From positions 1 to 63,963 of the forward strand of contig JBGTLE010000184.1 in assembly GCA_041744295.1 (NCBI GenBank): 63,963 nt of DNA, given 5' to 3'. The translations under genes were made by a program, and so were the position numbers. Positions 1-63,963 of this stretch are shown in pieces. How positions within the stretch are numbered: position 1 is the first letter of the stretch; each line of letters opens with the position of its first letter. Under the pieces are notes generated by a model. It did no database searches, had not been told where the DNA came from, and saw nothing but the letters and a program-made list of their open reading frames with translations. The stretch is from Pyrinomonadaceae bacterium. GTDB taxonomy: Bacteria; Acidobacteriota; Blastocatellia; Pyrinomonadales; Pyrinomonadaceae.

Positions 1-77
1 TGCGCGACCTGCCCGTTAGGGACGGGAACGCCAAACCTCTTCAACAGTTCTTTCCCCTGATACTCATGAATCTTCAT
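1..77 (-). CDS. sucC: succinyl-CoA ligase beta subunit, N-terminal fragment (gene runs off the window)
   Basis: The reverse complement starts with ATG at 75-77 and reads [25 protein letters not shown], the conserved SucC N-terminus. Only 25 codons are visible. Confidence 0.6.
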
Positions 78-287
78 TAGTTGATTCCGTTTGAAGTTTG
101 AATTTTATTTGGAGCACGAGGAGTTTAGCCGCGCGCAACGCCTGTCTGCAAGTTGACGCAAGTTTGAAAGTCTCGCAGTCAGGAAGGCGGACCCTGTCCC
201 CGCTTCACTTTCATAACCACTTGTGAAATTTGAAGCGTGAAGAGGTTCGCGAGTGTTATTCTCTCGCGCATAGTGGAGGAGAAAATA

Positions 288-749
288 ATGAGTGAAGTAT
301 TGGTCACTTCTCTTGATAATCTCAAGCACGAAGTTAAGTACGGCAAGGGTCACACGTTCATCACCGACGAGCCGTTGGAAGTTGGCGGCGAAGACGCAGG
401 ACCGGATCCTTACACGCTGCTGCTAGCCGCGCTGGGGAGTTGTATCTCGATGACGACAAAGCTGTACGCGCGTCGAAAGGGCTGGGACGTGCAGCGCGTG
501 ATCGTGCGACTGCGTCAACAAAGAATTCATGCAAAGGATTGTCAGGACTGCGGCGACGTAATGGAAGGTTTCGTTCATCGCATCGAACGCTCCGTAACAG
601 TGGAAGGAAACTTGACGAACGAACAACGTGCGCGACTGCAGGAGATTGCCCACAAGTGTCCCGTGCATAAGACGCTGAGCGCACCAATAGTCATCGCAGA
701 GATCGAAGAACCCGAAGAGCAGCCAACTGATCTTAGCAACGCGTTCTGA
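288..749 (+). CDS. OsmC/Ohr family redox protein
   Basis: ATG at 288 follows GGAGGA (275-280). The two-Cys OsmC signature is present: GPDPYTLLLAALGSCISMT ... KCPVHKTL. Confidence 0.8.
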   Translation: MSEVLVTSLDNLKHEVKYGKGHTFITDEPLEVGGEDAGPDPYTLLLAALGSCISMTTKLYARRKGWDVQRVIVRLRQQRIHAKDCQDCGDVMEGFVHRIERSVTVEGNLTNEQRARLQEIAHKCPVHKTLSAPIVIAEIEEPEEQPTDLSNAF

Positions 750-801
750 ATTTCTTCTCAAACGACGAATTGCGAAACCTCTGGAGTGGGCGGAATGGAA
801 T

Positions 802-883
802 GATGTCAGATGCTGGATGTTAGATGTTAGTTTTGTATTCGACGCGCCAGAACACTGACATCTAACATCCAGCATCTGACATC
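802..883. repeat. hairpin with simple-repeat arms (CATCTNA/GACATCT family)
   Basis: Left arm gatgtcagatgctggatgttagatgttag (802-830) pairs with right arm ctgacatctaacatccagcatctgacatc (855-883). Complementarity is 28/29 and the loop is 24 nt. Confidence 0.9.
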
Positions 884-898
884 TATTTCCGGCTCCGC

Positions 899-939
899 GC
901 AAGCAAAAGGGCTTTCAATCATCATGATCGAAAGCCCTT
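899..939 (-). terminator. rho-independent terminator 3' of tRNA-Pro
   Basis: Stem AAGGGCTTTC (907-916) pairs with GAAAGCCCTT (930-939). On the minus strand it is followed by TTTTGCTT. It also lies 3' of the OsmC gene on the plus strand. Confidence 0.6.
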
Positions 940-943
940 AAAC

Positions 944-1020
944 TGGTCGGGACGCCGAGATTCGAACTCGGGACCTCACGCACCCCAAGCGTGCGCGCTA
1001 CCAGGCTGCGCCACGTCCCG
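944..1020 (-). tRNA. tRNA-Pro (anticodon GGG)
   Basis: 77-nt cloverleaf: acceptor CGGGACG/CGTCCCG, D arm GCGC-AGCCTGGTA-GCGC, anticodon arm CACGC-TTGGGGT-GCGTG (U33, GGG, G37), T arm CCGAG-TTCGAAT-CTCGG, discriminator A and an encoded CCA. Confidence 0.9.
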
Positions 1021-1098
1021 TGAAAACGCGTCTTAGTATCTCCGCAAAAGAGTAATTGTCAAATCGAGGAACGTGCGGGTGGGACGTCGGACGAGTGT

Positions 1099-1599
1099 CT
1101 AGCGCGGACGGGAATTCTTTGCTTCCTTCTTCTCAAGTAAAGAAAGTATCTCGCGCATTTCAGTCGCGAGTTGGCGTAGCGCCTGGCGATCTTCTTTCGT
1201 CTTCGGCAAATCAGTTGAATAGGGAATGCCCGCTGGACGAATCTCAGTTTGTGCTTCAAGTGGAAGAGCAGCCACGACACCAAAACCACTCAATTCATTT
1301 ACATCGCCGTCGGCAGAAACGACCTTTAACTTGCTGCCATTTCTCAGATCATTCGCAAGTCTCTTTTTCGCTCCGGCAATCGTGTATTGATCTTCGTAAA
1401 GCAACTCCTTGATTCTGAGCGCGATCTCGACGTCCCGTTTGCGATACACGCGTTGGCCGGCGCGATTCTTTTGCGGCGCCAGCATCGGAAACTCAGATTC
1501 CCAATAGCGCAGCACGTGTGCTTGCACCCCGGCGAGATCGCAAACCTCACCTATCTTGAAAAAGAGTTTCTCAGGGATGGCTACAGCGGGGCGGCTCAT
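1099..1599 (-). CDS. MerR family transcriptional regulator
   Basis: N-terminal MerR helix-turn-helix: [44 protein letters not shown]. Confidence 0.8.
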
Positions 1600-1776
1600 A
1601 GTACGAAGGCCTCAAATCTACTGAATTGGCTGGCTGTCGGGAATTTAGAATTTGACGGCGAGTTTGCCAGCAACCGGGAAGTCGGCGTCATGTTACAGGC
1701 CACGAGTTTTGCCTGTCAATACATATGTTTAGAGGGCGGCAGTTAAAACGATATCTTAAAGGTGATTGATGAAGGA

Positions 1777-2183
1777 GCAGACAGCAGACAGCAAACAGCG
1801 AACAGCCAGACTGCACAGAAGTACTGAGTGCTGAGTACTGAGTTCCAGACCCGTCGAACTCAATTTGCGTCGTGATCTTGAGGCCTGATGAATGTTGAAA
1901 TCGAAAAACTTTCTCAACCCGCTGGATACAGGCGGAACTCAGTACTCAGTACTCAGCACCCGTGGCTTACAGGCTAACGCCCTGGTTTAGGAGGCTCCGT
2001 CTCAATCATGCCCCAGGCAGAGCCTCAGCCAAGCCAAGGTTCCGGTAAGGCGGAGCCTTACCGCAACGAGGGCACCAGATCCGAAGGTGAACTCAGAGCT
2101 CGAACTGATTGCCTCTAGACCACCATTGCTACGTCAGCGCCTCTTTTGACCTCTCTGGCTGTTTGCTGTTTGCTGTCCGCTGT
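1777..2183. repeat. nested inverted-repeat element (outer GCTGTTT/C arms, inner ACTGAGT arms)
   Basis: Outer arms are agcagacagcagacagcaaacagcgaacagcc (1777-1807) and ggctgtttgctgtttgctgtccgctgt (2157-2183). Inner arms are agtactgagtgctgagtactgagt (1820-1843) and actcagtactcagtactcagcac (1937-1959). No ORF of 60 aa or more lies inside. Confidence 0.85.
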
Positions 2184-2197
2184 TAGCTCCCCACGAT

Positions 2198-2227
2198 TTA
2201 GCGCTTTTCTCTCGCTCAAGCTATAAT
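2198..2227 (+). promoter_or_regulatory. putative sigma-70 promoter of the aminotransferase gene
   Basis: Perfect -10 TATAAT (2222-2227), with TTAGCG (2198-2203) 18 nt upstream as a weak -35. Confidence 0.3.
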
Positions 2228-2270
2228 CCGCTCCCGTCTTAAGCCAACCGCTCAAACTGGAGGATCATCC

Positions 2271-3443
2271 TTGGTGACCAGGTCTTCGACTGCTTCACGT
2301 CTGGCCGCACGGCTCGATGAAATCGGATTTTCCGATATTGTTAACGTTCGCAACCGCATTATGGCGTTGCGCGCGCAAGGCCAAAGTGTCTTTCAGTTCG
2401 AGGGCGGCGAGCCTTTCATGAACACGCCTGACTTCATCAAGGCGGCAATGATCCAGGCAATCAACGAAAACAAAACTCGCTACGCACCATCCTCCGGAAT
2501 TCCTGAACTACGTACCGCGATCGCAGCAAAGCTCCGCGACAGAAATCAGCTCCCGGCTGCAGACAAAGACGTCATAGTTTTGAATGGCGGGATGCAGGGG
2601 CTGTTCGGCGCGTTTCAATCGGTAGTTGATCCGGGTGAAGAGGTGCTGGTCTTCTCACCTTACTGGACACCGATTAAAGACCTCATCTTTCATTGCCAGG
2701 GCAAGCCGGTATTGGTGCCAACGTATGAAGCCCGCGAAGCTGGCTTTGAAACTACGCTCGCGCGTTACACAAATGAGCGGACCAAAGTCATCTACTACAA
2801 CACGCCCCAGAATCCGACCGGAGTCGTGTTCACCGAAGAAGAGGCAAACGCAGTTGCGCGGTTCGCGCAAGATCGAGACCTGGTCGTGATTGCCGATGAG
2901 GCTTACGAGGATCTGGTTTACGAAGGTGAGCATTTCTCGATTGCGTCACTAGCGGGAATGTTTGAGCGCACGATTACCTGCTTCACGTTGTCGAAGAGTT
3001 ACGCCATGACTGGATGGCGCCTGGGATACACAGTTGCGGCCGAGCCCTGGATGACCGGTTTAAAGAAAACCACTTTGTATTCTTCTAACGGTGTATCGAC
3101 TCCGACGCAGTGGGCCGGCGTGGCTGCGTTCACCGACACTTCAGATCTTCTTGAGCGCAACCGAGCCGCGTACCGCGAACGTCGCGATCTACTGCTAGGG
3201 GGACTTAACGAGCTTGGTCTGAACTGTGAAAAACCGGCAGGCGCGTTCTATGCGTTTCCTGATGTCTCGCGCATAAGCAAAGACAGTCGTGAGGCCGCTG
3301 AGGTGCTGCTCGATCGGGCGAAGGTCGCGACCGTGCCGGGCATCGTGTTCGGTGAACATGGCGAGAGCCATCTGCGATTTTCATTTTCCACCACTCTCGA
3401 AATGATTGAAGCCGGACTGGATTCTCTTCGTCGCAACCTCTAA
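2271..3443 (+). CDS. PLP-dependent aminotransferase, class I/II (aspartate aminotransferase-like)
   Basis: 390-aa ORF starting at TTG 2271 or GTG 2274, after GGAGGA (2259-2264). The PLP-lysine motif LSKSYAMTGWRLGY and YNTPQNPTG are present. Confidence 0.85.
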   Translation: MVTRSSTASRLAARLDEIGFSDIVNVRNRIMALRAQGQSVFQFEGGEPFMNTPDFIKAAMIQAINENKTRYAPSSGIPELRTAIAAKLRDRNQLPAADKDVIVLNGGMQGLFGAFQSVVDPGEEVLVFSPYWTPIKDLIFHCQGKPVLVPTYEAREAGFETTLARYTNERTKVIYYNTPQNPTGVVFTEEEANAVARFAQDRDLVVIADEAYEDLVYEGEHFSIASLAGMFERTITCFTLSKSYAMTGWRLGYTVAAEPWMTGLKKTTLYSSNGVSTPTQWAGVAAFTDTSDLLERNRAAYRERRDLLLGGLNELGLNCEKPAGAFYAFPDVSRISKDSREAAEVLLDRAKVATVPGIVFGEHGESHLRFSFSTTLEMIEAGLDSLRRNL

Positions 3444-3446
3444 ACC

Positions 3447-3473
3447 GAAGGATGAAGGATGAAGGATGAAGAG
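3447..3473. repeat. GATGAAG heptamer tract
   Basis: gaaggatgaaggatgaaggatgaagag. It spans the thiL start codon. The same tract in the same orientation recurs at 4527-4565. Confidence 0.85.
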
Positions 3474-4523
3474 ACAACAAGCCATGCGGTGAGTGCGGCT
3501 ACAAGTAATAGCGGCAGTAGTGAGTTTGATTTCATCAGGCAACTTCGTCGGCGCGTCGGGACTAACGGCTCCTCATCATCATTAATGACTGGAATCGGCG
3601 ATGACGCGGCCGTGCTCAGACAAGCCACCGGACGCGACACCGTAGTCAGCACCGACCTCCTCATCGAAGGCATCGATTTCCAACAACTATCAACTGAACC
3701 AGAACTTCTCGGTCACAAGGCGCTGGCAGTTTCTCTGTCAGACGTTGCGGCCATGGGTGCGCGTCCGCGCTGGGCGCTAACTTCGCTCGGCCTGCCTGAG
3801 GACGTTTGGGCATCCAGTTTTGCTGACGAGTTTTACGATGGCCTCCTTAAGTTGGCAAATGTGTACGACATCAGGTTGATCGGCGGCGACATCTCACGCA
3901 CACCGGAGCAGATCGTCATCGATTCGATCGCGATTGGCGAATGCGCGAGCGGAAAGGCCGTGCTTCGCAAAGGAGCGAAGCCCGGAGACCGAGTTTTCGT
4001 GACTGGCTCTCTGGGAGCTTCCGCGGCAGGGCTGCGACTCATCGAACACGGGGCACATTTGAAGAAGGCTGAAAGCGATGAGGATTCCAACGTGGTCCAG
4101 GAACTACTCCTGCGACATCTTAAGCCCGAGCCCCGAGTAGGTTGGGGATTGGTGCTGGGTGAAGAGCAACTCGCAAGTGCAATGATTGACATCAGCGACG
4201 GTCTCTCTTCCGACCTCCACCATCTTTGCGAAGAGAGCAACGTCGGCGCAATCGTGCGCTCCGGAGAGATACCAGTCGATCCACGCGTGGTGGAGATTTG
4301 TGGCAGGCGTCGACTGGATCCGCTTATGCTCGCGCTGCACGGTGGCGAGGATTTTGAACTCTTGTTTACGGTGCCTCCCGAAAAAGTTATGAGACTACCG
4401 CGAAAGGTAGATGGCGTGACGCTGACCGAGATCGGCGAGGTCAAAACCGCGAACGAGGGCGTCCGCATTTCAGAAGGCTCGCGGGTTTGGGATCTGAAGC
4501 CCGAAGGATGGAAGCACTTTTGA
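3459..4523 (+). CDS. thiL: thiamine-monophosphate kinase
   Basis: ThiL/AIR-synthase-like motifs: EFDFIRQL...GIGDDAAVL...STDLLIEGIDF...AVSLSDVAAMGA...DISDGL. The start is uncertain because several ATGs lie in the heptamer tract. Confidence 0.85.
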   Translation: MKDEETTSHAVSAATSNSGSSEFDFIRQLRRRVGTNGSSSSLMTGIGDDAAVLRQATGRDTVVSTDLLIEGIDFQQLSTEPELLGHKALAVSLSDVAAMGARPRWALTSLGLPEDVWASSFADEFYDGLLKLANVYDIRLIGGDISRTPEQIVIDSIAIGECASGKAVLRKGAKPGDRVFVTGSLGASAAGLRLIEHGAHLKKAESDEDSNVVQELLLRHLKPEPRVGWGLVLGEEQLASAMIDISDGLSSDLHHLCEESNVGAIVRSGEIPVDPRVVEICGRRRLDPLMLALHGGEDFELLFTVPPEKVMRLPRKVDGVTLTEIGEVKTANEGVRISEGSRVWDLKPEGWKHF

Positions 4524-4526
4524 ATA

Positions 4527-4607
4527 AGGATGAAGGCGGAAGGATGAAGGATGAAGGATGAAAGAGCGGTGGCTTACCAGCATCTAACATCCAGCATCTG
4601 ACATCTA
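4527..4607. repeat. GATGAAG tract followed by a CATCTNACATC arm
   Basis: aaggatgaaggcggaaggatgaaggatgaaggatgaaag (4527-4565), then cagcatctaacatccagcatctgacatct (4579-4607). Confidence 0.85.
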
Positions 4608-4679
4608 TCGTTCGACATCTGCTAGACTGCACGCAATGCGCGCCTATTGAAAGAAGGCGCGCATCTTTTGCTAAAGACC

Positions 4680-6080
4680 ATGCTGCGAATTCATAACACT
4701 CTCTCCGGCAAGCTGGAAGAATTTCACCCGCTGCGTGAAGGCGAAGTCAGTTTCTATTATTGTGGCCCAACCGTCTGGGACTATGGCCATATCGGAAACT
4801 TCCGTTCGGCCGTCGCGGCGGACATCGTGCGACGTTACCTGCAGTTCAAAGGTTTCAAAGTCACGCATGTCATGAACATCACCGATGTGGAGGACCGCAT
4901 CATCGCCAAGTCTCAGGAAGCCGGACTAAGCATCGACGACTACACCGCAAAATATATCGACGCGCTCTGGGAAGACTTTGACGCACTCGGATGCGAACGA
5001 CCGGATGTGGTGCCGCGAGCTACGCGACATATTCCGCAGATGGTCAATCTCATTGAGAAGCTGCTCGAGGCGAATCACGCTTACCGTTCAGACGGTTCGA
5101 TCTACTATCGCATCAGCTCATTTCCTGAGTACGGCAAACTCTCGAGGATAAACTTCTCGGGAAACATCGCCGGAGCAAGCGAACGCATCGACACGGACAA
5201 ATACGAGAAGGAAGACGCTCGTGATTTCGCGCTATGGAAAGAATCGGCAAGCGCGACCGAGCCGGCCTGGGATTCAGCCATCGGCCGCGGTCGTCCGGGT
5301 TGGCATATCGAGTGTTCGGCGATGTCGATGAAGTACCTCGGCGAAACCTTCGATCTGCACGCCGGCGGCATCGATCTGGTGTTTCCCCATCACGAGAACG
5401 AGATCGCGCAAAGCGAAGGCGCGACCGGCAAAGAGTTTGTCCGTTACTGGCTTCACTTCGAACATCTGAAAGTCGAAGGCGAGACCATGTCAAAATCGAA
5501 GGGCAACTACTACACGTTTCGTGATATCGCGGCGAAGGGTTACTCGCCCGCGGCGATTCGTTATTTCCTTTTAAGCGTTCCATACAACAAGCAGATCAAT
5601 TTCACTTTCGATGCGTTAACCGGCGCCGAAAAGACGGTTAGCGGCTTGCAGGATTTTCGCGCGCGTCTCAGCGAGGCGAAAACCGAATCAGGAAGTAATG
5701 AGGCGATTCACGAGGCAACTGAAAAAGCACTCAAAGATTTTGAAGCGGGGATGGATGACGACCTGAATACTTCAGTCGCGCTGGCAGTCATTCACAACCT
5801 CTCGCGAACCGTGAACACGGCACTCGCGCGGAAGCAGCTGCGCGCAGACAACCAGCGGGAACTGCTCGAATTGCTCGAGCGATTTGATAGCGTGCTGAAC
5901 ATCTTTGGAACCAACCAGCGCGAGATGCTCGATAGCGAGGTGCAGGCTTTGATAGCTGAACGGCAGGAGGCCCGCCGGCGCAGAGACTTTCCTCGTAGTG
6001 ATGAGATCCGCGACGAACTCGCCGAGCGTGGGATCGTTTTGGAAGATACGAAAGATGGCGTGCGCTGGAAGCGCAAGTAG
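4680..6080 (+). CDS. cysS: cysteine--tRNA ligase
   Basis: Class I aaRS motifs HIGN (YGHIGNFR) and KMSKS (TMSKSKGN). The start MLRIHNTLSGK at ATG 4680 is typical of CysS. Confidence 0.95.
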   Translation: MLRIHNTLSGKLEEFHPLREGEVSFYYCGPTVWDYGHIGNFRSAVAADIVRRYLQFKGFKVTHVMNITDVEDRIIAKSQEAGLSIDDYTAKYIDALWEDFDALGCERPDVVPRATRHIPQMVNLIEKLLEANHAYRSDGSIYYRISSFPEYGKLSRINFSGNIAGASERIDTDKYEKEDARDFALWKESASATEPAWDSAIGRGRPGWHIECSAMSMKYLGETFDLHAGGIDLVFPHHENEIAQSEGATGKEFVRYWLHFEHLKVEGETMSKSKGNYYTFRDIAAKGYSPAAIRYFLLSVPYNKQINFTFDALTGAEKTVSGLQDFRARLSEAKTESGSNEAIHEATEKALKDFEAGMDDDLNTSVALAVIHNLSRTVNTALARKQLRADNQRELLELLERFDSVLNIFGTNQREMLDSEVQALIAERQEARRRRDFPRSDEIRDELAERGIVLEDTKDGVRWKRK

Positions 6081-6105
6081 AGGGGTTTGCTTAGCAGGAA
6101 TGTGA

Positions 6106-6219
6106 TTTGTGCTTACTTTGTGCTTTGTACTTTTTGCTTTGTACTTTGTTCTAAGCTCTAAGTTCCACGTCAACAAAGTCCAAGTACTAAGATTCAAGTA
6201 CCAAGTTCTAAGTACCAGG
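6106..6219. repeat. low-complexity imperfect inverted repeat (TTTGTAC / AGTAC units)
   Basis: The tract tttgtgcttactttgtgctttgtactttttgctttgtactttg... faces ...caaagtccaagtactaagattcaagtaccaagttctaagtaccagg. It fills the cysS/MFS spacer. Confidence 0.7.
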
Positions 6220-6236
6220 TTCTCTCCTAACGACCC

Positions 6237-7727
6237 TTGAAATCCACAAACCACGACGGCCCGCCAACCGGTGAGTACAAGATCTGGCAAGTAATCGCCG
6301 CGTCTGCGGTCGGCACCATGATCGAATGGTACGACTTCTATATTTTCGGTAGTCTCGCACTCGTAATTTCACCGCTCTTCTTTCCCCAGGGCAACGATAC
6401 CCTCGCGCTCATCGCTTATCTCTCGACATTCGCCGTCGGGTTTGTTGTGCGTCCATTTGGCGCACTTTTTTTTGGACGCATTGGCGATCTAGTCGGACGG
6501 AAGTACGCGTTCCTGGTCACGTTACTGATCATGGGAGGAGCGACCGCGTTGATTGGCCTCTTACCAACTTACGCGACGATCGGAATAGTGGCCCCGATTG
6601 TTCTGCTTTTAATTAGGATCCTGCAGGGACTCGCACTTGGTGGTGAGTATGGAGGCGCGGCGGTCTATGTCGCCGAACACGTGCCAGACGAGAGGCGCGG
6701 TTTCTATACGAGCTTCATTCAGATCACCGCCACACTCGGTCTGTTCTTATCGCTCGTCGTGATTCTGCTCATACAGAACGCGATGAGTAAGCAGGCGTTC
6801 GAAAGCTGGGGCTGGCGACTTCCCTTTCTGCTTTCAATCTTCCTGGTGGGCATCTCTCTTTACATTCGCCTGCGCATGAAAGAGTCGCCTATTTTCACGC
6901 AACTCAAGAGCGCGGGGATGACATCGGCCAAGCCACTCAAGGAAGCGTTTACGCAGTGGGCGAATCTAAAGAGAGTTTTGATCTCGCTGTTCGGGGCGAC
7001 GGCAGGACAGGGTGTGGTGTGGTACACGGGCCAGTTTTATGCGCTCTTCTATCTGCAAACAATTCTCAGGGTAAACGCCACGGCGGCTAACTACATCATC
7101 GCAATCGCATTGCTGCTGGGGATGCCATTCTTTGTATTCTTCGGCGCGCTCTCTGATCGCATTGGTCGGAAGTGGATCATCATGTTGGGATGCCTGCTGG
7201 CAGCAGTTTCGTATATTCCGATTTACTCGCTGATGCAGCAAGTCGCCGGATCCAACGTCGTAACGGTTGCCTCGCAGCCGAATTCAGTTACTGGCGCCAT
7301 CAGTCTGATTCCGCAAACGGTGGTTAACGGAGTGCAAGAGCCGGCCCAACCGGTCCTGCCGTATACAGACTTCGGTGCGCTGATCAGCAATCCGATAGCG
7401 TGGAAACTGATCCTGCTGGTTTTCATTCAGGTCATTTTCGTGACGATGGTCTATGGGCCAATCGCTGCCTTTCTGGTCGAGGCATTTCCCGCGAAGATCA
7501 GGTACACCGCTTTATCGCTTCCCTATCACATCGGGAATGGCGTCTTCGGAGGCTTGTTACCGCTGATCGGCTTGTGGGTCGTGGCTGAAACGAAGAATAT
7601 TTATGCGGGTCTGTATTATCCAATCGCCGTTGCGGCGGCGACGTTCGTGATCGGATCATTGCTGTTAAAGGAAACCCGACACGTGAAGATATGGAAGGAA
7701 GTGGATAGGAAAGATGTTAGAGGCTAG
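6237..7727 (+). CDS. MFS transporter, metabolite:H+ symporter family (ProP/KgtP-like)
   Basis: 496 aa and multi-TM. MHS-type motifs are present: IEWYDFYIFGSLA and GALFFGRIGDLVGRKYAFLVTLLIMG. The start is non-ATG (TTG). Confidence 0.8.
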   Translation: MKSTNHDGPPTGEYKIWQVIAASAVGTMIEWYDFYIFGSLALVISPLFFPQGNDTLALIAYLSTFAVGFVVRPFGALFFGRIGDLVGRKYAFLVTLLIMGGATALIGLLPTYATIGIVAPIVLLLIRILQGLALGGEYGGAAVYVAEHVPDERRGFYTSFIQITATLGLFLSLVVILLIQNAMSKQAFESWGWRLPFLLSIFLVGISLYIRLRMKESPIFTQLKSAGMTSAKPLKEAFTQWANLKRVLISLFGATAGQGVVWYTGQFYALFYLQTILRVNATAANYIIAIALLLGMPFFVFFGALSDRIGRKWIIMLGCLLAAVSYIPIYSLMQQVAGSNVVTVASQPNSVTGAISLIPQTVVNGVQEPAQPVLPYTDFGALISNPIAWKLILLVFIQVIFVTMVYGPIAAFLVEAFPAKIRYTALSLPYHIGNGVFGGLLPLIGLWVVAETKNIYAGLYYPIAVAAATFVIGSLLLKETRHVKIWKEVDRKDVRG

Positions 7728-7863
7728 ATGTTGGATGTTAGTTGGGACGCGGGGACGCGGGGACACGCGACAAGATCCCCGCGTCACCCCTGCTCCGCGT
7801 CCATCTACACCAGCATCTAACATCTGACATCCAGCATCTCTTCTCCACCGGCATCTAACATCT
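7713..7863. repeat. nested hairpin (CATCTNA arms around a GGGGACGCG palindrome)
   Basis: Outer arms are gatgttagaggctagatgttggatgttag (7713-7741) and cagcatctaacatctgacatccagcatct (7811-7839), plus ggcatctaacatct (7850-7863). The inner pair is gggacgcggggacgcgggga (7744-7763) and tccccgcgtcacccctgctccgcgtcc (7776-7802). Confidence 0.85.
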
Positions 7864-7877
7864 TCCTCGGAGTTGTC

Positions 7878-8402
7878 ATGACCAAGCTTGAACTCGAAAC
7901 AGATCGCTTGTTACTGCGGCAGTGGCGCGAATCTGACTTTGAACCATACGCGGAGATCTGCGCTGACCCCGAAGTAATGCGTTATGTTGGTGGCAAGGCA
8001 ATGTCTCGCCTGGAAGCATGGCGTCACATGGCGTTCATCATCGGGCATTGGCAGCTACTCGGTTATGGACACTTTGCGGTCGAAGAAAAAGCCACTGGCA
8101 AGTTCGTCGGACGACTCGGCTTCCTGAATCCCGCAGGCTGGCCCGCATTCGAAATTGGCTGGACCCTGGGGCGCGACAGTTGGGGAAAAGGGTACGCGAC
8201 TGAGGGAGCACGTCGCGCACTCGAATATGCGTTCGCTGAGCTTGATAAGAGCCACGTCATTAGCCTGATTCATCCTGAGAACGAAGCGTCCAAGCGAGTG
8301 GCGCGACGACTGGGTGAAAAAGAAGAGGGTGAAACTGAAGTCATGGGTATTCCCGTTATCATCTTTGGCATCGATCGCGACGCTTATGTCCGACCAAAAT
8401 AG
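7878..8402 (+). CDS. GNAT family N-acetyltransferase (RimJ/RimL-like)
   Basis: 174 aa with a typical RimJ-like layout: LETDRLLLRQW...DPEVMRY...IGW.L....WGKGYATEGARRALEYAF. Confidence 0.8.
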   Translation: MTKLELETDRLLLRQWRESDFEPYAEICADPEVMRYVGGKAMSRLEAWRHMAFIIGHWQLLGYGHFAVEEKATGKFVGRLGFLNPAGWPAFEIGWTLGRDSWGKGYATEGARRALEYAFAELDKSHVISLIHPENEASKRVARRLGEKEEGETEVMGIPVIIFGIDRDAYVRPK

Positions 8403-8904
8403 TCTCGAGTCACTGGTGTCGATCCTCAAGCTTGCCTACTCAGGCGAACTCGCTGCTGCCTATGCATATCGCGGACACTGGCACTCCTTAGACAATCCCG
8501 ACGAGCGAAAGCAGATAGCAGCAATCGAGAACGATGAGTGGCATCATCGCAAGCTCATTGGTCAGATACTGCATTCACTCCACGCCAAGCCGAGCACTTA
8601 TCGCGAAGTACGCGCCGCCCTAATAGGAAAGACTTTGGCGGTGTTTTGCCACCTGGCAGGGTGGCTCGCGCCGATGTTTGGAGCGGGCCGCCTCGAGCGC
8701 GGCAACATTCTCGAGTATCAGACGGCTGCGCTATACGCACGCGCGGCCGGTCGCGAAGATCTGATCGAATGTCTGTTGGTAATGGCTGAGGTCGAGTGGG
8801 ATCACGAGCAGTATTTTCGCGCGAAAGTCTTGAGCCATCGCTGGGCGCACCGACTCCCCATCTGGCCGGCGCCGCCGGCGAAAGAGTCGATCAGAAGGTT
8901 GTAG
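8386..8904 (+). CDS. ferritin-like di-iron carboxylate protein (Coq7/MiaE-like fold)
   Basis: Two ExxH motifs on predicted helices (NDEWHH and EVEWDHEQYF), plus the upstream SGELAAAYAY. ATG 8386 overlaps the GNAT stop by 17 nt. Confidence 0.55.
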   Translation: MSDQNSLESLVSILKLAYSGELAAAYAYRGHWHSLDNPDERKQIAAIENDEWHHRKLIGQILHSLHAKPSTYREVRAALIGKTLAVFCHLAGWLAPMFGAGRLERGNILEYQTAALYARAAGREDLIECLLVMAEVEWDHEQYFRAKVLSHRWAHRLPIWPAPPAKESIRRL

Positions 8905-9164
8905 GGCGGTACTCCATGGCCGCCCCTCTTTTGATTTACTGGTCTTTGGGTATAAAACGAATGAATCTGAACGAAGATGCTCGCGGTCAAAGGTTGGTTC
9001 TAACATCCAGCATCTAACCCCTGGCATCTGGTTTTACATAACTATTACACCTAACCTAAGTCGCAAGGACTAGGATTGCCGCAATCAAAAACCCCCGCTA
9101 ATTAGTAATGGTGAGCAGACTCGGGTTCTGGCACTTGATCCAGCTTCTCTGCTCAGGAGGAACC

Positions 9165-10634
9165 ATGAAAGTTCTGCTGATCAACCCGGAATTTCCAGAT
9201 ACTTATTGGAGTTTCCGCCACGCACTCTCGTTCGAGGGTAAACGTTCTGCTTATCCGCCGCTTGGTCTGCTCACCGTGGCCGCTATGCTGCCGGCTTCGT
9301 GGGAAAGGCGCCTCGTCGATCTGGAAGTGCGCCGCCTGAAAAGCTCCGACATCGAATGGGCCGACATGGTTTTTATCACCGCGATGCTGGTGCAAAAAGA
9401 TGCACTCCTGCGAGTGATTGAACGCTGCCAGGCGTTCGGCAAGCGCGTAGTGATTGGTGGCCCATACGTTTCGACCACAGAACATCTGCCACCGGCAGAT
9501 CACATCTTTATTGGCGAAGCTGAGACGACGCTGCCAGAGTTTTTCGCTGACCTCGAGCGCGGCGAGGCAAAGCCCGTTTATCAAGCGACCGATAAACCAC
9601 CGCTGGCGCTGACGCCGGTGCCGCAATTCAGAATCGCCGACATGAACCGCTATGCGTCTATGTCGATACAGTATTCGCGCGGCTGTCCGTTCAATTGCGA
9701 GTTTTGCGACATCATCGAGATCTATGGACGCGTGCCCCGAACCAAGAGTAATCAACAGGTGATGGCTGAGTTGGATGCCCTCAAGCAAGTTGGTTGGTCC
9801 GGCACCGTTTTTATCGTCGACGATAACTTCATCGGCAACAAACGCAACGTGAAGAAGTTGATGCCCGATCTAATTCGCTGGCAGCAGGACAACAAGCATC
9901 CGTTTGCGCTGCTCACTGAGGCGAGCGTGAATCTCGCCGACGATCCGAGCCTGCTGAACTCAATGCGCGACGCCGGTTTCAATAGCGTTTTCCTGGGAAT
10001 TGAAACGCCCGTGGAAGAGAGTCTGAAAGAAGCACAGAAGACGCAGAACCGCGGCAACCTGCTCGAGTCAGTGAAAACGATTCAGAGCTATGGGATGGAA
10101 GTGATGGCGGGATTCATTGTCGGTTTTGACAACGACCCGGAAGACATTTTCCAACGCCAGATAAACTTCATTCGCGATAGCGCTATTCCGCTTGCCATGG
10201 TGGGATTGCTGACCGCATTGCCTGACACGCAGCTTTGGCGTCGGCTCAAGAAAGAAGGCCGGCTGCTGGCCGAAAGCAGTGGCAACAACACGAGCGCGTC
10301 ACTCAACTTCATTCCCAAGATGGATCCGGCATTTCTCGTCGACGGCTATCGCTCACTACTACAAACGATTTACGGTTCGAAAGAGTATTACCAGCGCGCG
10401 CAGGAGTGCATGCGTCGAGTGACACTCACCGCACCGGCAAATCGGATCAAAGTTGTGAAAAGCCTGATCTCGTTTTCGCGGCTCATTCTCAAACTTGGCG
10501 TGATGGACCGAGAGCGACGAGAGTTTTGGAGATACTTTCGCCGGACATTGATGGAGCATCGCGAAAGCTTTGCCCACTCAATGCGTCTGGCAGCGATGGG
10601 ATATCACTTTCGCAAGTTGACAGAAGGCTTGTAA
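9165..10634 (+). CDS. B12-binding domain-containing radical SAM protein
   Basis: ATG 9165 follows AGGAGG (9155-9160). There is an N-terminal B12-binding-like Rossmann segment and a CxxxCxxC cluster motif ([12 protein letters not shown]). The long C-terminal helical tail is typical of the DUF4070-type subgroup. Confidence 0.85.
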
Positions 10635-10636
10635 GA

Positions 10637-10705
10637 AGATGTTAGGTGCTGGAGGTTAGATGTTAGTACTGACATCCAGCAGCTGACATCTCCCAGCTGA
10701 CATCT
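10637..10705. repeat. hairpin with CATCTNA-family arms
   Basis: agatgttaggtgctggaggttagatgttag (10637-10666) faces ctgacatccagcagctgacatctcccagctgacatct (10669-10705). It fills the rSAM/GH47 spacer. Confidence 0.85.
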
Positions 10706-10708
10706 CGC

Positions 10709-12115
10709 ATGCGACTAAGCACTCTTCTCCTCATCGTACTCATCTCGGCGCCGGCTGCTTTTCCTAAACGCGCGGTGGACCGTCGCGAACTCGCCGCGCA
10801 AGTCAAGGTAGAGTTTCTGCACGCGTGGAATGGTTATAAGAAACACGCCTGGGGTCATGACGATCTGAAGCCGCTCTCAAAGACCCATCATGACTGGTAC
10901 GCCGAACCGCTTTTGATGACTCCGGTCGATGCGTTGGATACGATGATCCTCATGGGTTTGACTGATGAAGCCGCGGCGACACGGCGCTACATCGTCGATC
11001 ACCTTTCGTTCGATAAAGATATTTCGGTTCAAAACTTCGAAGTCACGATCAGGCTGCTGGGTGGCTTGCTTTCCAGCTATCAACTAACTGGTGACAAGCG
11101 GTTGCTGGCGCTTGCCGAAGATCTGGGCCAGAGACTCTTACCCGTCTTCAATTCGCCCACCGGCCTTCCTTATCGCTACGTTAATCTGCGCACTGGGAAA
11201 GTGCGCGGCGAAGTAACCAATCCGGCGGAAACCGGCACGTTGCTTATTGAGTTCGGCACGCTCAGCAAACTCACCCGCAAGCCTGTCTTCTACGAGAAAG
11301 CCAAACGAGCCCTGGTCGAAACCTATAACCGCAGGTCGCCCATCGGTCTCGTCGGCACGCGCATAAATGTTGAGACTGGCAAGTGGACGAACACCGATAG
11401 TCACATCAGCGCCGAGATTGACAGTTACTACGAGTATCTCTTGAAGACCTGGCTGCTCTTCGGCGATCGGGATTGCAAGCGAATGTGGCTAGCAAGCGTT
11501 GACCCGCTTAATCGATTCCTTGCCGATGAAGTGGTTCGTGAGCCGGGCATATTCGGCCGACCGGAACTTTGGTATGGACATGCCGACATGAATACAGGGA
11601 AACGGACCACGAGTACTTACGGTGCGCTCGACGCTTTCTTTCCGGCGGTGCTGGCGCTGTCGGGTGATTTGGATCGCGCGCGGAGGCTGCAGGAGTCATC
11701 TTTCAAGATGTGGCAACTCCACGGCATTGAGCCCGAAGAGTTGGACTATCGAAAACTGGAAGTGCTTCACGCCGGTTATCCGTTGCGGCCGGAGATAGTT
11801 GAATCGACTTATTATCTCCACCACTACACGAAGGACCCTCGCTATCTCAAAATGGGTGAGCAACTCTTCGCAGATTTCGTTAAGCACTGCAGAACAGAAG
11901 CTGGATACGCGGCGCTTAAGAGCGTGATCACGAAAGAAAAATCCGATTCGATGCAGAGCTTTCTCTTCGCTGAGACGTTCAAGTATTTCTATCTATTATT
12001 TGCGCCCCCGCAGACGCTACGTTTTGATGACGTGATCTTCAACACGGAAGCACATCCGATAAAGAAGCAAACAGCGGACAGCAAACAGCAGATGATACTC
12101 AACTTCATAAGCTGA
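10709..12115 (+). CDS. glycoside hydrolase family 47 (class I alpha-1,2-mannosidase-like), secreted
   Basis: A signal-like N-terminus (MRLSTLLLIVLISAPAAF) is followed by GH47 blocks: FLHAWNGYKKHAWGHDDLKPLS, DALDTMILMGL, FEVTIRLLGGLLSSYQL, YYEYLLK and FNTEAHP. The last ~17 codons are encoded by the flanking repeat/element. Confidence 0.8.
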   Translation: MRLSTLLLIVLISAPAAFPKRAVDRRELAAQVKVEFLHAWNGYKKHAWGHDDLKPLSKTHHDWYAEPLLMTPVDALDTMILMGLTDEAAATRRYIVDHLSFDKDISVQNFEVTIRLLGGLLSSYQLTGDKRLLALAEDLGQRLLPVFNSPTGLPYRYVNLRTGKVRGEVTNPAETGTLLIEFGTLSKLTRKPVFYEKAKRALVETYNRRSPIGLVGTRINVETGKWTNTDSHISAEIDSYYEYLLKTWLLFGDRDCKRMWLASVDPLNRFLADEVVREPGIFGRPELWYGHADMNTGKRTTSTYGALDAFFPAVLALSGDLDRARRLQESSFKMWQLHGIEPEELDYRKLEVLHAGYPLRPEIVESTYYLHHYTKDPRYLKMGEQLFADFVKHCRTEAGYAALKSVITKEKSDSMQSFLFAETFKYFYLLFAPPQTLRFDDVIFNTEAHPIKKQTADSKQQMILNFIS

Positions 12116-12328
12116 TCCCAAACTCATCTGGAGATATCGAGCGAGTTCGATGTCTCCTCCTCGTCCAAATCCTTCCGCAATGTTAGCGGCGATCGACGAA
12201 CTCGCTCGCCTAAGCTGGCTTGTAATTCCGTAAAGTTCATCTTTTGGAAAAACTCTAGTCTCTTTGTAGATATTGAGCGTTAAGAAATGGGCATTTTCCC
12301 AGACTTGGATCTGTCTGAAATCTCGCAT
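12017..12328 (-). pseudogene. four-helix-bundle protein (23S rRNA intervening-sequence protein family), C-terminally truncated
   Basis: ATG 12326-12328 follows AAGGAG. The product reads MRDFRQIQVWENAHFLTLNIYKETRVFPKDELYGITSQLRRASSSIAANIAEGFGRGG...LGSAYEVEYHLL, which matches the family. Homology then stops where the GCTGTT repeat begins (~12070). The remaining frame reads through the repeat and the antisense of GH47. Confidence 0.6.
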
Positions 12329-12582
12329 GTGAGGAACTCCTTGTGTGAGGTCGTAATAACGCAAACAGCGGGCGGTCAGAATTAAAGAAGTTCTGCCCAC
12401 CCGCTGTTCATTCAAAGCGTTCGCATTCGCCGCCGGACCCATCGGAGATGTCGCTCCATTAACGCCTTCTGGCTGTTTGCTGTTTGCTGTTCGCTGTTCG
12501 CTGTTCGCTGTTTGCTGTTTGCTGTTCGCTGTTCGCTGTTCGCTGTTTGCTGTTTGCTGTTCGCTGTTCGCTGTTCGCTGTT
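12067..12582. repeat. GCTGTT[T/C] inverted arms bracketing the four-helix-bundle gene remnant
   Basis: The left arm is gcaaacagcggacagcaaacagcag (12067-12091). The right arm is a 112-bp tandem array of about 16 GCTGTTT/GCTGTTC units (12471-12582) that ends 3 nt before the peptidase stop codon. Confidence 0.9.
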
Positions 12583-12585
12583 AGC

Positions 12586-14817
12586 TTACTTAACGTCCAC
12601 TCCCAGATTGTAAAGAATGAACGAGTAGATATCAGCCGTCGTCTCGATCGCTTTTTTGGTGTTGCTGGCGCCGTGACCTGACTTGGTATCGATTCGGATC
12701 AAGACCGGGGCATCCCCGCCGTGCATCGCCTGAAGTGTCGCCGCATACTTAAACGAATGCGCCGGCACCACTCGATCGTCGTGATCAGCCGTCGTGATCA
12801 GCGTTGCCGGATATTTCGTACCGGCTTTCAGGTTATGAAGCGGTGAGTAGGCACGCAGCGCTTTGTATTCATCTGCGTTGTCGCTCGAGCCGTAGTCAGC
12901 AATCCAGTTCCAGCCAATCGTGAACTTGTGAAACCGCAGCATGTCCATGACCCCCACCTGCGGAATCGCAACCTTGTAGAGTTCCGGGCGCTGATTCATA
13001 ACCGCACCAACCAGCAGCCCGCCGTTGGAACCACCCTGAATCGCAAGTTTCTGCGACGACGTGTAGTTCTTCGCGATCAGGTACTCGGCCGCGGCGATGA
13101 AGTCGTCAAACACATTCTGCTTTTGCAACTTCGTTCCGGCCTCATGCCACTTCTCGCCGTACTCGCCGCCACCGCGAATGTTTGCCGACGCGTAAATCAC
13201 GCCTTGTTCCAAAAGGCCCATTCGCAACGAACTGAATCCCGGCGAAGTGGTGATGTTGAAGCCGCCGTACGCGTAAAGCAACGTCGGATTGTTCCCGTCC
13301 AGCTTCAGCCCTTTCTTGTAGACCAGGAACATCGGCACCCGCGTACCGTCTTTACTGTTGAAGAAGACCTGCTTGGTTTCGTAATCCGTCGACTTGAAGC
13401 CCGGGATTTCGGGAGCACGGAACAGCGTCGACTTCTTCGTAGCGATGTCATACTTGTAGATCGTCGGCGGAAAATTGAATGACGTAAAAGTATAGAAGAT
13501 GAATTTGTCATCCATCCTGCCGCCGAATCCGCCTGCCGACCCAAGACCGGGCAGTTGGATCTCATTCTCGAGTTTACCGTCCAGGCTGTAGACGTACGCT
13601 CGCGTCGTCACGTCTTTCAGATAGTTAACGAACAATTTTCCACCAGCCGTGCCGGCGCCCCGCAGCGGTTCTGGCTTCTCCGGAATGATCTCTTTCCAAT
13701 CGGTCGGATTCTTGGGATCGAAAAGCACGATGCGACCGTTGGGAGCTTTGTGATCAGTCTCGATCAGAAACTTGTCGCCCACGTTCTCAATCACGCTGTA
13801 ACTGTCGTTGCCCACTTCGCCGACGATTGGTATCCAGTTCTTGTTACTGCTCTTCATGTCACGATAGAAAACAGCATTCCCCTTTTTGCCTTTGCCGCGC
13901 TCTGAAATTGTGAGCAGTGCAAAACGCTCGTCATCGGTGGTCCCGACCGTGTGAAAGCGTTGCGGGTTCACCCTGTCTTCATAGGCCAACTCGTCAGCCG
14001 CCTGCGACGTGCCGAGCTTGTGATAAAAGACCTGGTGGTTCTCATTTTTGGAAGTGAGTTCTTTGCCTTTTTCCGGCGCCGGATAACGACTGTAGAAGAA
14101 CCCATCACCGGCCCACGCCGCGCCAGAGACTTTCACCCATTCGATCTTGTCCGACTGAGTCTGTTTCGTCGCCACGTCCATCACGAAATATTCCTGCCAG
14201 TCAGAACCCCCTTTGGAGATTCCATAGACTGCTTTCCGGCCATTCTCTGACAGCACAAACGTGCCCAACCGCGACGTGCCATCCTCAGAGAGCTTGTTAG
14301 GATCGATCAGAACTTCAGGCGTGCCGTCCAGGCCTTTCTGGATGTAGAGCACACTCTGATTCTGCAGCCCATCGTTTTTAGAGAAGATGAAATATTCGCC
14401 GCGTCGCGAAGGCGATGAGTACTTTGGATAGTTATAGAGAGCTTCGAGCCGAGTCGCGAGTTGCTTCCGAAACGGAATTCGCTCGAGGTACGAGAACGTA
14501 ACTTTGTTTTGCGCCTCAACCCACGAAGCCGTTTCCGCGGAATTCTCGTCCTCCAGCCAGCGATAAGGATCGGCCACTGTCTCGCCGTGATAGGTGTCTA
14601 CATGTTCAACCTTCTTCGCTATCGGATAGGCAAGCCGGGCAGCGTCGCCGGCAGTATCACCGGACGAAGGGCTGGCAGTGGTCGCGGGCTTCTGACCGCT
14701 TTGCGCGCTGACGAGGCGAGCCAGCGGCACTGACGCAACACCAAGGGCGAAAGCAATCAGCGCATAAAGAAAAAATTTGCGAGTGGGATTTGCGAACAAG
14801 CGACTATCTCTCTTCAT
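12586..14817 (-). CDS. prolyl oligopeptidase (peptidase S9A), secreted
   Basis: 743 aa. N-terminal signal/TM segment, conserved DPYRWLED near the N-terminus, and a catalytic serine motif in IQGGSNGGLLVG with the C-terminal triad region DDRV...SGHG. Confidence 0.9.
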   Translation of the reverse strand: MKRDSRLFANPTRKFFLYALIAFALGVASVPLARLVSAQSGQKPATTASPSSGDTAGDAARLAYPIAKKVEHVDTYHGETVADPYRWLEDENSAETASWVEAQNKVTFSYLERIPFRKQLATRLEALYNYPKYSSPSRRGEYFIFSKNDGLQNQSVLYIQKGLDGTPEVLIDPNKLSEDGTSRLGTFVLSENGRKAVYGISKGGSDWQEYFVMDVATKQTQSDKIEWVKVSGAAWAGDGFFYSRYPAPEKGKELTSKNENHQVFYHKLGTSQAADELAYEDRVNPQRFHTVGTTDDERFALLTISERGKGKKGNAVFYRDMKSSNKNWIPIVGEVGNDSYSVIENVGDKFLIETDHKAPNGRIVLFDPKNPTDWKEIIPEKPEPLRGAGTAGGKLFVNYLKDVTTRAYVYSLDGKLENEIQLPGLGSAGGFGGRMDDKFIFYTFTSFNFPPTIYKYDIATKKSTLFRAPEIPGFKSTDYETKQVFFNSKDGTRVPMFLVYKKGLKLDGNNPTLLYAYGGFNITTSPGFSSLRMGLLEQGVIYASANIRGGGEYGEKWHEAGTKLQKQNVFDDFIAAAEYLIAKNYTSSQKLAIQGGSNGGLLVGAVMNQRPELYKVAIPQVGVMDMLRFHKFTIGWNWIADYGSSDNADEYKALRAYSPLHNLKAGTKYPATLITTADHDDRVVPAHSFKYAATLQAMHGGDAPVLIRIDTKSGHGASNTKKAIETTADIYSFILYNLGVDVK

Positions 14818-14933
14818 ATTAATTGTCTCCGTAAGGGCGGGTCTGAATTTCCGCTACTTTAAACGAGCTGGATTGAAACTCAAAGATGAAATGCCGTACT
14901 CCAAAATCTCGGAGATGAATACGGATTTATGTA

Positions 14934-15107
14934 AGCGAACCGCAAACAGCAAACAGCCAGAACATCTTGATTGCGGCTGACACACCAAAAATGCTCTTGC
15001 TGGTACTACGGTCGGAACGTCCTGGACCCTTCCGCACCTCGGACGGCTCGGCTGCAACTACGTTGTTCTGGCTGTTTGCTGTTCGCTGTTTGCTGTTCGC
15101 TGTTTGC
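14934..15107. repeat. GCTGTT-family inverted arms with a short palindromic core
   Basis: gcgaaccgcaaacagcaaacagcc (14934-14958) faces ggctgtttgctgttcgctgtttgctgttcgctgtttgc (15070-15107). The core begins agaacatcttgattgcggctg and ends cggctgcaactacgttgttct. Confidence 0.85.
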
Positions 15108-15350
15108 TTTAATGTGATTGATAATCCGCATGGAGGCGAGGTTGACGGGCCGCTATGGTCAGCCTCAGAGCGGGAATGTTGAAAAACTAAACGACCACCT
15201 ATCAAAGACGATTTTGTCCGCTGTCTAAGACTTCGCTGTCGGCCTCTTCGTGATCGCGATTCTGTTTCCGGTTGCTTTTTACCATCATGGCTGGAGCATC
15301 TGGCTCACGTTTGATCATCTGGTGGAAACTCTGCCAAAGAACTGAATTGG

Positions 15351-15519
15351 GCAGAGGACAGAGATCAGAGGTCAGAGGTCAGAGTTCAGAGGGCACAATC
15401 AGGCATGGGATACTGATCCAAAAGTCTCCTCATGGTCTCTGACCTTTGACTTTGACCTCTGATCTCTGACCTCTGATCTCTGACCTCTGATCTCTGGCCT
15501 CTGACCTCTGGCCTCTGAC
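15351..15519. repeat. CAGAGGT-family inverted simple-repeat arms
   Basis: gcagaggacagagatcagaggtcagaggtcagagttcagaggg (15351-15393) faces an ~83-bp array of ctctgac/ctctgat units (15437-15519). Confidence 0.9.
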
Positions 15520-15713
15520 AGAGCCCCGGTGGTAATATCCCCTCACAAACCAATGTTCAACCCGCAACCACTCCATTTCCGCCCGCTCGACAGTCGCGTC
15601 AATCTCTTCGCTGACTAGTTTCCCTGCTGCTTAAATCTCTGTCGTTTTCAATCATTTCAATAAGAGTGCGGACGTCTTTCAGTCACCCGTCCCGATTCAA
15701 AAGGAGAGTTTTA

Positions 15714-17069
15714 ATGTCGACCATTATGACAGCGGCCAAGCGCCCAGAGATCAAGACCACGTTGCCCGGCCCGAAAGGTCAGGAGATCATCGCCGCGGAC
15801 GCACAATTCGTTACTCCGTCTTATCCGCGACCGGCCTTCAAGCTCGTAGCTGAACGAGCCCAGGGTGTTTGGGTCGAAGACGTAGATGGAAACATTTTTC
15901 TCGACTGCAACGCCGGAGTGGCAGTCTGTTCAACAGGGCATTGTCATCCGGAAGTGGTGAGCGCGATTCAGAAGCAGGCCGCAGAATTGATTCACATGTG
16001 CGGCACGGATTATTTCTACCGTCACATGCCGGCGCTCGCGCAAAAGTTGGACGAGATTGTCCCGGTGCAATCGCCGACGAAGACGCATTTTGCTAATAGC
16101 GGCACTGAAGCGGTTGAGACAGCATTGAAACTCGCCATGCATGCCACCGGTCGCGAAAAGTTCATCGCGTTCTTCAACAGTTTTCACGGCCGGACGTTGG
16201 GATCTCTATCGCTGACTTCTTCACGGTCAGCGCAGCGAAAGGGATTCAAGCGACAAGCGCTCGACGTAGTTCACGTTCCTTATCCGAATGAGTTTCGCAA
16301 TCCTTTCAGCGCGGCGGATTGTGGCGATGGCGGAGCGGCGCAGGGAGCATTGAATTGGATCGAAGAGAGACTATTCAAGACCACGACGCCGCCAGAGGAA
16401 GTGGCGGCCATTGTCGTCGAAGCGGTACAAGGCGAAGGCGGCTACGTTCCGGCGCCGAAGAGTTTTATGCAAGGCCTGCGCAGAATTTGTGACCAGCACG
16501 GCATTCTGCTGATCGTCGACGAGGTGCAGTCAGGCATGGGTCGCACCGGAAAGATGTTTGCCTGTGACCATTACGATGTGAAAGCCGACATCGTTACCAT
16601 TGCCAAAGGCATTGGCTCGGGCTTGCCGATCGGCGCCTGCGTTGCGCGTGCGGACTTGATGACCTGGAAACCCGGCGCGCATGCGTCCACATTCGGAGGA
16701 AATCCTGTCTGTATTGCGTCCGCGTTAAAGACGATTGAGTTGCTTGAAGGTGGCCTGGTAAAGAACAGTGCGGACGTCGGCGCCTACCTGAAGGCTGGTT
16801 TGGAAAAGCTCATGACGAAGTACGATTGCATTGGCGATGTTCGCGGCATGGGATTGATGATCGGGGTTGAGTTTGTAACCGATCGCGCCTCAAACAAGGC
16901 CGCACCCGAATTGCGTGACCGAGTTGAGATGGCGTGTTTCGAACGTGGCCTGATCATTCTCGGCGCCGGAGCGAATACGATTCGCTGGTCGCCGCCATTG
17001 ATACTTTCCAAAGAGAATGTAGACGTGGCGCTGGAGATTTTCGAAGCAGCGATTAAGGCATCGGTCTAG
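15714..17069 (+). CDS. class III PLP aminotransferase (4-aminobutyrate/acetylornithine aminotransferase-like)
   Basis: ATG 15714 follows AAGGAG (15701-15706). Class III motifs are present: NSGTEAVETALKLA, LLIVDEVQSGMGRTGKMFA and STFGGNP. Confidence 0.85.
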   Translation: MSTIMTAAKRPEIKTTLPGPKGQEIIAADAQFVTPSYPRPAFKLVAERAQGVWVEDVDGNIFLDCNAGVAVCSTGHCHPEVVSAIQKQAAELIHMCGTDYFYRHMPALAQKLDEIVPVQSPTKTHFANSGTEAVETALKLAMHATGREKFIAFFNSFHGRTLGSLSLTSSRSAQRKGFKRQALDVVHVPYPNEFRNPFSAADCGDGGAAQGALNWIEERLFKTTTPPEEVAAIVVEAVQGEGGYVPAPKSFMQGLRRICDQHGILLIVDEVQSGMGRTGKMFACDHYDVKADIVTIAKGIGSGLPIGACVARADLMTWKPGAHASTFGGNPVCIASALKTIELLEGGLVKNSADVGAYLKAGLEKLMTKYDCIGDVRGMGLMIGVEFVTDRASNKAAPELRDRVEMACFERGLIILGAGANTIRWSPPLILSKENVDVALEIFEAAIKASV

Positions 17070-17129
17070 ACCAGTGAGTGCTGTTTGTCGCTCACTTAAA
17101 GCGTTTTCAACCCGTAGAATTTTGGCAGG

Positions 17130-18707
17130 TTATTGGTTTTTGCGAGGACGGCGACGGCGGATTGGCGAGCGTTCTTTCAGTAGGTCGGTATGTCTTGACT
17201 CGATAACATAAGCAAGACCTTGGTAGCTCATACCCAACAAAGATGCGGCATGTGTGACGCTACCATTAGCTTGAGCCAATGCTTGTCTAATCATTGCCCG
17301 TTCGGTCTCGAGCATTTTTCGCTGTAGATCGCGCGGTTTACTTAAAAGAACTTCGCTCGCTTGCTCTGCGTTTAATTCTCCGCGCAAACTTGAAGCAAGT
17401 TTGCCCGCTGCCTCATTCAGCCTAAGTAGTATTTCTTGTTCTTCGGATTTTGAGAGCCATTCACGCGCCCGATCATAGGCGGCCTGTAGCATGGTCGGTT
17501 GTAGTTGATCTATCTCTTCGATCAAGGTGAGCGCCGCGAGTCCGGCCTTGGGGAAGGCGCCTGCCTGGATTGCGATTTCGTAAGCCCTTTGAAGAATAAA
17601 CTGCGCGCGTTCCTGCCTACCTAATCGCGCTAACGCAATGCCTTGAGTAATCAATGCGTCTACTACCAAACATTGATGACCACTTGTCTGTAAGGCTAGC
17701 ACTGCTCTACGTGCGACTACTTCGGCTTGGTCTGGCTTGCCTTGTGCTAGAAAAACCTGCGCCCGCGATTCATCGATTTGCGCGGTTCGCGCCTTATCCT
17801 TGAACCTAACCGACAGGCGTCTGGCTTCGTCAAGGCATCTGTGCGCTTCTTTGAAGCGAGATAGGCTAGAAAGAAGAAGGCCCGCGTTATTCTTAACATC
17901 GGCTCGAAAAACAGGGTTCTGAGCGACCTTGTAATACTGATCGGCCTTCTGGAACTCAACTATTGCTTGCTGAATGTACTCCGTTCGTTTTTCTGACTTG
18001 GCGATGTTGCGAAGGGCGATAGCCATTTGACCGTGGTAGATGCCTCTGAATGTGTCGTTATCAATCCTCTGAAAAAGACTCGCATTGTCGGTCAGGATTC
18101 TTAAGGCTTCGTGGTTACGCGAGGCTGAGAATTCTATAGTTGTTAATTTGAGCAGCGCCCTAGCCCTAGTGATACCCTCCGTGGTGAGTTTTTCGAGTGC
18201 CTCGCAGAGCGTGATTCGCGCTTCGTTTAATTCGCCAGCCCTCCAATAGCAATAGGCGATCTCTGTCCGAGCCTCTGCAATCTTCTTTTGATCGCCAACC
18301 GACTCGAAATAGGTAATGCTCTCGGTAATTAGATCCTTCGCAGTTTCCTGTGCTTCTTTGATCTGAGATTTGCTACCGATCCAGCCGGTCAAGATTCCAG
18401 CACAAAGCAACACTTCGGCTGCCACGGACGGGTGCAGTCCTGCCGTTTCGGGCCGGCTGCCCACCCCGCGCCACAAACGCCGGATCGCGTCTTGCGCGCT
18501 TTCGTAATTGCCCGAATCTTTCCGTTCAAGCGCAGCTTGACACCTCACCAGGGCTTCTTCGTTGGCCGTTAGGTGGGAAGTGTGCAGTTTTGGTGAGGCT
18601 ATCTTCAACAGACAAACCTTCTTGCAGTGAGTAGTAAGAACTGTTGCTGCCAGCGGCAGGATATTAGTCCTAGTCGCGCTGCCCTGCAACAAGTTTGCCT
18701 TCTGCAC
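17130..18707 (-). CDS. TPR-repeat protein with C-terminal Fis-type helix-turn-helix
   Basis: About 450 aa of TPR-like helical repeats (e.g. IAYCYWRAGELNEARITL, YYKVAQNPVFRADVKNNAGLLL). The C-terminal HTH is MIRQALAQANGSVTHAASLLGMSYQGLAYVI. The start is uncertain: GTG 18707 would leave only 56 bp to the divergent gene. Confidence 0.6.
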   Translation of the reverse strand: MQKANLLQGSATRTNILPLAATVLTTHCKKVCLLKIASPKLHTSHLTANEEALVRCQAALERKDSGNYESAQDAIRRLWRGVGSRPETAGLHPSVAAEVLLCAGILTGWIGSKSQIKEAQETAKDLITESITYFESVGDQKKIAEARTEIAYCYWRAGELNEARITLCEALEKLTTEGITRARALLKLTTIEFSASRNHEALRILTDNASLFQRIDNDTFRGIYHGQMAIALRNIAKSEKRTEYIQQAIVEFQKADQYYKVAQNPVFRADVKNNAGLLLSSLSRFKEAHRCLDEARRLSVRFKDKARTAQIDESRAQVFLAQGKPDQAEVVARRAVLALQTSGHQCLVVDALITQGIALARLGRQERAQFILQRAYEIAIQAGAFPKAGLAALTLIEEIDQLQPTMLQAAYDRAREWLSKSEEQEILLRLNEAAGKLASSLRGELNAEQASEVLLSKPRDLQRKMLETERAMIRQALAQANGSVTHAASLLGMSYQGLAYVIESRHTDLLKERSPIRRRRPRKNQ

Positions 18708-18763
18708 TATGCTGTCTCGTTACAAGTAGTCTTGCATCGGCTCAACTTAAAAAGGAGAACAGC

Positions 18764-18916
18764 ATGAAACGCTTTGCAATAGCCTTAGCTCTCACGTGTG
18801 TACTTTCAGGTACGGCCCTGGCCGGAGATATTCCCTCTACCGACGCCAAGTCTCAAGCGCCAAGTCCGACAGTCGTGGTCGTCGTACTAACGATCATTAG
18901 TCTGATTCGACGTTAG
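18764..18916 (+). CDS. 50-aa secreted peptide with hydrophobic/Arg-Arg C-terminal tail
   Basis: A strong AAGGAG (18752-18757) lies 6 nt before the ATG. The product is MKRFAIALALTCVLSGTALA|GDIPSTDAKSQAPSPTVVVVVLTIISLIRR, i.e. a signal peptide, a short Pro/Ser linker, then a TM-like stretch ending in RR. Confidence 0.5.
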   Translation: MKRFAIALALTCVLSGTALAGDIPSTDAKSQAPSPTVVVVVLTIISLIRR

Positions 18917-19002
18917 GAAATAGTTCGATTTCTGAATGAGTGTGGAACTGCCGCTCGGCAGGACAGGAGAGGTGTGTCCACACTCTGTGCAACTCAGATT
19001 TA

Positions 19003-20247
19003 CTACCTTTGGGGCGCACCCTCAACGGCACGGATCGTATCGCGCGCAATCAGCAGTTCCTCGTCTGTGGGAATAACGTATACGGCGAGCCGAGATTGAG
19101 CAGTGCTAATCACACCTTCTCGTCCGCCGTGGTGTTCCAGGTTTTTCTCACAATCCAGTTCCAGTCCCAGCCATTCCAGACCAGCGCATATACGAGTCCT
19201 TATCTCAGGAGAGTTTTCGCCGATTCCGCCGGTAAAGACGATCGCATCCGCGCCTCCGACGGCGGCCAGAAACGCACCGATATATTTGCGCGCGCGATAA
19301 GAAAATATTTCTATCGCGAGACGCGCACGACGGTCATGGTTCGTGTTCGCCTCATCCAGCAAGTCGCGCATGTCGTTCGTCAAACCTGAAATTCCCAGCA
19401 AGCCTGATTGTTTGTTCAGAAGCGTCTCCACTTCTTGAGACGTTAGTCCCTCTTTGGCCGCTACGAAATCCACGATGGCCGGATCGAGATCGCCTGAGCG
19501 AGTTCCCATTACCAAGCCTTCCAGCGGAGTCAGGCCCATGGACGTATCGACCGAGTCGCCGGCGCGGATCGCTGCTATCGAACAGCCGTTTCCCAGATGC
19601 AGCGTCAGAACATTTGTTTCGTTCCGCGGAATGTTGCGCAATTGGCGGTAACGGTACGCGACATACCGATGCGATGTGCCGTGAAAGCCGTAACGACGAA
19701 TGCGATGCCGGCGATAGAGTTGGTAGGAAAGCGCATACAGATATGCATGCTCCGGCAATGTCTGATGGAAAGCCGTGTCAAAGACTGCGACCTGCGGCAG
19801 TCCCACGCCAAACACCTCGCGTGCCGCCAGAATTCCTTTGATGTTCGTGGGATTGTGCAGCGGCGCGAGGTCGATGCAATCCTCGATACCGCGCAGAACT
19901 TCTTCGGTGATCACCATTGAGTGAGTAAAGCGCTCGCCGCCATGAACCACTCGATGGCCCACCGCGTTGATGTCGGCAATACTCTGAATGTCAGGCACTC
20001 CGGACGCTTCAGAACAGGCCCAACGCACAATCAGCTCAACCGCAGCGCGTGTGTCGCGCAAGGTTGCGGTGGAGCGTTCCGGTTCGCGACCAGTTGCCTC
20101 CAGCGTGACTATTGCCTCGCCGCCAATGCGCTCGATTGAGCCGCGGGCCAGTCGCTGATCCTGATTGGAAGCAATTCTGTCGAGGTCGGTAACGATGAAC
20201 TGAAACTTGACCGAGGAGCTGCCGCAGTTAAGAACAAGAATGATCAT
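19003..20247 (-). CDS. ackA: acetate kinase
   Basis: [17 protein letters not shown] at the N-terminus, plus [21 protein letters not shown] and FTGGIGENS. Confidence 0.95.
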
Positions 20248-20254
20248 GATATTC

Positions 20255-20369
20255 GTAGGGGCGTCCCTCCGTGGGCGCCCCTCGTTCGATTGAAAGACTT
20301 TGTTAATTGATTGTGATTCTTTCGAGACTTCACTTGCCGACGGGGGCGCCCACGGAGGGACGCCCCTAC
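20255..20369. repeat. perfect 27-bp GC-rich inverted repeat
   Basis: gtaggggcgtccctccgtgggcgcccc (20255-20281) pairs with ggggcgcccacggagggacgcccctac (20343-20369), with a 61-nt loop. It lies between the amidohydrolase stop and the ackA start. Confidence 0.9.
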
Positions 20370-20373
20370 AATC

Positions 20374-21723
20374 TCAGGATAGTTTCTTCTCAATTTCTTT
20401 CATCCGCGCGCGAAGACGCACCTCATCGGCATCTTGCACTCGGCCATCGGCGTAAACTTCTCTTCCTGCCACCATTGTCGAAATCACATCGAGACCGGAC
20501 GACGCAAAGATCAAGGTGCCGACCGGGTCGTACGAAGGAATCTGATGCGTGCCGTCGAGTGAAACCACCGCGAAATCCGCCTGCATACCTTCTCGCAATT
20601 CTCCTACTCGTCCTTCCATTCTTAGCGCGCGGGCTCCGCCAAGCGTGGCGACACGGATTGCATCCTCAGCCTGTAATGATCGAGCGCCAGGCTCGACGCC
20701 GATTCTGGCAGACAAAATCGCGAACCGCGCTTCGGAAAGCAGATCACAGGAATTATTGCTGGCCACGGAATCGCTACCAAGCCCGACGGCTATTCCTTGA
20801 TCGAGAAACTCCGCGAATGGTGCGCGGCCATGTCCGAGCTTGGCATTCGAACGCGGACAATGCGCGACACTCGCACTCGCGTTCCTCAATATCTCAATGT
20901 CCTCGAGGTCTACATTCACACAATGGGCAAGCAGGGGATGGGCCTGCAGAACATTGTGACGTTGCAAATACTTGATGGTAGAAAGCGCCGGCGTGCGCCA
21001 TTCGATACCACGTTTGTCGAGCCCCTCGGCAAACGGCCCGCGGCCTTCGCGCAACAATTGCTGTTCGGCTAAAGACTCAGCCGCATGCATCATCAAGGGT
21101 AGACTCTCTACCAAAGCAAATTCGGCAATCAACTCTAACTGCGCGCTACAAACTGTATAAGGAGCATGCGGCGAAACGCCGGCGCGAACGAGTGGATTCT
21201 CCAGCTCACGAAGCCGCCCCACTTTCTCACGCAGCTTTTCAACGTTCTCCGGCACCAGTTTCGGATCTGGTCCAAACGATTCCTGAAAGACAATCCCACG
21301 CAAACCGATGTCAAGCAGCGCGGTCATGGTTGATTCGGCAGCGTCACTCGAATCACCGAGACACGTGACGCCCGCTCGGGCCGCTTCGCAAGCACCCCAC
21401 GCCGCCGAAATATACAAGTCGTCCGGCGTAAGCTGTTCCAGGCGCGCCAGTGTCAGCTTCTTTAACCAAGCCGGGAAATTGCCTTCCAGAGAGTCCAGGA
21501 ACCCGCGCATCGCGGTTAGTTCAAGATGCGAATGCGTGTTGATCAGTCCCGGGAGTATGACCGCATCACCGAAGTCGCGCCGCGCGACTCTTGGGTTTGC
21601 GATACGAAGCTGCTCGCGGTCTCCGACGGCCACGATGCGATCAGCGACCACCAGCAACGCGCCATTCAGGATTGGCGCCGAAGTGAGCGGCAACAGCCAG
21701 CGAGCGCTATAAAGCGTTGTCAT
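20374..21723 (-). CDS. amidohydrolase family protein (nucleoside/nucleobase deaminase-like)
   Basis: The start MTTLYSARWLLP (ATG 21721-21723) fits the family. The metal-binding motif INTHSHLE and later HAAE and GLGSDS motifs are present. Confidence 0.8.
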   Translation of the reverse strand: MTTLYSARWLLPLTSAPILNGALLVVADRIVAVGDREQLRIANPRVARRDFGDAVILPGLINTHSHLELTAMRGFLDSLEGNFPAWLKKLTLARLEQLTPDDLYISAAWGACEAARAGVTCLGDSSDAAESTMTALLDIGLRGIVFQESFGPDPKLVPENVEKLREKVGRLRELENPLVRAGVSPHAPYTVCSAQLELIAEFALVESLPLMMHAAESLAEQQLLREGRGPFAEGLDKRGIEWRTPALSTIKYLQRHNVLQAHPLLAHCVNVDLEDIEILRNASASVAHCPRSNAKLGHGRAPFAEFLDQGIAVGLGSDSVASNNSCDLLSEARFAILSARIGVEPGARSLQAEDAIRVATLGGARALRMEGRVGELREGMQADFAVVSLDGTHQIPSYDPVGTLIFASSGLDVISTMVAGREVYADGRVQDADEVRLRARMKEIEKKLS

Positions 21724-21787
21724 GTGTGATGAGTGAAGAACGTCAGCGGACTTCAGCGATTGATGACTGGGACAGCGCGATGGCTGC

Positions 21788-22360
21788 TTATGCTCGACCA
21801 ACTTTCAACTTGCGATAGCGCCCGAGAATGGAAATCACGTAGGCGCGGGTTGAGGGAATGTCGATCCGGCCGATGAACTCTTCTTTGGAAAGTGGTTTCC
21901 CGTCTGCTCCGGGGCGGTTCCATTCAACGGCCCGACTCGGTCCAGCATTGTACGCGGCGATCATGCGGACTTCGCCATCCGGCATATCGCGATACTGCTC
22001 GTACACCTTCTCGAGATACCAGCAACCCACCTGGATGTTCCTTTCCGGATCACGCAGGACAGCCGCGGGATCAGAACTCATCTGCCGTTCAAGTTCGCGC
22101 ATGCCCGTGGCGGTTGACCACTCACGACCAACAGTGGGCGTGACTTGCATCAATCCAATCTCGCCGTCCTTACCGTTTTTCCAGGGGCTGAAATAGGTCT
22201 CCTCGTAGATGATACTCCACACCAAATCCGGATCGAGACGATAGATGCTTGCCTGTCGAGCAATCAGCGCGTCGAAGCGGTGTGTCCAGTATTGATTAAA
22301 GTAATAGGCGGCGAACAGAAGCGTGAGAACAATGAAGGTTACTAGCAGAATGCGTTTCAT
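21788..22360 (-). CDS. lytic transglycosylase (SLT domain), membrane-anchored
   Basis: N-terminal TM (ILLVTFIVLTLLFAAYYF). The SLT catalytic region is IIYEETYFSP...GLMQVTP...AAYNAGP. Confidence 0.8.
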   Translation of the reverse strand: MKRILLVTFIVLTLLFAAYYFNQYWTHRFDALIARQASIYRLDPDLVWSIIYEETYFSPWKNGKDGEIGLMQVTPTVGREWSTATGMRELERQMSSDPAAVLRDPERNIQVGCWYLEKVYEQYRDMPDGEVRMIAAYNAGPSRAVEWNRPGADGKPLSKEEFIGRIDIPSTRAYVISILGRYRKLKVGRA

Positions 22361-22408
22361 TCAGATGAAGCACCGGTGAATGCCTAAGTGAGGCTGACCA
22401 CCGCTGCG

Positions 22409-23197
22409 CTAATTTCTCCTGGTTAATCCGGACCAGAACTGGGCTACCGAAGAGGAATAGTCAACGCCCTCGTAACGCGAAAGCAGGGCCTGCTCGTCCA
22501 ACACGTGTCCCTGTAACCAAACTTCAGCATCGACCGTCGCACCGACGTCGAGCGGCTCACCGCGCAATGCCCGGCGGTTCACCAACACTTCGAGCTTTAT
22601 CTTTTCGAGATCCAAATGAATCCAGTAAAGCTCACTACCTGAGAGCGGATTGCGTAAGGGTTTGAAAGCGACTACGCGGCCTGAAAGACTCCAATCATTC
22701 TCGTGCGCAGCGCGGGCGGGCGCTGCCTTCTCGAGCGGCATCCAACGCGTCTTTCCGGGCATTTTGCGCACTCGCGCGCGGTAAGCGAGACCACAAAGAG
22801 CGACGTTAAGTTCCTGCGCGCGGAAACCTCCAGGGCCGACTTCGGTCAGGTTCTGCAACTCAAACAGGACCTCGCAATCCGTGCCGTCACGATAACCGTG
22901 AATCACTGCTTCGCCCTCTTCGTCGTACTCGGTGAGCGCCCACGGAGTGATGGTTTGAATGTAGCGGGCGCGAAATCCGGGACGACAATCGGCGTAGAAG
23001 ACATCGCCACTACCTGACTCGTAAAGCACGGTCCAAACTTCCAGCCCCTCGCCGAGCTTCCAACAACGACCATGCAGCACGGCGCCACGCCGGCTGAGTT
23101 GTGTTGCCTCACCCTGATCGCCGGCGCGCTCCGCGAGATAGTTGAACGCCTTCTCGCTTGGCACTTCTAAACCAATCGTTTCGAACGTGGGATTCAT
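22409..23197 (-). CDS. hypothetical protein (262 aa, cytoplasmic)
   Basis: A long ORF co-directional with the SLT gene and 48 bp upstream of it. I recognise no motif. Confidence 0.45.
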   Translation of the reverse strand: MNPTFETIGLEVPSEKAFNYLAERAGDQGEATQLSRRGAVLHGRCWKLGEGLEVWTVLYESGSGDVFYADCRPGFRARYIQTITPWALTEYDEEGEAVIHGYRDGTDCEVLFELQNLTEVGPGGFRAQELNVALCGLAYRARVRKMPGKTRWMPLEKAAPARAAHENDWSLSGRVVAFKPLRNPLSGSELYWIHLDLEKIKLEVLVNRRALRGEPLDVGATVDAEVWLQGHVLDEQALLSRYEGVDYSSSVAQFWSGLTRRN

Positions 23198-23234
23198 TTA
23201 CTCCTGCTTATCACTGCTTGAATCGTTGGCGACA

Positions 23235-23459
23235 TTATTGCCCGGCTCGTTTCCGGTGTCTATGTTTAAGCACACTGTCGTCTGCTGCTTCTTGCGCTGC
23301 ACTGGATTTGAATCCGCGGATCACTCGCTCTGGTCCATGCGAAGGGCGATTGCCGGAACGTACCATCTCGGCAAAGAGATCAACATCGTAGTCCGCTTCT
23401 CGCGACATCTCTTCGCGGATCGTATGTAAGACTTCAAGAAATTTTGGCCGCCGATACAT
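23235..23459 (-). CDS. hypothetical small protein (74 aa)
   Basis: The ORF lies 37 bp upstream of the 22409-23197 gene on the same strand. The N-terminal half looks helical (KFLEVLHTIREEMSREADYDVDLFAEMV) and the tail is basic. No family is recognised. Confidence 0.3.
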   Translation of the reverse strand: MYRRPKFLEVLHTIREEMSREADYDVDLFAEMVRSGNRPSHGPERVIRGFKSSAAQEAADDSVLKHRHRKRAGQ

Positions 23460-23645
23460 TGTTGCTAGTTTCGTATTTAGTCTAAGTACCTCTACCTGTC
23501 AATCAGAGTGATCCTTTTTTTACGCGGCGTCAATGGAGATATTGATGATCCAGACTTCGTTGTCTAACGAGCTCCATCCGCAACCAGGCGCGCCCTCTTT
23601 CACAGTCAGGCTACTGCCCCGGCTACTCCTCCATAACGCAACCGT

Positions 23646-24122
23646 TCATCCAACTCGCTCTGTTGATTCTGAAACAAGAAATTCCGGAGTGACAATCATG
23701 GGAACATAAAAGCCGGCTGCCGTATTGAACAATCGAATACGCGCTTGCCGTCGCACATTCGCGAGGTGACCAAAGTTCCACGTCACCAGATAATCGATCT
23801 TGTGATAGGAAGCGATTGCGACATGCAGCGCGTCGGCGATGTACTTACGATGGAAGATGCCTCGTGAGATGTAGCCATCAGCAAGTATCGCAGCCTCGTC
23901 CGTGAGTTCGACCTGCTCTAAAGGGGCAATCAGATTCAGGTAAGAAGTGCGATGTGGTTCAGAAACGCGCTCGAGCTCCCGGCTGACCAGCGGCGAGATA
24001 ACGTTGCGATAAACCGGCATCTCATGTTCCCACCAACGGATGGTCAGATCACGCCGAAAGGGCTCGCCGTTGTCGAGATAAGCCCCAATTACCGAGGTTT
24101 CCAGGTATAAGCTCTGTTTCAT
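23646..24122 (-). CDS. PIN-domain protein (VapC-like fold)
   Basis: The layout is PIN-like: LYLETSVIG ... SRELE ... ADALHVAIA ... LVTWNFGHL. Glu and Asn stand where canonical VapC has Asp. No adjacent antitoxin ORF is present. Confidence 0.55.
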   Translation of the reverse strand: MKQSLYLETSVIGAYLDNGEPFRRDLTIRWWEHEMPVYRNVISPLVSRELERVSEPHRTSYLNLIAPLEQVELTDEAAILADGYISRGIFHRKYIADALHVAIASYHKIDYLVTWNFGHLANVRRQARIRLFNTAAGFYVPMIVTPEFLVSESTERVG

Positions 24123-24134
24123 AATAACGAAGGC

Positions 24135-24229
24135 AGTTTCGAGTTTCGAGTTTCGAGTTTTCGCCTTGGAGCTGCACTCTCACGAGTGGATTGAACAAAC
24201 TTGAAACTCGAAACTAGAAACTCGAAACT
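24135..24229. repeat. TTTCGAG-family hairpin
   Basis: agtttcgagtttcgagtttcgagttttcg (24135-24163) faces aacttgaaactcgaaactagaaactcgaaact (24198-24229). It lies just 3' of the TPR/protease gene stop. Confidence 0.9.
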
Positions 24230-24241
24230 CCCTCCTGGTGC

Positions 24242-25882
24242 TCAGTACTCCGTACTCGCCTTTGGCCGAGTCACAGGCTCGAGTCGGACAACGCCGCGAT
24301 GAAAATCGAACGATACTCTAAAGTGTCGCAGAAAATTACCACCCAGAATTCCGTCCTGAATAAATCCTGCCGTTTCATTTACCGGGTCCAGATCCAGCAC
24401 CGCCGCATTGACATGATTTCTCGACAACGAACCAATATTCACCCTTGGCAAAGTCAAAGTCTTTACGTCTTCAGCGATTCCCGCCGCCCCAAAAACTCTT
24501 AGTCGGGTCGGTTGGTGAAACCCTGACATCTCCTCGAGCGCCGCGAGTTTTTCTGAGACAACCGAGATGCTCGCTCCCGTATCGATAATAAAATTCTGGG
24601 GCCGCTCCAGTCCTTCCAGCAAAACTTCACCGCTGAGAAACCCGCTCGAGGTGGTGCGCAGCGGAATCTCAACGGCGCTCGGAACAAAAGTCAGCGAGCG
24701 ATCGTCAACCGTGTCGTCTGTCTTGTAGAGCGTGCGCCACATCTCGCGTTCATTATCTTGTCCCCGACGAAAGAGCGAAAAAGTCCGCTCGGCGTAATCC
24801 ACCGACGCGACGAACTTTGAAATGATAGACAAACCGATGTAGCCGTCAACCGGGTTGTTATCGTCATAGAACCGCCGAATGTAAACCGGAACGTTATGGA
24901 CTTTCACCGCTCCGATTTCGAGCGAGGAGAGAAAGCCATAAACAATTTCAAACTTGCCGCCGCCGCCTACCGCGCGCGCCAGGCCGCCCTGGGCCACTGG
25001 TCTAAGTCCCAGGCGACTCGCGGTCGCGTCAGAGATTACAGACATTCCCGATCCCGTATCGAGCACAAACCGCAATTCCCTCTTATCACCGTTGATCCGC
25101 ACCCGCAGGATCGGACGTTCATCGACAGACTCAAACGAAACAATGGTTTTACTCTCACCGCCGGGCTGGTACAGCGTGGTCTGCTTGCCGAGATAACGCA
25201 GGAAGGAGATCAAGCCGCGAATACGAGCGCGCCTGTCTGAATCCGCCTTCGGCGAAATAGACAGGAACCGCTCGTAGGCATCGGCTGCTTCGCGATAGCG
25301 TTCGCTGCGGGCAGCAGCCTGTCCCAGATTGAAAACGTAATCAGGCTCATCCGGCTCCAAAGCAACGGCCCGTCGCAACCCGCGAATGCACGACTCGAGG
25401 CGGTTCTCATAAAAATCGATCATCGCCAGCCCCGCGATTGCGGGAGGATCGTTCTCGTTGATACTGATCGCCGTGCGAAACTCCTCGACGGAGTTACGAA
25501 AGTCGCCCGACGCCAGAATTGCCGAGCCCAGCAGCGAGTGCCCGCGAGCCGACAAAGGATCAGACAAGATGACTCGCGCAGCGTGATCGTACGCGTCCCG
25601 AAGGTTTCGTTGTTTGAGAAGTGTAAAACTGAGACCAAGTCTCGCTTCCTTGTCCTGCGGATCCTTGGTCAGTAGCTCCCGGTAGAGTTTTTCGGCATTG
25701 GTGTAATCGCCTTCTCGCAGCGCGCGACCGGCGCGCGTGTGGACTTTGTCGGTTGCGTTCGCCGCGTTGCTTACGGACGTAACGGGAAGACCAAACGCAA
25801 AGGCGGCCAAAACTCCGGCCGCCAGACTCACCCTCAACGCCCTGGGATTAAAGCACCGCATATTTACTGCTTTCCGAATCAC
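24242..25882 (-). CDS. secreted TPR protein with two retropepsin-like aspartyl protease domains
   Basis: A signal-like N-terminus and TPR repeats are followed by two DTG active-site motifs in one chain (FVLDTGSGMSVIS and FIIDTGASISVVS). The start is either GTG 25882 or ATG 25861. Confidence 0.7.
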   Translation of the reverse strand: MIRKAVNMRCFNPRALRVSLAAGVLAAFAFGLPVTSVSNAANATDKVHTRAGRALREGDYTNAEKLYRELLTKDPQDKEARLGLSFTLLKQRNLRDAYDHAARVILSDPLSARGHSLLGSAILASGDFRNSVEEFRTAISINENDPPAIAGLAMIDFYENRLESCIRGLRRAVALEPDEPDYVFNLGQAAARSERYREAADAYERFLSISPKADSDRRARIRGLISFLRYLGKQTTLYQPGGESKTIVSFESVDERPILRVRINGDKRELRFVLDTGSGMSVISDATASRLGLRPVAQGGLARAVGGGGKFEIVYGFLSSLEIGAVKVHNVPVYIRRFYDDNNPVDGYIGLSIISKFVASVDYAERTFSLFRRGQDNEREMWRTLYKTDDTVDDRSLTFVPSAVEIPLRTTSSGFLSGEVLLEGLERPQNFIIDTGASISVVSEKLAALEEMSGFHQPTRLRVFGAAGIAEDVKTLTLPRVNIGSLSRNHVNAAVLDLDPVNETAGFIQDGILGGNFLRHFRVSFDFHRGVVRLEPVTRPKASTEY

Positions 25883-25926
25883 GACCGTCTGGCATCGCTG
25901 CCGGCGGTGGAAATTCTCCTACGGTT

Positions 25927-26595
25927 TTATTTCAAGATTTCTCCCGTTTTCATCGACCAAAGAACCAGATCTAACTCGTCAAAGTCGATCTTCACTTCCT
26001 TTGCAAAGTCACCCAGCCTTTTCTCCGTTTCCAAATACCGCGATCTGGTGGCAGGTGGCTTGCTCGATTCCGTCAAGCCCAAATCGGCGAGACACCGCAT
26101 GACGTGTTTATCCAGAATCGCGTAACCCTTCAATCCGATGTTGCGCAGGAAGTGACTGGACTCTTTGTAACCCAACCCTTTAATTCGGGTTTCCTGGGCC
26201 AGCCAATCGCGACGATCGAGCGGATCTGAAAAACTTTCCAGCTGCTTGCGCAAACGCATTCGGCAGTGGCTCTGCAAGTAATCGCGAGTACTCACGATGT
26301 AAGCAGGACGAGCATTTGGAAAGCGATGCGCTCCGGCTTGCTTCAGCGCCGCGACCATCTGGTCCTTGCCGCCGTGCTTCAAGAAAGGCTTTACCGCTTC
26401 GACCGATTTGATTCCCATTCGCGCCGATGCGCCCGCGGTAAAAATGCAGAAGACCAGCTCCTCCCACAAGCGATCGTCCGACCCGGAAAGCCAGACATCG
26501 CTGAACTCGGCGAGCCTTGCTCGAATCAATCGCCGTCGCGTCTGATGCACGGCGCATATGCTTTCAATGTTAACCGGCTGGTGGTTGCTGCTCAC
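25927..26595 (-). CDS. N-glycosylase/DNA lyase (Ogg2-type 8-oxoguanine DNA glycosylase)
   Basis: HhH-GPD type motifs: LWEELVFCIFTAGASA ... IKGLGYKESSHFLRNIGLKGYAILDKHV. Confidence 0.7.
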   Translation of the reverse strand: MSSNHQPVNIESICAVHQTRRRLIRARLAEFSDVWLSGSDDRLWEELVFCIFTAGASARMGIKSVEAVKPFLKHGGKDQMVAALKQAGAHRFPNARPAYIVSTRDYLQSHCRMRLRKQLESFSDPLDRRDWLAQETRIKGLGYKESSHFLRNIGLKGYAILDKHVMRCLADLGLTESSKPPATRSRYLETEKRLGDFAKEVKIDFDELDLVLWSMKTGEILK

Positions 26596-26808
26596 TTTGG
26601 TTTGTCAATAAACCGATTCTAGGGGCGAGGTTCTCGCCTTGTCAACGCAATTAAACTTTCGGTTTGGGGACGACTTTTCCGAAAATTCGTTATACATCTT
26701 CTCGGTTGACTCCGGCATCGTACAGGCTCTCCCTCACGATAAGAATTGCCCTTGCTTATCACGTGCTATGATTCACTGCCCGTTGCTGAGCGGGGCGTTA
26801 CGCCGGTT

Positions 26809-28167
26809 ATGCGCACTCAAAACACATCATCCATATTTTCGTTTCTCGCCGCTGCGCTGTTCCTGATCGCCGTCGCGATTCACTTGCCGGCACAGGTTCC
26901 GGCCCAGAATCCAACGCCCGGGCAGAGCGTTCTGCAGCAGCCTTCTCCCAGTCCATCACCGGTCGCCAGCGAGAACGAGGCGCCGGCAATCTATGGCGTG
27001 CAGGGCGTACTCATCGAGACGCTCGACCGGCGCATCGTGGCTTCTCAGTTGGTGGATCAGCCGCTGAATCCGGCTTCCGCAATCAAACTGGCGACGGCAC
27101 TGGTGGCGTTAAAGAGTTTCGGCCCGCAGCATCGTTTCACTACCGGCTTCTGGACCAACGGAACGTTCGACAAGGCAACCGGCACCATCAACGGCAACCT
27201 TTATGTGTCTGGTCGCGATCCTTCATTTCACTATGAGCACGCGGTCTTGATGGCGCGTCAGTTGAATCTTCTTGGGATTCGCACGGTAACGGGCGATCTG
27301 ATCGTAGCTCCGGGTTTCACTATGAATTTCAATTGGTCGGCCCGCAGATCCGGCGAAGGTCTATACGACACGCTGGATGCGACATTGCGTCCGGCGGTTG
27401 CTACCAGCGCCTGGAATTTCGCCCGCTCACTCGTCGGTGAGAACACGGCTAAGCAGGCCACCCCAAGCGTCGCGGTGATGGGTGAAGTTGCAGTTGACGC
27501 AGTGACGCCGGGTGCAAAACTCTTGCTTACTCATCATTCGAGTAAGTTAACCGACATTCTCAAGGTGCTGCTCTGTTACTCGAATAACTTCATGGCTGAG
27601 CGCTTGGGAGACAGTGTTGGTGGTATTGAGTCTGTACGGCGAGTGCTTACGACCAGCCTGGCGATTCCGTCCGCGGAGTTCCGTTTGGCTTCCTTGAGCG
27701 GACTCGGTGCGAACAGAGTGACGCCGCGCGCGATGATGACGATCTTTAGGGCACTGCGCGAAGAGTTGCGCAAGTACAAGCTTTCAACCACGGACATCAT
27801 GCCGGTTGCCGGAATCGATCCGGGTACGCTCGAGGATCGTTTCACCGAGGTGGGTTCGCGCGGAAGCGTGATCGCGAAAACCGGCACACTCGTCAGGACG
27901 GATGGCGGAGTTAGCGCGCTGGTTGGCCAGCTGAAAACCGGCTCCGGCGACATTCTGCTTTTTGTAATACTGAACCAGCGCGGCAGCGTGTGGCGATTCC
28001 GCGAGAATCAGGACTTTCTTATCAGACAGGTGCAAAGCACCCGCGGCGGTCCCAAGGCCTTCGACTACAAGCCAATCGCGCTCGCAATGAGGTTGACAGA
28101 TACGCAAAGCACGGTTGCATCGGATGATGAATTCGAACCTGGGATGGCGACGGGAAGTTCGCCTTGA
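26809..28167 (+). CDS. D-alanyl-D-alanine carboxypeptidase/endopeptidase (PBP4, peptidase S13)
   Basis: ATG 26809 precedes a signal peptide. SxxK (PASAIKLAT), SxN (YSNNFMAE) and KTG (KTGTL) are spaced as in PBP4. Confidence 0.85.
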   Translation: MRTQNTSSIFSFLAAALFLIAVAIHLPAQVPAQNPTPGQSVLQQPSPSPSPVASENEAPAIYGVQGVLIETLDRRIVASQLVDQPLNPASAIKLATALVALKSFGPQHRFTTGFWTNGTFDKATGTINGNLYVSGRDPSFHYEHAVLMARQLNLLGIRTVTGDLIVAPGFTMNFNWSARRSGEGLYDTLDATLRPAVATSAWNFARSLVGENTAKQATPSVAVMGEVAVDAVTPGAKLLLTHHSSKLTDILKVLLCYSNNFMAERLGDSVGGIESVRRVLTTSLAIPSAEFRLASLSGLGANRVTPRAMMTIFRALREELRKYKLSTTDIMPVAGIDPGTLEDRFTEVGSRGSVIAKTGTLVRTDGGVSALVGQLKTGSGDILLFVILNQRGSVWRFRENQDFLIRQVQSTRGGPKAFDYKPIALAMRLTDTQSTVASDDEFEPGMATGSSP

Positions 28168-28311
28168 AGCAGTCGCGCTCGCTAGGCGATTAAGAAGCCG
28201 AGTTCCACTGGCTGTCACTTAAAGAACCAATGCGAGCACTCCTCCTCCCTACTCCAATCTACCGATCACCTCATTATCGTGTGAAAACGCCAGCTAACCA
28301 GACAGCGAGGT

Positions 28312-28328
28312 CTGGCATGATCAGTGCT
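28312..28328 (+). promoter_or_regulatory. putative sigma-54 (-24/-12) promoter of pilin module 1
   Basis: CTGGCATGATCAGTGCT matches YTGGCACGrNNNTTGCW. GG (28314-15) and GC (28326-27) have the canonical spacing. It lies ~60 nt upstream of ATG 28388. Confidence 0.55.
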
Positions 28329-28387
28329 GTAGCTCACTGGCCCGCGGACCGCCCTGGTCCGAACACTCGCAACAGTGAGTTACCCAC

Positions 28388-29038
28388 ATGCGAAATGCAG
28401 CACTTGCTCCCCAAAGCTCTCACGACGGATTCTCAGTAGTAGACATGATGGTCGTGCTCGCCCTACTCGGCGTGCTGTCGGCGCTTGCCATCCCGCAACT
28501 AATCGGACAACGCCGACTGATCCGTTCCTCTGCAATCTACCGAGAGGTTCTCACCCAACTTCGCTTCGCCAGACAGCAGGCCATGACTCAACGTCAGGTC
28601 TTCACCTTCCAGTACGTCAACTCCACCAAACAAATCTTGATCATCGATCACAACAACAACCCTGACGCCAGCGGCGTCACCGTGCTTACGGATGCTGCCT
28701 ATCCAAACACGGCCGGCAGCGTGGTGGTCAGCTCCATCTCTCTGAGTTCGGGGGGAGTCCCGACGTCTGAACTAACTTATGGAATCCCGGCCGGACTGCC
28801 GACCGGCGCGCTCGCCGATGGCGTCTCGCGAACCGGTCTAAGCTCAGGCCAATTGAATATCTCGTTCCAACCTGACGGTTCGGTTGTGGACATTAACGGC
28901 AATCCTGTCAATCGGGCATTGTTCTTCTATAACAACAAAGCCGCGAGTCACACCGCCTCCGCAGTTTCAGTTTTAGGTGCTGCCGGTCGAGTCAAATTGT
29001 GGAGGTACGACGAGAGTGTCAACCGGTATGTTGAATAG
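28388..29038 (+). CDS. type IV pilin-like minor pilin, GspH/FimT-like (module 1)
   Basis: Class III signal MRNAALAPQSSHDG|FSVVDMMVVLALLGVLSALAIP, with Asp at +5. This is followed by a GspH/FimT-type helix ...LTQLRFARQQAMT. Confidence 0.75.
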   Translation: MRNAALAPQSSHDGFSVVDMMVVLALLGVLSALAIPQLIGQRRLIRSSAIYREVLTQLRFARQQAMTQRQVFTFQYVNSTKQILIIDHNNNPDASGVTVLTDAAYPNTAGSVVVSSISLSSGGVPTSELTYGIPAGLPTGALADGVSRTGLSSGQLNISFQPDGSVVDINGNPVNRALFFYNNKAASHTASAVSVLGAAGRVKLWRYDESVNRYVE

Positions 29039-29618
29039 CACTTGTCGCCAACGCTGCACACGAACTCGAGAGCAGGGATTTTCTTTGCTTGAGATGGTTG
29101 TCGCGGTGAGTCTACTTACCGGCGGCCTGCTGGCCGTCGCGTCCACCATCGGCTACGCGTTGATGGTGAGCAATAGCGGCCGAGGGATCACAAACTCAAA
29201 GCTATTGATCGTCTCAGTTCTTGAACAAATGGAGACTCTACGAAACACACAAACGCTGACGTACGGTCAGATCGCTAACGAAGGCGGCGTTGACGACACC
29301 GGCGCTGACTGGAACTTTGTTGGTTTTCCAGCCGAGTTTCTGCCGGTCTCAAACAATCCTGGACCAGACGGGATCTTCGGGACGCGTGACGATTTGATCG
29401 ATGCCGGCGCCGATCTGCAGTTCGGGACTGCCGACGATTTCACCAATCCGCTCTTCGCACGCACAAACGTGAGTCGCCAAATTTTGATCACAGAATTGAG
29501 CCCGCAACTGAAACGCATCGAGGTGATACTGCGTTACTCGCCCGAAGGCGGCGAGTCACGCGAACTCTCCGGTGTCAGTTACTTAAACGACGATGCTCAC
29601 AGCAACTACATTCGCTGA
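29028..29618 (+). CDS. type IV pilin-like minor pilin, PilV/GspI-like (module 1)
   Basis: ATG 29028 overlaps the upstream stop by 11 nt. Prepilin motif EQG|FSLLEMVVAVSLLTGGLLAV, then ...SVLEQMETLRN. Confidence 0.7.
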   Translation: MLNSTCRQRCTRTREQGFSLLEMVVAVSLLTGGLLAVASTIGYALMVSNSGRGITNSKLLIVSVLEQMETLRNTQTLTYGQIANEGGVDDTGADWNFVGFPAEFLPVSNNPGPDGIFGTRDDLIDAGADLQFGTADDFTNPLFARTNVSRQILITELSPQLKRIEVILRYSPEGGESRELSGVSYLNDDAHSNYIR

Positions 29619-29637
29619 TTGGCAACTGATTCTCAAG

Positions 29638-30693
29638 ATGCACTCCAACTCAAACAAAGCGGCCCAGGCAGGATTTACCGTTGTCGAGATGATCATCGCG
29701 GTTACGGTGATGGCAATCATTGCCGGAGCAGTGTTCGCCTTAATGAGAGACTCGATGAGGGTGGCAAGTACTACGTATGAATTGACTGACGCGCAGCAGA
29801 GTTTGCGCACGGCCCAGGAGTACATCAATCGGGACCTGATGAACGCCGGCGATGCTTTGACGAGCATCAACAACATAAAGGTCCCGCGAAATTTTGTTAC
29901 GAATTACCTTACTGTCGCACCTGTTGCCGATCCGAGCACTCCCGGTTACGTCAATCTGGCGCTGCTGACGTCTGACAATGATGCCCCTGCCGGTACGGTA
30001 GTGCTTGGCGCAACCCCTACAACGCTTCATTCAAATCCACAGACCGACCGCATAACTATTCTCCAGATTGACCCATCGTTTACGCCCGTCGCATTAGCTG
30101 CAACGGCCATCAACCTAAACGGCAATCAGATTACGGTCACCAGTACGGCGCCGTATCGGGTTGGCGAAGTCTATTTCCTAACCTCATCCGTGGGCGGAGT
30201 GTTTGGAACAATAACCGGCCTCCCGTCGGGCCCGCCGCGGATCACCTTCAATAATGGCGACGCACTTGGTTTGAACGTTAGTGGCGTGGGTGGCCAGATA
30301 AATACAATTTCTGCGAGCCGAACCCTGCCGACCTCGCTGATGCGCGTCAAGATTATTCACTATTACGTGACTTCTGCCGCCCTACTCATGCGTCGCGTCT
30401 TTGGTGTGCGCGGAACTTCCTACAGCGACAGTTTGATCGCCGAGCATGTCATCGGTCTTCAGTTCCGTTATTTCCTCAGTCTAAGAGACGCCGGTGGCAA
30501 TGTAATGCAACCGGTTGAGCAGTTAACGACTTCCACCCAGCAAGTTGCTATTAACCAGGTAGAAGTTTCAGTCGCTGTCGAAACCCCGCACGCGCTGCAG
30601 ACAGGCGCGCGCCAACCTCTTTCGATGACTACGAGCACCAGCGTGCGCAACATGCAGTTCAAGACTGCATTGCAGCCTAGTGCCGGAGGGTAA
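29638..30693 (+). CDS. type IV pilin-like minor pilin, PilW/GspJ-like (module 1)
   Basis: Leader MHSNSNKAAQAG|FTVVEMIIAVTVMAIIAGAVFAL, followed by ...AQQSLRTAQEYINRDLMNAG, which is typical of PilW/GspJ. Confidence 0.7.
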   Translation: MHSNSNKAAQAGFTVVEMIIAVTVMAIIAGAVFALMRDSMRVASTTYELTDAQQSLRTAQEYINRDLMNAGDALTSINNIKVPRNFVTNYLTVAPVADPSTPGYVNLALLTSDNDAPAGTVVLGATPTTLHSNPQTDRITILQIDPSFTPVALAATAINLNGNQITVTSTAPYRVGEVYFLTSSVGGVFGTITGLPSGPPRITFNNGDALGLNVSGVGGQINTISASRTLPTSLMRVKIIHYYVTSAALLMRRVFGVRGTSYSDSLIAEHVIGLQFRYFLSLRDAGGNVMQPVEQLTTSTQQVAINQVEVSVAVETPHALQTGARQPLSMTTSTSVRNMQFKTALQPSAGG

Positions 30694-30708
30694 CTGAGTT
30701 TCGCCATC

Positions 30709-33660
30709 ATGAAGATTCTTGCTCCCAACTCTCTTGTTGATCCTCTGAATCGATCTCAGATCTCGCATTTAAGATCTCAAAAAGCAGTCGCACCATGTCG
30801 AGTCGACAGCGAGCGCGGCAGCGCCCTGGTGGCAGCGATCTTTATTCTGGCTCTCTTGGGCGTGATCGCCATGACCGTGCTGGGTGTGGTCACGACCGAG
30901 ACGAGAATTGCTGGAAGTGATTTGGAGCGCACAAAAACCTTCTACGCGGCTGCGTCTTCGATGGAGAAGATGACCAGCGATTTTAGCGCGCTATTTTCAC
31001 GAACGTCGCGGCCTACGGTGGCCCAACTCAACTCGATCGCCGCCTCGTCACCACCGGAGCTAAGCACCGAAGGTTTCTCCTTATATCCACAGTCGATCAG
31101 ACTCGACGTTGCAACTCTGGATTCGATGCGTCTGACTCAGGGAATTGCATCCACCGCGTATCCCAGCGTCACTATCCCGTCTGGCCCCTTTGCCGGCCTG
31201 ACGGCCAGCGTGGCGCCTTTCATTCTCGAAACCACCGCGACGTCCAACTTAAACGCACAGGTCCGCCTGAAAAGGCAGATCAACAACTATCTGATTCCCA
31301 TATTTCAATTCGGAATGTTTAGCAACGGCGACCTTGAGGTGTATCCGGGACCTGAGTTCACATTCAACGGGCGAGTCCACGCGAATGGCAATTTGTATCT
31401 GAGCGGGAATGTAACCTTCCTTGCCAAGGTCACAACCGCCAATGAAGCTGTCCGTCAGCTAGTACGCAATGGCTCTCCGCACGCTGGGGTAGTCAATTTT
31501 CAAGTAGGCGTCACAAAAGTTCAGATGACACTGGGCAGCGTATTCCTGGGTCCAAACTTGCCCGGTGCGACGCCCGGCACGCGAGGTTACTTTCCGGGCT
31601 CTCCGGCAGGAACGTCGAACACGACGTGGAAAGACACCTCGGTCGCGTCTCCCCTACTGGGTATTCCGAATCAGTTTGGCGGCCAGTTGCTGACGCGGAC
31701 GACCGGCATCTCGCCGTTGTTGCTTCCGATGCAGCTCGACGGCAATCCACCTCGCGAAATTATCAAGCGACGCATGCCGAACGACGACATCACGCTCAGC
31801 GAGTCTCGTTACCACACAAAAGCACAAATTCGAATTCTGATTGACGACGAAGCCGCTTCCGGAACCGATAGCTCTGGAATTCCTGCCGGCAGGGGCGTGG
31901 CCTTATCAACTTTCAATCCGGTGCCGCTTCCCGCGGGTGCAACCGCTTCAGGCGGCGGACGGGCGCTCTGGCGAATATCTGACGCCAGTGCTTATTTGGA
32001 CACGGCTGCGAGTTGCCTTCTGCAAGGGAGTAGCTCTGGCCCACAGGCTGACACGGTGCGGGGAATCAGGGGTTCGTCAGCTTCGTCATCGAACGGCGTT
32101 GCCATTCCAGCCGGCGCCGGAATCTCGGGCCGAATACTTATCGAGATCATTGCCGCCAATGGCTCGGCTTTTGACGTAACCACTCAGGTGCTGAGCATGG
32201 GAATGACGGTAGGCGAGCCGAATGCAATCGTACATCTGCAACGACCGTTGTGGGCGGCATACACGCAGGGCAGCAGAGATTCAACCGGTGGTAACGATTA
32301 TCTGACCTATCTGTTGAACAGCACGACCATTGCAGCCGATGGCGAGATAAAAGGCAACGGGGGTCATCCCACGCAGGACGGAACCTATGGTTTCTTGAAA
32401 AACCTGCAAGAGGACCCTGGCGGGAAGTTTCGCGAAGACACACCAGCCGCAGCCGGCGATTGGAACAGTATCGTTCCAATCAATATCTATAACGTTCGGG
32501 AAGGACGCATCACCACGGCCCTGGATGCAAACACGGTCTACGAGCGCGGCGTGATGAGCATCGTTGAACTTAACATGCGCAATCTCGCGCGCTGGGTTGA
32601 TGGCGTGTACGACGCGAACCTCCTCGCCGGGACGGGAGCAGTAAGTACGAATATTTCGGGCGCTGACGGATACATTGTCTACGTTTCTGATCGACGCGGC
32701 GACAAAGTTAAGTCTGAGCGGGACGCCGTCGGCGCAATCATGACTACCAACGGTCTGGTCGATAATGAAGACATCTATGGACCCAACACAACGTTGGACG
32801 CCGGAGAAGATGTCATCGATTTCGGCGTTGATGGTTCGGGTACCCCGAAGCTGGGAACACTGCAGCGCGACCTTACCGAGTTGCCCGATCCCGCTGCGCT
32901 CGCGGGAACCTCAGGTGCTGACAGGCTCGGTCGAGCCAACAGCGTTGCCGCCTGGCAAAACACCAATAACTACTTCCGAAGGTCCGTCAGAGTCTTCAAT
33001 GGAGAGGATCTTGTAATCAGCGGTGCGGCCGACAAACTATCGGCCACCAAAGGAATCACCATTTCGTCTGAGAACATGATCTACGTCTGGGGAAACTTCA
33101 ACACCACCGGGATCAACGGTCAGCCTGCTGGCGCCGCAACTCTTAACGATCCAACTCAGACTTTCTTCTACACAGGCAATCAGGTGCCTTCTTCGATCGT
33201 TGTTGACGCGTTCTTCCCCTTATCGAAAACCTGGTTCGATAGTTCGAGTTCTTTGTATCCCGACAATTTGGGCAAACGTATAGCGGATTTGAACGTGCCG
33301 GCTGTTACCGCTGAGACGGCGGTCAGGGCGGGCATTATTGCGGGAAATAACCTCTCCGCTCTTTCCGGACTTCCGGACGGAGGCAACAGCGCGTCAAACG
33401 AGTCACGCCTTAACGGAGGCATGCATAATTTCCCTCGCTTTCTGGAGAACTGGCGCGCGCGCTGGAACTTTGTCGGATCGCTTATCCCTCTCTATAACTC
33501 GACGCAAGCGGTCGGGCAATACAACTCAAGCTCGACTATCTATAGTCCGCCAACTCGGAATTGGGCTTTCGATTCGACCTTTCAGGATCCGAATCGCCTG
33601 CCTCCCGGTACTCCTCAGTTCCAGTATGTGCAGCCGACGGCTTTCCGCCAGATTTTCTAA
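30709..33660 (+). CDS. 983-aa PilX_N-domain protein (GspK/PilX-position subunit, putative tip/adhesin)
   Basis: The N-terminus ...SERGSALVAAIFILALLGVIAMTVLGVVTTETRIAGSDLERTKTFYAAASSMEKM matches the PilX N-terminal pattern and has no G|FxxxE. About 900 further residues are rich in Gly/Asn/Thr. It is the fourth gene of the module. Confidence 0.65.
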   Translation: MKILAPNSLVDPLNRSQISHLRSQKAVAPCRVDSERGSALVAAIFILALLGVIAMTVLGVVTTETRIAGSDLERTKTFYAAASSMEKMTSDFSALFSRTSRPTVAQLNSIAASSPPELSTEGFSLYPQSIRLDVATLDSMRLTQGIASTAYPSVTIPSGPFAGLTASVAPFILETTATSNLNAQVRLKRQINNYLIPIFQFGMFSNGDLEVYPGPEFTFNGRVHANGNLYLSGNVTFLAKVTTANEAVRQLVRNGSPHAGVVNFQVGVTKVQMTLGSVFLGPNLPGATPGTRGYFPGSPAGTSNTTWKDTSVASPLLGIPNQFGGQLLTRTTGISPLLLPMQLDGNPPREIIKRRMPNDDITLSESRYHTKAQIRILIDDEAASGTDSSGIPAGRGVALSTFNPVPLPAGATASGGGRALWRISDASAYLDTAASCLLQGSSSGPQADTVRGIRGSSASSSNGVAIPAGAGISGRILIEIIAANGSAFDVTTQVLSMGMTVGEPNAIVHLQRPLWAAYTQGSRDSTGGNDYLTYLLNSTTIAADGEIKGNGGHPTQDGTYGFLKNLQEDPGGKFREDTPAAAGDWNSIVPINIYNVREGRITTALDANTVYERGVMSIVELNMRNLARWVDGVYDANLLAGTGAVSTNISGADGYIVYVSDRRGDKVKSERDAVGAIMTTNGLVDNEDIYGPNTTLDAGEDVIDFGVDGSGTPKLGTLQRDLTELPDPAALAGTSGADRLGRANSVAAWQNTNNYFRRSVRVFNGEDLVISGAADKLSATKGITISSENMIYVWGNFNTTGINGQPAGAATLNDPTQTFFYTGNQVPSSIVVDAFFPLSKTWFDSSSSLYPDNLGKRIADLNVPAVTAETAVRAGIIAGNNLSALSGLPDGGNSASNESRLNGGMHNFPRFLENWRARWNFVGSLIPLYNSTQAVGQYNSSSTIYSPPTRNWAFDSTFQDPNRLPPGTPQFQYVQPTAFRQIF

Positions 33661-33692
33661 AAATCTATGGGGGACGGCTTGTAAAAAGGTTT

Positions 33693-33728
33693 GCGCCCCA
33701 ACAACCCGAAAGCTGTGGGGCGCTTTTA
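33693..33728 (+). terminator. rho-independent terminator after pilin module 1
   Basis: GCGCCCCA (33693-33700), 15 nt, TGGGGCGC (33716-33723), followed by TTTTAC. Confidence 0.7.
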
Positions 33729-34012
33729 CCGTCCGATTCCGCATGCAGCGTGCGGCACCACACACGGGCGGACGATCTTTTCAGAAATGGAGTCAGCTAC
33801 ATTGGAGTTGTGCAAGTCTCACATCAAAGGAAAAGGTCAAAAGGAGCTGGGTTTCCAGAGAGCGTGCGACTTTTTCTTATCCCGTCGCCTGTTGTCGGCC
33901 AGGAACGAAGAAATTAGGAAACCGTCTTCCCTCATCGTTACTGAAGGTGACGCCGACCTTCGCAAGACCAGAAACCCCAGCGTTCATTCCCTTGTTTTTG
34001 GGGTGTTCACAG

Positions 34013-34029
34013 TTGGCATGACCGTTGCT
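34013..34029 (+). promoter_or_regulatory. putative sigma-54 (-24/-12) promoter of pilin module 2
   Basis: TTGGCATGACCGTTGCT gives TGGCAT-N5-TTGCT, with GG at 34015-16 and GC at 34027-28. It lies ~60 nt upstream of ATG 34090, which is preceded by GGAGGA. Confidence 0.65.
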
Positions 34030-34089
34030 AAAAAGGCTTCAGTACAGGTCCCGCCAGGATCTCTCAGGCGAAAGTGAATTGGAGGAACG

Positions 34090-35136
34090 ATGGCCGTCGA
34101 TCGAATCAAACTCAGAAATCGAAAGCATGAGCAGACTGGCTTCAGCATGGTTCAACTGCTGATTACAGTGGCCGTCGTGGCAATCGTTTCGGGCATAGCG
34201 GTGCTGGGTATCGCGTCAGCCCGTCAACGTATCAGGTTGACGAACTCATCGCGGCTATTGGCGAGTTATCTGGAGAAGGCCCGGGTAGATTCGGTGCGGC
34301 GCCATGCGCTGGCAACGGAAGAGATGTCAGCGGTAACACTGCTTAACAGTTTCTCTTACCGCGTGACAATGGACTTCGACGGGGATGGAACGCTTGAGAC
34401 TCGCAACATCACACTCGACGATGGCGTTGTGATCGCAACCAATCCTCTGCCACCGGCCATAACGTTTGATTGGCGAGGCAGACTGACTGGGACAACCGAG
34501 AACAAGATCAGCATAACTTTGCAATACGGCAACCTGGCATCAGACCAGCGCAGTATCGACGTGACGCGATCAGGCGACGTGACCATCGACAGTGATGTGT
34601 ACCTCGATGACGTTCCCAACGTAAATGTTAACGTCAGCGGCTTGACCGGCGTAGATTCAGGCTCCACCATAAACGGCAACAGCACCGCGACACCTACTCC
34701 GACGCCCACGCCGGAACCAACCCCAACGCCCTCGGTTACTCCAACTCCGACTCCAACTCCCACGCCGATACCGACGCCGACGCCAACTCCGACACCGACG
34801 CCGATACCGACGCCAACACCTACGCCGACTCCGACGCCTACGCCGACGCCGACGCCGACACCAACGCCGACACCGTCGCCAAGTCCTACTCCGTGCGTTG
34901 CGAACCCGACGCCGCCTTCTCTCTCAATTCGAAAGAACGGTGGCACGGGAACGGTGAGCTGGTCCGTCTCGAGCGGCAGCGTAAGCTTCAGTAGCGGGCC
35001 GAGCAACTTACAGGTGACGCAGACTGCGACCAACAACTTCTCCATCACTTCGCTCAACAACTCGCGCGGTGACTTTACGGCCGTCTTTAGCACACCGTGC
35101 GGCAATCGAAACTATGTTGTTAGCGTGACTAACTAG
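34090..35136 (+). CDS. modular GspH/FimT-like pilin with Thr-Pro stalk and C-terminal domain (module 2)
   Basis: Leader [17 protein letters not shown]|[18 protein letters not shown], with Gln at +5. The GspH-like helix is [17 protein letters not shown] ~68-aa (TP)n linker and an ~80-aa Cys...Cys C-terminal module follow. Confidence 0.75.
34690..34893 (+). repeat. in-frame ACNCCN hexanucleotide tract encoding the (Thr-Pro)n linker
   Basis: About 204 bp of degenerate acg-ccg / aca-ccg / act-ccg repeats read [32 protein letters not shown]...TPSPSPTP. Confidence 0.9.
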
Positions 35137-35163
35137 GTCAGCCTGAAACTGGAATAAAAACAG

Positions 35164-35607
35164 ATGCGCCAGAACTTTCGACAAACCGAAAAACAGGGTC
35201 AGGCAGGTTTCACGCTGCTGGAGACGACCATGGCTCTCGTAGTCATGATGATTGCCGGGCTGGGCATCGTTGCCGTGTTCTCTTTTGCGATCAAGAACAA
35301 TACCGGCGCGCGAGACAGGGCTTCTGCGATCGCGGTGGCCCAACAAGAGCTCGAGCGCTTGCGAAATCTGTCTTACAACGATGCTGCGCTAAACACTACC
35401 TCAACGCCACTAACATCCACGGTTGACAGTGGCGGTCGCTCTTTCACTCTTCGCACTACGATCACGACCGACGCAACGACCTCGCTAAAAACGATCCAGG
35501 TACAGGTTACGCCCGCCAGCGGCACCACCACCTGGGCGCTCGGCAGCGTCACGATAGTTTCTCAACGCGCGCCCTTCTCGCTCGGCGCCTACAGCGGTGG
35601 ACCGTGA
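35164..35607 (+). CDS. type IV pilin-like minor pilin, PilV/GspI-like (module 2)
   Basis: Leader MRQNFRQTEKQGQAG|FTLLETTMALVVMMIAGLGIVAVF, then ...AIAVAQQELERLRN. Confidence 0.75.
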   Translation: MRQNFRQTEKQGQAGFTLLETTMALVVMMIAGLGIVAVFSFAIKNNTGARDRASAIAVAQQELERLRNLSYNDAALNTTSTPLTSTVDSGGRSFTLRTTITTDATTSLKTIQVQVTPASGTTTWALGSVTIVSQRAPFSLGAYSGGP

Positions 35608-36311
35608 TGAAAGAAAATCAGAACATGCCGAACTCAAATAGAAACACTCAAGCCGGTTTCTCGCTGGTTGAACTAATAATAGCGATGTCGGTAACGCTCG
35701 TGATTGCCGGCATAGCCAGCACGCTGGTGGGAAGCTCATTCCGGTTGCGCGCTCGCGAAGATGTCCGCTCGGACGCGGTTGCGGATGCGCAACGTGCGCT
35801 CAATATCGTGTCCCGCGAAATAGCAAATTCGGGTTTCGGATTGATCGACAACGGAATAGTGCCGGGCGATACAAACGCGGTAGGCATTCGCTTTCGTTCG
35901 AACTTGAATGCCTATACGCGCGACGCGTCCGGGAATGCGGTGGCCGGTAGCAGCACCATTTCTGAAGCTGATGAAGATATCAAGTACTCGATGTACAACG
36001 ATATCGAGGCGAACCGGCATTATCTGGTTCGTTACGATGTAATCCTGGGAGCCGGAGATTCGCGAAATGGCACCACCGTCCTGGCAAATCGCATCGATAG
36101 TTTCAACCTGCGCTATTTCGATTCGACCGGCACTGAACTGGACGTCGCAACTAATCCAAATCTATTGGTGAGTGCCTGGAAAGTGAGAATCACAGTGAGT
36201 GTGAATCTTCCTGAGCAAGGTACCGTCGGCTCGCCCGGCTATCAACCGGCGTCGTCGCTGGGACTTACTTCTGACGTCGTCCTGCGCAATGCCAGTCAGA
36301 TAACCTTTTAA
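35607..36311 (+). CDS. type IV pilin-like minor pilin, PilW/GspJ-like (module 2)
   Basis: ATG 35607 overlaps the upstream TGA. Motif ...NRNTQAG|FSLVELIIAMSVTLVIAGIAS, then ...DAQRALNIVSREIANSG. Confidence 0.75.
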   Translation: MKENQNMPNSNRNTQAGFSLVELIIAMSVTLVIAGIASTLVGSSFRLRAREDVRSDAVADAQRALNIVSREIANSGFGLIDNGIVPGDTNAVGIRFRSNLNAYTRDASGNAVAGSSTISEADEDIKYSMYNDIEANRHYLVRYDVILGAGDSRNGTTVLANRIDSFNLRYFDSTGTELDVATNPNLLVSAWKVRITVSVNLPEQGTVGSPGYQPASSLGLTSDVVLRNASQITF

Positions 36312-36338
36312 CTCGACGTGCGGAGAAGGAATTCGATC

Positions 36339-37610
36339 ATGGAAAACACCAGACCACTTGGGCTTTCGGCAGACCGGGGAGATGAGCGTGGCGCTGCGTT
36401 AGTCACCAGCATTTTGATCTCGACACTGTTGTTGACGGTTGCGGGTGCTGTAATTTTGACGAGTGGCATGTCTGCTACCACTGCCATTGAATCTACTGCT
36501 GAAGTCCAGGCCTACTACGGCGCAGAATCCGGCTTGGAGTCGACGCTGAACGTGTTGCGCGGTAACGTCGCACCAGTAGCGGGTGGTAGTGGGCAGAGAA
36601 TGGGATTTCGCAACGCCGTCGATACCAGCAAGGCAAATCATCCAAACGATCATTCCACCAGGTCGAGCCTGTCCAGGTGGCTGCCATATGGAGCCAACAG
36701 TCGAGTTACTCCCGCGGGCGCAAATTTTTCCTATGCCGTTGCCATCAGCGACCCTGATGATCCAACCGGAGCCCAACTCGCGGATGCAAGCTATCGGCCG
36801 ACTCGGCTAGTGGTCCAATCCACCGGCTACGGTCCGAACGGATCGGTAAAGCGGATGGAGATGGTGATCCAGAAGACGGAATTTGACTTTAATCCAAATG
36901 CGATGCTGCTAATGCGAGGCGCAGAAAGTGGCATCAAAATGAACTTCGACATTGGCAGCAGTAATTCGAAGTACTATTCCGGGCACGACAATGCCGGCGT
37001 TGAAGGCAACTTGCCGACATTTGGCGTTACTTCGGATGGAGATGCAACGGCGGCCAATGAGGCAATCACTAAGGGCAGCACCGTGGCAAACGAAAAGGTG
37101 GCTAAGATAGGCGTCGGATCCCTGCCCTCGTTTCTGCAGACCACGGAAGGTCCAACCGGCGCGCGAGCCTTCCTTAACGACATGCAGGCAATCGCTCGAA
37201 GCATGGGCCGCTACTACAACTCGTTTAGTGGCTACGCAGGTACTACGGCTTCCCCGAAATTCACCTTTGTTAATGGAGACTGCACGCTGGAGGGTGGGGC
37301 CGGAATGCTGGTGGTTACTGGTGATCTTGTCTTGAGTGGCAATCCTAGTTTCAACGGAATCATCCTCGTTCTCGGAGAGGGCACCATTAATCGAAACGGC
37401 GGCGGCAATGGCAACATCTACGGAACGATTTACGTTGCCAGGTTTGCCCGCTCGTGGCCCGCCAGTGAGAACGGTAACCCGCATCCGTTCCTCGCCCCAA
37501 GCTTCTATACCAACGGCGGCGGTACTGCTGAGCTGCGCTACGACTCGGTAGCGGTGCAAGCAGGCAAAGACGTTCTGGGCACTATTGTGCGAGACATTCG
37601 CGAGTTCTAG
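36339..37610 (+). CDS. PilX_N-domain protein (GspK/PilX-position subunit, module 2)
   Basis: ATG 36339 follows GGAGAAGGA. The N-terminus DERGAALVTSILISTLLLTVAGAVILTSGMSATTAIESTAEVQAYYGAESGLE fits PilX_N. There is a C-terminal G-rich beta-like repeat (LVVTGDLVLSGNPSFNGIILVLGEGTINRNGGGNGNIYGTIYVA). Confidence 0.7.
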   Translation: MENTRPLGLSADRGDERGAALVTSILISTLLLTVAGAVILTSGMSATTAIESTAEVQAYYGAESGLESTLNVLRGNVAPVAGGSGQRMGFRNAVDTSKANHPNDHSTRSSLSRWLPYGANSRVTPAGANFSYAVAISDPDDPTGAQLADASYRPTRLVVQSTGYGPNGSVKRMEMVIQKTEFDFNPNAMLLMRGAESGIKMNFDIGSSNSKYYSGHDNAGVEGNLPTFGVTSDGDATAANEAITKGSTVANEKVAKIGVGSLPSFLQTTEGPTGARAFLNDMQAIARSMGRYYNSFSGYAGTTASPKFTFVNGDCTLEGGAGMLVVTGDLVLSGNPSFNGIILVLGEGTINRNGGGNGNIYGTIYVARFARSWPASENGNPHPFLAPSFYTNGGGTAELRYDSVAVQAGKDVLGTIVRDIREF

Positions 37611-37651
37611 ACCTGGTGGCGAACGGCTGCAGACGGATGTGGAGTCAAGCA

Positions 37652-38158
37652 ATGATGGGTACCACTACTACCGGAAAGAGTGGCGTCCAGTCAGGCTTTA
37701 CGATTATTGAGCTGCTAATCGTGCTCGCCATGATGTTTGTAGTCACCGGCTTTCTGGTGGTCGAGATAGTCCAGGCTCGCCAGGCGATGACCAGAACAAC
37801 CGCCGCGCTCGAGCTGGTCTCTTACTTCGAAAAGGCCCGCTTGGATTCCGTTCGTCGACATCCGGACACAACCGCATTGATGGCCCAGATCGCAATACTC
37901 AACGCTAAATATTACAGCGTGAGTATCGACTCCGATCGCGATGGCCATCTTGATGCTCCGCGCGTGATAAACCTGCCCGCTGGTTCCAATCTGTCGTTTA
38001 ACGGCCCGTTCCCTAGAACAATCTATTTTGATTGGCGCGGCATGACAGTCGACTCAAAGGGCACTGTTGTCACACCAGAAACCGTGAGCATCGCAAACTC
38101 CTACGGCGTTTCAACCATTCGTGTGGCCAGCTCCGGACAAGCGACAATCGAACGATAA
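37652..38158 (+). CDS. type IV pilin-like minor pilin, second GspH/FimT-like paralog (module 2)
   Basis: Leader MMGTTTTGKSGVQSG|FTIIELLIVLAMMFVVTG. YFEKARLDSVRRHP is paralogous to [14 protein letters not shown] in the 34090 gene. The start could also be 37616 or 37637. Confidence 0.7.
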   Translation: MMGTTTTGKSGVQSGFTIIELLIVLAMMFVVTGFLVVEIVQARQAMTRTTAALELVSYFEKARLDSVRRHPDTTALMAQIAILNAKYYSVSIDSDRDGHLDAPRVINLPAGSNLSFNGPFPRTIYFDWRGMTVDSKGTVVTPETVSIANSYGVSTIRVASSGQATIER

Positions 38159-38191
38159 TTAAGGAATTCGAGTTGGGTGGTTCGCAGCTGA

Positions 38192-38267
38192 AAGGTGGGT
38201 TTACCCCCGCTCCAAGCGACATTACAGACCTGCCTGAAGTCAAGATCAGCGGGGGTAAACCCACCTT
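38192..38267. repeat. perfect 20-bp inverted repeat after pilin module 2
   Basis: aaggtgggtttacccccgct (38192-38211) pairs with agcgggggtaaacccacctt (38248-38267), with a 36-nt loop. It is probably a terminator or REP-like hairpin. Confidence 0.85.
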
Positions 38268-38418
38268 CCTGACATGCAAATTTCCCTACCGTGACTCACT
38301 CATTTGAAATGCCCTCCACTTCAGAAGCTTCTTGACACTGTTGGAAGAACAATCAATTATTGCTTGCCGTTGTCGAAAATCTTCCACAACGCAGTGAGCC
38401 AGACTTCTTCCTTCAAAA

Positions 38419-39783
38419 ATGCCTGACATCCTACTCGTCGAAGACAAGGAAAGCCTGCGAAAGGTTCTGCGGCTGACTTTGGAAAGTGCCGGCTACTCCG
38501 TCACCGAGGCCGCCGATGCGAAGATCGCTTTAGCGGCGATCGCGAGCGCTCCACACAAGTTGATTTTGACCGATCTCCGCATGCCGCATGGTTCCGGACT
38601 CGACGTGCTGCGCGCCTCGCAAAGCGCTGACACTGACGTGCCGGTGGTGGTGATGACCGCGTTTGGATCAATCGACGAGGCCGTCCAGGCAATGAAAGAC
38701 GGGGCGCACGATTTTCTCCAAAAGCCCGTCGACTCAAATCACTTATTGCTCCTGGTGGGCCGCGCGCTTGAGCAGGCGCGGCTGCGAAATGAGAACGTTC
38801 TCCTCCGCGAGGAGTGGTCTAACCGCTACGGCTTTCCGCGCATCATCGGCGAGTCAGAAGCAATCAAACGAGCTGTTGGCGAAGCACAGCGTGTGGCAAC
38901 CACTGAGGCGACGGTGTTGCTGCTGGGGGAATCGGGAACCGGCAAAGAGCTCTTTGCGCGCGCCGTTCACCATCTTTCAAACCGGCGCGATAAACCCTTC
39001 GTCGCCATCAACTGCGCCGCCATTCCTGAAACATTGATTGAGAACGAACTGTTCGGCCACGAACGTGGTTCGTTTACGGGCGCGACTGATCGCCGGCAAG
39101 GCAAGTTTGAACTGGCATCCGGCGGCACAGTTTTCCTTGATGAGATTGGGGAACTGCCGCTGTCGGTCCAGGGGAAACTGCTTCGCGTAATCGAGGAACG
39201 GGTAGTCGATCGCATTGGCGGACGTACACCAATACCCGTGGACATTCGCATCGTGGCAGCGACAAATAAAGATTTGAAAGCCGCGGCTGAGAACGGCGAG
39301 TTTCGCGGTGATCTTTTCTTTCGACTCGCAGTCTTCCCGATCGTGATCCCACCGTTACGTGATCGCGACGACGACATCATCTTGCTCGCCAAACACTTTT
39401 CAGCGCAACTCGGAAGAGAATTGCGACGGCGCGACGCCCATTTGAGCGACGCGGGCATTCAGGCGTTACGCACGCATCACTGGCCCGGCAACGTCCGGGA
39501 ATTGGAGAACGCCATCGAGCGGGCATGCATTCTTTCAGATACTCTGGTACTCGAACCGAAAGACCTGGGTTTGTCACACGATTCGGAAGTGCCGAAGGGC
39601 CTGCGGAATATCGATCTTACCGGCTCACTTTCAGACGTGGCCCAGCGGGCGATTCGCGAGGTCGAACGCGCCAAAATCCAGGAAGCACTAAAGCTCAATG
39701 ACGGAAACAAAAACCGCACGGCAGAAGAGCTGGGCGTGAGTTACAAGACATTGCTTACAAAATTGAAAGACTACGATCTCTGA
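38419..39783 (+). CDS. sigma-54-dependent response regulator (NtrC family; PilR-like context)
   Basis: Receiver domain (ILLVEDK...LILTDLRMP), AAA+ domain (LLLGESGTGKELFARAVH, GSFTGA loop, ...RVIEER) and C-terminal Fis HTH (NKNRTAEELGVSYKTLLTKLK). Confidence 0.9.
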   Translation: MPDILLVEDKESLRKVLRLTLESAGYSVTEAADAKIALAAIASAPHKLILTDLRMPHGSGLDVLRASQSADTDVPVVVMTAFGSIDEAVQAMKDGAHDFLQKPVDSNHLLLLVGRALEQARLRNENVLLREEWSNRYGFPRIIGESEAIKRAVGEAQRVATTEATVLLLGESGTGKELFARAVHHLSNRRDKPFVAINCAAIPETLIENELFGHERGSFTGATDRRQGKFELASGGTVFLDEIGELPLSVQGKLLRVIEERVVDRIGGRTPIPVDIRIVAATNKDLKAAAENGEFRGDLFFRLAVFPIVIPPLRDRDDDIILLAKHFSAQLGRELRRRDAHLSDAGIQALRTHHWPGNVRELENAIERACILSDTLVLEPKDLGLSHDSEVPKGLRNIDLTGSLSDVAQRAIREVERAKIQEALKLNDGNKNRTAEELGVSYKTLLTKLKDYDL

Positions 39784-40054
39784 TACAGATGGACGATTCC
39801 TCCAACACCGATCAGCCTCCAGAATCAGATCGAGCCAAACGTCGCTCAACTTCGCGAGCAGACCTTGCTTCATCCGATCCGGAACCTTCCTTTGATTTTC
39901 CTCAGCAATTTCATCAAAAAGTGGTTTTTCACGGCGAAGAAAAATATTCTTGGTTTTTTCTGGAGAACCTCAGCCATTGGCTCTTTAGTTTAGGTATCCT
40001 GGAAACGGAAGGTGGCGCAGCGGCAAGTGGCGGTGGCGGCCGCCCTTTTTGTAC

Positions 40055-40189
40055 AGGATTAAAGGATTCTCAGAATTTACGGAAAATCCCTTAACTCATT
40101 CGCCAGATCTGAAAAATCCTTCTAATACTGCAGAATCCGGCCGAATCCTGCGAAATCGTGTAAATCCAGTCCGATTGACCACATTAATC
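40055..40189. repeat. GGATT / AATCC short-motif cluster
   Basis: aggattaaaggatt (40055-40068) is followed by six spaced AATCC(N) copies (aaaatccc, aaaatcct, agaatccg, cgaatcct, taaatcca, ttaatcct) up to 40189. Confidence 0.6.
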
Positions 40190-40213
40190 CTCGCCCGTAT
40201 CATCCGAAGCGCG

Positions 40214-41902
40214 ATGCAAACAGTTATCTCTGCAACCCAGATGAGAGCGATTGATCGGCTGACGGTTCAGAAATATAGCGTCCCTTCCCTGCTGCTAATG
40301 GAATCCGCCGCCAACGCTTGTCTTCGAACAATCGCAGCAGCGTTCCCCGAGTCACTCGCTCAAAAGAGAGCTCGAGTTCTCTGTGGCCCTGGAAACAATG
40401 GCGGCGATGGCGCCGCACTCGCCCGTCTGCTCGCGAATGTTGGGGTGCAAACCGAAGTCATCCTGTTCGGTAAAGTCGAGAATACAAATGACGATGCGCG
40501 GACGAATTTCGAGATCGCCAAACGTCTCGCGAGTTTTCATGCTGGTTCCGGCACCCATCCTTCTCGAATCAGTTTTGTTGAGTGTCAGGATCTCGGCGTT
40601 TGGGAAGAACTGTCGCGCCCGCGGAAAACGTATGACATCATTATTGACGCATTGTTCGGCACCGGTTTGACGCGCCCGTTGGAAGGAATCTTCCTTCAGG
40701 TCGTCCAACACCTCGATTTAATTCGTCGCGCACGTCAACGCTCCTCGCGAGCTCGCCCCTTGATTGTTTCCATCGACATTCCGTCGGGACTAAACGCGGA
40801 TCTTGCTACGACAATCGGCGAAGCTGTGCGGGCTGATATCACCATTACTTTTACTGCTCCCAAGCCCGCGAATGTTTTACCTCCAGCATCACATCTATGT
40901 GGCCAGCTAGTCGTCGCAAACATCGGCTCGCCGGCTTCGCTGGTTGAGGGTACTGAATCGCAATTGTTAGTAACGGAAGCAGCCGACGCACGCGAGTGGC
41001 TTATACGAACCCGTTACGCTCCAGAATCTTTCAAGAACACACACGGACACGTTCTCGTCATCGCCGGCTCCAGCGGCTACACGGGCGCTGCCGCGCTCGC
41101 CGGCGATGCGGCCATGCGTTCGGGCGCGGGTTTGGTAACAGTAGCCACGCCGACTTCCGTTCAGACATCAGTCGCGGCGCAGTCAATGGCCGAAGTGATG
41201 ACGATCGCTTTGGCGGAAACCGACCGTGGCACAGTCAGCGAAGAGGCGATAGAGCACGTGATGCAACTCGCGTCGAAAGCGAGCGTCATCGCAATCGGAC
41301 CCGGTCTCTCATCAGTCGATGAACGAACGCGACGCTTCGTGAGGGAGATCGTAACGCGCCGAGTCACACCCTTGATCATTGATGCCGATGGGTTGAACTG
41401 CTTGTCACCATGGCCCAACGAACTGCAAGGCTCGACCGACTTACCGCTGGTTTTGACTCCACATCCGCGAGAGATGCTGAGACTGATCGGCGAAACGGAC
41501 AAGGCCGTACTTTCTGATCGAATAGCAGCAGCGCGAGCCTTCGCAGTAAAGAACAGACTGATCGTCGTTTTGAAGGGTTCACGTTCGTTAGTCGCTTCAC
41601 CAGACGGTCGCGTAATCGTCAATCCAACTGGTAACCCCGGACTCGGCACCGCCGGGGCCGGCGATACTTTGACAGGTCTAATCGCCGGCTTTAGCGCGCA
41701 GGAATACGCGTCGCAAGTGGAACCCGATGCGGTTGCCGCGACAGTAGCCGCCCTTTACGTCGGAGGACTCGCGGGAGATTTGGCCGCGCAGGAACTTGGC
41801 ATGCGAACGATGGTTGCATCAGACATTCGTCAACATTTTGGCGCCGCCATGCTCGCTCTCGATCCGGAAGGGGAGCGGTCGCGAGGATTAGATAAGCGAT
41901 GA
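40214..41902 (+). CDS. nnr: bifunctional NAD(P)H-hydrate epimerase / ADP-dependent dehydratase
   Basis: The start MQTVISATQMRAIDR fits the family. A YjeF_N motif (GPGNNGGDGAA) and a YjeF_C motif (GAGDTLTG) are present. Confidence 0.9.
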   Translation: MQTVISATQMRAIDRLTVQKYSVPSLLLMESAANACLRTIAAAFPESLAQKRARVLCGPGNNGGDGAALARLLANVGVQTEVILFGKVENTNDDARTNFEIAKRLASFHAGSGTHPSRISFVECQDLGVWEELSRPRKTYDIIIDALFGTGLTRPLEGIFLQVVQHLDLIRRARQRSSRARPLIVSIDIPSGLNADLATTIGEAVRADITITFTAPKPANVLPPASHLCGQLVVANIGSPASLVEGTESQLLVTEAADAREWLIRTRYAPESFKNTHGHVLVIAGSSGYTGAAALAGDAAMRSGAGLVTVATPTSVQTSVAAQSMAEVMTIALAETDRGTVSEEAIEHVMQLASKASVIAIGPGLSSVDERTRRFVREIVTRRVTPLIIDADGLNCLSPWPNELQGSTDLPLVLTPHPREMLRLIGETDKAVLSDRIAAARAFAVKNRLIVVLKGSRSLVASPDGRVIVNPTGNPGLGTAGAGDTLTGLIAGFSAQEYASQVEPDAVAATVAALYVGGLAGDLAAQELGMRTMVASDIRQHFGAAMLALDPEGERSRGLDKR

Positions 41903-42351
41903 GCGGAGCCGCGCCGGGCCAATTTGTCGGAGAGTGGGATTCGAACTCTCCTAAAGAGACGCTGAGCGTTGGCAGTCAACTTGGTCAAGAACTGCGCGGT
42001 GGCGAAATCCTACTGTTAAGCGGCCCGCTCGGAGCCGGCAAAACAGTCTTCGTGAAAGGCCTCGCCTCGGCACTGGAAATCGATCCCGAGGAAGTTACTA
42101 GCCCTTCCTTCACACTTGTTAATCCTTATTCTGGACGACTGCAGCTCTATCACATCGATCTGTATCGTCTTGAAGAAGGGCCGGCTGCCGCTCACGCAGT
42201 AGACCTGGATGAGCTGTTGATGGAGGAAAAGGCAGTGATCGTTATTGAATGGGCGGAGAGACTCGGCAAGTATTCGCTGCCCGGTAGTGTGTTGCGGATT
42301 GAGATTTCAGGCGATGGCGACGCAACGCGCCAGATTCGCATCTCGCGGTAG
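41899..42351 (+). CDS. tsaE: tRNA t6A biosynthesis ATPase TsaE
   Basis: The P-loop LLSGPLGAGKTVFVKGLA, SPSFTLVN and LYHIDLYRL are present. A 4-nt ATGA overlap links it to nnr. Confidence 0.9.
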   Translation: MSGAAPGQFVGEWDSNSPKETLSVGSQLGQELRGGEILLLSGPLGAGKTVFVKGLASALEIDPEEVTSPSFTLVNPYSGRLQLYHIDLYRLEEGPAAAHAVDLDELLMEEKAVIVIEWAERLGKYSLPGSVLRIEISGDGDATRQIRISR

Positions 42352-42448
42352 ATTCAATTAGCGGAGTACGGAGCCTTGGAGTGCGGGATTCGCCAAAACT
42401 CCGTTAGTGCGCAATAATGAATGCGACAACAAACTTTAGGAGACAAAC

Positions 42449-42898
42449 ATGCCATACCCAGAAATCATGATCAAACCCATGCGCGAAGAATTAGTTCGGC
42501 TTGGCTTTGATGAGTTAAGAGCACCCGAGCAGGTCGACCAAACTTTGCAGAACACCGACGGGACCGTAATGGTCGTGGTGAATTCCGTCTGTGGCTGCGC
42601 TGCTGGAAAAGCGCGTCCGGGCATCGCTTTGGCGCTGCAACACGACAACCGACCCGATAAGCTGGCGACCGTTTTTGCCGGCGCTGATATCGAAGCTACT
42701 GAGAAAGCGCGTGGCTATTTCACCGGCTATCGCCCGTCATCGCCTTCGATTGCGTTGCTGAAGGACGGCCAGGTTGTGTTCATGCTGGAACGCCACCAAA
42801 TTGAAGGAAGAGGACCCGTCGAAATTGCGCGCGAGCTGACGCAGGCGTTCGATCAGCACTGCGCGAAGACTGAAAACGCCCAAGCGACGACTAGTTGA
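42449..42898 (+). CDS. BrxA/BrxB-type bacilliredoxin (YphP/YqiW family)
   Basis: MPYPEIMIKPMREELVRLGF...VMVVVNSVCGCAAGKARPG, with the family's CGC redox motif. Confidence 0.8.
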   Translation: MPYPEIMIKPMREELVRLGFDELRAPEQVDQTLQNTDGTVMVVVNSVCGCAAGKARPGIALALQHDNRPDKLATVFAGADIEATEKARGYFTGYRPSSPSIALLKDGQVVFMLERHQIEGRGPVEIARELTQAFDQHCAKTENAQATTS

Positions 42899-42904
42899 TC
42901 AGAT

Positions 42905-42951
42905 CAGAACCGGTGAGGAAACGGCCCGGTCGCTACCGCTCACCGGTTCTG
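42905..42951. terminator. bidirectional hairpin between convergent genes
   Basis: cagaaccggtgag (42905-42917) pairs with ctcaccggttctg (42939-42951). The right arm overlaps the last codons of the minus-strand ORF. Confidence 0.5.
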
Positions 42952-43373
42952 ACTGACTTCACCACTTCCGAGTGGGCCAGCACCACGTCAGGAGATTGCT
43001 GCATCGCTTCAAAGTACTTTTGGTGAAACTCATCGCCAGTCTCAGCGGGCGCAACTAAAGTCCTCGCCTGCTCCAGCAAAGCCGCGGCGGCGTCTTCAGT
43101 TGCTTCTTCCGCATCCTGCCACTCATCCATTTGTACAACTAACTCTGAAAGCTGGTGCAACCACGCGAAGTAAGGATCGTGCAGCACCAGGTTCAGCAGT
43201 TGATAGCTGTTCTCAATTGGTCCCCCGGTACGCTCCCAGACATGCCGCTGGTATTCCAGCAGTATTTTGTGCAGCTGCAGCAAAGCATTTCGCACTTCTT
43301 TAACTTGCTCAATCGTTCTTTCCGTTACTAACACGACTCCCTCCACCGGTTCTGATTGCTTCGCCGATGTCAA
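42933..43373 (-). CDS. hypothetical protein (146 aa, acidic, helical)
   Basis: The ORF has coding-like composition. I recognise no motif. Confidence 0.45.
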   Translation of the reverse strand: MTSAKQSEPVEGVVLVTERTIEQVKEVRNALLQLHKILLEYQRHVWERTGGPIENSYQLLNLVLHDPYFAWLHQLSELVVQMDEWQDAEEATEDAAAALLEQARTLVAPAETGDEFHQKYFEAMQQSPDVVLAHSEVVKSVRTGER

Positions 43374-43426
43374 AAAAATTAAATTGCCTTACGGTTTCTT
43401 GTTGGGTAAGCGCTTTTGTCCAAAGC

Positions 43427-43858
43427 CTATGTTGCTTGTAGTTTGGCTATCACCTTGTCGGCGTCGATGATCACACGATGGAACACGGCGGCGGGTGCCT
43501 TAAGATTATAAGTCCTGATTCGTTGGTTCAACTCGATCGTTCGCTCGCGAAATTCGCGAACCGTTCGCTCCCACTCCGCGTGCGGTTGATCGCCTTGCTG
43601 CTTGCCAAAGAGCTTCCACGCGCGTTCCAGTTTGACCCGAGCCAACTCCAACTCCGCATCGATGTCCTTGCGCTCTTCAATCCAGGCAGGCGCGAAACCG
43701 GCGTTGCGCAGTAGCCGGTGCACGGTTCGCAGGTCCGGATCCTCGAATGGATTCTCGCGCAGGTCGAGTGGCTGGCCCTTACCGGGGAGGTTATCAAACT
43801 CGCCTTTCTCGATCGCCTCTCGCAAGAGTTTCTCGGCCTGAGATTCCAAACGGTTCAT
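43427..43858 (-). CDS. DnaJC28-like DUF1992 domain protein
   Basis: The family's conserved core is present: LLREAIEKGEFDNLPGKGQPLDL....PDLRTVHRLLRNAGFAPAWIE. Confidence 0.8.
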   Translation of the reverse strand: MNRLESQAEKLLREAIEKGEFDNLPGKGQPLDLRENPFEDPDLRTVHRLLRNAGFAPAWIEERKDIDAELELARVKLERAWKLFGKQQGDQPHAEWERTVREFRERTIELNQRIRTYNLKAPAAVFHRVIIDADKVIAKLQAT

Positions 43859-43933
43859 ACATCCTCCGCCGTTTCACTGAGCTTTCGATACGGTAAAGTT
43901 AGAACATCATGGTGCGTTCAATCAACTATCTGG

Positions 43934-44124
43934 GTAGGACGGACATTCCTGTCTGTCGGTTGTGATCTCGAAGTTTCTCGGAGTAAGCGAGAGACAGGTA
44001 GTGATGCAAGTTGAGTCTCTGAAAATGAATGCAACGTAAGTATGAGGCCAGTATCACCTCGGATCGAATTTGAACCAGCAAACTGCCTCACTACTCAAGA
44101 GACGGACAGGAATGTCTGTCCTAC
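43934..44124. repeat. GC-rich palindromic arms (GACGGACAGGAATGTCTGTC type)
   Basis: gtaggacggacattcctgtctgtc (43934-43957) faces gacggacaggaatgtctgtcctac (44101-44124). Each arm is itself near-palindromic. Confidence 0.8.
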
Positions 44125-44149
44125 TGACGGCATGTTATGATCGGGTTAC

Positions 44150-46438
44150 ATGCCCTTTGCCCTCAGCCTCGATACATCTGTCAGCCAACTCCATGAGTAC
44201 CGGATTGCGCGTTTGGGCCAAACGACTGCGCACAAGCTTGCCGTGGCACTCGCTAGTCAGGTTAAGAGAGTCGCCGCCGAGGTCACTCTCGAGGATCTTC
44301 TGCTCTATCTGCCGATGCGCTACGAAGATCGTTCAAACCTCACGCGGATTGCGGATCTGGAAGAAGGGCAGGAAGCATCGCTTGAACTCTACACAAAGCT
44401 CGCGGGCGGGTATCAGGTCCGTAACAAGCGATCATTCGGATCACAACTCTTCATCTTTGAAGTCAGCGCCACCGATGCGACCCGCAGCGGCAAGCCCGTT
44501 GTCGTTTGGTGGTTTGTATCCGGGCCGCACGCTCACGACATCGTCACTTACTACGCCAAGCGCTTTACACGCGGCTCGCGCTTCATCACTTTTGGCCGCT
44601 GGGAATGGGACACGCGACGCGGGACTTTTGCACTGCGTCTGAACAAACCGGCGGACGAGCTCGAGATGCGTCCGATCCAGGCAACCGCGACCAACGACGA
44701 GAGTGACGACGAAGGCTTGGCTGGTCCACACACACTCGACGACGGAAGCGATCCCGATCTCGCTGCGATCCACGCCGGACGATGCGTACCGATCTATCGT
44801 AAGCTTGGCGATCTGCAGTCAAAGCGTCTGCGCGAGATTATCCATGCAGTTCTCAGCCTGCTGCCCAACGCTGCGATAAAAGAGTCGCTGCCTTCAGATT
44901 TACGTCAACGCCAGCATCTGATGGGCCGCGCGCAGGCCCTGCGAGAAATCCATTTTCCACCAGACAGGGCGCGTTTGGCTGATTATGAGCAATCACGAAG
45001 TCCGGCGCATGTGCGACTAATTTTTGAAGACTTTTTTTGGCTGGCTTTTGGGTTGCTATTGAAACGGGGACTGCGGATTAAGGAAGCAAAAGGCGCGAAG
45101 ATCAAGATTGATACCAGCGTGAAAGACTCGATTGCAGCGGTGCTGCCGTTCAAACTCACTGGGGCGCAACGACGAGTGGTACGTGAACTCTTTGCAGATA
45201 TGAAGTCTGACGCGCCGATGAATCGACTGCTGCAGGGTGACGTTGGCAGCGGCAAGACAATCGTTGCTCTGGTCGCGATGCTTGCGACGATGGAGAACGA
45301 GTATCAAACGGCGTTGATGGTTCCGACTGAGATTCTTGCCGAACAACATGCGCGAAACATAAAGCGGTTGCTTGCCAAGACTCCGTACCGCGTCGAGTTG
45401 CTGACCGGCTCGTTGCGGGCAGCTGAAAAGCGCAAGCTGCAATCCGATCTGGAGCGGGGAGAGATCGACGCTTGTATCGGAACACATGCGTTGATTCAGG
45501 AGTCAGTGAAGTTCAATCGGCTGGGACTCGTGGTGATCGACGAGCAGCATCGATTCGGAGTTGTGCAACGCGCTGAACTTCGCGCTCGCGGCTTCAATCC
45601 GGATGTGCTGGTGATGACGGCCACGCCGATCCCGCGTTCGCTCGCGATGACGGTTTACGGCGACCTCGATGTCTCGGTCATCGATGAGTTGCCGCCGGGG
45701 CGTACTCCCATCGAGACGTTGGTGTTTGCGGATAACCCGCAGGACCGGGGCGCCGTGAAACAGCTCATAACTCGCGAGCTGAACGCCGGCAGACAGACAT
45801 ATGTTGTTTATCCGCTCGTCGAAGAGTCAGAGAAGATTGATTTGAAGGATGCGACGAGGCGTTTCGAATACCTGCGTGACAAAGTTTTTCAGAAGCACAC
45901 AGTCGGACTGGTTCACGGCAGGATGAAGCCGATCGACAAGGAACATGTGATGAAGCGGTTTGTCTCTGGCGAGATTCAGATCCTGGTGTCGACGACCGTC
46001 ATAGAAGTGGGTGTCGATGTGCCCAATGCATCGGTGATGGTTGTCGAGCATGCCGAACGGTTCGGCCTTTCCCAGCTTCATCAGTTGCGGGGCCGCGTGG
46101 GGCGCGGCGCGGAAAAGAGCTACTGCCTGCTTTTGACAAGTGATAAGAGAACGGCTGTGGCTGAGGAACGACTGGGCATCATGGCCGAGACCAGTGATGG
46201 ATTTGTCATTGCGGAAAAGGATTTGGAGATCCGCGGAGCGGGCGAACTGCTGGGCACGAAACAATCGGGCGTGCCTGAGTTTCGTATCGGCAATCTGGTG
46301 CGCGATCAGCAGATACTTGAACGAGCACGAAAGGAAGCGGAGTACTACCTGAGCAAGGGCGAGAAGGCGGGTGAAACCGCGACGATGATCAATCGCGTCC
46401 AGGCGGATCCGAAGTTTGGCCTCGCACGCATCGGCTAG
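44150..46438 (+). CDS. recG: ATP-dependent DNA helicase RecG
   Basis: Wedge-domain region (LLLYLPMRYEDRS) and helicase motifs (GDVGSGKT, DEQHRFGV, TATPIPRSL, HGRM...). 762 aa. Confidence 0.95.
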   Translation: MPFALSLDTSVSQLHEYRIARLGQTTAHKLAVALASQVKRVAAEVTLEDLLLYLPMRYEDRSNLTRIADLEEGQEASLELYTKLAGGYQVRNKRSFGSQLFIFEVSATDATRSGKPVVVWWFVSGPHAHDIVTYYAKRFTRGSRFITFGRWEWDTRRGTFALRLNKPADELEMRPIQATATNDESDDEGLAGPHTLDDGSDPDLAAIHAGRCVPIYRKLGDLQSKRLREIIHAVLSLLPNAAIKESLPSDLRQRQHLMGRAQALREIHFPPDRARLADYEQSRSPAHVRLIFEDFFWLAFGLLLKRGLRIKEAKGAKIKIDTSVKDSIAAVLPFKLTGAQRRVVRELFADMKSDAPMNRLLQGDVGSGKTIVALVAMLATMENEYQTALMVPTEILAEQHARNIKRLLAKTPYRVELLTGSLRAAEKRKLQSDLERGEIDACIGTHALIQESVKFNRLGLVVIDEQHRFGVVQRAELRARGFNPDVLVMTATPIPRSLAMTVYGDLDVSVIDELPPGRTPIETLVFADNPQDRGAVKQLITRELNAGRQTYVVYPLVEESEKIDLKDATRRFEYLRDKVFQKHTVGLVHGRMKPIDKEHVMKRFVSGEIQILVSTTVIEVGVDVPNASVMVVEHAERFGLSQLHQLRGRVGRGAEKSYCLLLTSDKRTAVAEERLGIMAETSDGFVIAEKDLEIRGAGELLGTKQSGVPEFRIGNLVRDQQILERARKEAEYYLSKGEKAGETATMINRVQADPKFGLARIG

Positions 46439-46454
46439 AAAACAAGAGTTCCGA

Positions 46455-46559
46455 GCCGCGGATGAACGCGGATCACAAGGATCTGAAAAAGCAACCGGCA
46501 ATTAGCATCACTGCAGGTATCGCTTTTCCTGATCTGTGTCATCCGTGTTAATCCGCGGC
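46455..46559. repeat. imperfect inverted repeat (CCGCGGAT...GATC type)
   Basis: gccgcggatgaacgcggatcacaaggatc (46455-46483) faces gatctgtgtcatccgtgttaatccgcggc (46531-46559). Confidence 0.75.
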
Positions 46560-46587
46560 CAATTGGGTCATCGCTCGGTGCTAAGAA

Positions 46588-47169
46588 ATGCGAATCATTG
46601 CCGGAAAGTATCGCGGACGAAACTTAAAGAGTCCGCCCTCGCTCGAGGTTCGGCCGACGTCCGATCGTTTGCGAGAGACTCTCTTCAACGTGCTCGCGCC
46701 GCGAATTCTGGAGACGCGCTTCCTCGATCTCTGTGCCGGTTCGGGCGCCATTGGAATCGAAGCGCTATCGCGCGGCGCGGCCCATGTCACTTTCGTCGAT
46801 CGCTCGCGCAAGATGTGCGGTCTGGTGGAAGCCAATCTCGATTTGGCGCGTGTCCCCGAAGATGAAACGGAAGTTATTCAATCTGAAGCGACGGAGTTCC
46901 TGCGCTTGGTGTCCAGAAAAGAAGGCAAACGAAAGTTTAACCTAACCGGATCATGGGACATCGTCTTCTTTGATCCACCGTACGCCACTGACTATCTCGC
47001 CGTGTTGGAGCTGTTTGCGTCGCATACCGCCGAACTGCTCAGCGACGATGGTTTACTCGTACTTGAGCATCATCACAAGAACAGTCTGCCCGAGGAGATT
47101 GGGAAGTTGCGCCGCACAAGAGTTTTGAAGCAAGGAGATTCCGCGCTGAGTTTCTATTCAGCGCAGTGA
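46588..47169 (+). CDS. rsmD: 16S rRNA (guanine966-N2)-methyltransferase
   Basis: MRIIAGKYRGRNLKSP...RPTSDRLRETLFN, the SAM motif DLCAGSGAIGIEALSRGA, and DPPY. Confidence 0.9.
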   Translation: MRIIAGKYRGRNLKSPPSLEVRPTSDRLRETLFNVLAPRILETRFLDLCAGSGAIGIEALSRGAAHVTFVDRSRKMCGLVEANLDLARVPEDETEVIQSEATEFLRLVSRKEGKRKFNLTGSWDIVFFDPPYATDYLAVLELFASHTAELLSDDGLLVLEHHHKNSLPEEIGKLRRTRVLKQGDSALSFYSAQ

Positions 47170-47180
47170 GGCGAACGCAT

Positions 47181-47209
47181 TTAGCCGCTTCAACGAACGC
47201 TGCTAGAAT
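47181..47209 (+). promoter_or_regulatory. putative extended -10 promoter giving a leaderless tsaD transcript
   Basis: TTAGCC (47181-86), 17 nt, then TGcTAGAAT (47201-09). The ATG at 47216 is 7 nt after the -10 and no SD is present. Confidence 0.3.
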
Positions 47210-47215
47210 CCCCCT

Positions 47216-48292
47216 ATGCTGGTTCTCGGAATTGAAAGCTCCTGCGATGAAACCGCTGCCGCCGTTGTGCGCAACGGACGCGAAATCGTCTCCTCGGTTA
47301 TCGCTTCCCAGGTGGAAACACACAAACGCTTTGGCGGCGTAGTGCCAGAGCTCGCCTCTCGTGAACACCTCGACAAGATCGTCCCCATCGTAAACGAAGC
47401 TCTCGAGCGCGCGGGCGTTACTGCCATGGAGATCGACGGTTTAGCCGTCACGGTCGGCCCGGGCCTGGTCGGCTCGTTGCTCGTCGGCGTGTCGTATGCC
47501 AAGGCGATGGCCTTCGCGCTCAACAAACCGCTGGTGGGTGTGAACCATATCGAGGGCCACATTTATTCCGTGGCATTTGAGAACCCGCCGGTCGAGTATC
47601 CGGCGCTGGCGCTGGTGGTCTCGGGAGGGCATTCAAACCTTTTTTATGTGCCGGAACCCGGGCAATACAAAGTTCTGGCCCGAACGCGCGACGATGCCGC
47701 GGGCGAAGCATTCGACAAGGTGGCAAAGATGTTGGGCCTGGGATATCCCGGTGGTCCAATCATTGAGAGACTGGCACGCGAAGGCAATCCAAAGGCGGTG
47801 AAGTTTGCGATTCCCCGCATGGGTGACGGCACGCCCGATTTCAGTTTTAGTGGATTGAAGACCGCAGTCACGAAACATGTGCGCGAGGCGCGTTTGCAAC
47901 CAGTGCTTGAAGGAGAAGAAGCCGGTCAGGGAATAAAGGATCTGGCTGCGAGTTTTCAAAGCACAGTGGTGAGATCTCTGGTCGGTACGATGGAACGAGT
48001 TGCCGAAGACTATCGCCCCCAGACACTAATCGTTGCGGGAGGCGTGGCGTGCAATGGCGCGCTAAGGAGAGCGTCGAGCGAAGCCGCTGAGCGTTTGGGA
48101 GTTCCCATCTATTTCCCTTCACCGCATTTATCTACAGACAACGCTGCGATGATTGCGGCGGCGGGGACGGTGAAGCTGCAGGCAGGTGAACGAGCCGGCC
48201 TTGATCTCAATGCCGACGTGACCTTGCGGCTGCAGAATATGGATTTGGAAGCAGAGGCACTGAAACGCGCAGGGGCAAGATATCGGATGTAG
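47216..48292 (+). CDS. tsaD: tRNA N6-adenosine threonylcarbamoyltransferase
   Basis: [18 protein letters not shown]..., HIEGH and GGVACN motifs are present. Confidence 0.95.
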
Positions 48293-48293
48293 G

Positions 48294-48330
48294 TCTCAGA
48301 TCTCAGATCTCAGATCTGAGATTTGAGATT
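48294..48330. repeat. TCTCAGA/TCTGAGA heptamer hairpin (bidirectional terminator candidate)
   Basis: Three TCTCAGA units are followed immediately by TCTGAGA and TTTGAGA. The hairpin occupies almost all of the 42-bp spacer between convergent tsaD and qor. Confidence 0.9.
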
Positions 48331-48334
48331 GGCC

Positions 48335-49303
48335 TCAGGGAATCAACAGCAGCTTGCCGGTAGTCTTTCGACCTTCCAGATCGCGGTGCGCTTGCTGAGC
48401 TTCTTCAAGCGGATAGGTCTTATGGATTCGCAGCTTTAGCTCACCACTCACAATCGCTCCCAACACATCGCCGGCGCGCCTATCGAGTTCTTCGCGTGTT
48501 GCTGTGTAATGGGCGAGTGTCGGTCGGGTAATAAACAGTGATCCCTTTTGCGAAAGCTTGATCAGGTCGAAAGGCGGAACGGCTCCACTTGCGCCACCAA
48601 AAAGAACCAGATAGCCACGCGGGCGCAGAACGTTTAGATCTTTTTCGAAAGTGCTCTTGCCTACTCCATCAAATACGACATGCACGCCCTGACCGTCTGT
48701 CAGTCTTCGCGTCTCAGTTTCAAAATCGTTCCTGGTGTAAATAATCACTTCGTCTGCACCCGCTTCGCGAGCGAGTTGCGCCTTCTCTTCTGAGCCCGTG
48801 GTTGCGATGACGCGCGCGCCCAGCCGTTTAGACATCTGCACCAGCAGCAAGCCGACACCACCGGAGGCCGCGTGAATCAAGGCGGTCTCACCCGCCTTCA
48901 GCGGATAGGTACTGCGGCAGAGGTAATGCGCGGTCATGCCCTGCAGCATCGCGGCGGCTGCCTGATTGAAATCGAGTGCGGCTGGAATGTGCACCAGGCG
49001 AGCGGCCGGCACTGCGGCATATTCAGCATAGCTGCCGAGCGCACCAACGTAAGCAACGCGATCGCCAACCTTGACGTTGGTTAGATCAACGCCGATCGCG
49101 GTCACAATTCCAGCGCCCTCTTGTCCGTCGATGAATGGCAGGGGTGCGGGATAGCGGCCTTCGCGAAAGTAGATGTCGATAAAGTTAACGCCAGCCGCTT
49201 TGAGCTGAACGACAGCCTCGTTTGGCTTGGGTTCGGGGACAGGTAGCTCGACGAGCGTGAGAACTTCAGGACCACCGGGTTTGGAGACTTGTATGGCGCG
49301 CAT
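48335..49303 (-). CDS. qor: NADPH:quinone oxidoreductase (zeta-crystallin-like MDR)
   Basis: MRAIQVSKPGGPEVL..., the Rossmann motif AASGGVGLLLVQ, and the C-terminal TGKLLLIP. Confidence 0.85.
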   Translation of the reverse strand: MRAIQVSKPGGPEVLTLVELPVPEPKPNEAVVQLKAAGVNFIDIYFREGRYPAPLPFIDGQEGAGIVTAIGVDLTNVKVGDRVAYVGALGSYAEYAAVPAARLVHIPAALDFNQAAAAMLQGMTAHYLCRSTYPLKAGETALIHAASGGVGLLLVQMSKRLGARVIATTGSEEKAQLAREAGADEVIIYTRNDFETETRRLTDGQGVHVVFDGVGKSTFEKDLNVLRPRGYLVLFGGASGAVPPFDLIKLSQKGSLFITRPTLAHYTATREELDRRAGDVLGAIVSGELKLRIHKTYPLEEAQQAHRDLEGRKTTGKLLLIP

Positions 49304-49312
49304 AGGAAAGGA

Positions 49313-49624
49313 TAGTTTCTAGTTTTTAGTTTCGAGTTTTTAGTTTCTAGCTTTGCGTCTCTGGTTCTGATTCTGGTTTCGAGTCATGTATTTGTCGACT
49401 ATCAGAGATGGCATGTTCAGGACATGAAGTCAGTACCACCTCGCGGTAGCGGGTGGGCCCGTGGCAGATGGGAGCGCTCAATTATCAACAGCCCACCCGC
49501 TACCGCACGGTGGTACTGACTTCATGTTCCCAGTACTAACGCTTGATCGAGAATTCAACCGCAAACGAAAGCCCCGAACGCTACACTCACGAACTCGAAA
49601 CTTGAAACTCGAAACTTGAAACTT
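49313..49624. repeat. nested palindrome: TTTCGAG/TTTCTAG-family outer arms around a 36-bp inner inverted repeat
   Basis: Outer arms are tagtttctagtttttagtttcgagtttttagtttctag (49313-49350) and cgaactcgaaacttgaaactcgaaacttgaaact (49590-49624). Inner arms are catgaagtcagtaccacctcgcggtagcgggtgggc (49423-49458) and gcccacccgctaccgcacggtggtactgacttcatg (49491-49526). Confidence 0.9.
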
Positions 49625-49664
49625 CTTGCATCTGGCCTCGTCACGCGAGGCCCGTTTGGCCTTA

Positions 49665-50510
49665 TCAACCCTCGATGACGTCCATCTCGCTTACTGCCTT
49701 CTTCTCATAAGCGGCGATGGTCGCGATGTTTCGTTTCTCAATCGCATTCAGAGAGTTTTCCGTGAACTCCGGATCGGGCTTGTACCAGTCGAAACTCGAA
49801 AAGTACTTTTGCAGCCATGGCTCCTTGAACATCAATTCCGAAATCCTGCGATTCTCGAAGAGCTCCCTGTCTCCCGGAGAAAGTCGCAGGCGTCGTTGCA
49901 GTTTCTGCGCGGCAGCAATCGTTTGTAGATTCTTTCGCTCGAGCTCAGACAGCAGCTTGGGATCGTATTTTTCGCTGGGCTGGTACCAGTAGCGTTCATC
50001 AAAGTACTGCTGCAACCAGGGGTCGTTCTCGAACCGTTTTCCATGAATCGCTTCCAACTCGGCCCGCAAAACAATCCACTCGGCATTGCTGTGGGTGCCC
50101 AGCTTCTTTCTCGTCAGCAGCTTGGTTCGGTAGTGACGCAGATCGCCGGGTTGCACTTGATCGTGCTGAGCCGCCTCAGCGTCTCGAATCAAGTCGAGAC
50201 TCTGGCGCTCAACCGCGGTGAGCATTGAATTCTTAAAATCCGGATTGGGCTTATACCAGTCGCGGGCTGCGAGGTATTGGCGGATGGCAGGATCTTTGAA
50301 AACGCGACCGTGCTTGCCGAAAATAAGACCGCGCAGCAGTTTCAGATCTTCGAGCGTGAGATCCTTGAGCTGGTCAGGCTTGATCGCGGTGGCTTGAAAA
50401 TCGAACGTGCCCCACTTTTCGAGAGCGTCCTGAGCCATCAACCCGCCCGGCGCCAACACCAGGGCGATAAAACCTATCGCAAGAAAACGTTTCGAAGCTT
50501 TCAGCATCAA
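49665..50510 (-). CDS. secreted protein with three YARHG-like repeats
   Basis: Signal peptide, then three copies of a ...HG+.F.dp.lqqYf....WY.P.p.f unit (e.g. IFGKHGRVFKDPAIRQYLAARDWYKPNPDF). Confidence 0.6.
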   Translation of the reverse strand: MMLKASKRFLAIGFIALVLAPGGLMAQDALEKWGTFDFQATAIKPDQLKDLTLEDLKLLRGLIFGKHGRVFKDPAIRQYLAARDWYKPNPDFKNSMLTAVERQSLDLIRDAEAAQHDQVQPGDLRHYRTKLLTRKKLGTHSNAEWIVLRAELEAIHGKRFENDPWLQQYFDERYWYQPSEKYDPKLLSELERKNLQTIAAAQKLQRRLRLSPGDRELFENRRISELMFKEPWLQKYFSSFDWYKPDPEFTENSLNAIEKRNIATIAAYEKKAVSEMDVIEG

Positions 50511-50622
50511 TTTGTTCCTTCCGATTATCGACCTGACTCTACAGCAAAAAGCCGCCCAAACTGTTTTTCAGTTTGAACGGCTTGATCAGGTGTGGGCTGA
50601 TTTGTGCAAGAGTAAGAAGACC

Positions 50623-51741
50623 TCAGCCAAAGATGTCGCGGACTTTGTCTACCAGTCCTTTATCCTCCAGATCCTTGTTCTCAACCGCCTCGAGTTGCTC
50701 GAGCAGCTTTCGCTGTTCCCGAGTCAACGATGTCGGCGTCACCACGCTGACCGCGATAAACAGATCGCCGCGACCACGGCCGCCGAGCACCGGCATTCCT
50801 TTGCCTTTGAGACGAAAGACCGTACCTGTCTGTGTGCCCATCGGAATCTTGAGTCTCTCATCATCCTCGAGAGTCCTCACTGCCACGTCGGCTCCCAACG
50901 CTGCCTGTGCAAAAGTTACCGGCACGGACGCGTAAATGTTACTGCCCTGACGCTCAAACTGTTCATGCTCGGAGATGTGGAGCACAACGTAAAGGTCGCC
51001 GGCCGGGCCACCTTGCGTGCCGGCCTCACCTTCGCCCTGAACTCGCAGCCTGGATCCCGTTTCGACGCCGGCGGGAATCTTGACTTCCATCTCCTTCTCT
51101 TTTTCGATCCGCCCGGCGCCGCGACAATCTTGGCAAGGGTTCTTGATTACTCGACCCGTGCCTCGACACGCGTGACACGTGCGCGCGACGGAAAAGAAGC
51201 CCTGCTGATAACGAACCTGGCCACTCCCGGCGCACGTGTGACAAGTTTCAGGAAGTGTTCCCTTGGTCGCGCCATTGCCGTCGCAAACCTCACAAGTTTC
51301 CAAACGCGGTATTCTCAACTGCGCCGTCATCCCGCGATAGGCTTCCTCGAGCGAAATCTCAAGATCGTAGCGCAAGTCAGCACCGCGTTGTGCGGCCGAC
51401 CGGCGACCTCCCGCGCGGGCACCACCGAAAACGTCTCCGAAACCAAACAAATCTCCGAGAATGTCTTCGATTCCGCCGAAGCCCGGCGCGCCCCAGTTGG
51501 CATTTCCGCTGGCGCTCGCAACTCCGGCATGACCAAAACGATCATAACGGCGACGCTGTTCAGCGTCGGCAAGTACGCTGTAAGCCTCGGCGGCTTCTTT
51601 AAACTTTTCTTCGGCTGATGCGTCGTTCGGGTTTTTGTCCGGATGAAACTTCACGGCTAGGCGACGATAAGCGCTCTTGATCTCCTGATCAGTTGCTGTT
51701 CGACTGATACTAAGTACTTCGTAATAATCTCGTTTACTCAT
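50623..51741 (-). CDS. dnaJ: molecular chaperone DnaJ
   Basis: J domain (DYYEVLSISRTATDQEIKSAYRRLAVKFHPDKN), a G-rich linker and four CxxCxGxG zinc motifs. Confidence 0.95.
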   Translation of the reverse strand: MSKRDYYEVLSISRTATDQEIKSAYRRLAVKFHPDKNPNDASAEEKFKEAAEAYSVLADAEQRRRYDRFGHAGVASASGNANWGAPGFGGIEDILGDLFGFGDVFGGARAGGRRSAAQRGADLRYDLEISLEEAYRGMTAQLRIPRLETCEVCDGNGATKGTLPETCHTCAGSGQVRYQQGFFSVARTCHACRGTGRVIKNPCQDCRGAGRIEKEKEMEVKIPAGVETGSRLRVQGEGEAGTQGGPAGDLYVVLHISEHEQFERQGSNIYASVPVTFAQAALGADVAVRTLEDDERLKIPMGTQTGTVFRLKGKGMPVLGGRGRGDLFIAVSVVTPTSLTREQRKLLEQLEAVENKDLEDKGLVDKVRDIFG

Positions 51742-51794
51742 TAAGCGATCTGTAACCTCGATTTATTAATACTCATTTCGGATCTGTGATCGAG

Positions 51795-53636
51795 CTAGAC
51801 TGGATCTTCAGCGCCTTTAGGAATGTTCTCACCTGCAGGATCCATCATAGCGGCTGTTAACTGACCAGCGATTCGCTCGAGCCCGTTCAGCGCCATGTTC
51901 AGCTCCTCAAGATTATTGGACTTGCAGGCGGCTTCGCCTTCAGCAAAGACCCTTTCAGCAATCTCCTGATCATTGGCTGACAGCATGCCCCCATACTTTG
52001 TGAACGACTTCTGGGTGTTGCGCAACATGGATTCAAGTTTGTTGCGCAAAACCACTATCTCCTTCGCTTCCCGATCGGTGTCGGCCGAAGCCTCGGCTTC
52101 CTTAATCAGTTGCTCAATTTCATCCGGCGCCAAGCCGGAAGTGGGAGTGATGCGCATCTGCTGTTCGCGACCTGTTGCCTTGTCCTGCGCTGAGACGGAA
52201 ACGATGCCGTTAGCGTCAACCTCGAAAGAGACCTCGATTTGAGGAACACCGCGCGGGCTCGGCGGAATCCCCACCAGCTCGAATTTTCCGAGCGAACGGT
52301 TGCCTTCCGCAACTTCGCGCTCACCCTGCAAAATGTGAATCTCCACAGATGACTGATTGTCGACAACGGTCGTAAACGTGAGACCGTTGCGCAGCGGAAT
52401 CGTGGAATTGCGATCAATGATCTTGGTGAATAATCCGCCGCGAGTCTCCAAACCCAAACTCAAGGGCAAAACGTCCAGCAGGACGATGTCCTTAACGTCT
52501 CCGGTCAACACGCCACCCTGGATCGCCGCTCCCATGGCGACGACTTCGTCTGGATTGATCTCGGCCGAAGGTCGTTTACCAAAGATCCGCTCCACGGTTC
52601 GCTCAACAATTGGCGAGCGTGTCTGGCCGCCCACAAGAATGACTTTGTCGATATCCGACGGTCGCAGCTTTGCGTCCTGGAGCGCCTTTTGACAGGGCTC
52701 GACAGTCTGCTCGATCAAATCGCTAACAAGGTTCTCAAACTCTTCGCGAGAGAGAGACTTGTTAAAGTGCTTCGGCCCCGTTGCGTCGGCTGCAATAAAG
52801 GGAAGGTTGATGTTCGTTTCACTGGAACTGGACAACTCGCATTTGGCACGCTCCGCCACTTCCTTCAAACGCTGGAGCGCCAGCCGATCCTGCCGCAGGT
52901 CAATTCCGGTATCAGCAAGGAATTTATCCGCCATCCAATTCATGATGCGTTCGTCAAGATCCTCGCCACCCAGAAAAGTGTTGCCCGAAGTGGCTAGTAC
53001 TTCGAACACGCCGTCGTTCATCTCGAGAATCGAAATATCAAAGGTACCGCCACCCAAATCGTAGACAGCGATTCGCTCGACATCTGAACGGCCAAGGCCA
53101 TAAGCGAGCGCCGCGGCTGTCGGCTCGTTGATGATTCGTTCAACTTTGAGTCCGGCGATTTTGCCGGCGTCTTTTGTTGCCTGTCTCTGCGTGTCGTCAA
53201 AATAAGCCGGGACGGTAATGATTGCATCGGTAACGGCTTCACCGAGGAAATCTTCAGCGGCGGCTTTCAACCTTTGCAGCACTATCCCTGACAATTCTGG
53301 GGGACTATAACTACGGCCCTGGACGCGAATTCGAGCGTCACCATTCGGCGAGTCAATCATCTCAAAGGCAGAAGTCTCGCGCATTCGCTGGACTTCAGGC
53401 GAGTTGAACTTTCGCCCGATCAGCCGCTTGACTGCGTAGACAGTATTCGCGGCATTAGTCACAGCTTGACGCTTGGCGATCTGCCCAACCAGGCGTTCAC
53501 CCTTATCGGTAAAGCCCACGACACTCGGCGTGGTGCGCCCGCCTTCTTTGTTTGGCACGATCTGAACTGCGCCGCCTTCGAGGACAGCAACGCAGCAGTT
53601 GGTCGTTCCCAAATCGATTCCGATTGCTTTTCCCAT
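51795..53636 (-). CDS. dnaK: molecular chaperone DnaK
   Basis: The Hsp70 signatures IGIDLGTTNCCVAV, DLGGGTFD and VILVGGQTR are present. Confidence 0.97.
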   Translation of the reverse strand: MGKAIGIDLGTTNCCVAVLEGGAVQIVPNKEGGRTTPSVVGFTDKGERLVGQIAKRQAVTNAANTVYAVKRLIGRKFNSPEVQRMRETSAFEMIDSPNGDARIRVQGRSYSPPELSGIVLQRLKAAAEDFLGEAVTDAIITVPAYFDDTQRQATKDAGKIAGLKVERIINEPTAAALAYGLGRSDVERIAVYDLGGGTFDISILEMNDGVFEVLATSGNTFLGGEDLDERIMNWMADKFLADTGIDLRQDRLALQRLKEVAERAKCELSSSSETNINLPFIAADATGPKHFNKSLSREEFENLVSDLIEQTVEPCQKALQDAKLRPSDIDKVILVGGQTRSPIVERTVERIFGKRPSAEINPDEVVAMGAAIQGGVLTGDVKDIVLLDVLPLSLGLETRGGLFTKIIDRNSTIPLRNGLTFTTVVDNQSSVEIHILQGEREVAEGNRSLGKFELVGIPPSPRGVPQIEVSFEVDANGIVSVSAQDKATGREQQMRITPTSGLAPDEIEQLIKEAEASADTDREAKEIVVLRNKLESMLRNTQKSFTKYGGMLSANDQEIAERVFAEGEAACKSNNLEELNMALNGLERIAGQLTAAMMDPAGENIPKGAEDPV

Positions 53637-53656
53637 CAGTCAGTCCAAACCGTCCG

Positions 53657-54409
53657 CTACTTTTTGGTGGCCACTTTCACAAGCGAAGGTCGAATCAGCT
53701 TGTCGCCCATTCGATAGCCTCGCACAATTTCCTGCATCACGGTGTCGGGTTCAAATTCATCAGAAGGCTCGGTAACAACCGCCTCGTGAAGATGCGGATT
53801 GAAGGTCTCGCCCACAGCAGGAATGGGTTTCACTCCCAAGGCATCGATTACGCCGTCGAGCTGCTTATGAATGAGATCAACACCGCTCAGAAAGTGCCGG
53901 AACTCATCCGATTCGCTGCTCTCAACCGTCTCTTCCGCGGCGAGTGCCCGTTTTAGGTTGTCGAGCACGGGTAGTAACTTTCCGGCGATATCGGCAACTA
54001 CCCGATTGTAGGTATCAGTGCGGTCGCGTTCGGTTCGTTTGCGATAGTTCTCAAAATCGGCCTGGCGGCGAGCCAGTCGATCCTTGAGCTCATTAACTTC
54101 CGCTTCGACCCTTTTTAGTTCAGCTCTGGTGGCGACTAGTTCCGCGACTAGCGGTCCGCCACCTTCCAGACTGCCTGAAGGACTTTGCGTAGGCGCTTCG
54201 GCAAGGTCATCTTCCCAGTTCAATTCGATTTCAGTCGGGTCGGTTTCTTCGTTCGGGTCCATTTCGTCACTTAAGTTTCTCTGCTCGTCGCCAGCTTCCT
54301 CTCTGTCAGTTTGCTCATCTCTGGTCATGGCGGAGTTGCTTTGGTCCGAATCCAGGAACCTGATCGGAATTCGTAACCATCGGCGTGTGTTTTTGTCGGA
54401 GGCCATCAC
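53657..54409 (-). CDS. grpE: nucleotide exchange factor GrpE
   Basis: Coiled-coil region ...LKDRLARRQADFENYRKRTERD... and C-terminal FNPHLHEAV...GYRMGDKLIRPSLVKV. The N-terminal start is uncertain. Confidence 0.9.
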   Translation of the reverse strand: MMASDKNTRRWLRIPIRFLDSDQSNSAMTRDEQTDREEAGDEQRNLSDEMDPNEETDPTEIELNWEDDLAEAPTQSPSGSLEGGGPLVAELVATRAELKRVEAEVNELKDRLARRQADFENYRKRTERDRTDTYNRVVADIAGKLLPVLDNLKRALAAEETVESSESDEFRHFLSGVDLIHKQLDGVIDALGVKPIPAVGETFNPHLHEAVVTEPSDEFEPDTVMQEIVRGYRMGDKLIRPSLVKVATKK

Positions 54410-54451
54410 CCTGTAGTTTGGACGTTAGCAAAGGGCTTTTTCAACGGCCAG

Positions 54452-55573
54452 TCAGTAAAGAGGAACTTCATCACTCAGTCTGCGCTCAATCAAGCGCGCC
54501 ATGTAGTTTACCATAGCCATTACGCGAGAATACTCGATCCGCATCGGACCAACGACGCCCAGCGTCCCCAGGCCTTCGCCGGAACCAAAGCGGTAAGGAG
54601 CGGTAATCAGCGTGCAGTTCCGCATTGAAGAGGTGGGATGCTCGCGTCCAATTACCACGCGAACTTCGTCCGAAGACGAGTACTGCTCGCGCGAGACGCA
54701 CTCGTTGAGAATCTTGATGAGCCGGGACTTCTCCTCAAAAGTTCTGAACAGCTCGCGCATCCGATCGATGTTTACGAAATCCGGTTTCGAAAGGATGTTA
54801 GAGGCGCCATCAACATAAACCTCGCCAGAACCTGACTCTTCGCCCTCAAGGCTCATGTCGCAAAGCAGTATTGCATTGCGAAGCAGCCGATCGTACAAAG
54901 CCTTCTCCTCGCGCATCAGCTCAAGTATCTCAGAACGAATTGCCAGCAGGCTCTTTCCAGTGAATTCAACGTTCAGATATCTCGCCGTGCGTTCCAACTC
55001 CTCTTGGTTGAGCGCGTCGTCGACACGAATGATCTTGTTGTGAACGTTGTTCGTGCCGGTCACAAGGACGACCAGAATTCGCCTGTCTGAAAGCAGCAGA
55101 AACTCAATATGCTTTAACTGGTTATCAGCAAACGACGGTGAGATGACGATGCCGACATTCTCCGACAGCTCGGAAAGCGCATGGGAAGCTCGCTCCATGA
55201 GCCGGTCGGAAGACACGGAGTCCATATCGCTGGACACAAAGACACGGTCAATCGCATTCAGATCCGATCGCAAAAGCCGTGTCTCACCCAACATATGATC
55301 TACGTAGTAGCGATATCCCTTGTCGGTCGGCACGCGGCCCGCGGAAGTATGAGGCTGCTCGACCAATCCGGCATCCTCGAGTTCTCCCATCACGTTCCTG
55401 ATCGTGGCTGAGCTCCAGCCATGACGGTTGGCAAAGCGCTCAGACAGAACTTTTGAACCGACTGCGTCTCCGGTAACAAGATGCTCTTTGATAATCGCGG
55501 ACAGCACAGCTTCGCCGCGAGAATCAGGAGCCTCTTTAGGATTGGGGTCGAGGTTTGAGCGGCGACGGGGCAT
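54452..55573 (-). CDS. hrcA: heat-inducible transcription repressor HrcA
   Basis: Winged-helix N-terminus (VLSAIIKEHLVTGDAVGSKVLSERF...SATIRNVMGELEDAGLVEQPHTSAGRVPTDKGYRYYVD). The start was chosen at ATG 55571-55573. Confidence 0.9.
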   Translation of the reverse strand: MPRRRSNLDPNPKEAPDSRGEAVLSAIIKEHLVTGDAVGSKVLSERFANRHGWSSATIRNVMGELEDAGLVEQPHTSAGRVPTDKGYRYYVDHMLGETRLLRSDLNAIDRVFVSSDMDSVSSDRLMERASHALSELSENVGIVISPSFADNQLKHIEFLLLSDRRILVVLVTGTNNVHNKIIRVDDALNQEELERTARYLNVEFTGKSLLAIRSEILELMREEKALYDRLLRNAILLCDMSLEGEESGSGEVYVDGASNILSKPDFVNIDRMRELFRTFEEKSRLIKILNECVSREQYSSSDEVRVVIGREHPTSSMRNCTLITAPYRFGSGEGLGTLGVVGPMRIEYSRVMAMVNYMARLIERRLSDEVPLY

Positions 55574-56019
55574 CAGTAATTCAAAATTACGCCTTATTGT
55601 TGGGATTTCCGTTGGGTGATACGGCTTTTCCAGCCGACGCTCGCAGTATAAAGGAATCTGTAACATGCCTGCAAACGTTGCTTTGGCTTTGCTGCTCGGG
55701 GTGGGAAGCCGACCGGGCAGCCAGCGCGTAAGAGCAGGGTTCGTCAGCTTAAGCTGCTGACTGGCAATAAGTTAGCTGGCCAGGTACACGAGAGTGGTGC
55801 CCTTTGCGTGCTGCAGAAGCGGATATTTGCACTTTTACAGGGCCTTTTTGTCCCCCGCCCGGGCGACATTGACGGTCAGCCGGTCCCCTACTTAAGATAA
55901 GTACCACACTGGATTCTGTGGCCCCGGGATCTCCGGCTAGTTTTTACGCTCCCTAACTTCTGCGTTCCGAAAGCAGGTCTCCGCTCAAACCTGCAAGTGA
56001 TCGGTAACTGTCACGCGCA

Positions 56020-56739
56020 ATGACTGAGACTCAGAAATTCTTCGCCGACGCTTTCCGTCATCTTGGCGGCAATCGCACCGTGCCCGTGATCGAAGTACGG
56101 TTTTATCCGTATGCGGGTTTGCATCACACAATTAGGGTGCGCTCAGGTCGCGTGTACGTGCGCCTCGCAGACATCTGCAAGGATAGTCCGCCGGATGTGT
56201 TACGAGCACTCGCGTTTGTGTTGGTAGCAAGGCTGCTCGGCAAGCGGATTCCGGATGTGCATGATCGCGTCTATCGCGACTATTCTCTGACACCCGAAAT
56301 CATGCGGGCAGCCGACATCGCCCGAAAACGGCGGGGGCGAAAGATGATCTCTTCTTCGCAGGGTGAAACGTATGAACTCGAGCGGATGTTTGCCAAACTA
56401 AACCGCAAGTTCTTTGATGGCGACCTGCAGAAACCCACACTGACCTGGTCTCAGAGAAAGACCAGAACGATTCTTGGCCACCACGATCGCGTCTATGAGA
56501 CGATTACGATCAGCAAGACGCTTGATTCTCCAGATGTTCCTGAATGGTTCGTGGAATACATTCTCTATCACGAGATGCTGCACATTAAGCATGCCGCGCG
56601 GTTTATCAATGGTCGTCGTTACTATCACACGGCTGCTTTCAGACAGGACGAGCGTCGCTTTCCCCAGTACGAGGAAGCACAGCGATGGCTTGAGCGCGTG
56701 GCCCGCCAACGCCGGATTCCAAGAACGCGCGCCGCGTAA
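56020..56739 (+). CDS. SprT-like / DUF45-type zinc metallopeptidase
   Basis: An HExxH motif sits in YILYHEMLHIKHAARFINGRRYYHTAAFRQDERRFPQYEEAQRWL, the layout of the YgjP/SprT families. Confidence 0.6.
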   Translation: MTETQKFFADAFRHLGGNRTVPVIEVRFYPYAGLHHTIRVRSGRVYVRLADICKDSPPDVLRALAFVLVARLLGKRIPDVHDRVYRDYSLTPEIMRAADIARKRRGRKMISSSQGETYELERMFAKLNRKFFDGDLQKPTLTWSQRKTRTILGHHDRVYETITISKTLDSPDVPEWFVEYILYHEMLHIKHAARFINGRRYYHTAAFRQDERRFPQYEEAQRWLERVARQRRIPRTRAA

Positions 56740-56803
56740 CACCTCTTTGGAACCTTTTAAATCGTTGTGCGTTTAGACAATCGAGGTAGGTGGGCTCCTC
56801 AGG

Positions 56804-56852
56804 AAAGGCGGCTTATCCGGAAAGTTTTATCTTTCGGCGAAGCCGCCTTTTC
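56804..56852 (+). terminator. rho-independent terminator after the SprT-like gene
   Basis: AAAGGCGGCTT (56804-14) pairs with AAGCCGCCTTT (56840-50) and is followed by TC. Additional inner pairing (ccggaaag/ctttcgg) is possible. Confidence 0.6.
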
Positions 56853-57169
56853 GCATAAGTCAGAACAGCAAGCGACAGCGACCTGGTCACGTCGCGGGAA
56901 ATTTCAATAACAAGGTTGGCATTCCCTCCTCTCCCATGACATTACGAATCGTCTTCATAGTAGAGAAGTCGGGAAGATCTGGGTCAGCCAAGCTTGAAGC
57001 TAAACACCGCGGCCAGGTCGCTGCCGCTTACTGTTCCAAAAGCGGAGGGCCGCGGCTGGACAAAGCCGCATTTGGCTCGCTAGACTACGCCGCTTGCGAC
57101 ACCATCTGGATCCCGCTCCTTACTGTCGCAAGTTTCTAATAACCATTTTGATGGAGACTTAACGAGACT

Positions 57170-57733
57170 ATGGCAATTCCGGCAACTCAAATCAGGCGCG
57201 GTATGGTGATTCTTTTCGAAGGCGCGCCCTGCAAGGTCATCGAGTTTCGCCACCACACGCCCGGAAACCTTCGCGCGATGGTGCAAACCAAACTTCGCAA
57301 CATCATGACCGGTTCATCTTTCGAACACCGCTTTCGTTCAGCCGATACGATCGAGCGCGCCAGCCTCGAACAGCACGAGATGGAATATCTGTATTCGGAC
57401 GGTTCGCACCATCACTTCATGAACACTGAGAATTACGAGCAAGTCGCCTTGAATGATGCCGATCTTGGTGATGCCGCTCAGTGGCTGTCCCCCGGATTGA
57501 AACTGCAGGCTGAGTTTTACGACGGCGCGCCCATTGGCATCGATTTACCACCCTCGCTCGAATTGACTGTAACCAGGACGGAACCCACGATGAAAGGTGC
57601 AACCGTCTCGAACGTAAACAAACCGGCCACGCTCGAAAATGGTGTGACGATTACCGTCCCTCCATTCGTGAACGAAGGCGATCGTATCCGCGTGGATCCC
57701 TCGGAAAGCCGCTATCTCGAACGCGCGAAGTAA
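57170..57733 (+). CDS. efp: elongation factor P (non-canonical beta3-beta4 loop)
   Basis: Full-length EF-P architecture: [26 protein letters not shown]...TKLRNIMTG...YLYSDG..HHFMN.ENYEQ...[17 protein letters not shown]. The loop reads [10 protein letters not shown] where E. coli has VKPGKGQAF. Confidence 0.9.
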
Positions 57734-57794
57734 CTGGGCACGCGCTCGTTAGGACAGCATGCGGCTAACAGCCTCGAGTCCGTCCTCCCTGCCT

Positions 57795-59147
57795 ATGTAC
57801 CTTGTCTACAGTCTTCTCCTGACGCTTGTTTTCCTGGTTCTGCTGCCTCGGTTTCTCTTCGACGCTATTCGACATGGCAAGTATGTTGCCGGTTTTAGGC
57901 AACGCATGGGTCGGCTTCCATCGGTTCAATCAACCGGACAACCTGTGATCTGGTTGCACTGTGTATCAGTGGGAGAAACACAGGCCGCGCGGCCGCTCGT
58001 CGAATCGCTCCGAAAGCACTATCCAAATCACTCGCTCGTAGTATCGACCATCACACTCACCGGACAAACACTCGCAAAGGAACTCTTTAAGCAATCGGCG
58101 ACACAAGTGATCTACTTCCCCTTCGATTGGGGGTTCACCGTTCGCCGGGCGTTGAGACAAATCAATCCCTCGCTAGTCCTGTTGATGGAGACGGAACTTT
58201 GGCCAAACTTTTTGCGACGATGCAGCCGGGAAGGGGTCCCAGTCGTCGTGGTCAATGGCCGAATTTCCGAGCGCTCGCTACGTCGCTACCGTCTGGTGAG
58301 ACCGTTTATAGCCAAGGTGCTCTCGTCACTCGACCGAGCGATCATGCAGAGCGAAGGCGATGCCAACAGGATCCGAAAGTTGGGTCTACGCAAGGAAAAC
58401 ACTTTCGTTTCGGGCAGCTTGAAATTCGACGCGGGAGCACTGCCAATTACACAGGGGCTTACACGAGAACTGGCCGAGCAATTTGGTGCGACGGATGGCC
58501 CAATCTTACTAGCTGCCAGCACTCATGCTCCGGAAGAGCGAATCCTGCTTGAAGCACTTCAGCTACTGCGACAGACTTCGACGCCGCTGCTGCGTCTGAT
58601 GATCGCTCCACGCCATCCTGAACGCTTCAACGAAGTTGCGAGCCTAATGAAAAGTTCAGGCTACTCCTGGACACGCCGCACCGGGCGAGTCGATAAACAG
58701 GATCACGATCTGATACTGCTGGATACCATTGGCGAACTTACGGCCGCCTACCCACTCGCCGAGATCGTTTTTGTTGGCGGCAGCATTTCGCACAACGGCG
58801 GTCATAACATCCTTGAGCCGGCAGCCATCGGAGCCTGCATTGTCACGGGTGCGCACACCAACAACTTCCGTTCGATCGTGGATACGTTTGTTGCAGGTCG
58901 GGCAGTCGTACAGCTGCCTCCATTAACTGAGAGTGAAGCCGGAGGAGAATTAGCAGCGGTCATAGCCGCACTGCTGGAAGATCACTCAAAGAGGGCCGCT
59001 CTGGGAAAGGCGGCGATGGCCCTCGTCCGAGAGAACCTGGGCGCTACCGAGAAGACGATTCAACTACTTCTACCTTTCTTGACGGCTGCGGAGACCAGTC
59101 CTAAGCCTGACTTGAGTTACATAAACCAGCAGGTGCATTCAGCATGA
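57795..59147 (+). CDS. waaA: 3-deoxy-D-manno-octulosonic acid transferase
   Basis: The start MYLVYSLLLTLVF gives an N-terminal membrane helix. WLHCVSVGETQAARPLVESL and ...GGSISHNGGHNILEPAA are typical KdtA/WaaA blocks. Confidence 0.9.
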   Translation: MYLVYSLLLTLVFLVLLPRFLFDAIRHGKYVAGFRQRMGRLPSVQSTGQPVIWLHCVSVGETQAARPLVESLRKHYPNHSLVVSTITLTGQTLAKELFKQSATQVIYFPFDWGFTVRRALRQINPSLVLLMETELWPNFLRRCSREGVPVVVVNGRISERSLRRYRLVRPFIAKVLSSLDRAIMQSEGDANRIRKLGLRKENTFVSGSLKFDAGALPITQGLTRELAEQFGATDGPILLAASTHAPEERILLEALQLLRQTSTPLLRLMIAPRHPERFNEVASLMKSSGYSWTRRTGRVDKQDHDLILLDTIGELTAAYPLAEIVFVGGSISHNGGHNILEPAAIGACIVTGAHTNNFRSIVDTFVAGRAVVQLPPLTESEAGGELAAVIAALLEDHSKRAALGKAAMALVRENLGATEKTIQLLLPFLTAAETSPKPDLSYINQQVHSA

Positions 59148-60190
59148 ATTCCGGTTCTATTGTCCTGCCGCCGCTGAGCGCGCTTTATGGCGCCGTCGTA
59201 CGAGCGCGACTCGGTGCATACCGCCGCGGCGTGCTTTCCGCTACCAGACTTACAGTTCCAGTCATCAGCGTGGGAAACATCACGGTGGGCGGTACCGGCA
59301 AAACGCCGCTCGTGGAATTCTTCTGTCGCGCGCTGGCCCGCGAGGGCCGAAAGGTCTGTGTGCTGACGCGAGGCTACAAGCGGGAACAGCCCGAAAACCG
59401 CGTACTCGTGTCGGATGGAAATACTGTTCAGGCGACGGTAACCGAAGCTGGTGACGAAGCTTTCCTACTAGCTCAAACCCTCAAAGGTGTTGCTGCCGTG
59501 ATCAGCGATTCAAAGCGCGCGGCTGCCGGGAATTGGGCCGTGCAGGAACTGGGGTCCGATGTTTTCGTGCTCGATGATGGCTATCAGCATCTGCAGCTTG
59601 CTCGGGACTTGAACCTGCTAATTATCGACGCAAGCGATCCCTGGGGCGGCAACAGGCTTTTGCCTACCGGCAGATTGCGGGAGCCGCTTTCGGGCATATC
59701 ACGAGCGGACTGCATAGTTGTCACTCGGGCCGATAATCCCGACAATACGATTTCCCTTATTGCTCAACTGCGAAAACGCGCGAGCTGTTCAATCTTCACA
59801 TCTCGGATGCGCAAAACTGGCGTGCGGACCCTGGACGCGAACCGGGTTGACGACGCTGTCTTCGGCCAGTCGCTAAGCGCCTTTTGCGGTGTGGGGAATC
59901 CGAAGTCTTTCTACGAGCAGTTGCGCCGCAGCGGTTTCAAACTCAGGTCGACACACTCCTTTCCGGATCATCACAAGTACCAGCAGCGTGACATCGATGA
60001 GATCTGCGCAAAGGCGGTTTCAGAGCGAGTGACTGGCCTGATTACGACGGCGAAGGATGCGGTGAAGTTGCAATCACTCCAATTTGATCTGCCGTGTTAC
60101 GTGTTCGAAATTGAATGCGCGATTGATGAGGAAGCATCGTTACGCGCCCTGATGCGAGAAGCATTGACAGGCTCGGTGAATCGAGAATGA
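59144..60190 (+). CDS. lpxK: tetraacyldisaccharide 4'-kinase
   Basis: The P-loop VISVGNITVGGTGKTP and LTRGY are present. A 4-nt overlap links it to waaA. Confidence 0.9.
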   Translation: MNSGSIVLPPLSALYGAVVRARLGAYRRGVLSATRLTVPVISVGNITVGGTGKTPLVEFFCRALAREGRKVCVLTRGYKREQPENRVLVSDGNTVQATVTEAGDEAFLLAQTLKGVAAVISDSKRAAAGNWAVQELGSDVFVLDDGYQHLQLARDLNLLIIDASDPWGGNRLLPTGRLREPLSGISRADCIVVTRADNPDNTISLIAQLRKRASCSIFTSRMRKTGVRTLDANRVDDAVFGQSLSAFCGVGNPKSFYEQLRRSGFKLRSTHSFPDHHKYQQRDIDEICAKAVSERVTGLITTAKDAVKLQSLQFDLPCYVFEIECAIDEEASLRALMREALTGSVNRE

Positions 60191-60204
60191 AAGGATCGAA
60201 CAGC

Positions 60205-61794
60205 TTATCCCTGGGGCGAGGAAATTGGACTGGGCGGTGTGGGCAGCGGAGTCGATTGGTTTGAGCCGGGCGATGGCGGCTCCGGCTGATTAGCATTTAT
60301 TGAACGCGTCGGAGAAGGTAAAGGGGGAGATCGTCGATTGCTGTTGGCGTTAACGTTTGCATCCGGCGTCGGCTCAACATTCGCATTGACGTTCGCGTTC
60401 AGGTTCGGGTCGGTTTCGTCCAATGGCGTTGGTGAAATAGCAGCGTTTGCATTGGCGTTAGCGTTGGCAGATTCATTGGTTGTGGTGCCCCCGGCCGAGA
60501 TTCCCTCTTCGCCTCTCCCCGTGGCAGCTTCGGCAGGCTGAACCGGTTGACTGTTAGGGTCTGCCACCAACGTTGGTTGAGTGGGTGTTTCCGCAGGTTT
60601 CTCAGAACCTCTTGTGAACGCAAAGACGACGGCGAACACTACGAGCAATCCTGCCATTGAAGGAATCAGAATTTTCCATGGGTTGAAACTGGATGGCGGT
60701 GGCGGCTGCGGGTGGACAACTACACGCACCGGCGGCGAAGGGCGCACTCTTGATCGAACCACCGTTATCTCGTCTGCTTCATCCCCATCAGGTGGCGTCC
60801 TTCCATCGGTTTCCTCAGCCGAACCCTGGTTGTCGGTTTTGGGTGCGACTACATCGGTTCCAGAAGCGATCGTTAGATCCTCGACTAAAGCTCCTGCGGT
60901 TTGATAGCGATTCTCTGGCAGCTTGGCCAGCGCGCGAGAAACGATCAAACCGACTGACTTTGGTAAGTCGTCTCGCTCGTCCAGAACCGACGGCGCCGGC
61001 TCTTGCAGATGCTTCATCATGATTGCCGTGGGCGACGAACCAGTGAAAGGGACATGGCCTACGAGCATTTCATAAAGGATTACTCCGAGAGAGTAGACAT
61101 CAGATCGCGCATCGATATCCCGCGCCTGGGAACACTGTTCCGGCGACATATACTGCGGAGTCCCGATCACCAGATCAGGCGCAGTCAACCCAGGATCGTA
61201 TTCACCCTCAGCCTCCTTAATCTTGGCAATCCCGAAATCCAGCACCTTGGCGTAGTCACCGCTGTTGGCTGTCAGCAACATGATGTTGTCGCTTTTCAGA
61301 TCGCGGTGAACCACACCTTGCTCGTGGGCGGCATCGAGCGCGCCACCCACCTGCTTGAGTATCCCCGCGACGCGTTCCAGCGACATCGGTCCACCTTCGC
61401 GGATCGCCTCTTTTAACGTCCTGCCACTTAGATACTCCATCACCAGAAACACAACACCGTTTTCAGCCTCGCCAAAATCGGTGACGCTGAGGGCATGTGG
61501 ATGAGAGATTTTGGAAGCTGCGCGTGCTTCACGGGAAAAGCGTGCGACGATCTTTTCATCAGCGGCTAGTGAAGTACGCAGTACCTTGATGGCGACAGTC
61601 TTGTCCATCAGCACGTGTGTGCCGCGGTAGACAGTACCCATGCCGCCACTGCTTAGACGCTCATCAATGCGATATTTTCCGGCGAGTGTTTCACCGATCA
61701 GTGAGTCATCAGTTTTTTCGAGAGCGACACCGTCGGCGGGACATAAGGTAGTGGCGTCTGGATACGCGCTTCCGCATTTCGGACAGGTTTTCAT
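60205..61794 (-). CDS. serine/threonine protein kinase with N-terminal zinc ribbon, one TM and a low-complexity exterior tail
   Basis: MKTCPKCGSAY...LCPADG, Hanks kinase motifs (VAIKVL, HRDLKSDN, DFGIAK, SPEQ) and a TM (ILIPSMAGLLVVFAVVFAF). The tail has NANANANA / NANVNANV runs. Confidence 0.9.
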   Translation of the reverse strand: MKTCPKCGSAYPDATTLCPADGVALEKTDDSLIGETLAGKYRIDERLSSGGMGTVYRGTHVLMDKTVAIKVLRTSLAADEKIVARFSREARAASKISHPHALSVTDFGEAENGVVFLVMEYLSGRTLKEAIREGGPMSLERVAGILKQVGGALDAAHEQGVVHRDLKSDNIMLLTANSGDYAKVLDFGIAKIKEAEGEYDPGLTAPDLVIGTPQYMSPEQCSQARDIDARSDVYSLGVILYEMLVGHVPFTGSSPTAIMMKHLQEPAPSVLDERDDLPKSVGLIVSRALAKLPENRYQTAGALVEDLTIASGTDVVAPKTDNQGSAEETDGRTPPDGDEADEITVVRSRVRPSPPVRVVVHPQPPPPSSFNPWKILIPSMAGLLVVFAVVFAFTRGSEKPAETPTQPTLVADPNSQPVQPAEAATGRGEEGISAGGTTTNESANANANANAAISPTPLDETDPNLNANVNANVEPTPDANVNANSNRRSPPLPSPTRSINANQPEPPSPGSNQSTPLPTPPSPISSPQG

Positions 61795-61861
61795 CTGTTA
61801 ATTATTGCCTCGTTTCGGTGTCGTGGGGAGGATGCCAGCCTATCACACCGGTCAGCGAAAG

Positions 61862-61977
61862 GCAGAATACAGAACACAGAATGCAGAATACAGAATACAG
61901 AAATCAGAATAGAGAATAGTGACCTGGCATCCCGGTGACTTCTGACTGCTGACTCCTGAATTCTGCATTCTGTATTC
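61862..61977. repeat. CAGAATA-family inverted simple-repeat arms
   Basis: gcagaatacagaacacagaatgcagaatacagaatacagaaatcagaatagagaatag (61862-61919) faces tcctgaattctgcattctgtattc (61954-61977). It lies between the atpE stop and the kinase start. Confidence 0.85.
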
Positions 61978-62046
61978 CTACCTAAGAAAAAGCGAGCGCG
62001 GCCGAAACCACGCTCGCATTCTTTCATGATGAAACGCCGGTTAGTG

Positions 62047-62364
62047 CTACACCTTGACGAACACAATAACCAGTGCGAACAACACCAGCGATTCGATTAG
62101 CGCCAAGCCCAAAATCATCATCGTCTGGATCTTAGGCGCTGCGCCGGGATTCCGAGCCGCACCTTCGCAAGCCGCCGCACCGATGCGCGACTGCCCCAGT
62201 GCGCCACCGAAAACTGCGATCGCAAACCCCACACCCGCGGCGATTGCTTTGAGTCCGGCATTGTTGTCGACGGCAGCCGGAGCCGTGGTTGCCTGAGCCA
62301 GAGCAGGCATCGCAGCCATGAGCACCGCGACGACCGCAAAGAACAATATGCTGAGTCTTCTCAT
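62047..62364 (-). CDS. atpE: F0F1 ATP synthase subunit c with N-terminal signal-like extension
   Basis: The c-subunit hairpin is present: [67 protein letters not shown]. It is preceded by [24 protein letters not shown]. Confidence 0.9.
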
Positions 62365-62654
62365 CTCTATCAGTCTCCTCCTGAAACCTGTGGTTCAGAA
62401 ATAAAGTCGTGCAGTTCTCAAGCAGTTACGTCAGTTCTGGGTCTTTATAATTTCGCCTGCATCCGGTATCCACCGCCCCTCGAACAACGGCGCTCCAGCG
62501 AGACAGACATTTTGCTTCCGATAAGCTAAGGCATGATCACCCGGACCTGGCGCTTCTAGCTGCTGAAATGCACTTTTGCCAATTATCCTGCGCGTCAACG
62601 TGCGCGGGCGCATTGCCCTTCGCCGCTCGAGCGCGCGGTTTTATGACGCCGAAA

Positions 62655-63590
62655 TTAAGCCGCTGCTGTCGCCAGCACTTCGGCGGCAGATCCATGATCG
62701 TTGGCCGCTGAATGCTCGTCATGCTCCTCATGCGGCGCATGGGAAACTTCACTTAGATAAAGTTGCGATAACAAAATGAACACAAACGTCTGGATGAAAG
62801 AAACGAATACTCCCAGCGGCATCAGGAAAATCGGAAGGACCCAGTGCGTATATTTCGGATATAGACCGGCGACCGTAGTGACCACTTGTTCGTCAGCAAA
62901 CATATTGCCGAACAGACGTATGCCGAGCGCAAATGGACGAATGAGGTTACTGATCAGTTCAATCGGAAATATCAGCCAGGCGATCCACAGAACCGGGCCA
63001 AGCCAGTGCTTCAAATGTCCGAGCAGCCCGTTCTCCTTGATGCCTATGTAGTTGTAATAAACAAACGAAGTAAGTCCGAGCGCGAACGTCACACTCACGG
63101 CCGCGGTCGGCGACATGAACAACGGGAACATTCCCATCAGGTTTGAAACCAGAATCAGGACCGCGAAGGTCATCACCACCGGGAAATACTGCAAGCCATG
63201 CGGCCCTATGATGTCGGCGAGCATGTCGCGCACCGCCAGTACTCCAACTTCGAGTGTCTGCTGTCCGTGACCTGGCTCTTCCGTCGACAGTCTGCCCTTC
63301 AGGATCCAGATAATCGCCACGCTTAGAATGCACGCGATCACAAACATCACCGTGTACCACGGAATCGCGTTCTCCGGGGTGTAAGGTCCAAAGACAGCTT
63401 CGGGCGTGGTCTGAAAATACGCGAAGAAGGACTTCCAGACCGGGTAGGTGTACTTCATTTCGAAGTCGTAAGCCCACTGGCCGAAGTATTTGTTGACCAA
63501 CTCTACGATGATGGGTGTGTGATGGGCTGAGTGTTCCTGCGCCGGAGCAGCGTGCTCGGCGGTTTTACCCGCAGTTTCCAACCAGTACAT
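62655..63590 (-). CDS. atpB: F0F1 ATP synthase subunit a
   Basis: The conserved Arg helix LISNLIRPFALGIRLFGNMFAD is present, in a multi-TM protein of 311 aa. Confidence 0.9.
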   Translation of the reverse strand: MYWLETAGKTAEHAAPAQEHSAHHTPIIVELVNKYFGQWAYDFEMKYTYPVWKSFFAYFQTTPEAVFGPYTPENAIPWYTVMFVIACILSVAIIWILKGRLSTEEPGHGQQTLEVGVLAVRDMLADIIGPHGLQYFPVVMTFAVLILVSNLMGMFPLFMSPTAAVSVTFALGLTSFVYYNYIGIKENGLLGHLKHWLGPVLWIAWLIFPIELISNLIRPFALGIRLFGNMFADEQVVTTVAGLYPKYTHWVLPIFLMPLGVFVSFIQTFVFILLSQLYLSEVSHAPHEEHDEHSAANDHGSAAEVLATAAA

Positions 63591-63943
63591 TAACCAATTT
63601 CCTCTCGATGAACGATTGCGAAATAGAACTCTCTGATAGCCTCAACAAAAAGAGCAACTACGAAACTGCAAAGTCCTGCGATCGTGGCCGGCAAAGAAAC
63701 CAACTGCAATGAGTACGCTAAGTAAACAGCCAGGCCAACCACGAAATATCTCATCACATATTTTGCCAGGTTGATTTCCGGCTTACTTCCCGGGGCAGCC
63801 GAATCGAACGCCGCGGCGATAGAACTCACCATCCAACGATAGCTGAGCAACGATAAGAGTCCGCCGAGCAGCAGCCCAAAGCCAACTCGCCACGGAGCGA
63901 CAACGGCCGCGACCATTACCGATAGTGCCACCGCGATCGCCAT
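63590..63943 (-). CDS. atpI: ATP synthase subunit I (AtpI-like) small membrane protein
   Basis: 117 aa with 3-4 TM helices. It sits immediately upstream of atpB with a 1-nt overlap, which is the typical operon position. Confidence 0.6.
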   Translation of the reverse strand: MAIAVALSVMVAAVVAPWRVGFGLLLGGLLSLLSYRWMVSSIAAAFDSAAPGSKPEINLAKYVMRYFVVGLAVYLAYSLQLVSLPATIAGLCSFVVALFVEAIREFYFAIVHREEIG

Positions 63944-63963
63944 GCTGCGCTGAACCCGAGCGT

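Follow-up and report, generated by a model that had tools for sequence, protein, structure and literature searches.

Two tandem minor-pilin cassettes in a Pyrinomonadaceae genome as probable priming and tip sets of a type IVa pilus encoded elsewhere

Two adjoining gene sets in an acidobacterial genome probably encode two core minor-pilin priming and tip sets, in which a large PilX-type protein stands in for PilY1, for a type IVa pilus whose machinery lies elsewhere. Both would be of the FimU/FimT-PilV-PilW-PilX type, which in type IV pili corresponds to GspH-I-J-K. At the inner membrane, the members of each set would come together in a small complex that initiates major-pilin polymerisation and afterwards remains at the filament tip; the machine served would be of the retractile type IVa kind, with its genes in another part of this Pyrinomonadaceae genome. 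The Glu5-less subunit (M1X or M2X) would cap each complex, its large, beta-rich C-terminal module serving as plug and adhesin, the role of PilY1 in Proteobacteria and Myxococcus; M2X would bring a different, compact module compared with M1X. Module 2 would add a Gln5 pilin with an extra C-terminal domain (M2H) and a FimT/FimU-like paralogue (M2H2), and both units would be transcribed from sigma-54 promoters.

The window, i.e., the whole stretch of DNA analysed and the scope of all searches within it, comprises positions 1-63,963 of contig JBGTLE010000184.1 (assembly GCA_041744295.1), forward strand. The source is a soil acidobacterium of the family Pyrinomonadaceae (Acidobacteriota). The following features were assigned:

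28313..28328, +, P1, sigma-54-type -24/-12 motif (TGGCATGATCAGTGCT) upstream of module 1, match to TGGCAYGNNNNKTGCW
28388..29038, +, M1H, FimU/FimT/GspH-like minor pilin, 216 aa, G|FSVVD; Pfam GspH 27.2 bits vs cutoff 21
29028..29618, +, M1V, PilV/GspI-position minor pilin, 196 aa, G|FSLLE; TIGR02532 16.8 bits vs cutoff 16.3
29638..30693, +, M1W, PilW/GspJ/HpsC-position minor pilin, 351 aa, G|FTVVE; N_methyl 25.1 bits vs cutoff 21.2
30709..33660, +, M1X, large PilX_N/GspK-type cap protein, 983 aa, 'ERG|SALV', no Glu5, HpsA-like C-terminal region
33693..33728, +, intrinsic-terminator-like hairpin after module 1 (GCGCCCCA...TGGGGCGC + TTTTA), -20.3 kcal/mol, z = -2.5
34014..34029, +, P2, sigma-54-type -24/-12 motif (TGGCATGACCGTTGCT) upstream of module 2, match to TGGCAYGNNNNKTGCW
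34090..35136, +, M2H, modular GspH/FimT-like minor pilin, 348 aa, G|FSMVQ (Gln5); weak N-terminal pseudopilin matches only
35164..35607, +, M2V, PilV/GspI-like minor pilin, 147 aa, G|FTLLE; PilV TIGR02523 E = 5e-6, under cutoff
35604..36311, +, M2W, PilW/GspJ-position minor pilin, 235 aa, G|FSLVE; N_methyl 28.2 bits vs cutoff 21.2
36339..37610, +, M2X, compact PilX_N/GspK-type cap protein, 423 aa, 'ERG|AALV', no Glu5, beta-rich inserted domain
37616..38158, +, M2H2, second GspH/FimT/FimU-like minor pilin, 168-180 aa, G|FTIIE; gspH TIGR01708 E = 5.4e-6
38192..38267, +, perfect 20-nt inverted repeat with a 36-nt loop after module 2, -56.4 kcal/mol, z = -5.2
38419..39783, +, NtrC-family sigma-54 activator, REC-AAA+-HTH_8, 454 aa; Sigma54_activat E = 1e-70

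The anatomy given in the first-pass annotation, two units in H-I-J-K-like order with class III signals and sigma-54 motifs, is correct. All nine ORFs lie on the plus strand where they had been placed (28388-38158), with gaps of -11 to +27 nt inside each module. The M1X stop and the M2H start are separated by 429 nt, close to the 430 bp that had been claimed; a sigma-54 motif precedes each unit, and the terminator proposed between them does fold as a hairpin, with 8 G+C-rich pairs followed by TTTTA. Longer frames start at 28977 for M1V, at 29593 for M1W and at 36318 for M2X (430 aa), and the M2H2 ORF spans at most 180 aa, or 168 aa from the ATG at 37652. As had been reported, seven proteins carry a class III signal: across the whole 64 kb, G|F-[ST]-x-x-[E/D/Q] followed by a hydrophobic helix occurs in exactly seven ORFs, all of them in this region. 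Residue 5 is Glu in five of them, Asp in M1H and Gln in M2H. The fourth-position proteins, said to lack the signal, indeed share a GspK/PilX_N-type 'ERG|[SA]ALV' N-terminus in which both Phe+1 and Glu5 are missing. Outside this region, Pfam scans of the window detected only housekeeping genes and no PilB/C/D/M-Q/T or Gsp genes, in line with the earlier statement that no core pilus machinery is nearby, and the window contains no major pilin gene.

Pilin or pseudopilin models were matched above cutoff by M1H (GspH) and by M1V, M1W, M2W and M2H2 (N_methyl or TIGR02532; for TIGR02532, 20.4 bits in M2W and 18.9 bits in M2H2 vs cutoff 16.3). Most of the position-specific PilV, PilW and GspI/J assignments are matches far under the curated cutoffs and mainly to the N-terminal helix; the sub-threshold PilV, GspI, GspJ and HpsC matches agree with gene position. 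Such matches were obtained for M1H (TIGR01708 gspH, E = 2.5e-7), M1V (PilV model TIGR02523, E = 2.5e-4), M1W (HpsC, E = 3.9e-6; GspJ models, E = 3e-4 to 3e-3) and M2V (gspI TIGR01707, E = 1.7e-5; Pfam T2SSI, E = 0.009), all under cutoff. The Verru_Chthon cassette proteins A-D (TIGR02596-TIGR02600) are alike in having four genes, one for a very large and three for prepilin-type proteins. Proteins A, C and D gave weak N-terminal matches of 11-19 bits vs cutoffs of 70-332 bits, with no homology past the N-terminal helix.

M1X itself scores 17.3 bits with PilX_N, under cutoff, and among 41 diverse members of its family PilX_N is matched by 23 (best E = 4e-11), NCBIfam HpsA by all 41 (best E = 1e-20) and T2SS_GspK by ten. 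The HpsA match reaches 52 bits, far under the 400-bit equivalog cutoff, and lies mostly in the C-terminal motif region; M1X is a distant homologue of cyanobacterial HpsA/PilX_EPS. The family comprises 2,820 clusters at 50% identity, and homologues in Pyrinomonadaceae are 59-79% identical. For M2X 1,552 homologues were found, of which the best 120 listed are 64-84% identical and include several named 'PilX N-terminal domain-containing' by NCBI. In a profile-profile comparison M2X aligned with the M1X family at 96% probability over 64 columns, the PilX_N segment only. The AF2 model of M2X (pLDDT 79.6) combines a long helix and a pilin sheet with a beta-rich domain and ends in one last strand. 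M1X, modelled with low overall confidence (pLDDT 53), has a helix at its N-terminus, a beta-sheet and short rungs of beta structure. For neither protein did the PDB, including ComZ, yield a significant match by structure or sequence; the best fold match of M2X, to an ice-binding-protein beta-solenoid, is weak (E = 0.097).

In M2H a Pro/Thr linker joins the pilin module to a C-terminal domain of about 85 aa that contains two Cys and has no Pfam match. Gln5 is kept in 9/10 orthologues, and the linker and C-terminal domain are kept in two related loci (L080, L081). M2H and M2H2 had been taken for recent paralogs. However, their pilin modules are only 40% identical over 160 aa, and since the two proteins sit in two separate multi-species clades, one orthologous clade each, the duplication is ancient.

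Within the 64 kb, TGGCAYGNNNNKTGCW is matched only at 28313 and 34014, vs 0.06 matches expected, and 0/100 shuffles gave two. P1 and P2 have nearly the same core, and each precedes the cleavage-site codon of its module's first gene by about 115-125 nt. In related loci a GG-N10-GC motif (>=9/12, i.e., at least nine of twelve) occurs in a comparable place upstream of M1H in 26/65 cases vs 5% of random 300-nt windows, and in L002, L010, L011, L012 and L058 TGGCATG-N4-TTGCY or a close variant precedes the cleavage codon of the M2H orthologue by 120-135 nt. The same motif is also present directly upstream of the M2H ORF in L080 and L081; sigma-54 motifs are absent where module 1 directly follows module 2 or H2. 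A search for an upstream activator site common to P1 and P2 found none. The inverted repeat at 38192-38267 lacks a U tract and is possibly a 3' end or a stabiliser.

The regulator gene that follows has its own sigma-70-like promoter (38332-38360), and its product also contains Response_reg (E = 3e-26) and HTH_8 (E = 7e-13) domains. In related loci with the same syntenic slot this regulator is 76-87% identical and adjoins the modules. Most likely, this orphan NtrC-type response regulator activates P1 and P2. It scores under every NCBIfam equivalog cutoff, with the PEP-CTERM-box regulator (448 vs 503 bits) and AtoC as near misses, and may have other or additional targets because the PEP-CTERM-box regulator is its nearest curated model.

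Contrary to what had been assumed, the arrangement is common in this lineage and not exceptional. Module 1 is conserved across Pyrinomonadaceae and other Acidobacteriota, with more than 560 matches in species-level genomes, and is present in essentially all related loci. The H-V-W-X order is conserved in 76 related loci: M1H (orthologues 38-60% identical) is the first gene in every case, M1V the second in all, and the position of M1W is conserved. Module 2 (M2V orthologues 37-50%, M2W orthologues 44-49% identical) is also widespread as the usual occupant of the slot beside the highly conserved NtrC-type activator, and in some relatives its sole occupant. A gene of the PilT/PilU ATPase family directly adjoins module 1, and only module 1, in 19 of the 76 loci; four of the ATPases were tested and reached 479-493 bits vs the TIGR01420 cutoff of 319. 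In six relatives (L008, L010-L013, L031) M2H2 lies directly upstream of M1H, giving a FimT-FimU-PilV-PilW-PilX-like order. In L010-L012 module 2, H2, module 1 and pilT form one co-directional cluster in which the two modules are tightly packed and appear to belong to one operon behind a single sigma-54 motif. The first-pass proposal of tip or priming complexes for a machine encoded elsewhere fits the family matches, the conserved promoters and the PilT/PilU genes beside module 1 in relatives. The idea of alternative, separately controlled tips is overstated, given the apparently common operon of L010-L012 and the near-identical P1 and P2 cores in the window.

A cyanobacteria-like division, with module 1 priming long adhesive or motility pili and module 2 short dynamic DNA-uptake pili, would refine rather than exclude this explanation, and we consider it possible, if unlikely. 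A large HpsA-like set and a compact PilX set lie side by side, as do the cyanobacterial EPS and Com sets, pilT is confined to module 1, and module 2 has two GspH/FimT-like proteins, the Legionella FimT being reported as a DNA-binding competence pilin (PMC8897410). By this analogy module 2 may be of the Com type. However, M2X resembles neither ComZ nor other competence pilins in sequence or fold, the flanks examined contain no competence genes, and the modules look co-transcribed in L010-L012.

It is rather improbable that one or both modules form the pseudopilus of an Hps-like polysaccharide-export system, in which minor pseudopilins and an HpsA-like protein would push or guide exopolysaccharide through a PilQ/GspD secretin, instead of an adhesive pilus tip. 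Apart from the uniform HpsA matches of the M1X family, M1W matches HpsC and, weakly, HpsB, and M2V and M2W match HpsB or HpsC weakly; the regulator scores near the PEP-CTERM-box cutoff, and PEP-CTERM proteins and a MurJ-type flippase flank it in relatives. The Nostoc punctiforme genes hpsA-D were first described as encoding a membrane protein and pseudopilins that aid polysaccharide export (PMC6495340), and the piston role is still debated (PMC12475490), although later work reads the cyanobacterial HpsA-type set as a motility-pilus priming set (bioRxiv 10.64898/2026.02.12.705559). Against export stand also the HpsA score far under its cutoff, the retraction ATPase gene in 19 loci and the absence of glycosyltransferase or polysaccharide synthesis genes beside the modules in the window and the loci examined.

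A type II secretion system located elsewhere, with the modules encoding its GspH-I-J-K tip pseudopilins, is improbable: module 2 is the stronger candidate, with protein sizes nearer to GspH/I/J/K, and GspH, gspH, gspI, T2SSI and GspK N-terminal matches occur across both modules, but all type II-specific scores are far under the equivalog cutoffs, such cross-matches are expected because type IV minor pilins and type II pseudopilins are homologous, no gspG/C/D/E/F/L/M gene lies beside the modules in any locus examined, pilT does so in 19 loci, in L010-L012 module 2 is co-directional and tightly packed with module 1 and pilT, and the M2X model has a beta-rich insertion where GspK carries an alpha-helical domain.

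Two sets for a type IVa pilus remain the preferred reading, and known systems offer several parallels. GspH-GspI-GspJ-GspK show the same order of adaptor H, I-J core and Glu5-less K cap, with weak direct HMM matches; in contrast, gsp machinery is not adjacent here, pilT adjoins in relatives, and the GspK similarity of M1X and M2X is detectable in the N-terminal helix only. The Pseudomonas aeruginosa operon fimT-fimU-pilV-pilW-pilX-pilY1-pilY2-pilE is regulated by FimS-AlgR, not sigma-54. It shares the FimU-PilV-PilW-PilX order and the position of FimT directly upstream of FimU, compare H2 upstream of M1H in the six relatives, but combines a small PilX with PilY1. Thermus thermophilus ComZ/PilA2 (as cited in bioRxiv 10.64898/2026.02.12.705559) provide tip-associated pilins with a large inserted beta-solenoid in a system without PilY1; however, neither M1X nor M2X significantly matches Thermus structures in sequence or by Foldseek, the sole Thermus match being a non-significant one of 6qvf (TT_C0855) to the low-confidence M1X model.

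No characterised system of such composition had been known to the first-pass annotation; close analogues do exist. In Myxococcus xanthus three FimU-PilV-PilW-PilX (PF14341) + PilY1 clusters serve one machine (PMC7541494), and the NtrC-like HsfA differentially regulates two of them (PMC9109919). These clusters 1-3 are likewise paralogous sets with a Glu5-less PilX, work with a single major pilin and a single T4aP machine whose genes lie elsewhere, and are governed by an NtrC-family response regulator. Each comes with a PilY1 of its own that bears a type I signal peptide, whereas here PilY1 is absent, the PilX-position protein is large (983/423 aa), and the sets are in tandem with near-identical promoter cores. 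Cyanobacteria also have two core sets per genome with the machine encoded elsewhere, EPS (FimT-PilW-PilV-PilX_EPS; hpsA-D in N. punctiforme) and Com, in which PilX has an ice-binding-protein-like beta-solenoid and is a proposed PilY1 substitute, the large PilX_EPS being homologous to HpsA (bioRxiv 10.64898/2026.02.12.705559). The likeness extends to four-subunit priming sets without PilY1 and to a PilX that lacks Glu5 and has a bulky beta-rich module. The differences are the phylum, the modest HpsA match, the absence of hps glycosyltransferase genes in the window and loci examined, and the dependence of Nostoc hpsA-D on SigJ and SigF instead of sigma-54 promoters with an adjacent NtrC-type regulator. 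The two-cassette system is known in kind from other bacteria and common in this lineage, where it is undescribed, and its two module sets parallel the Myxococcus clusters and the cyanobacterial EPS/Com sets.

Nine tightly packed plus-strand open reading frames span 28388-38158 in two modules, M1H, M1V, M1W and M1X (module 1) and M2H, M2V, M2W, M2X and M2H2 (module 2), where H, V, W and X stand for the FimU/FimT/GspH-, PilV/GspI-, PilW/GspJ- and PilX_N/GspK-like positions. M1X (983 aa) has 756 scored homologues, the best 120 of which are 59-79% identical (79% for the closest relative among the matches listed, its own sequence aside), and M2X (423 aa) has 1,552, with the best 120 at 64-84% identity; the named matches are Pyrinomonadaceae MAGs (Acidobacteriota, Blastocatellia), which places the window in this family. 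An exact-sequence look-up of the window M1X in public assemblies gave no match. The large homologue counts, from hundreds to thousands, show that the open reading frames of both modules are real genes.

Every open reading frame of the window was scanned for prepilin signals, i.e., G/[hydrophobic]-[ST]-x-x-[E/D/Q] (slash, cleavage site) followed by a hydrophobic helix; a class III signal is defined by a short basic leader ending in Gly (-1), then a hydrophobic residue (+1), Glu5 and a hydrophobic helix of ~20 residues. Exactly seven convincing class III signals were found, all of them inside the module region.

Class III signals of the module proteins (motif, residue 5)
M1H: GFSVVD, Asp5
M1V: GFSLLE, Glu5
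M1W: GFTVVE, Glu5
M2H: GFSMVQ, Gln5
M2V: GFTLLE, Glu5
M2W: GFSLVE, Glu5
M2H2: GFTIIE, Glu5

The mature starts of the fourth-position proteins read ERG/SALVAAIFIL... (M1X) and ERG/AALVTSILIS... (M2X), which are N-termini of the PilX_N/GspK type with Gly at -1 and without Phe at +1 or Glu5. In pilins, position +1 is almost always Phe or Met; among M1H orthologues of the related loci L005-L063 (L numbers denote loci from other genomes) the residue following the predicted cleavage site is unusually variable (F, Y, H, R, T, W, V, L, M).

The TIGR02532 cutoff was passed by M1V, M1W, M2W and M2H2 and that of PF07963 (N_methyl) by M1W and M2W; the prepilin-domain scores of M1H, M2V and M2H on these two models were just below the cutoff or weak. 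Judged by class III signal and PF07963/TIGR02532, the seven signal-bearing module proteins are type IV pilin-like. M1H falls into the GspH/FimT/FimU family (PF12019, 27.2 bits vs. a cutoff of 21), and on the same model M2H2 scores 13.6 bits and M2H gives N-terminal matches only. On TIGR02523 (PilV, whole-protein cutoff 52.2 bits) M1V and M2V score 21.5 and 27.0, and on the GspI models M2V scores 25.2 vs. 44.35 bits (TIGR01707) and 16.6 vs. 25 (T2SSI, PF02501). Neither M1W nor M2W reaches the PilW/GspJ/HpsC cutoffs (TIGR01711, PRK08808, NF038304), with N-terminal matches only (M1W: HpsC 26.7 vs. 200 bits, GspJ 17.3 vs. 64.85; M2W: HpsC 16.7). The PilV, GspI, GspJ, HpsB/C and Verru_Chthon matches fit the gene positions, but all are far below the curated cutoffs and mostly confined to the N-terminal helix. 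Therefore, the H-V-W-X (H-I-J-K) identity is an assignment by gene order plus weak similarity, short of demonstrated family membership. Membership in a Verru_Chthon cassette was ruled out by scores far below the cutoff.

A sigma-54-type motif lies 5' of each module (P1 and P2), and an NtrC-type regulator gene (38419-39783, plus strand) follows module 2.

Predicted promoters and hairpins of the module region
28313: P1, 5' of module 1, TGGCATGATCAGTGCT, with the GG-N10-GC spacing of sigma-54 promoters
33693-33728: G+C-rich hairpin followed by TTTTA, 3' of M1X, -20.3 kcal/mol
34014: P2, 5' of module 2, TGGCATGACCGTTGCT, with the GG-N10-GC spacing of sigma-54 promoters
38192-38267: perfect 20-nt inverted repeat AAGGTGGGTTTACCCCCGCT with a 36-nt loop, -56 kcal/mol, z = -5.2
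38332-38360: the regulator's own sigma-70-like promoter

The pattern TGGCAYGNNNNKTGCW has only these two matches in 64 kb, P1 and P2, vs. 0.06 expected, each ~115-125 nt 5' of the codon for the cleavage site in the leading gene of its module. In related loci a motif of at least 9/12 is found before 26 of 65 M1H orthologues, 67-219 nt (mostly about 105-220) 5' of the equivalent codon, and one of at least 10/12 before 18 of the 65, compared to 5.0% and 1.3%, respectively, of random 300-nt windows. Among six loci with M2H orthologues, five have the motif between -120 and -135, and L080 and L081 carry a perfect-looking TGGCATG-N4-TTGCT directly 5' of the M2H reading frame. The motif is absent before M1H wherever M2 or an M2H2-type gene immediately precedes module 1 (L010, L011, and the second cassette in L013 and in L031), in keeping with a single long operon there. 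Taking GG and GC 10 nt apart within TGGCAC-N5-TTGCW, a position 5' of an operon and an available enhancer-binding protein as the criterion, P1 and P2 qualify as predicted sigma-54-dependent promoters, with positional conservation in relatives and an adjacent NtrC-type activator. When both promoter regions were searched for a shared activator site, the 8-mers they had in common did not exceed chance level, and they shared no palindrome. A third sigma-54-like motif, TGGCAGGTGGCTTGCT (26049-26064, plus strand, 11/12), is antisense within an Ogg-like gene ~700 nt 5' of a peptidase S13 gene and is probably a chance match.

Located between the M2H2 stop codon and the regulator promoter, the inverted repeat at 38192-38267 occurs nowhere else in the window and lacks a U tract; it could be a transcript end, a stabiliser or a protein-binding site. 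An Rfam scan of the window detected no riboswitch or sRNA in the leaders, and tRNA-Pro only. The regulator is 76-87% identical in loci with the same slot and scores near the cutoff for the PEP-CTERM-box response regulator (448 vs. 503 bits). About 10 kb 5' of module 1 the window encodes a TPR protein that ends in an HTH_8 domain of the Fis type and has no AAA+ domain (17130-18707, minus strand), and a similar one is encoded ~4 kb 5' of the isolated module 1 of L001 (2526-3875, minus strand); this neighbour may be a coincidence or a second regulator.

Elsewhere in the window, tandem heptamer repeats (e.g., GCTGTTC x16, CAGAGGT, GAGTTTC, CAGAATA) occupy many intergenic regions (802-883, 1776-1959, 4526-4605, 6114-6222, 12472-12586, 14934-15108, 15349-15519, 24131-24233, 48294-48329, 49313-49354, 49592-49624 and 61857-61977), often as two inverted arrays forming long hairpins with arms of up to 53 nt. 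These arrays are reminiscent of the STRR heptamers of cyanobacteria. The gene at 10709-12115 (plus strand) encodes a homologue (E = 5e-121) of glycoside hydrolase family 47 (class I alpha-mannosidase), a family that is mostly eukaryotic.

M2H and M2H2, which had been taken for a recent paralogue pair, are only 40% identical over 160 residues, and in a neighbour-joining tree each clusters with orthologues of other species. This topology places the duplication before those species and, together with the low identity, refutes a recent origin. In six relatives an M2H2-type gene is found directly 5' of M1H, resulting in the order FimT-FimU-PilV-PilW-PilX, which is known from Pseudomonas. The Gln5 of M2H (window 34138) is kept in nine of ten orthologues (loci concerned: L002, L010-L012, L058, L060, L080 and L081, besides the window), so that module 2 would hold two subunits without Glu5, M2X and M2H. 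In M2H, the pilin module is connected to a conserved two-Cys C-terminal domain of ~85 aa by a linker rich in Pro and Thr, for which the DNA (34688-34880) contains 12/18/24-nt repeats; no Pfam or family match was obtained for the two-Cys domain.

On its own, M1X scores 17.3 bits on PilX_N (PF14341, cutoff 25.5), and M2X has no Pfam match. For the family scans 41 diverse relatives that are only 29-38% identical to the window M1X were used, and 23 of them match PF14341 (best E = 4e-11); in addition, some M1X and M2X orthologues have precomputed PF14341 matches and are named PilX N-terminal domain proteins by NCBI. Although M1X alone is below threshold, these profiles make its family look clearly PilX_N-like. 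All 41 relatives also match the NCBIfam HpsA model (best E = 1e-20). M1X itself scores 51.8 bits (NF038301, E = 2.7e-14), below the equivalog cutoff of 400 bits, with the best stretch aligning residues 892-939 to model positions 1346-1397. A score that is sub-cutoff yet family-wide indicates a region homologous to HpsA, not an equivalog. T2SS_GspK is matched by 10 of the 41 (best E = 3e-9); on GspK NF037980 (cutoff 130 bits) M1X and M2X reach 15.1 and 14.0, over the N-terminal ~55 residues only.

The M1X family comprises 2,820 clusters at 50% identity (E <= 1e-3; 312 at E <= 1e-30) and is conserved in the N-terminal third and the C-terminal 400 residues, with a variable centre that contains a PA14 domain in four of the 41 relatives. 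Beyond the PilX_N segment it matched no dedicated Pfam model, and this segment is all that the M1X and M2X families have in common (hhalign probability 96%, 64 columns). The AF2 monomer model of M2X is good (pLDDT 79.6) and combines a helix of 58 residues and a sheet of three strands with a large beta-rich domain, which includes two helices, and a final strand. Its best PDB match in Foldseek is the solenoid of an ice-binding protein, which at E = 0.097 is weak and makes a solenoid reading of the model suggestive only. The model of M1X is poor (mean pLDDT 53, 40-sequence alignment), and as Foldseek gave no PDB match with E < 0.3 no fold was assigned. Profile searches of the M1X (alignments A1 and A2) and M2X (A3) families against PDB sequences returned zero matches and thus no sequence link to structures of ComZ, GspK, PilX or PilY1; the competence pilin ComZ was also absent from the top 50 Foldseek matches of M2X. 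A competence-type role for module 2 would be a speculative reading. PilY1/PilC models matched neither the module region nor the other products of the window. In the mechanism we propose, the large PilX-position proteins M1X and M2X would substitute for PilY1. Distant relatives of M1X share the consensus GEDVNxNGxLD (A2, M1X residues ~685-710), which resembles an EF-hand-like or PilY1-like calcium loop and is degenerate in the window M1X (GEDVIDFGVDG); in this alignment E700 is invariant and D701 nearly so.

A scan of one genome per species yielded more than 560 stretches encoding M1X relatives, almost all from Pyrinomonadaceae, Blastocatellia or Acidobacteriota MAGs, and the four-gene cassette was present in 76 of the 76 loci retrieved. 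The modules reside in a conserved slot with the flanks PIN - TPR/Asp-protease - Ogg - peptidase S13 on one side and NtrC-type regulator - YjeF - TsaE on the other, the content of which varies.

Content of the slot in related loci
L016, L019, L025, L052: module 1 only
L080, L081: module 2 only (H, V, W, X), directly before the regulator
L010-L012: M2-H2-M1-pilT
L013, L031: M1'-H2-M1
Window, L058, L060: M1 then M2
L008, L078: inverted variants

Several MAGs have at least two M1-type cassettes (L005/L014, L041/L044, L035, L037, L057). Together with the varied slot content this indicates that several minor-pilin sets are the norm in the lineage. The first-pass interpretation was largely right but overstated the novelty. 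An accessory island is ruled out by a G+C content that is flat over the region, hundreds of conserved orthologues of both modules and the conserved syntenic slot, and both modules are conserved types and not strain-specific accessories. A subclade with M1X ~50% identical (L021, L022, L024, L026, L027, L030, L032, L033, L035-L038, L054, L059, L064 and L073) has the permuted order H-V-X-W and a longer W (410-456 aa), without a detectable sigma-54 motif; L035 carries two tandem X genes. In the relatives compared (L002, L010, L016, L019, L080, L081) a MurJ-type flippase and often PEP-CTERM proteins are encoded between the regulator and yjeF, and pilT often follows M1X. In the window, which has no MurJ, PEP-CTERM or pilT gene, this gap (at 39784-40210) measures only ~0.3-0.4 kb.

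No gene for PilA, PilB, PilC, PilD, PilM-Q or PilT was found within the 64-kb window. Nine reading frames, seven signals, P1/P2 and a machinery-free window confirm the initial observation of two minor-pilin modules with sigma-54 motifs and no machinery nearby. In 19 of 76 related loci a gene for a PilT-type Walker A protein of 350-400 aa is close to module 1 (just 3' of M1X in 11, divergent 5' of M1H in six and same-strand 5' in two), and four of these genes tested scored 479-493 bits on TIGR01420 (PilT/PilU family type IVa pilus ATPase, cutoff 319). Of the evidence here, this adjacency argues most strongly that module 1 would serve a type IVa pilus rather than a T2SS. It also speaks, like the lack of glycosyltransferase neighbours in the loci examined, against the modules being an Hps-like polysaccharide piston, which we regard as unlikely even though slight support comes from the regulator, which nearly matches the PEP-CTERM-box regulator, and from the PEP-CTERM and MurJ neighbours in relatives. 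With pilT in this position and no gsp neighbours in the loci examined, T2SS pseudopilins are quite improbable. The type IVa assignment would extend to module 2 through L010-L012, where module 2 runs in the same direction as H2, M1 and pilT, is packed closely with them and is thereby tied to the same system.

A literature search found no paper on acidobacterial minor pilins or on such a system in Acidobacteriota, which are among the most abundant soil bacteria and whose surface appendages are almost unstudied. If the cassettes build pilus tips, M1X and M2X, both large and strongly conserved, are prime candidates for the attachment of Pyrinomonadaceae to particles, polymers and each other, and the sigma-54/NtrC link would couple attachment to an environmental signal. 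Tentatively, the design of one machine with two PilY1-less core complexes and solenoid-type PilX caps might be ancient and widespread beyond cyanobacteria, with the M1X family as a major unrecognised class of pilus-tip adhesins of soil Acidobacteriota, switched on via sigma-54 and an NtrC-type regulator, and with two Glu5-less subunits (M2X, M2H) in the module 2 tip complex. The latter, if true, would break with the H-I-J-K paradigm of a cap as the sole subunit without Glu5. The analysis extends the idea that a large PilX replaces PilY1 from cyanobacteria and Thermus to another phylum, and defines a large, distantly HpsA-related protein family without a domain model of its own.

Of the systems described so far, the cyanobacterial core sets and the clusters of M. 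xanthus come closest, and the window fits their kind. In cyanobacterial FimT-PilW-PilV-PilX sets, an ice-binding-protein-like solenoid on PilX is the proposed stand-in for PilY1, the large form PilX_EPS shares homology with HpsA, and EPS and Com sets prime different filaments from one machine (bioRxiv 10.64898/2026.02.12.705559). M. xanthus has three clusters of FimU, PilV, PilW, PilX (PF14341) and PilY1 for one machine (PMC7541494), two of which are differentially regulated by the NtrC-like HsfA (PMC9109919). Compared with these sets, the window belongs to another phylum, encodes no PilY1, resembles HpsA only distantly, and has sigma-54 promoter motifs, an orphan regulator linked to the modules and a modular pilin with Gln5. 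As several minor-pilin sets per machine are an already established principle, its value lies in breadth and not in a new mechanism, and the system is a phylum-level addition to a known kind of system.
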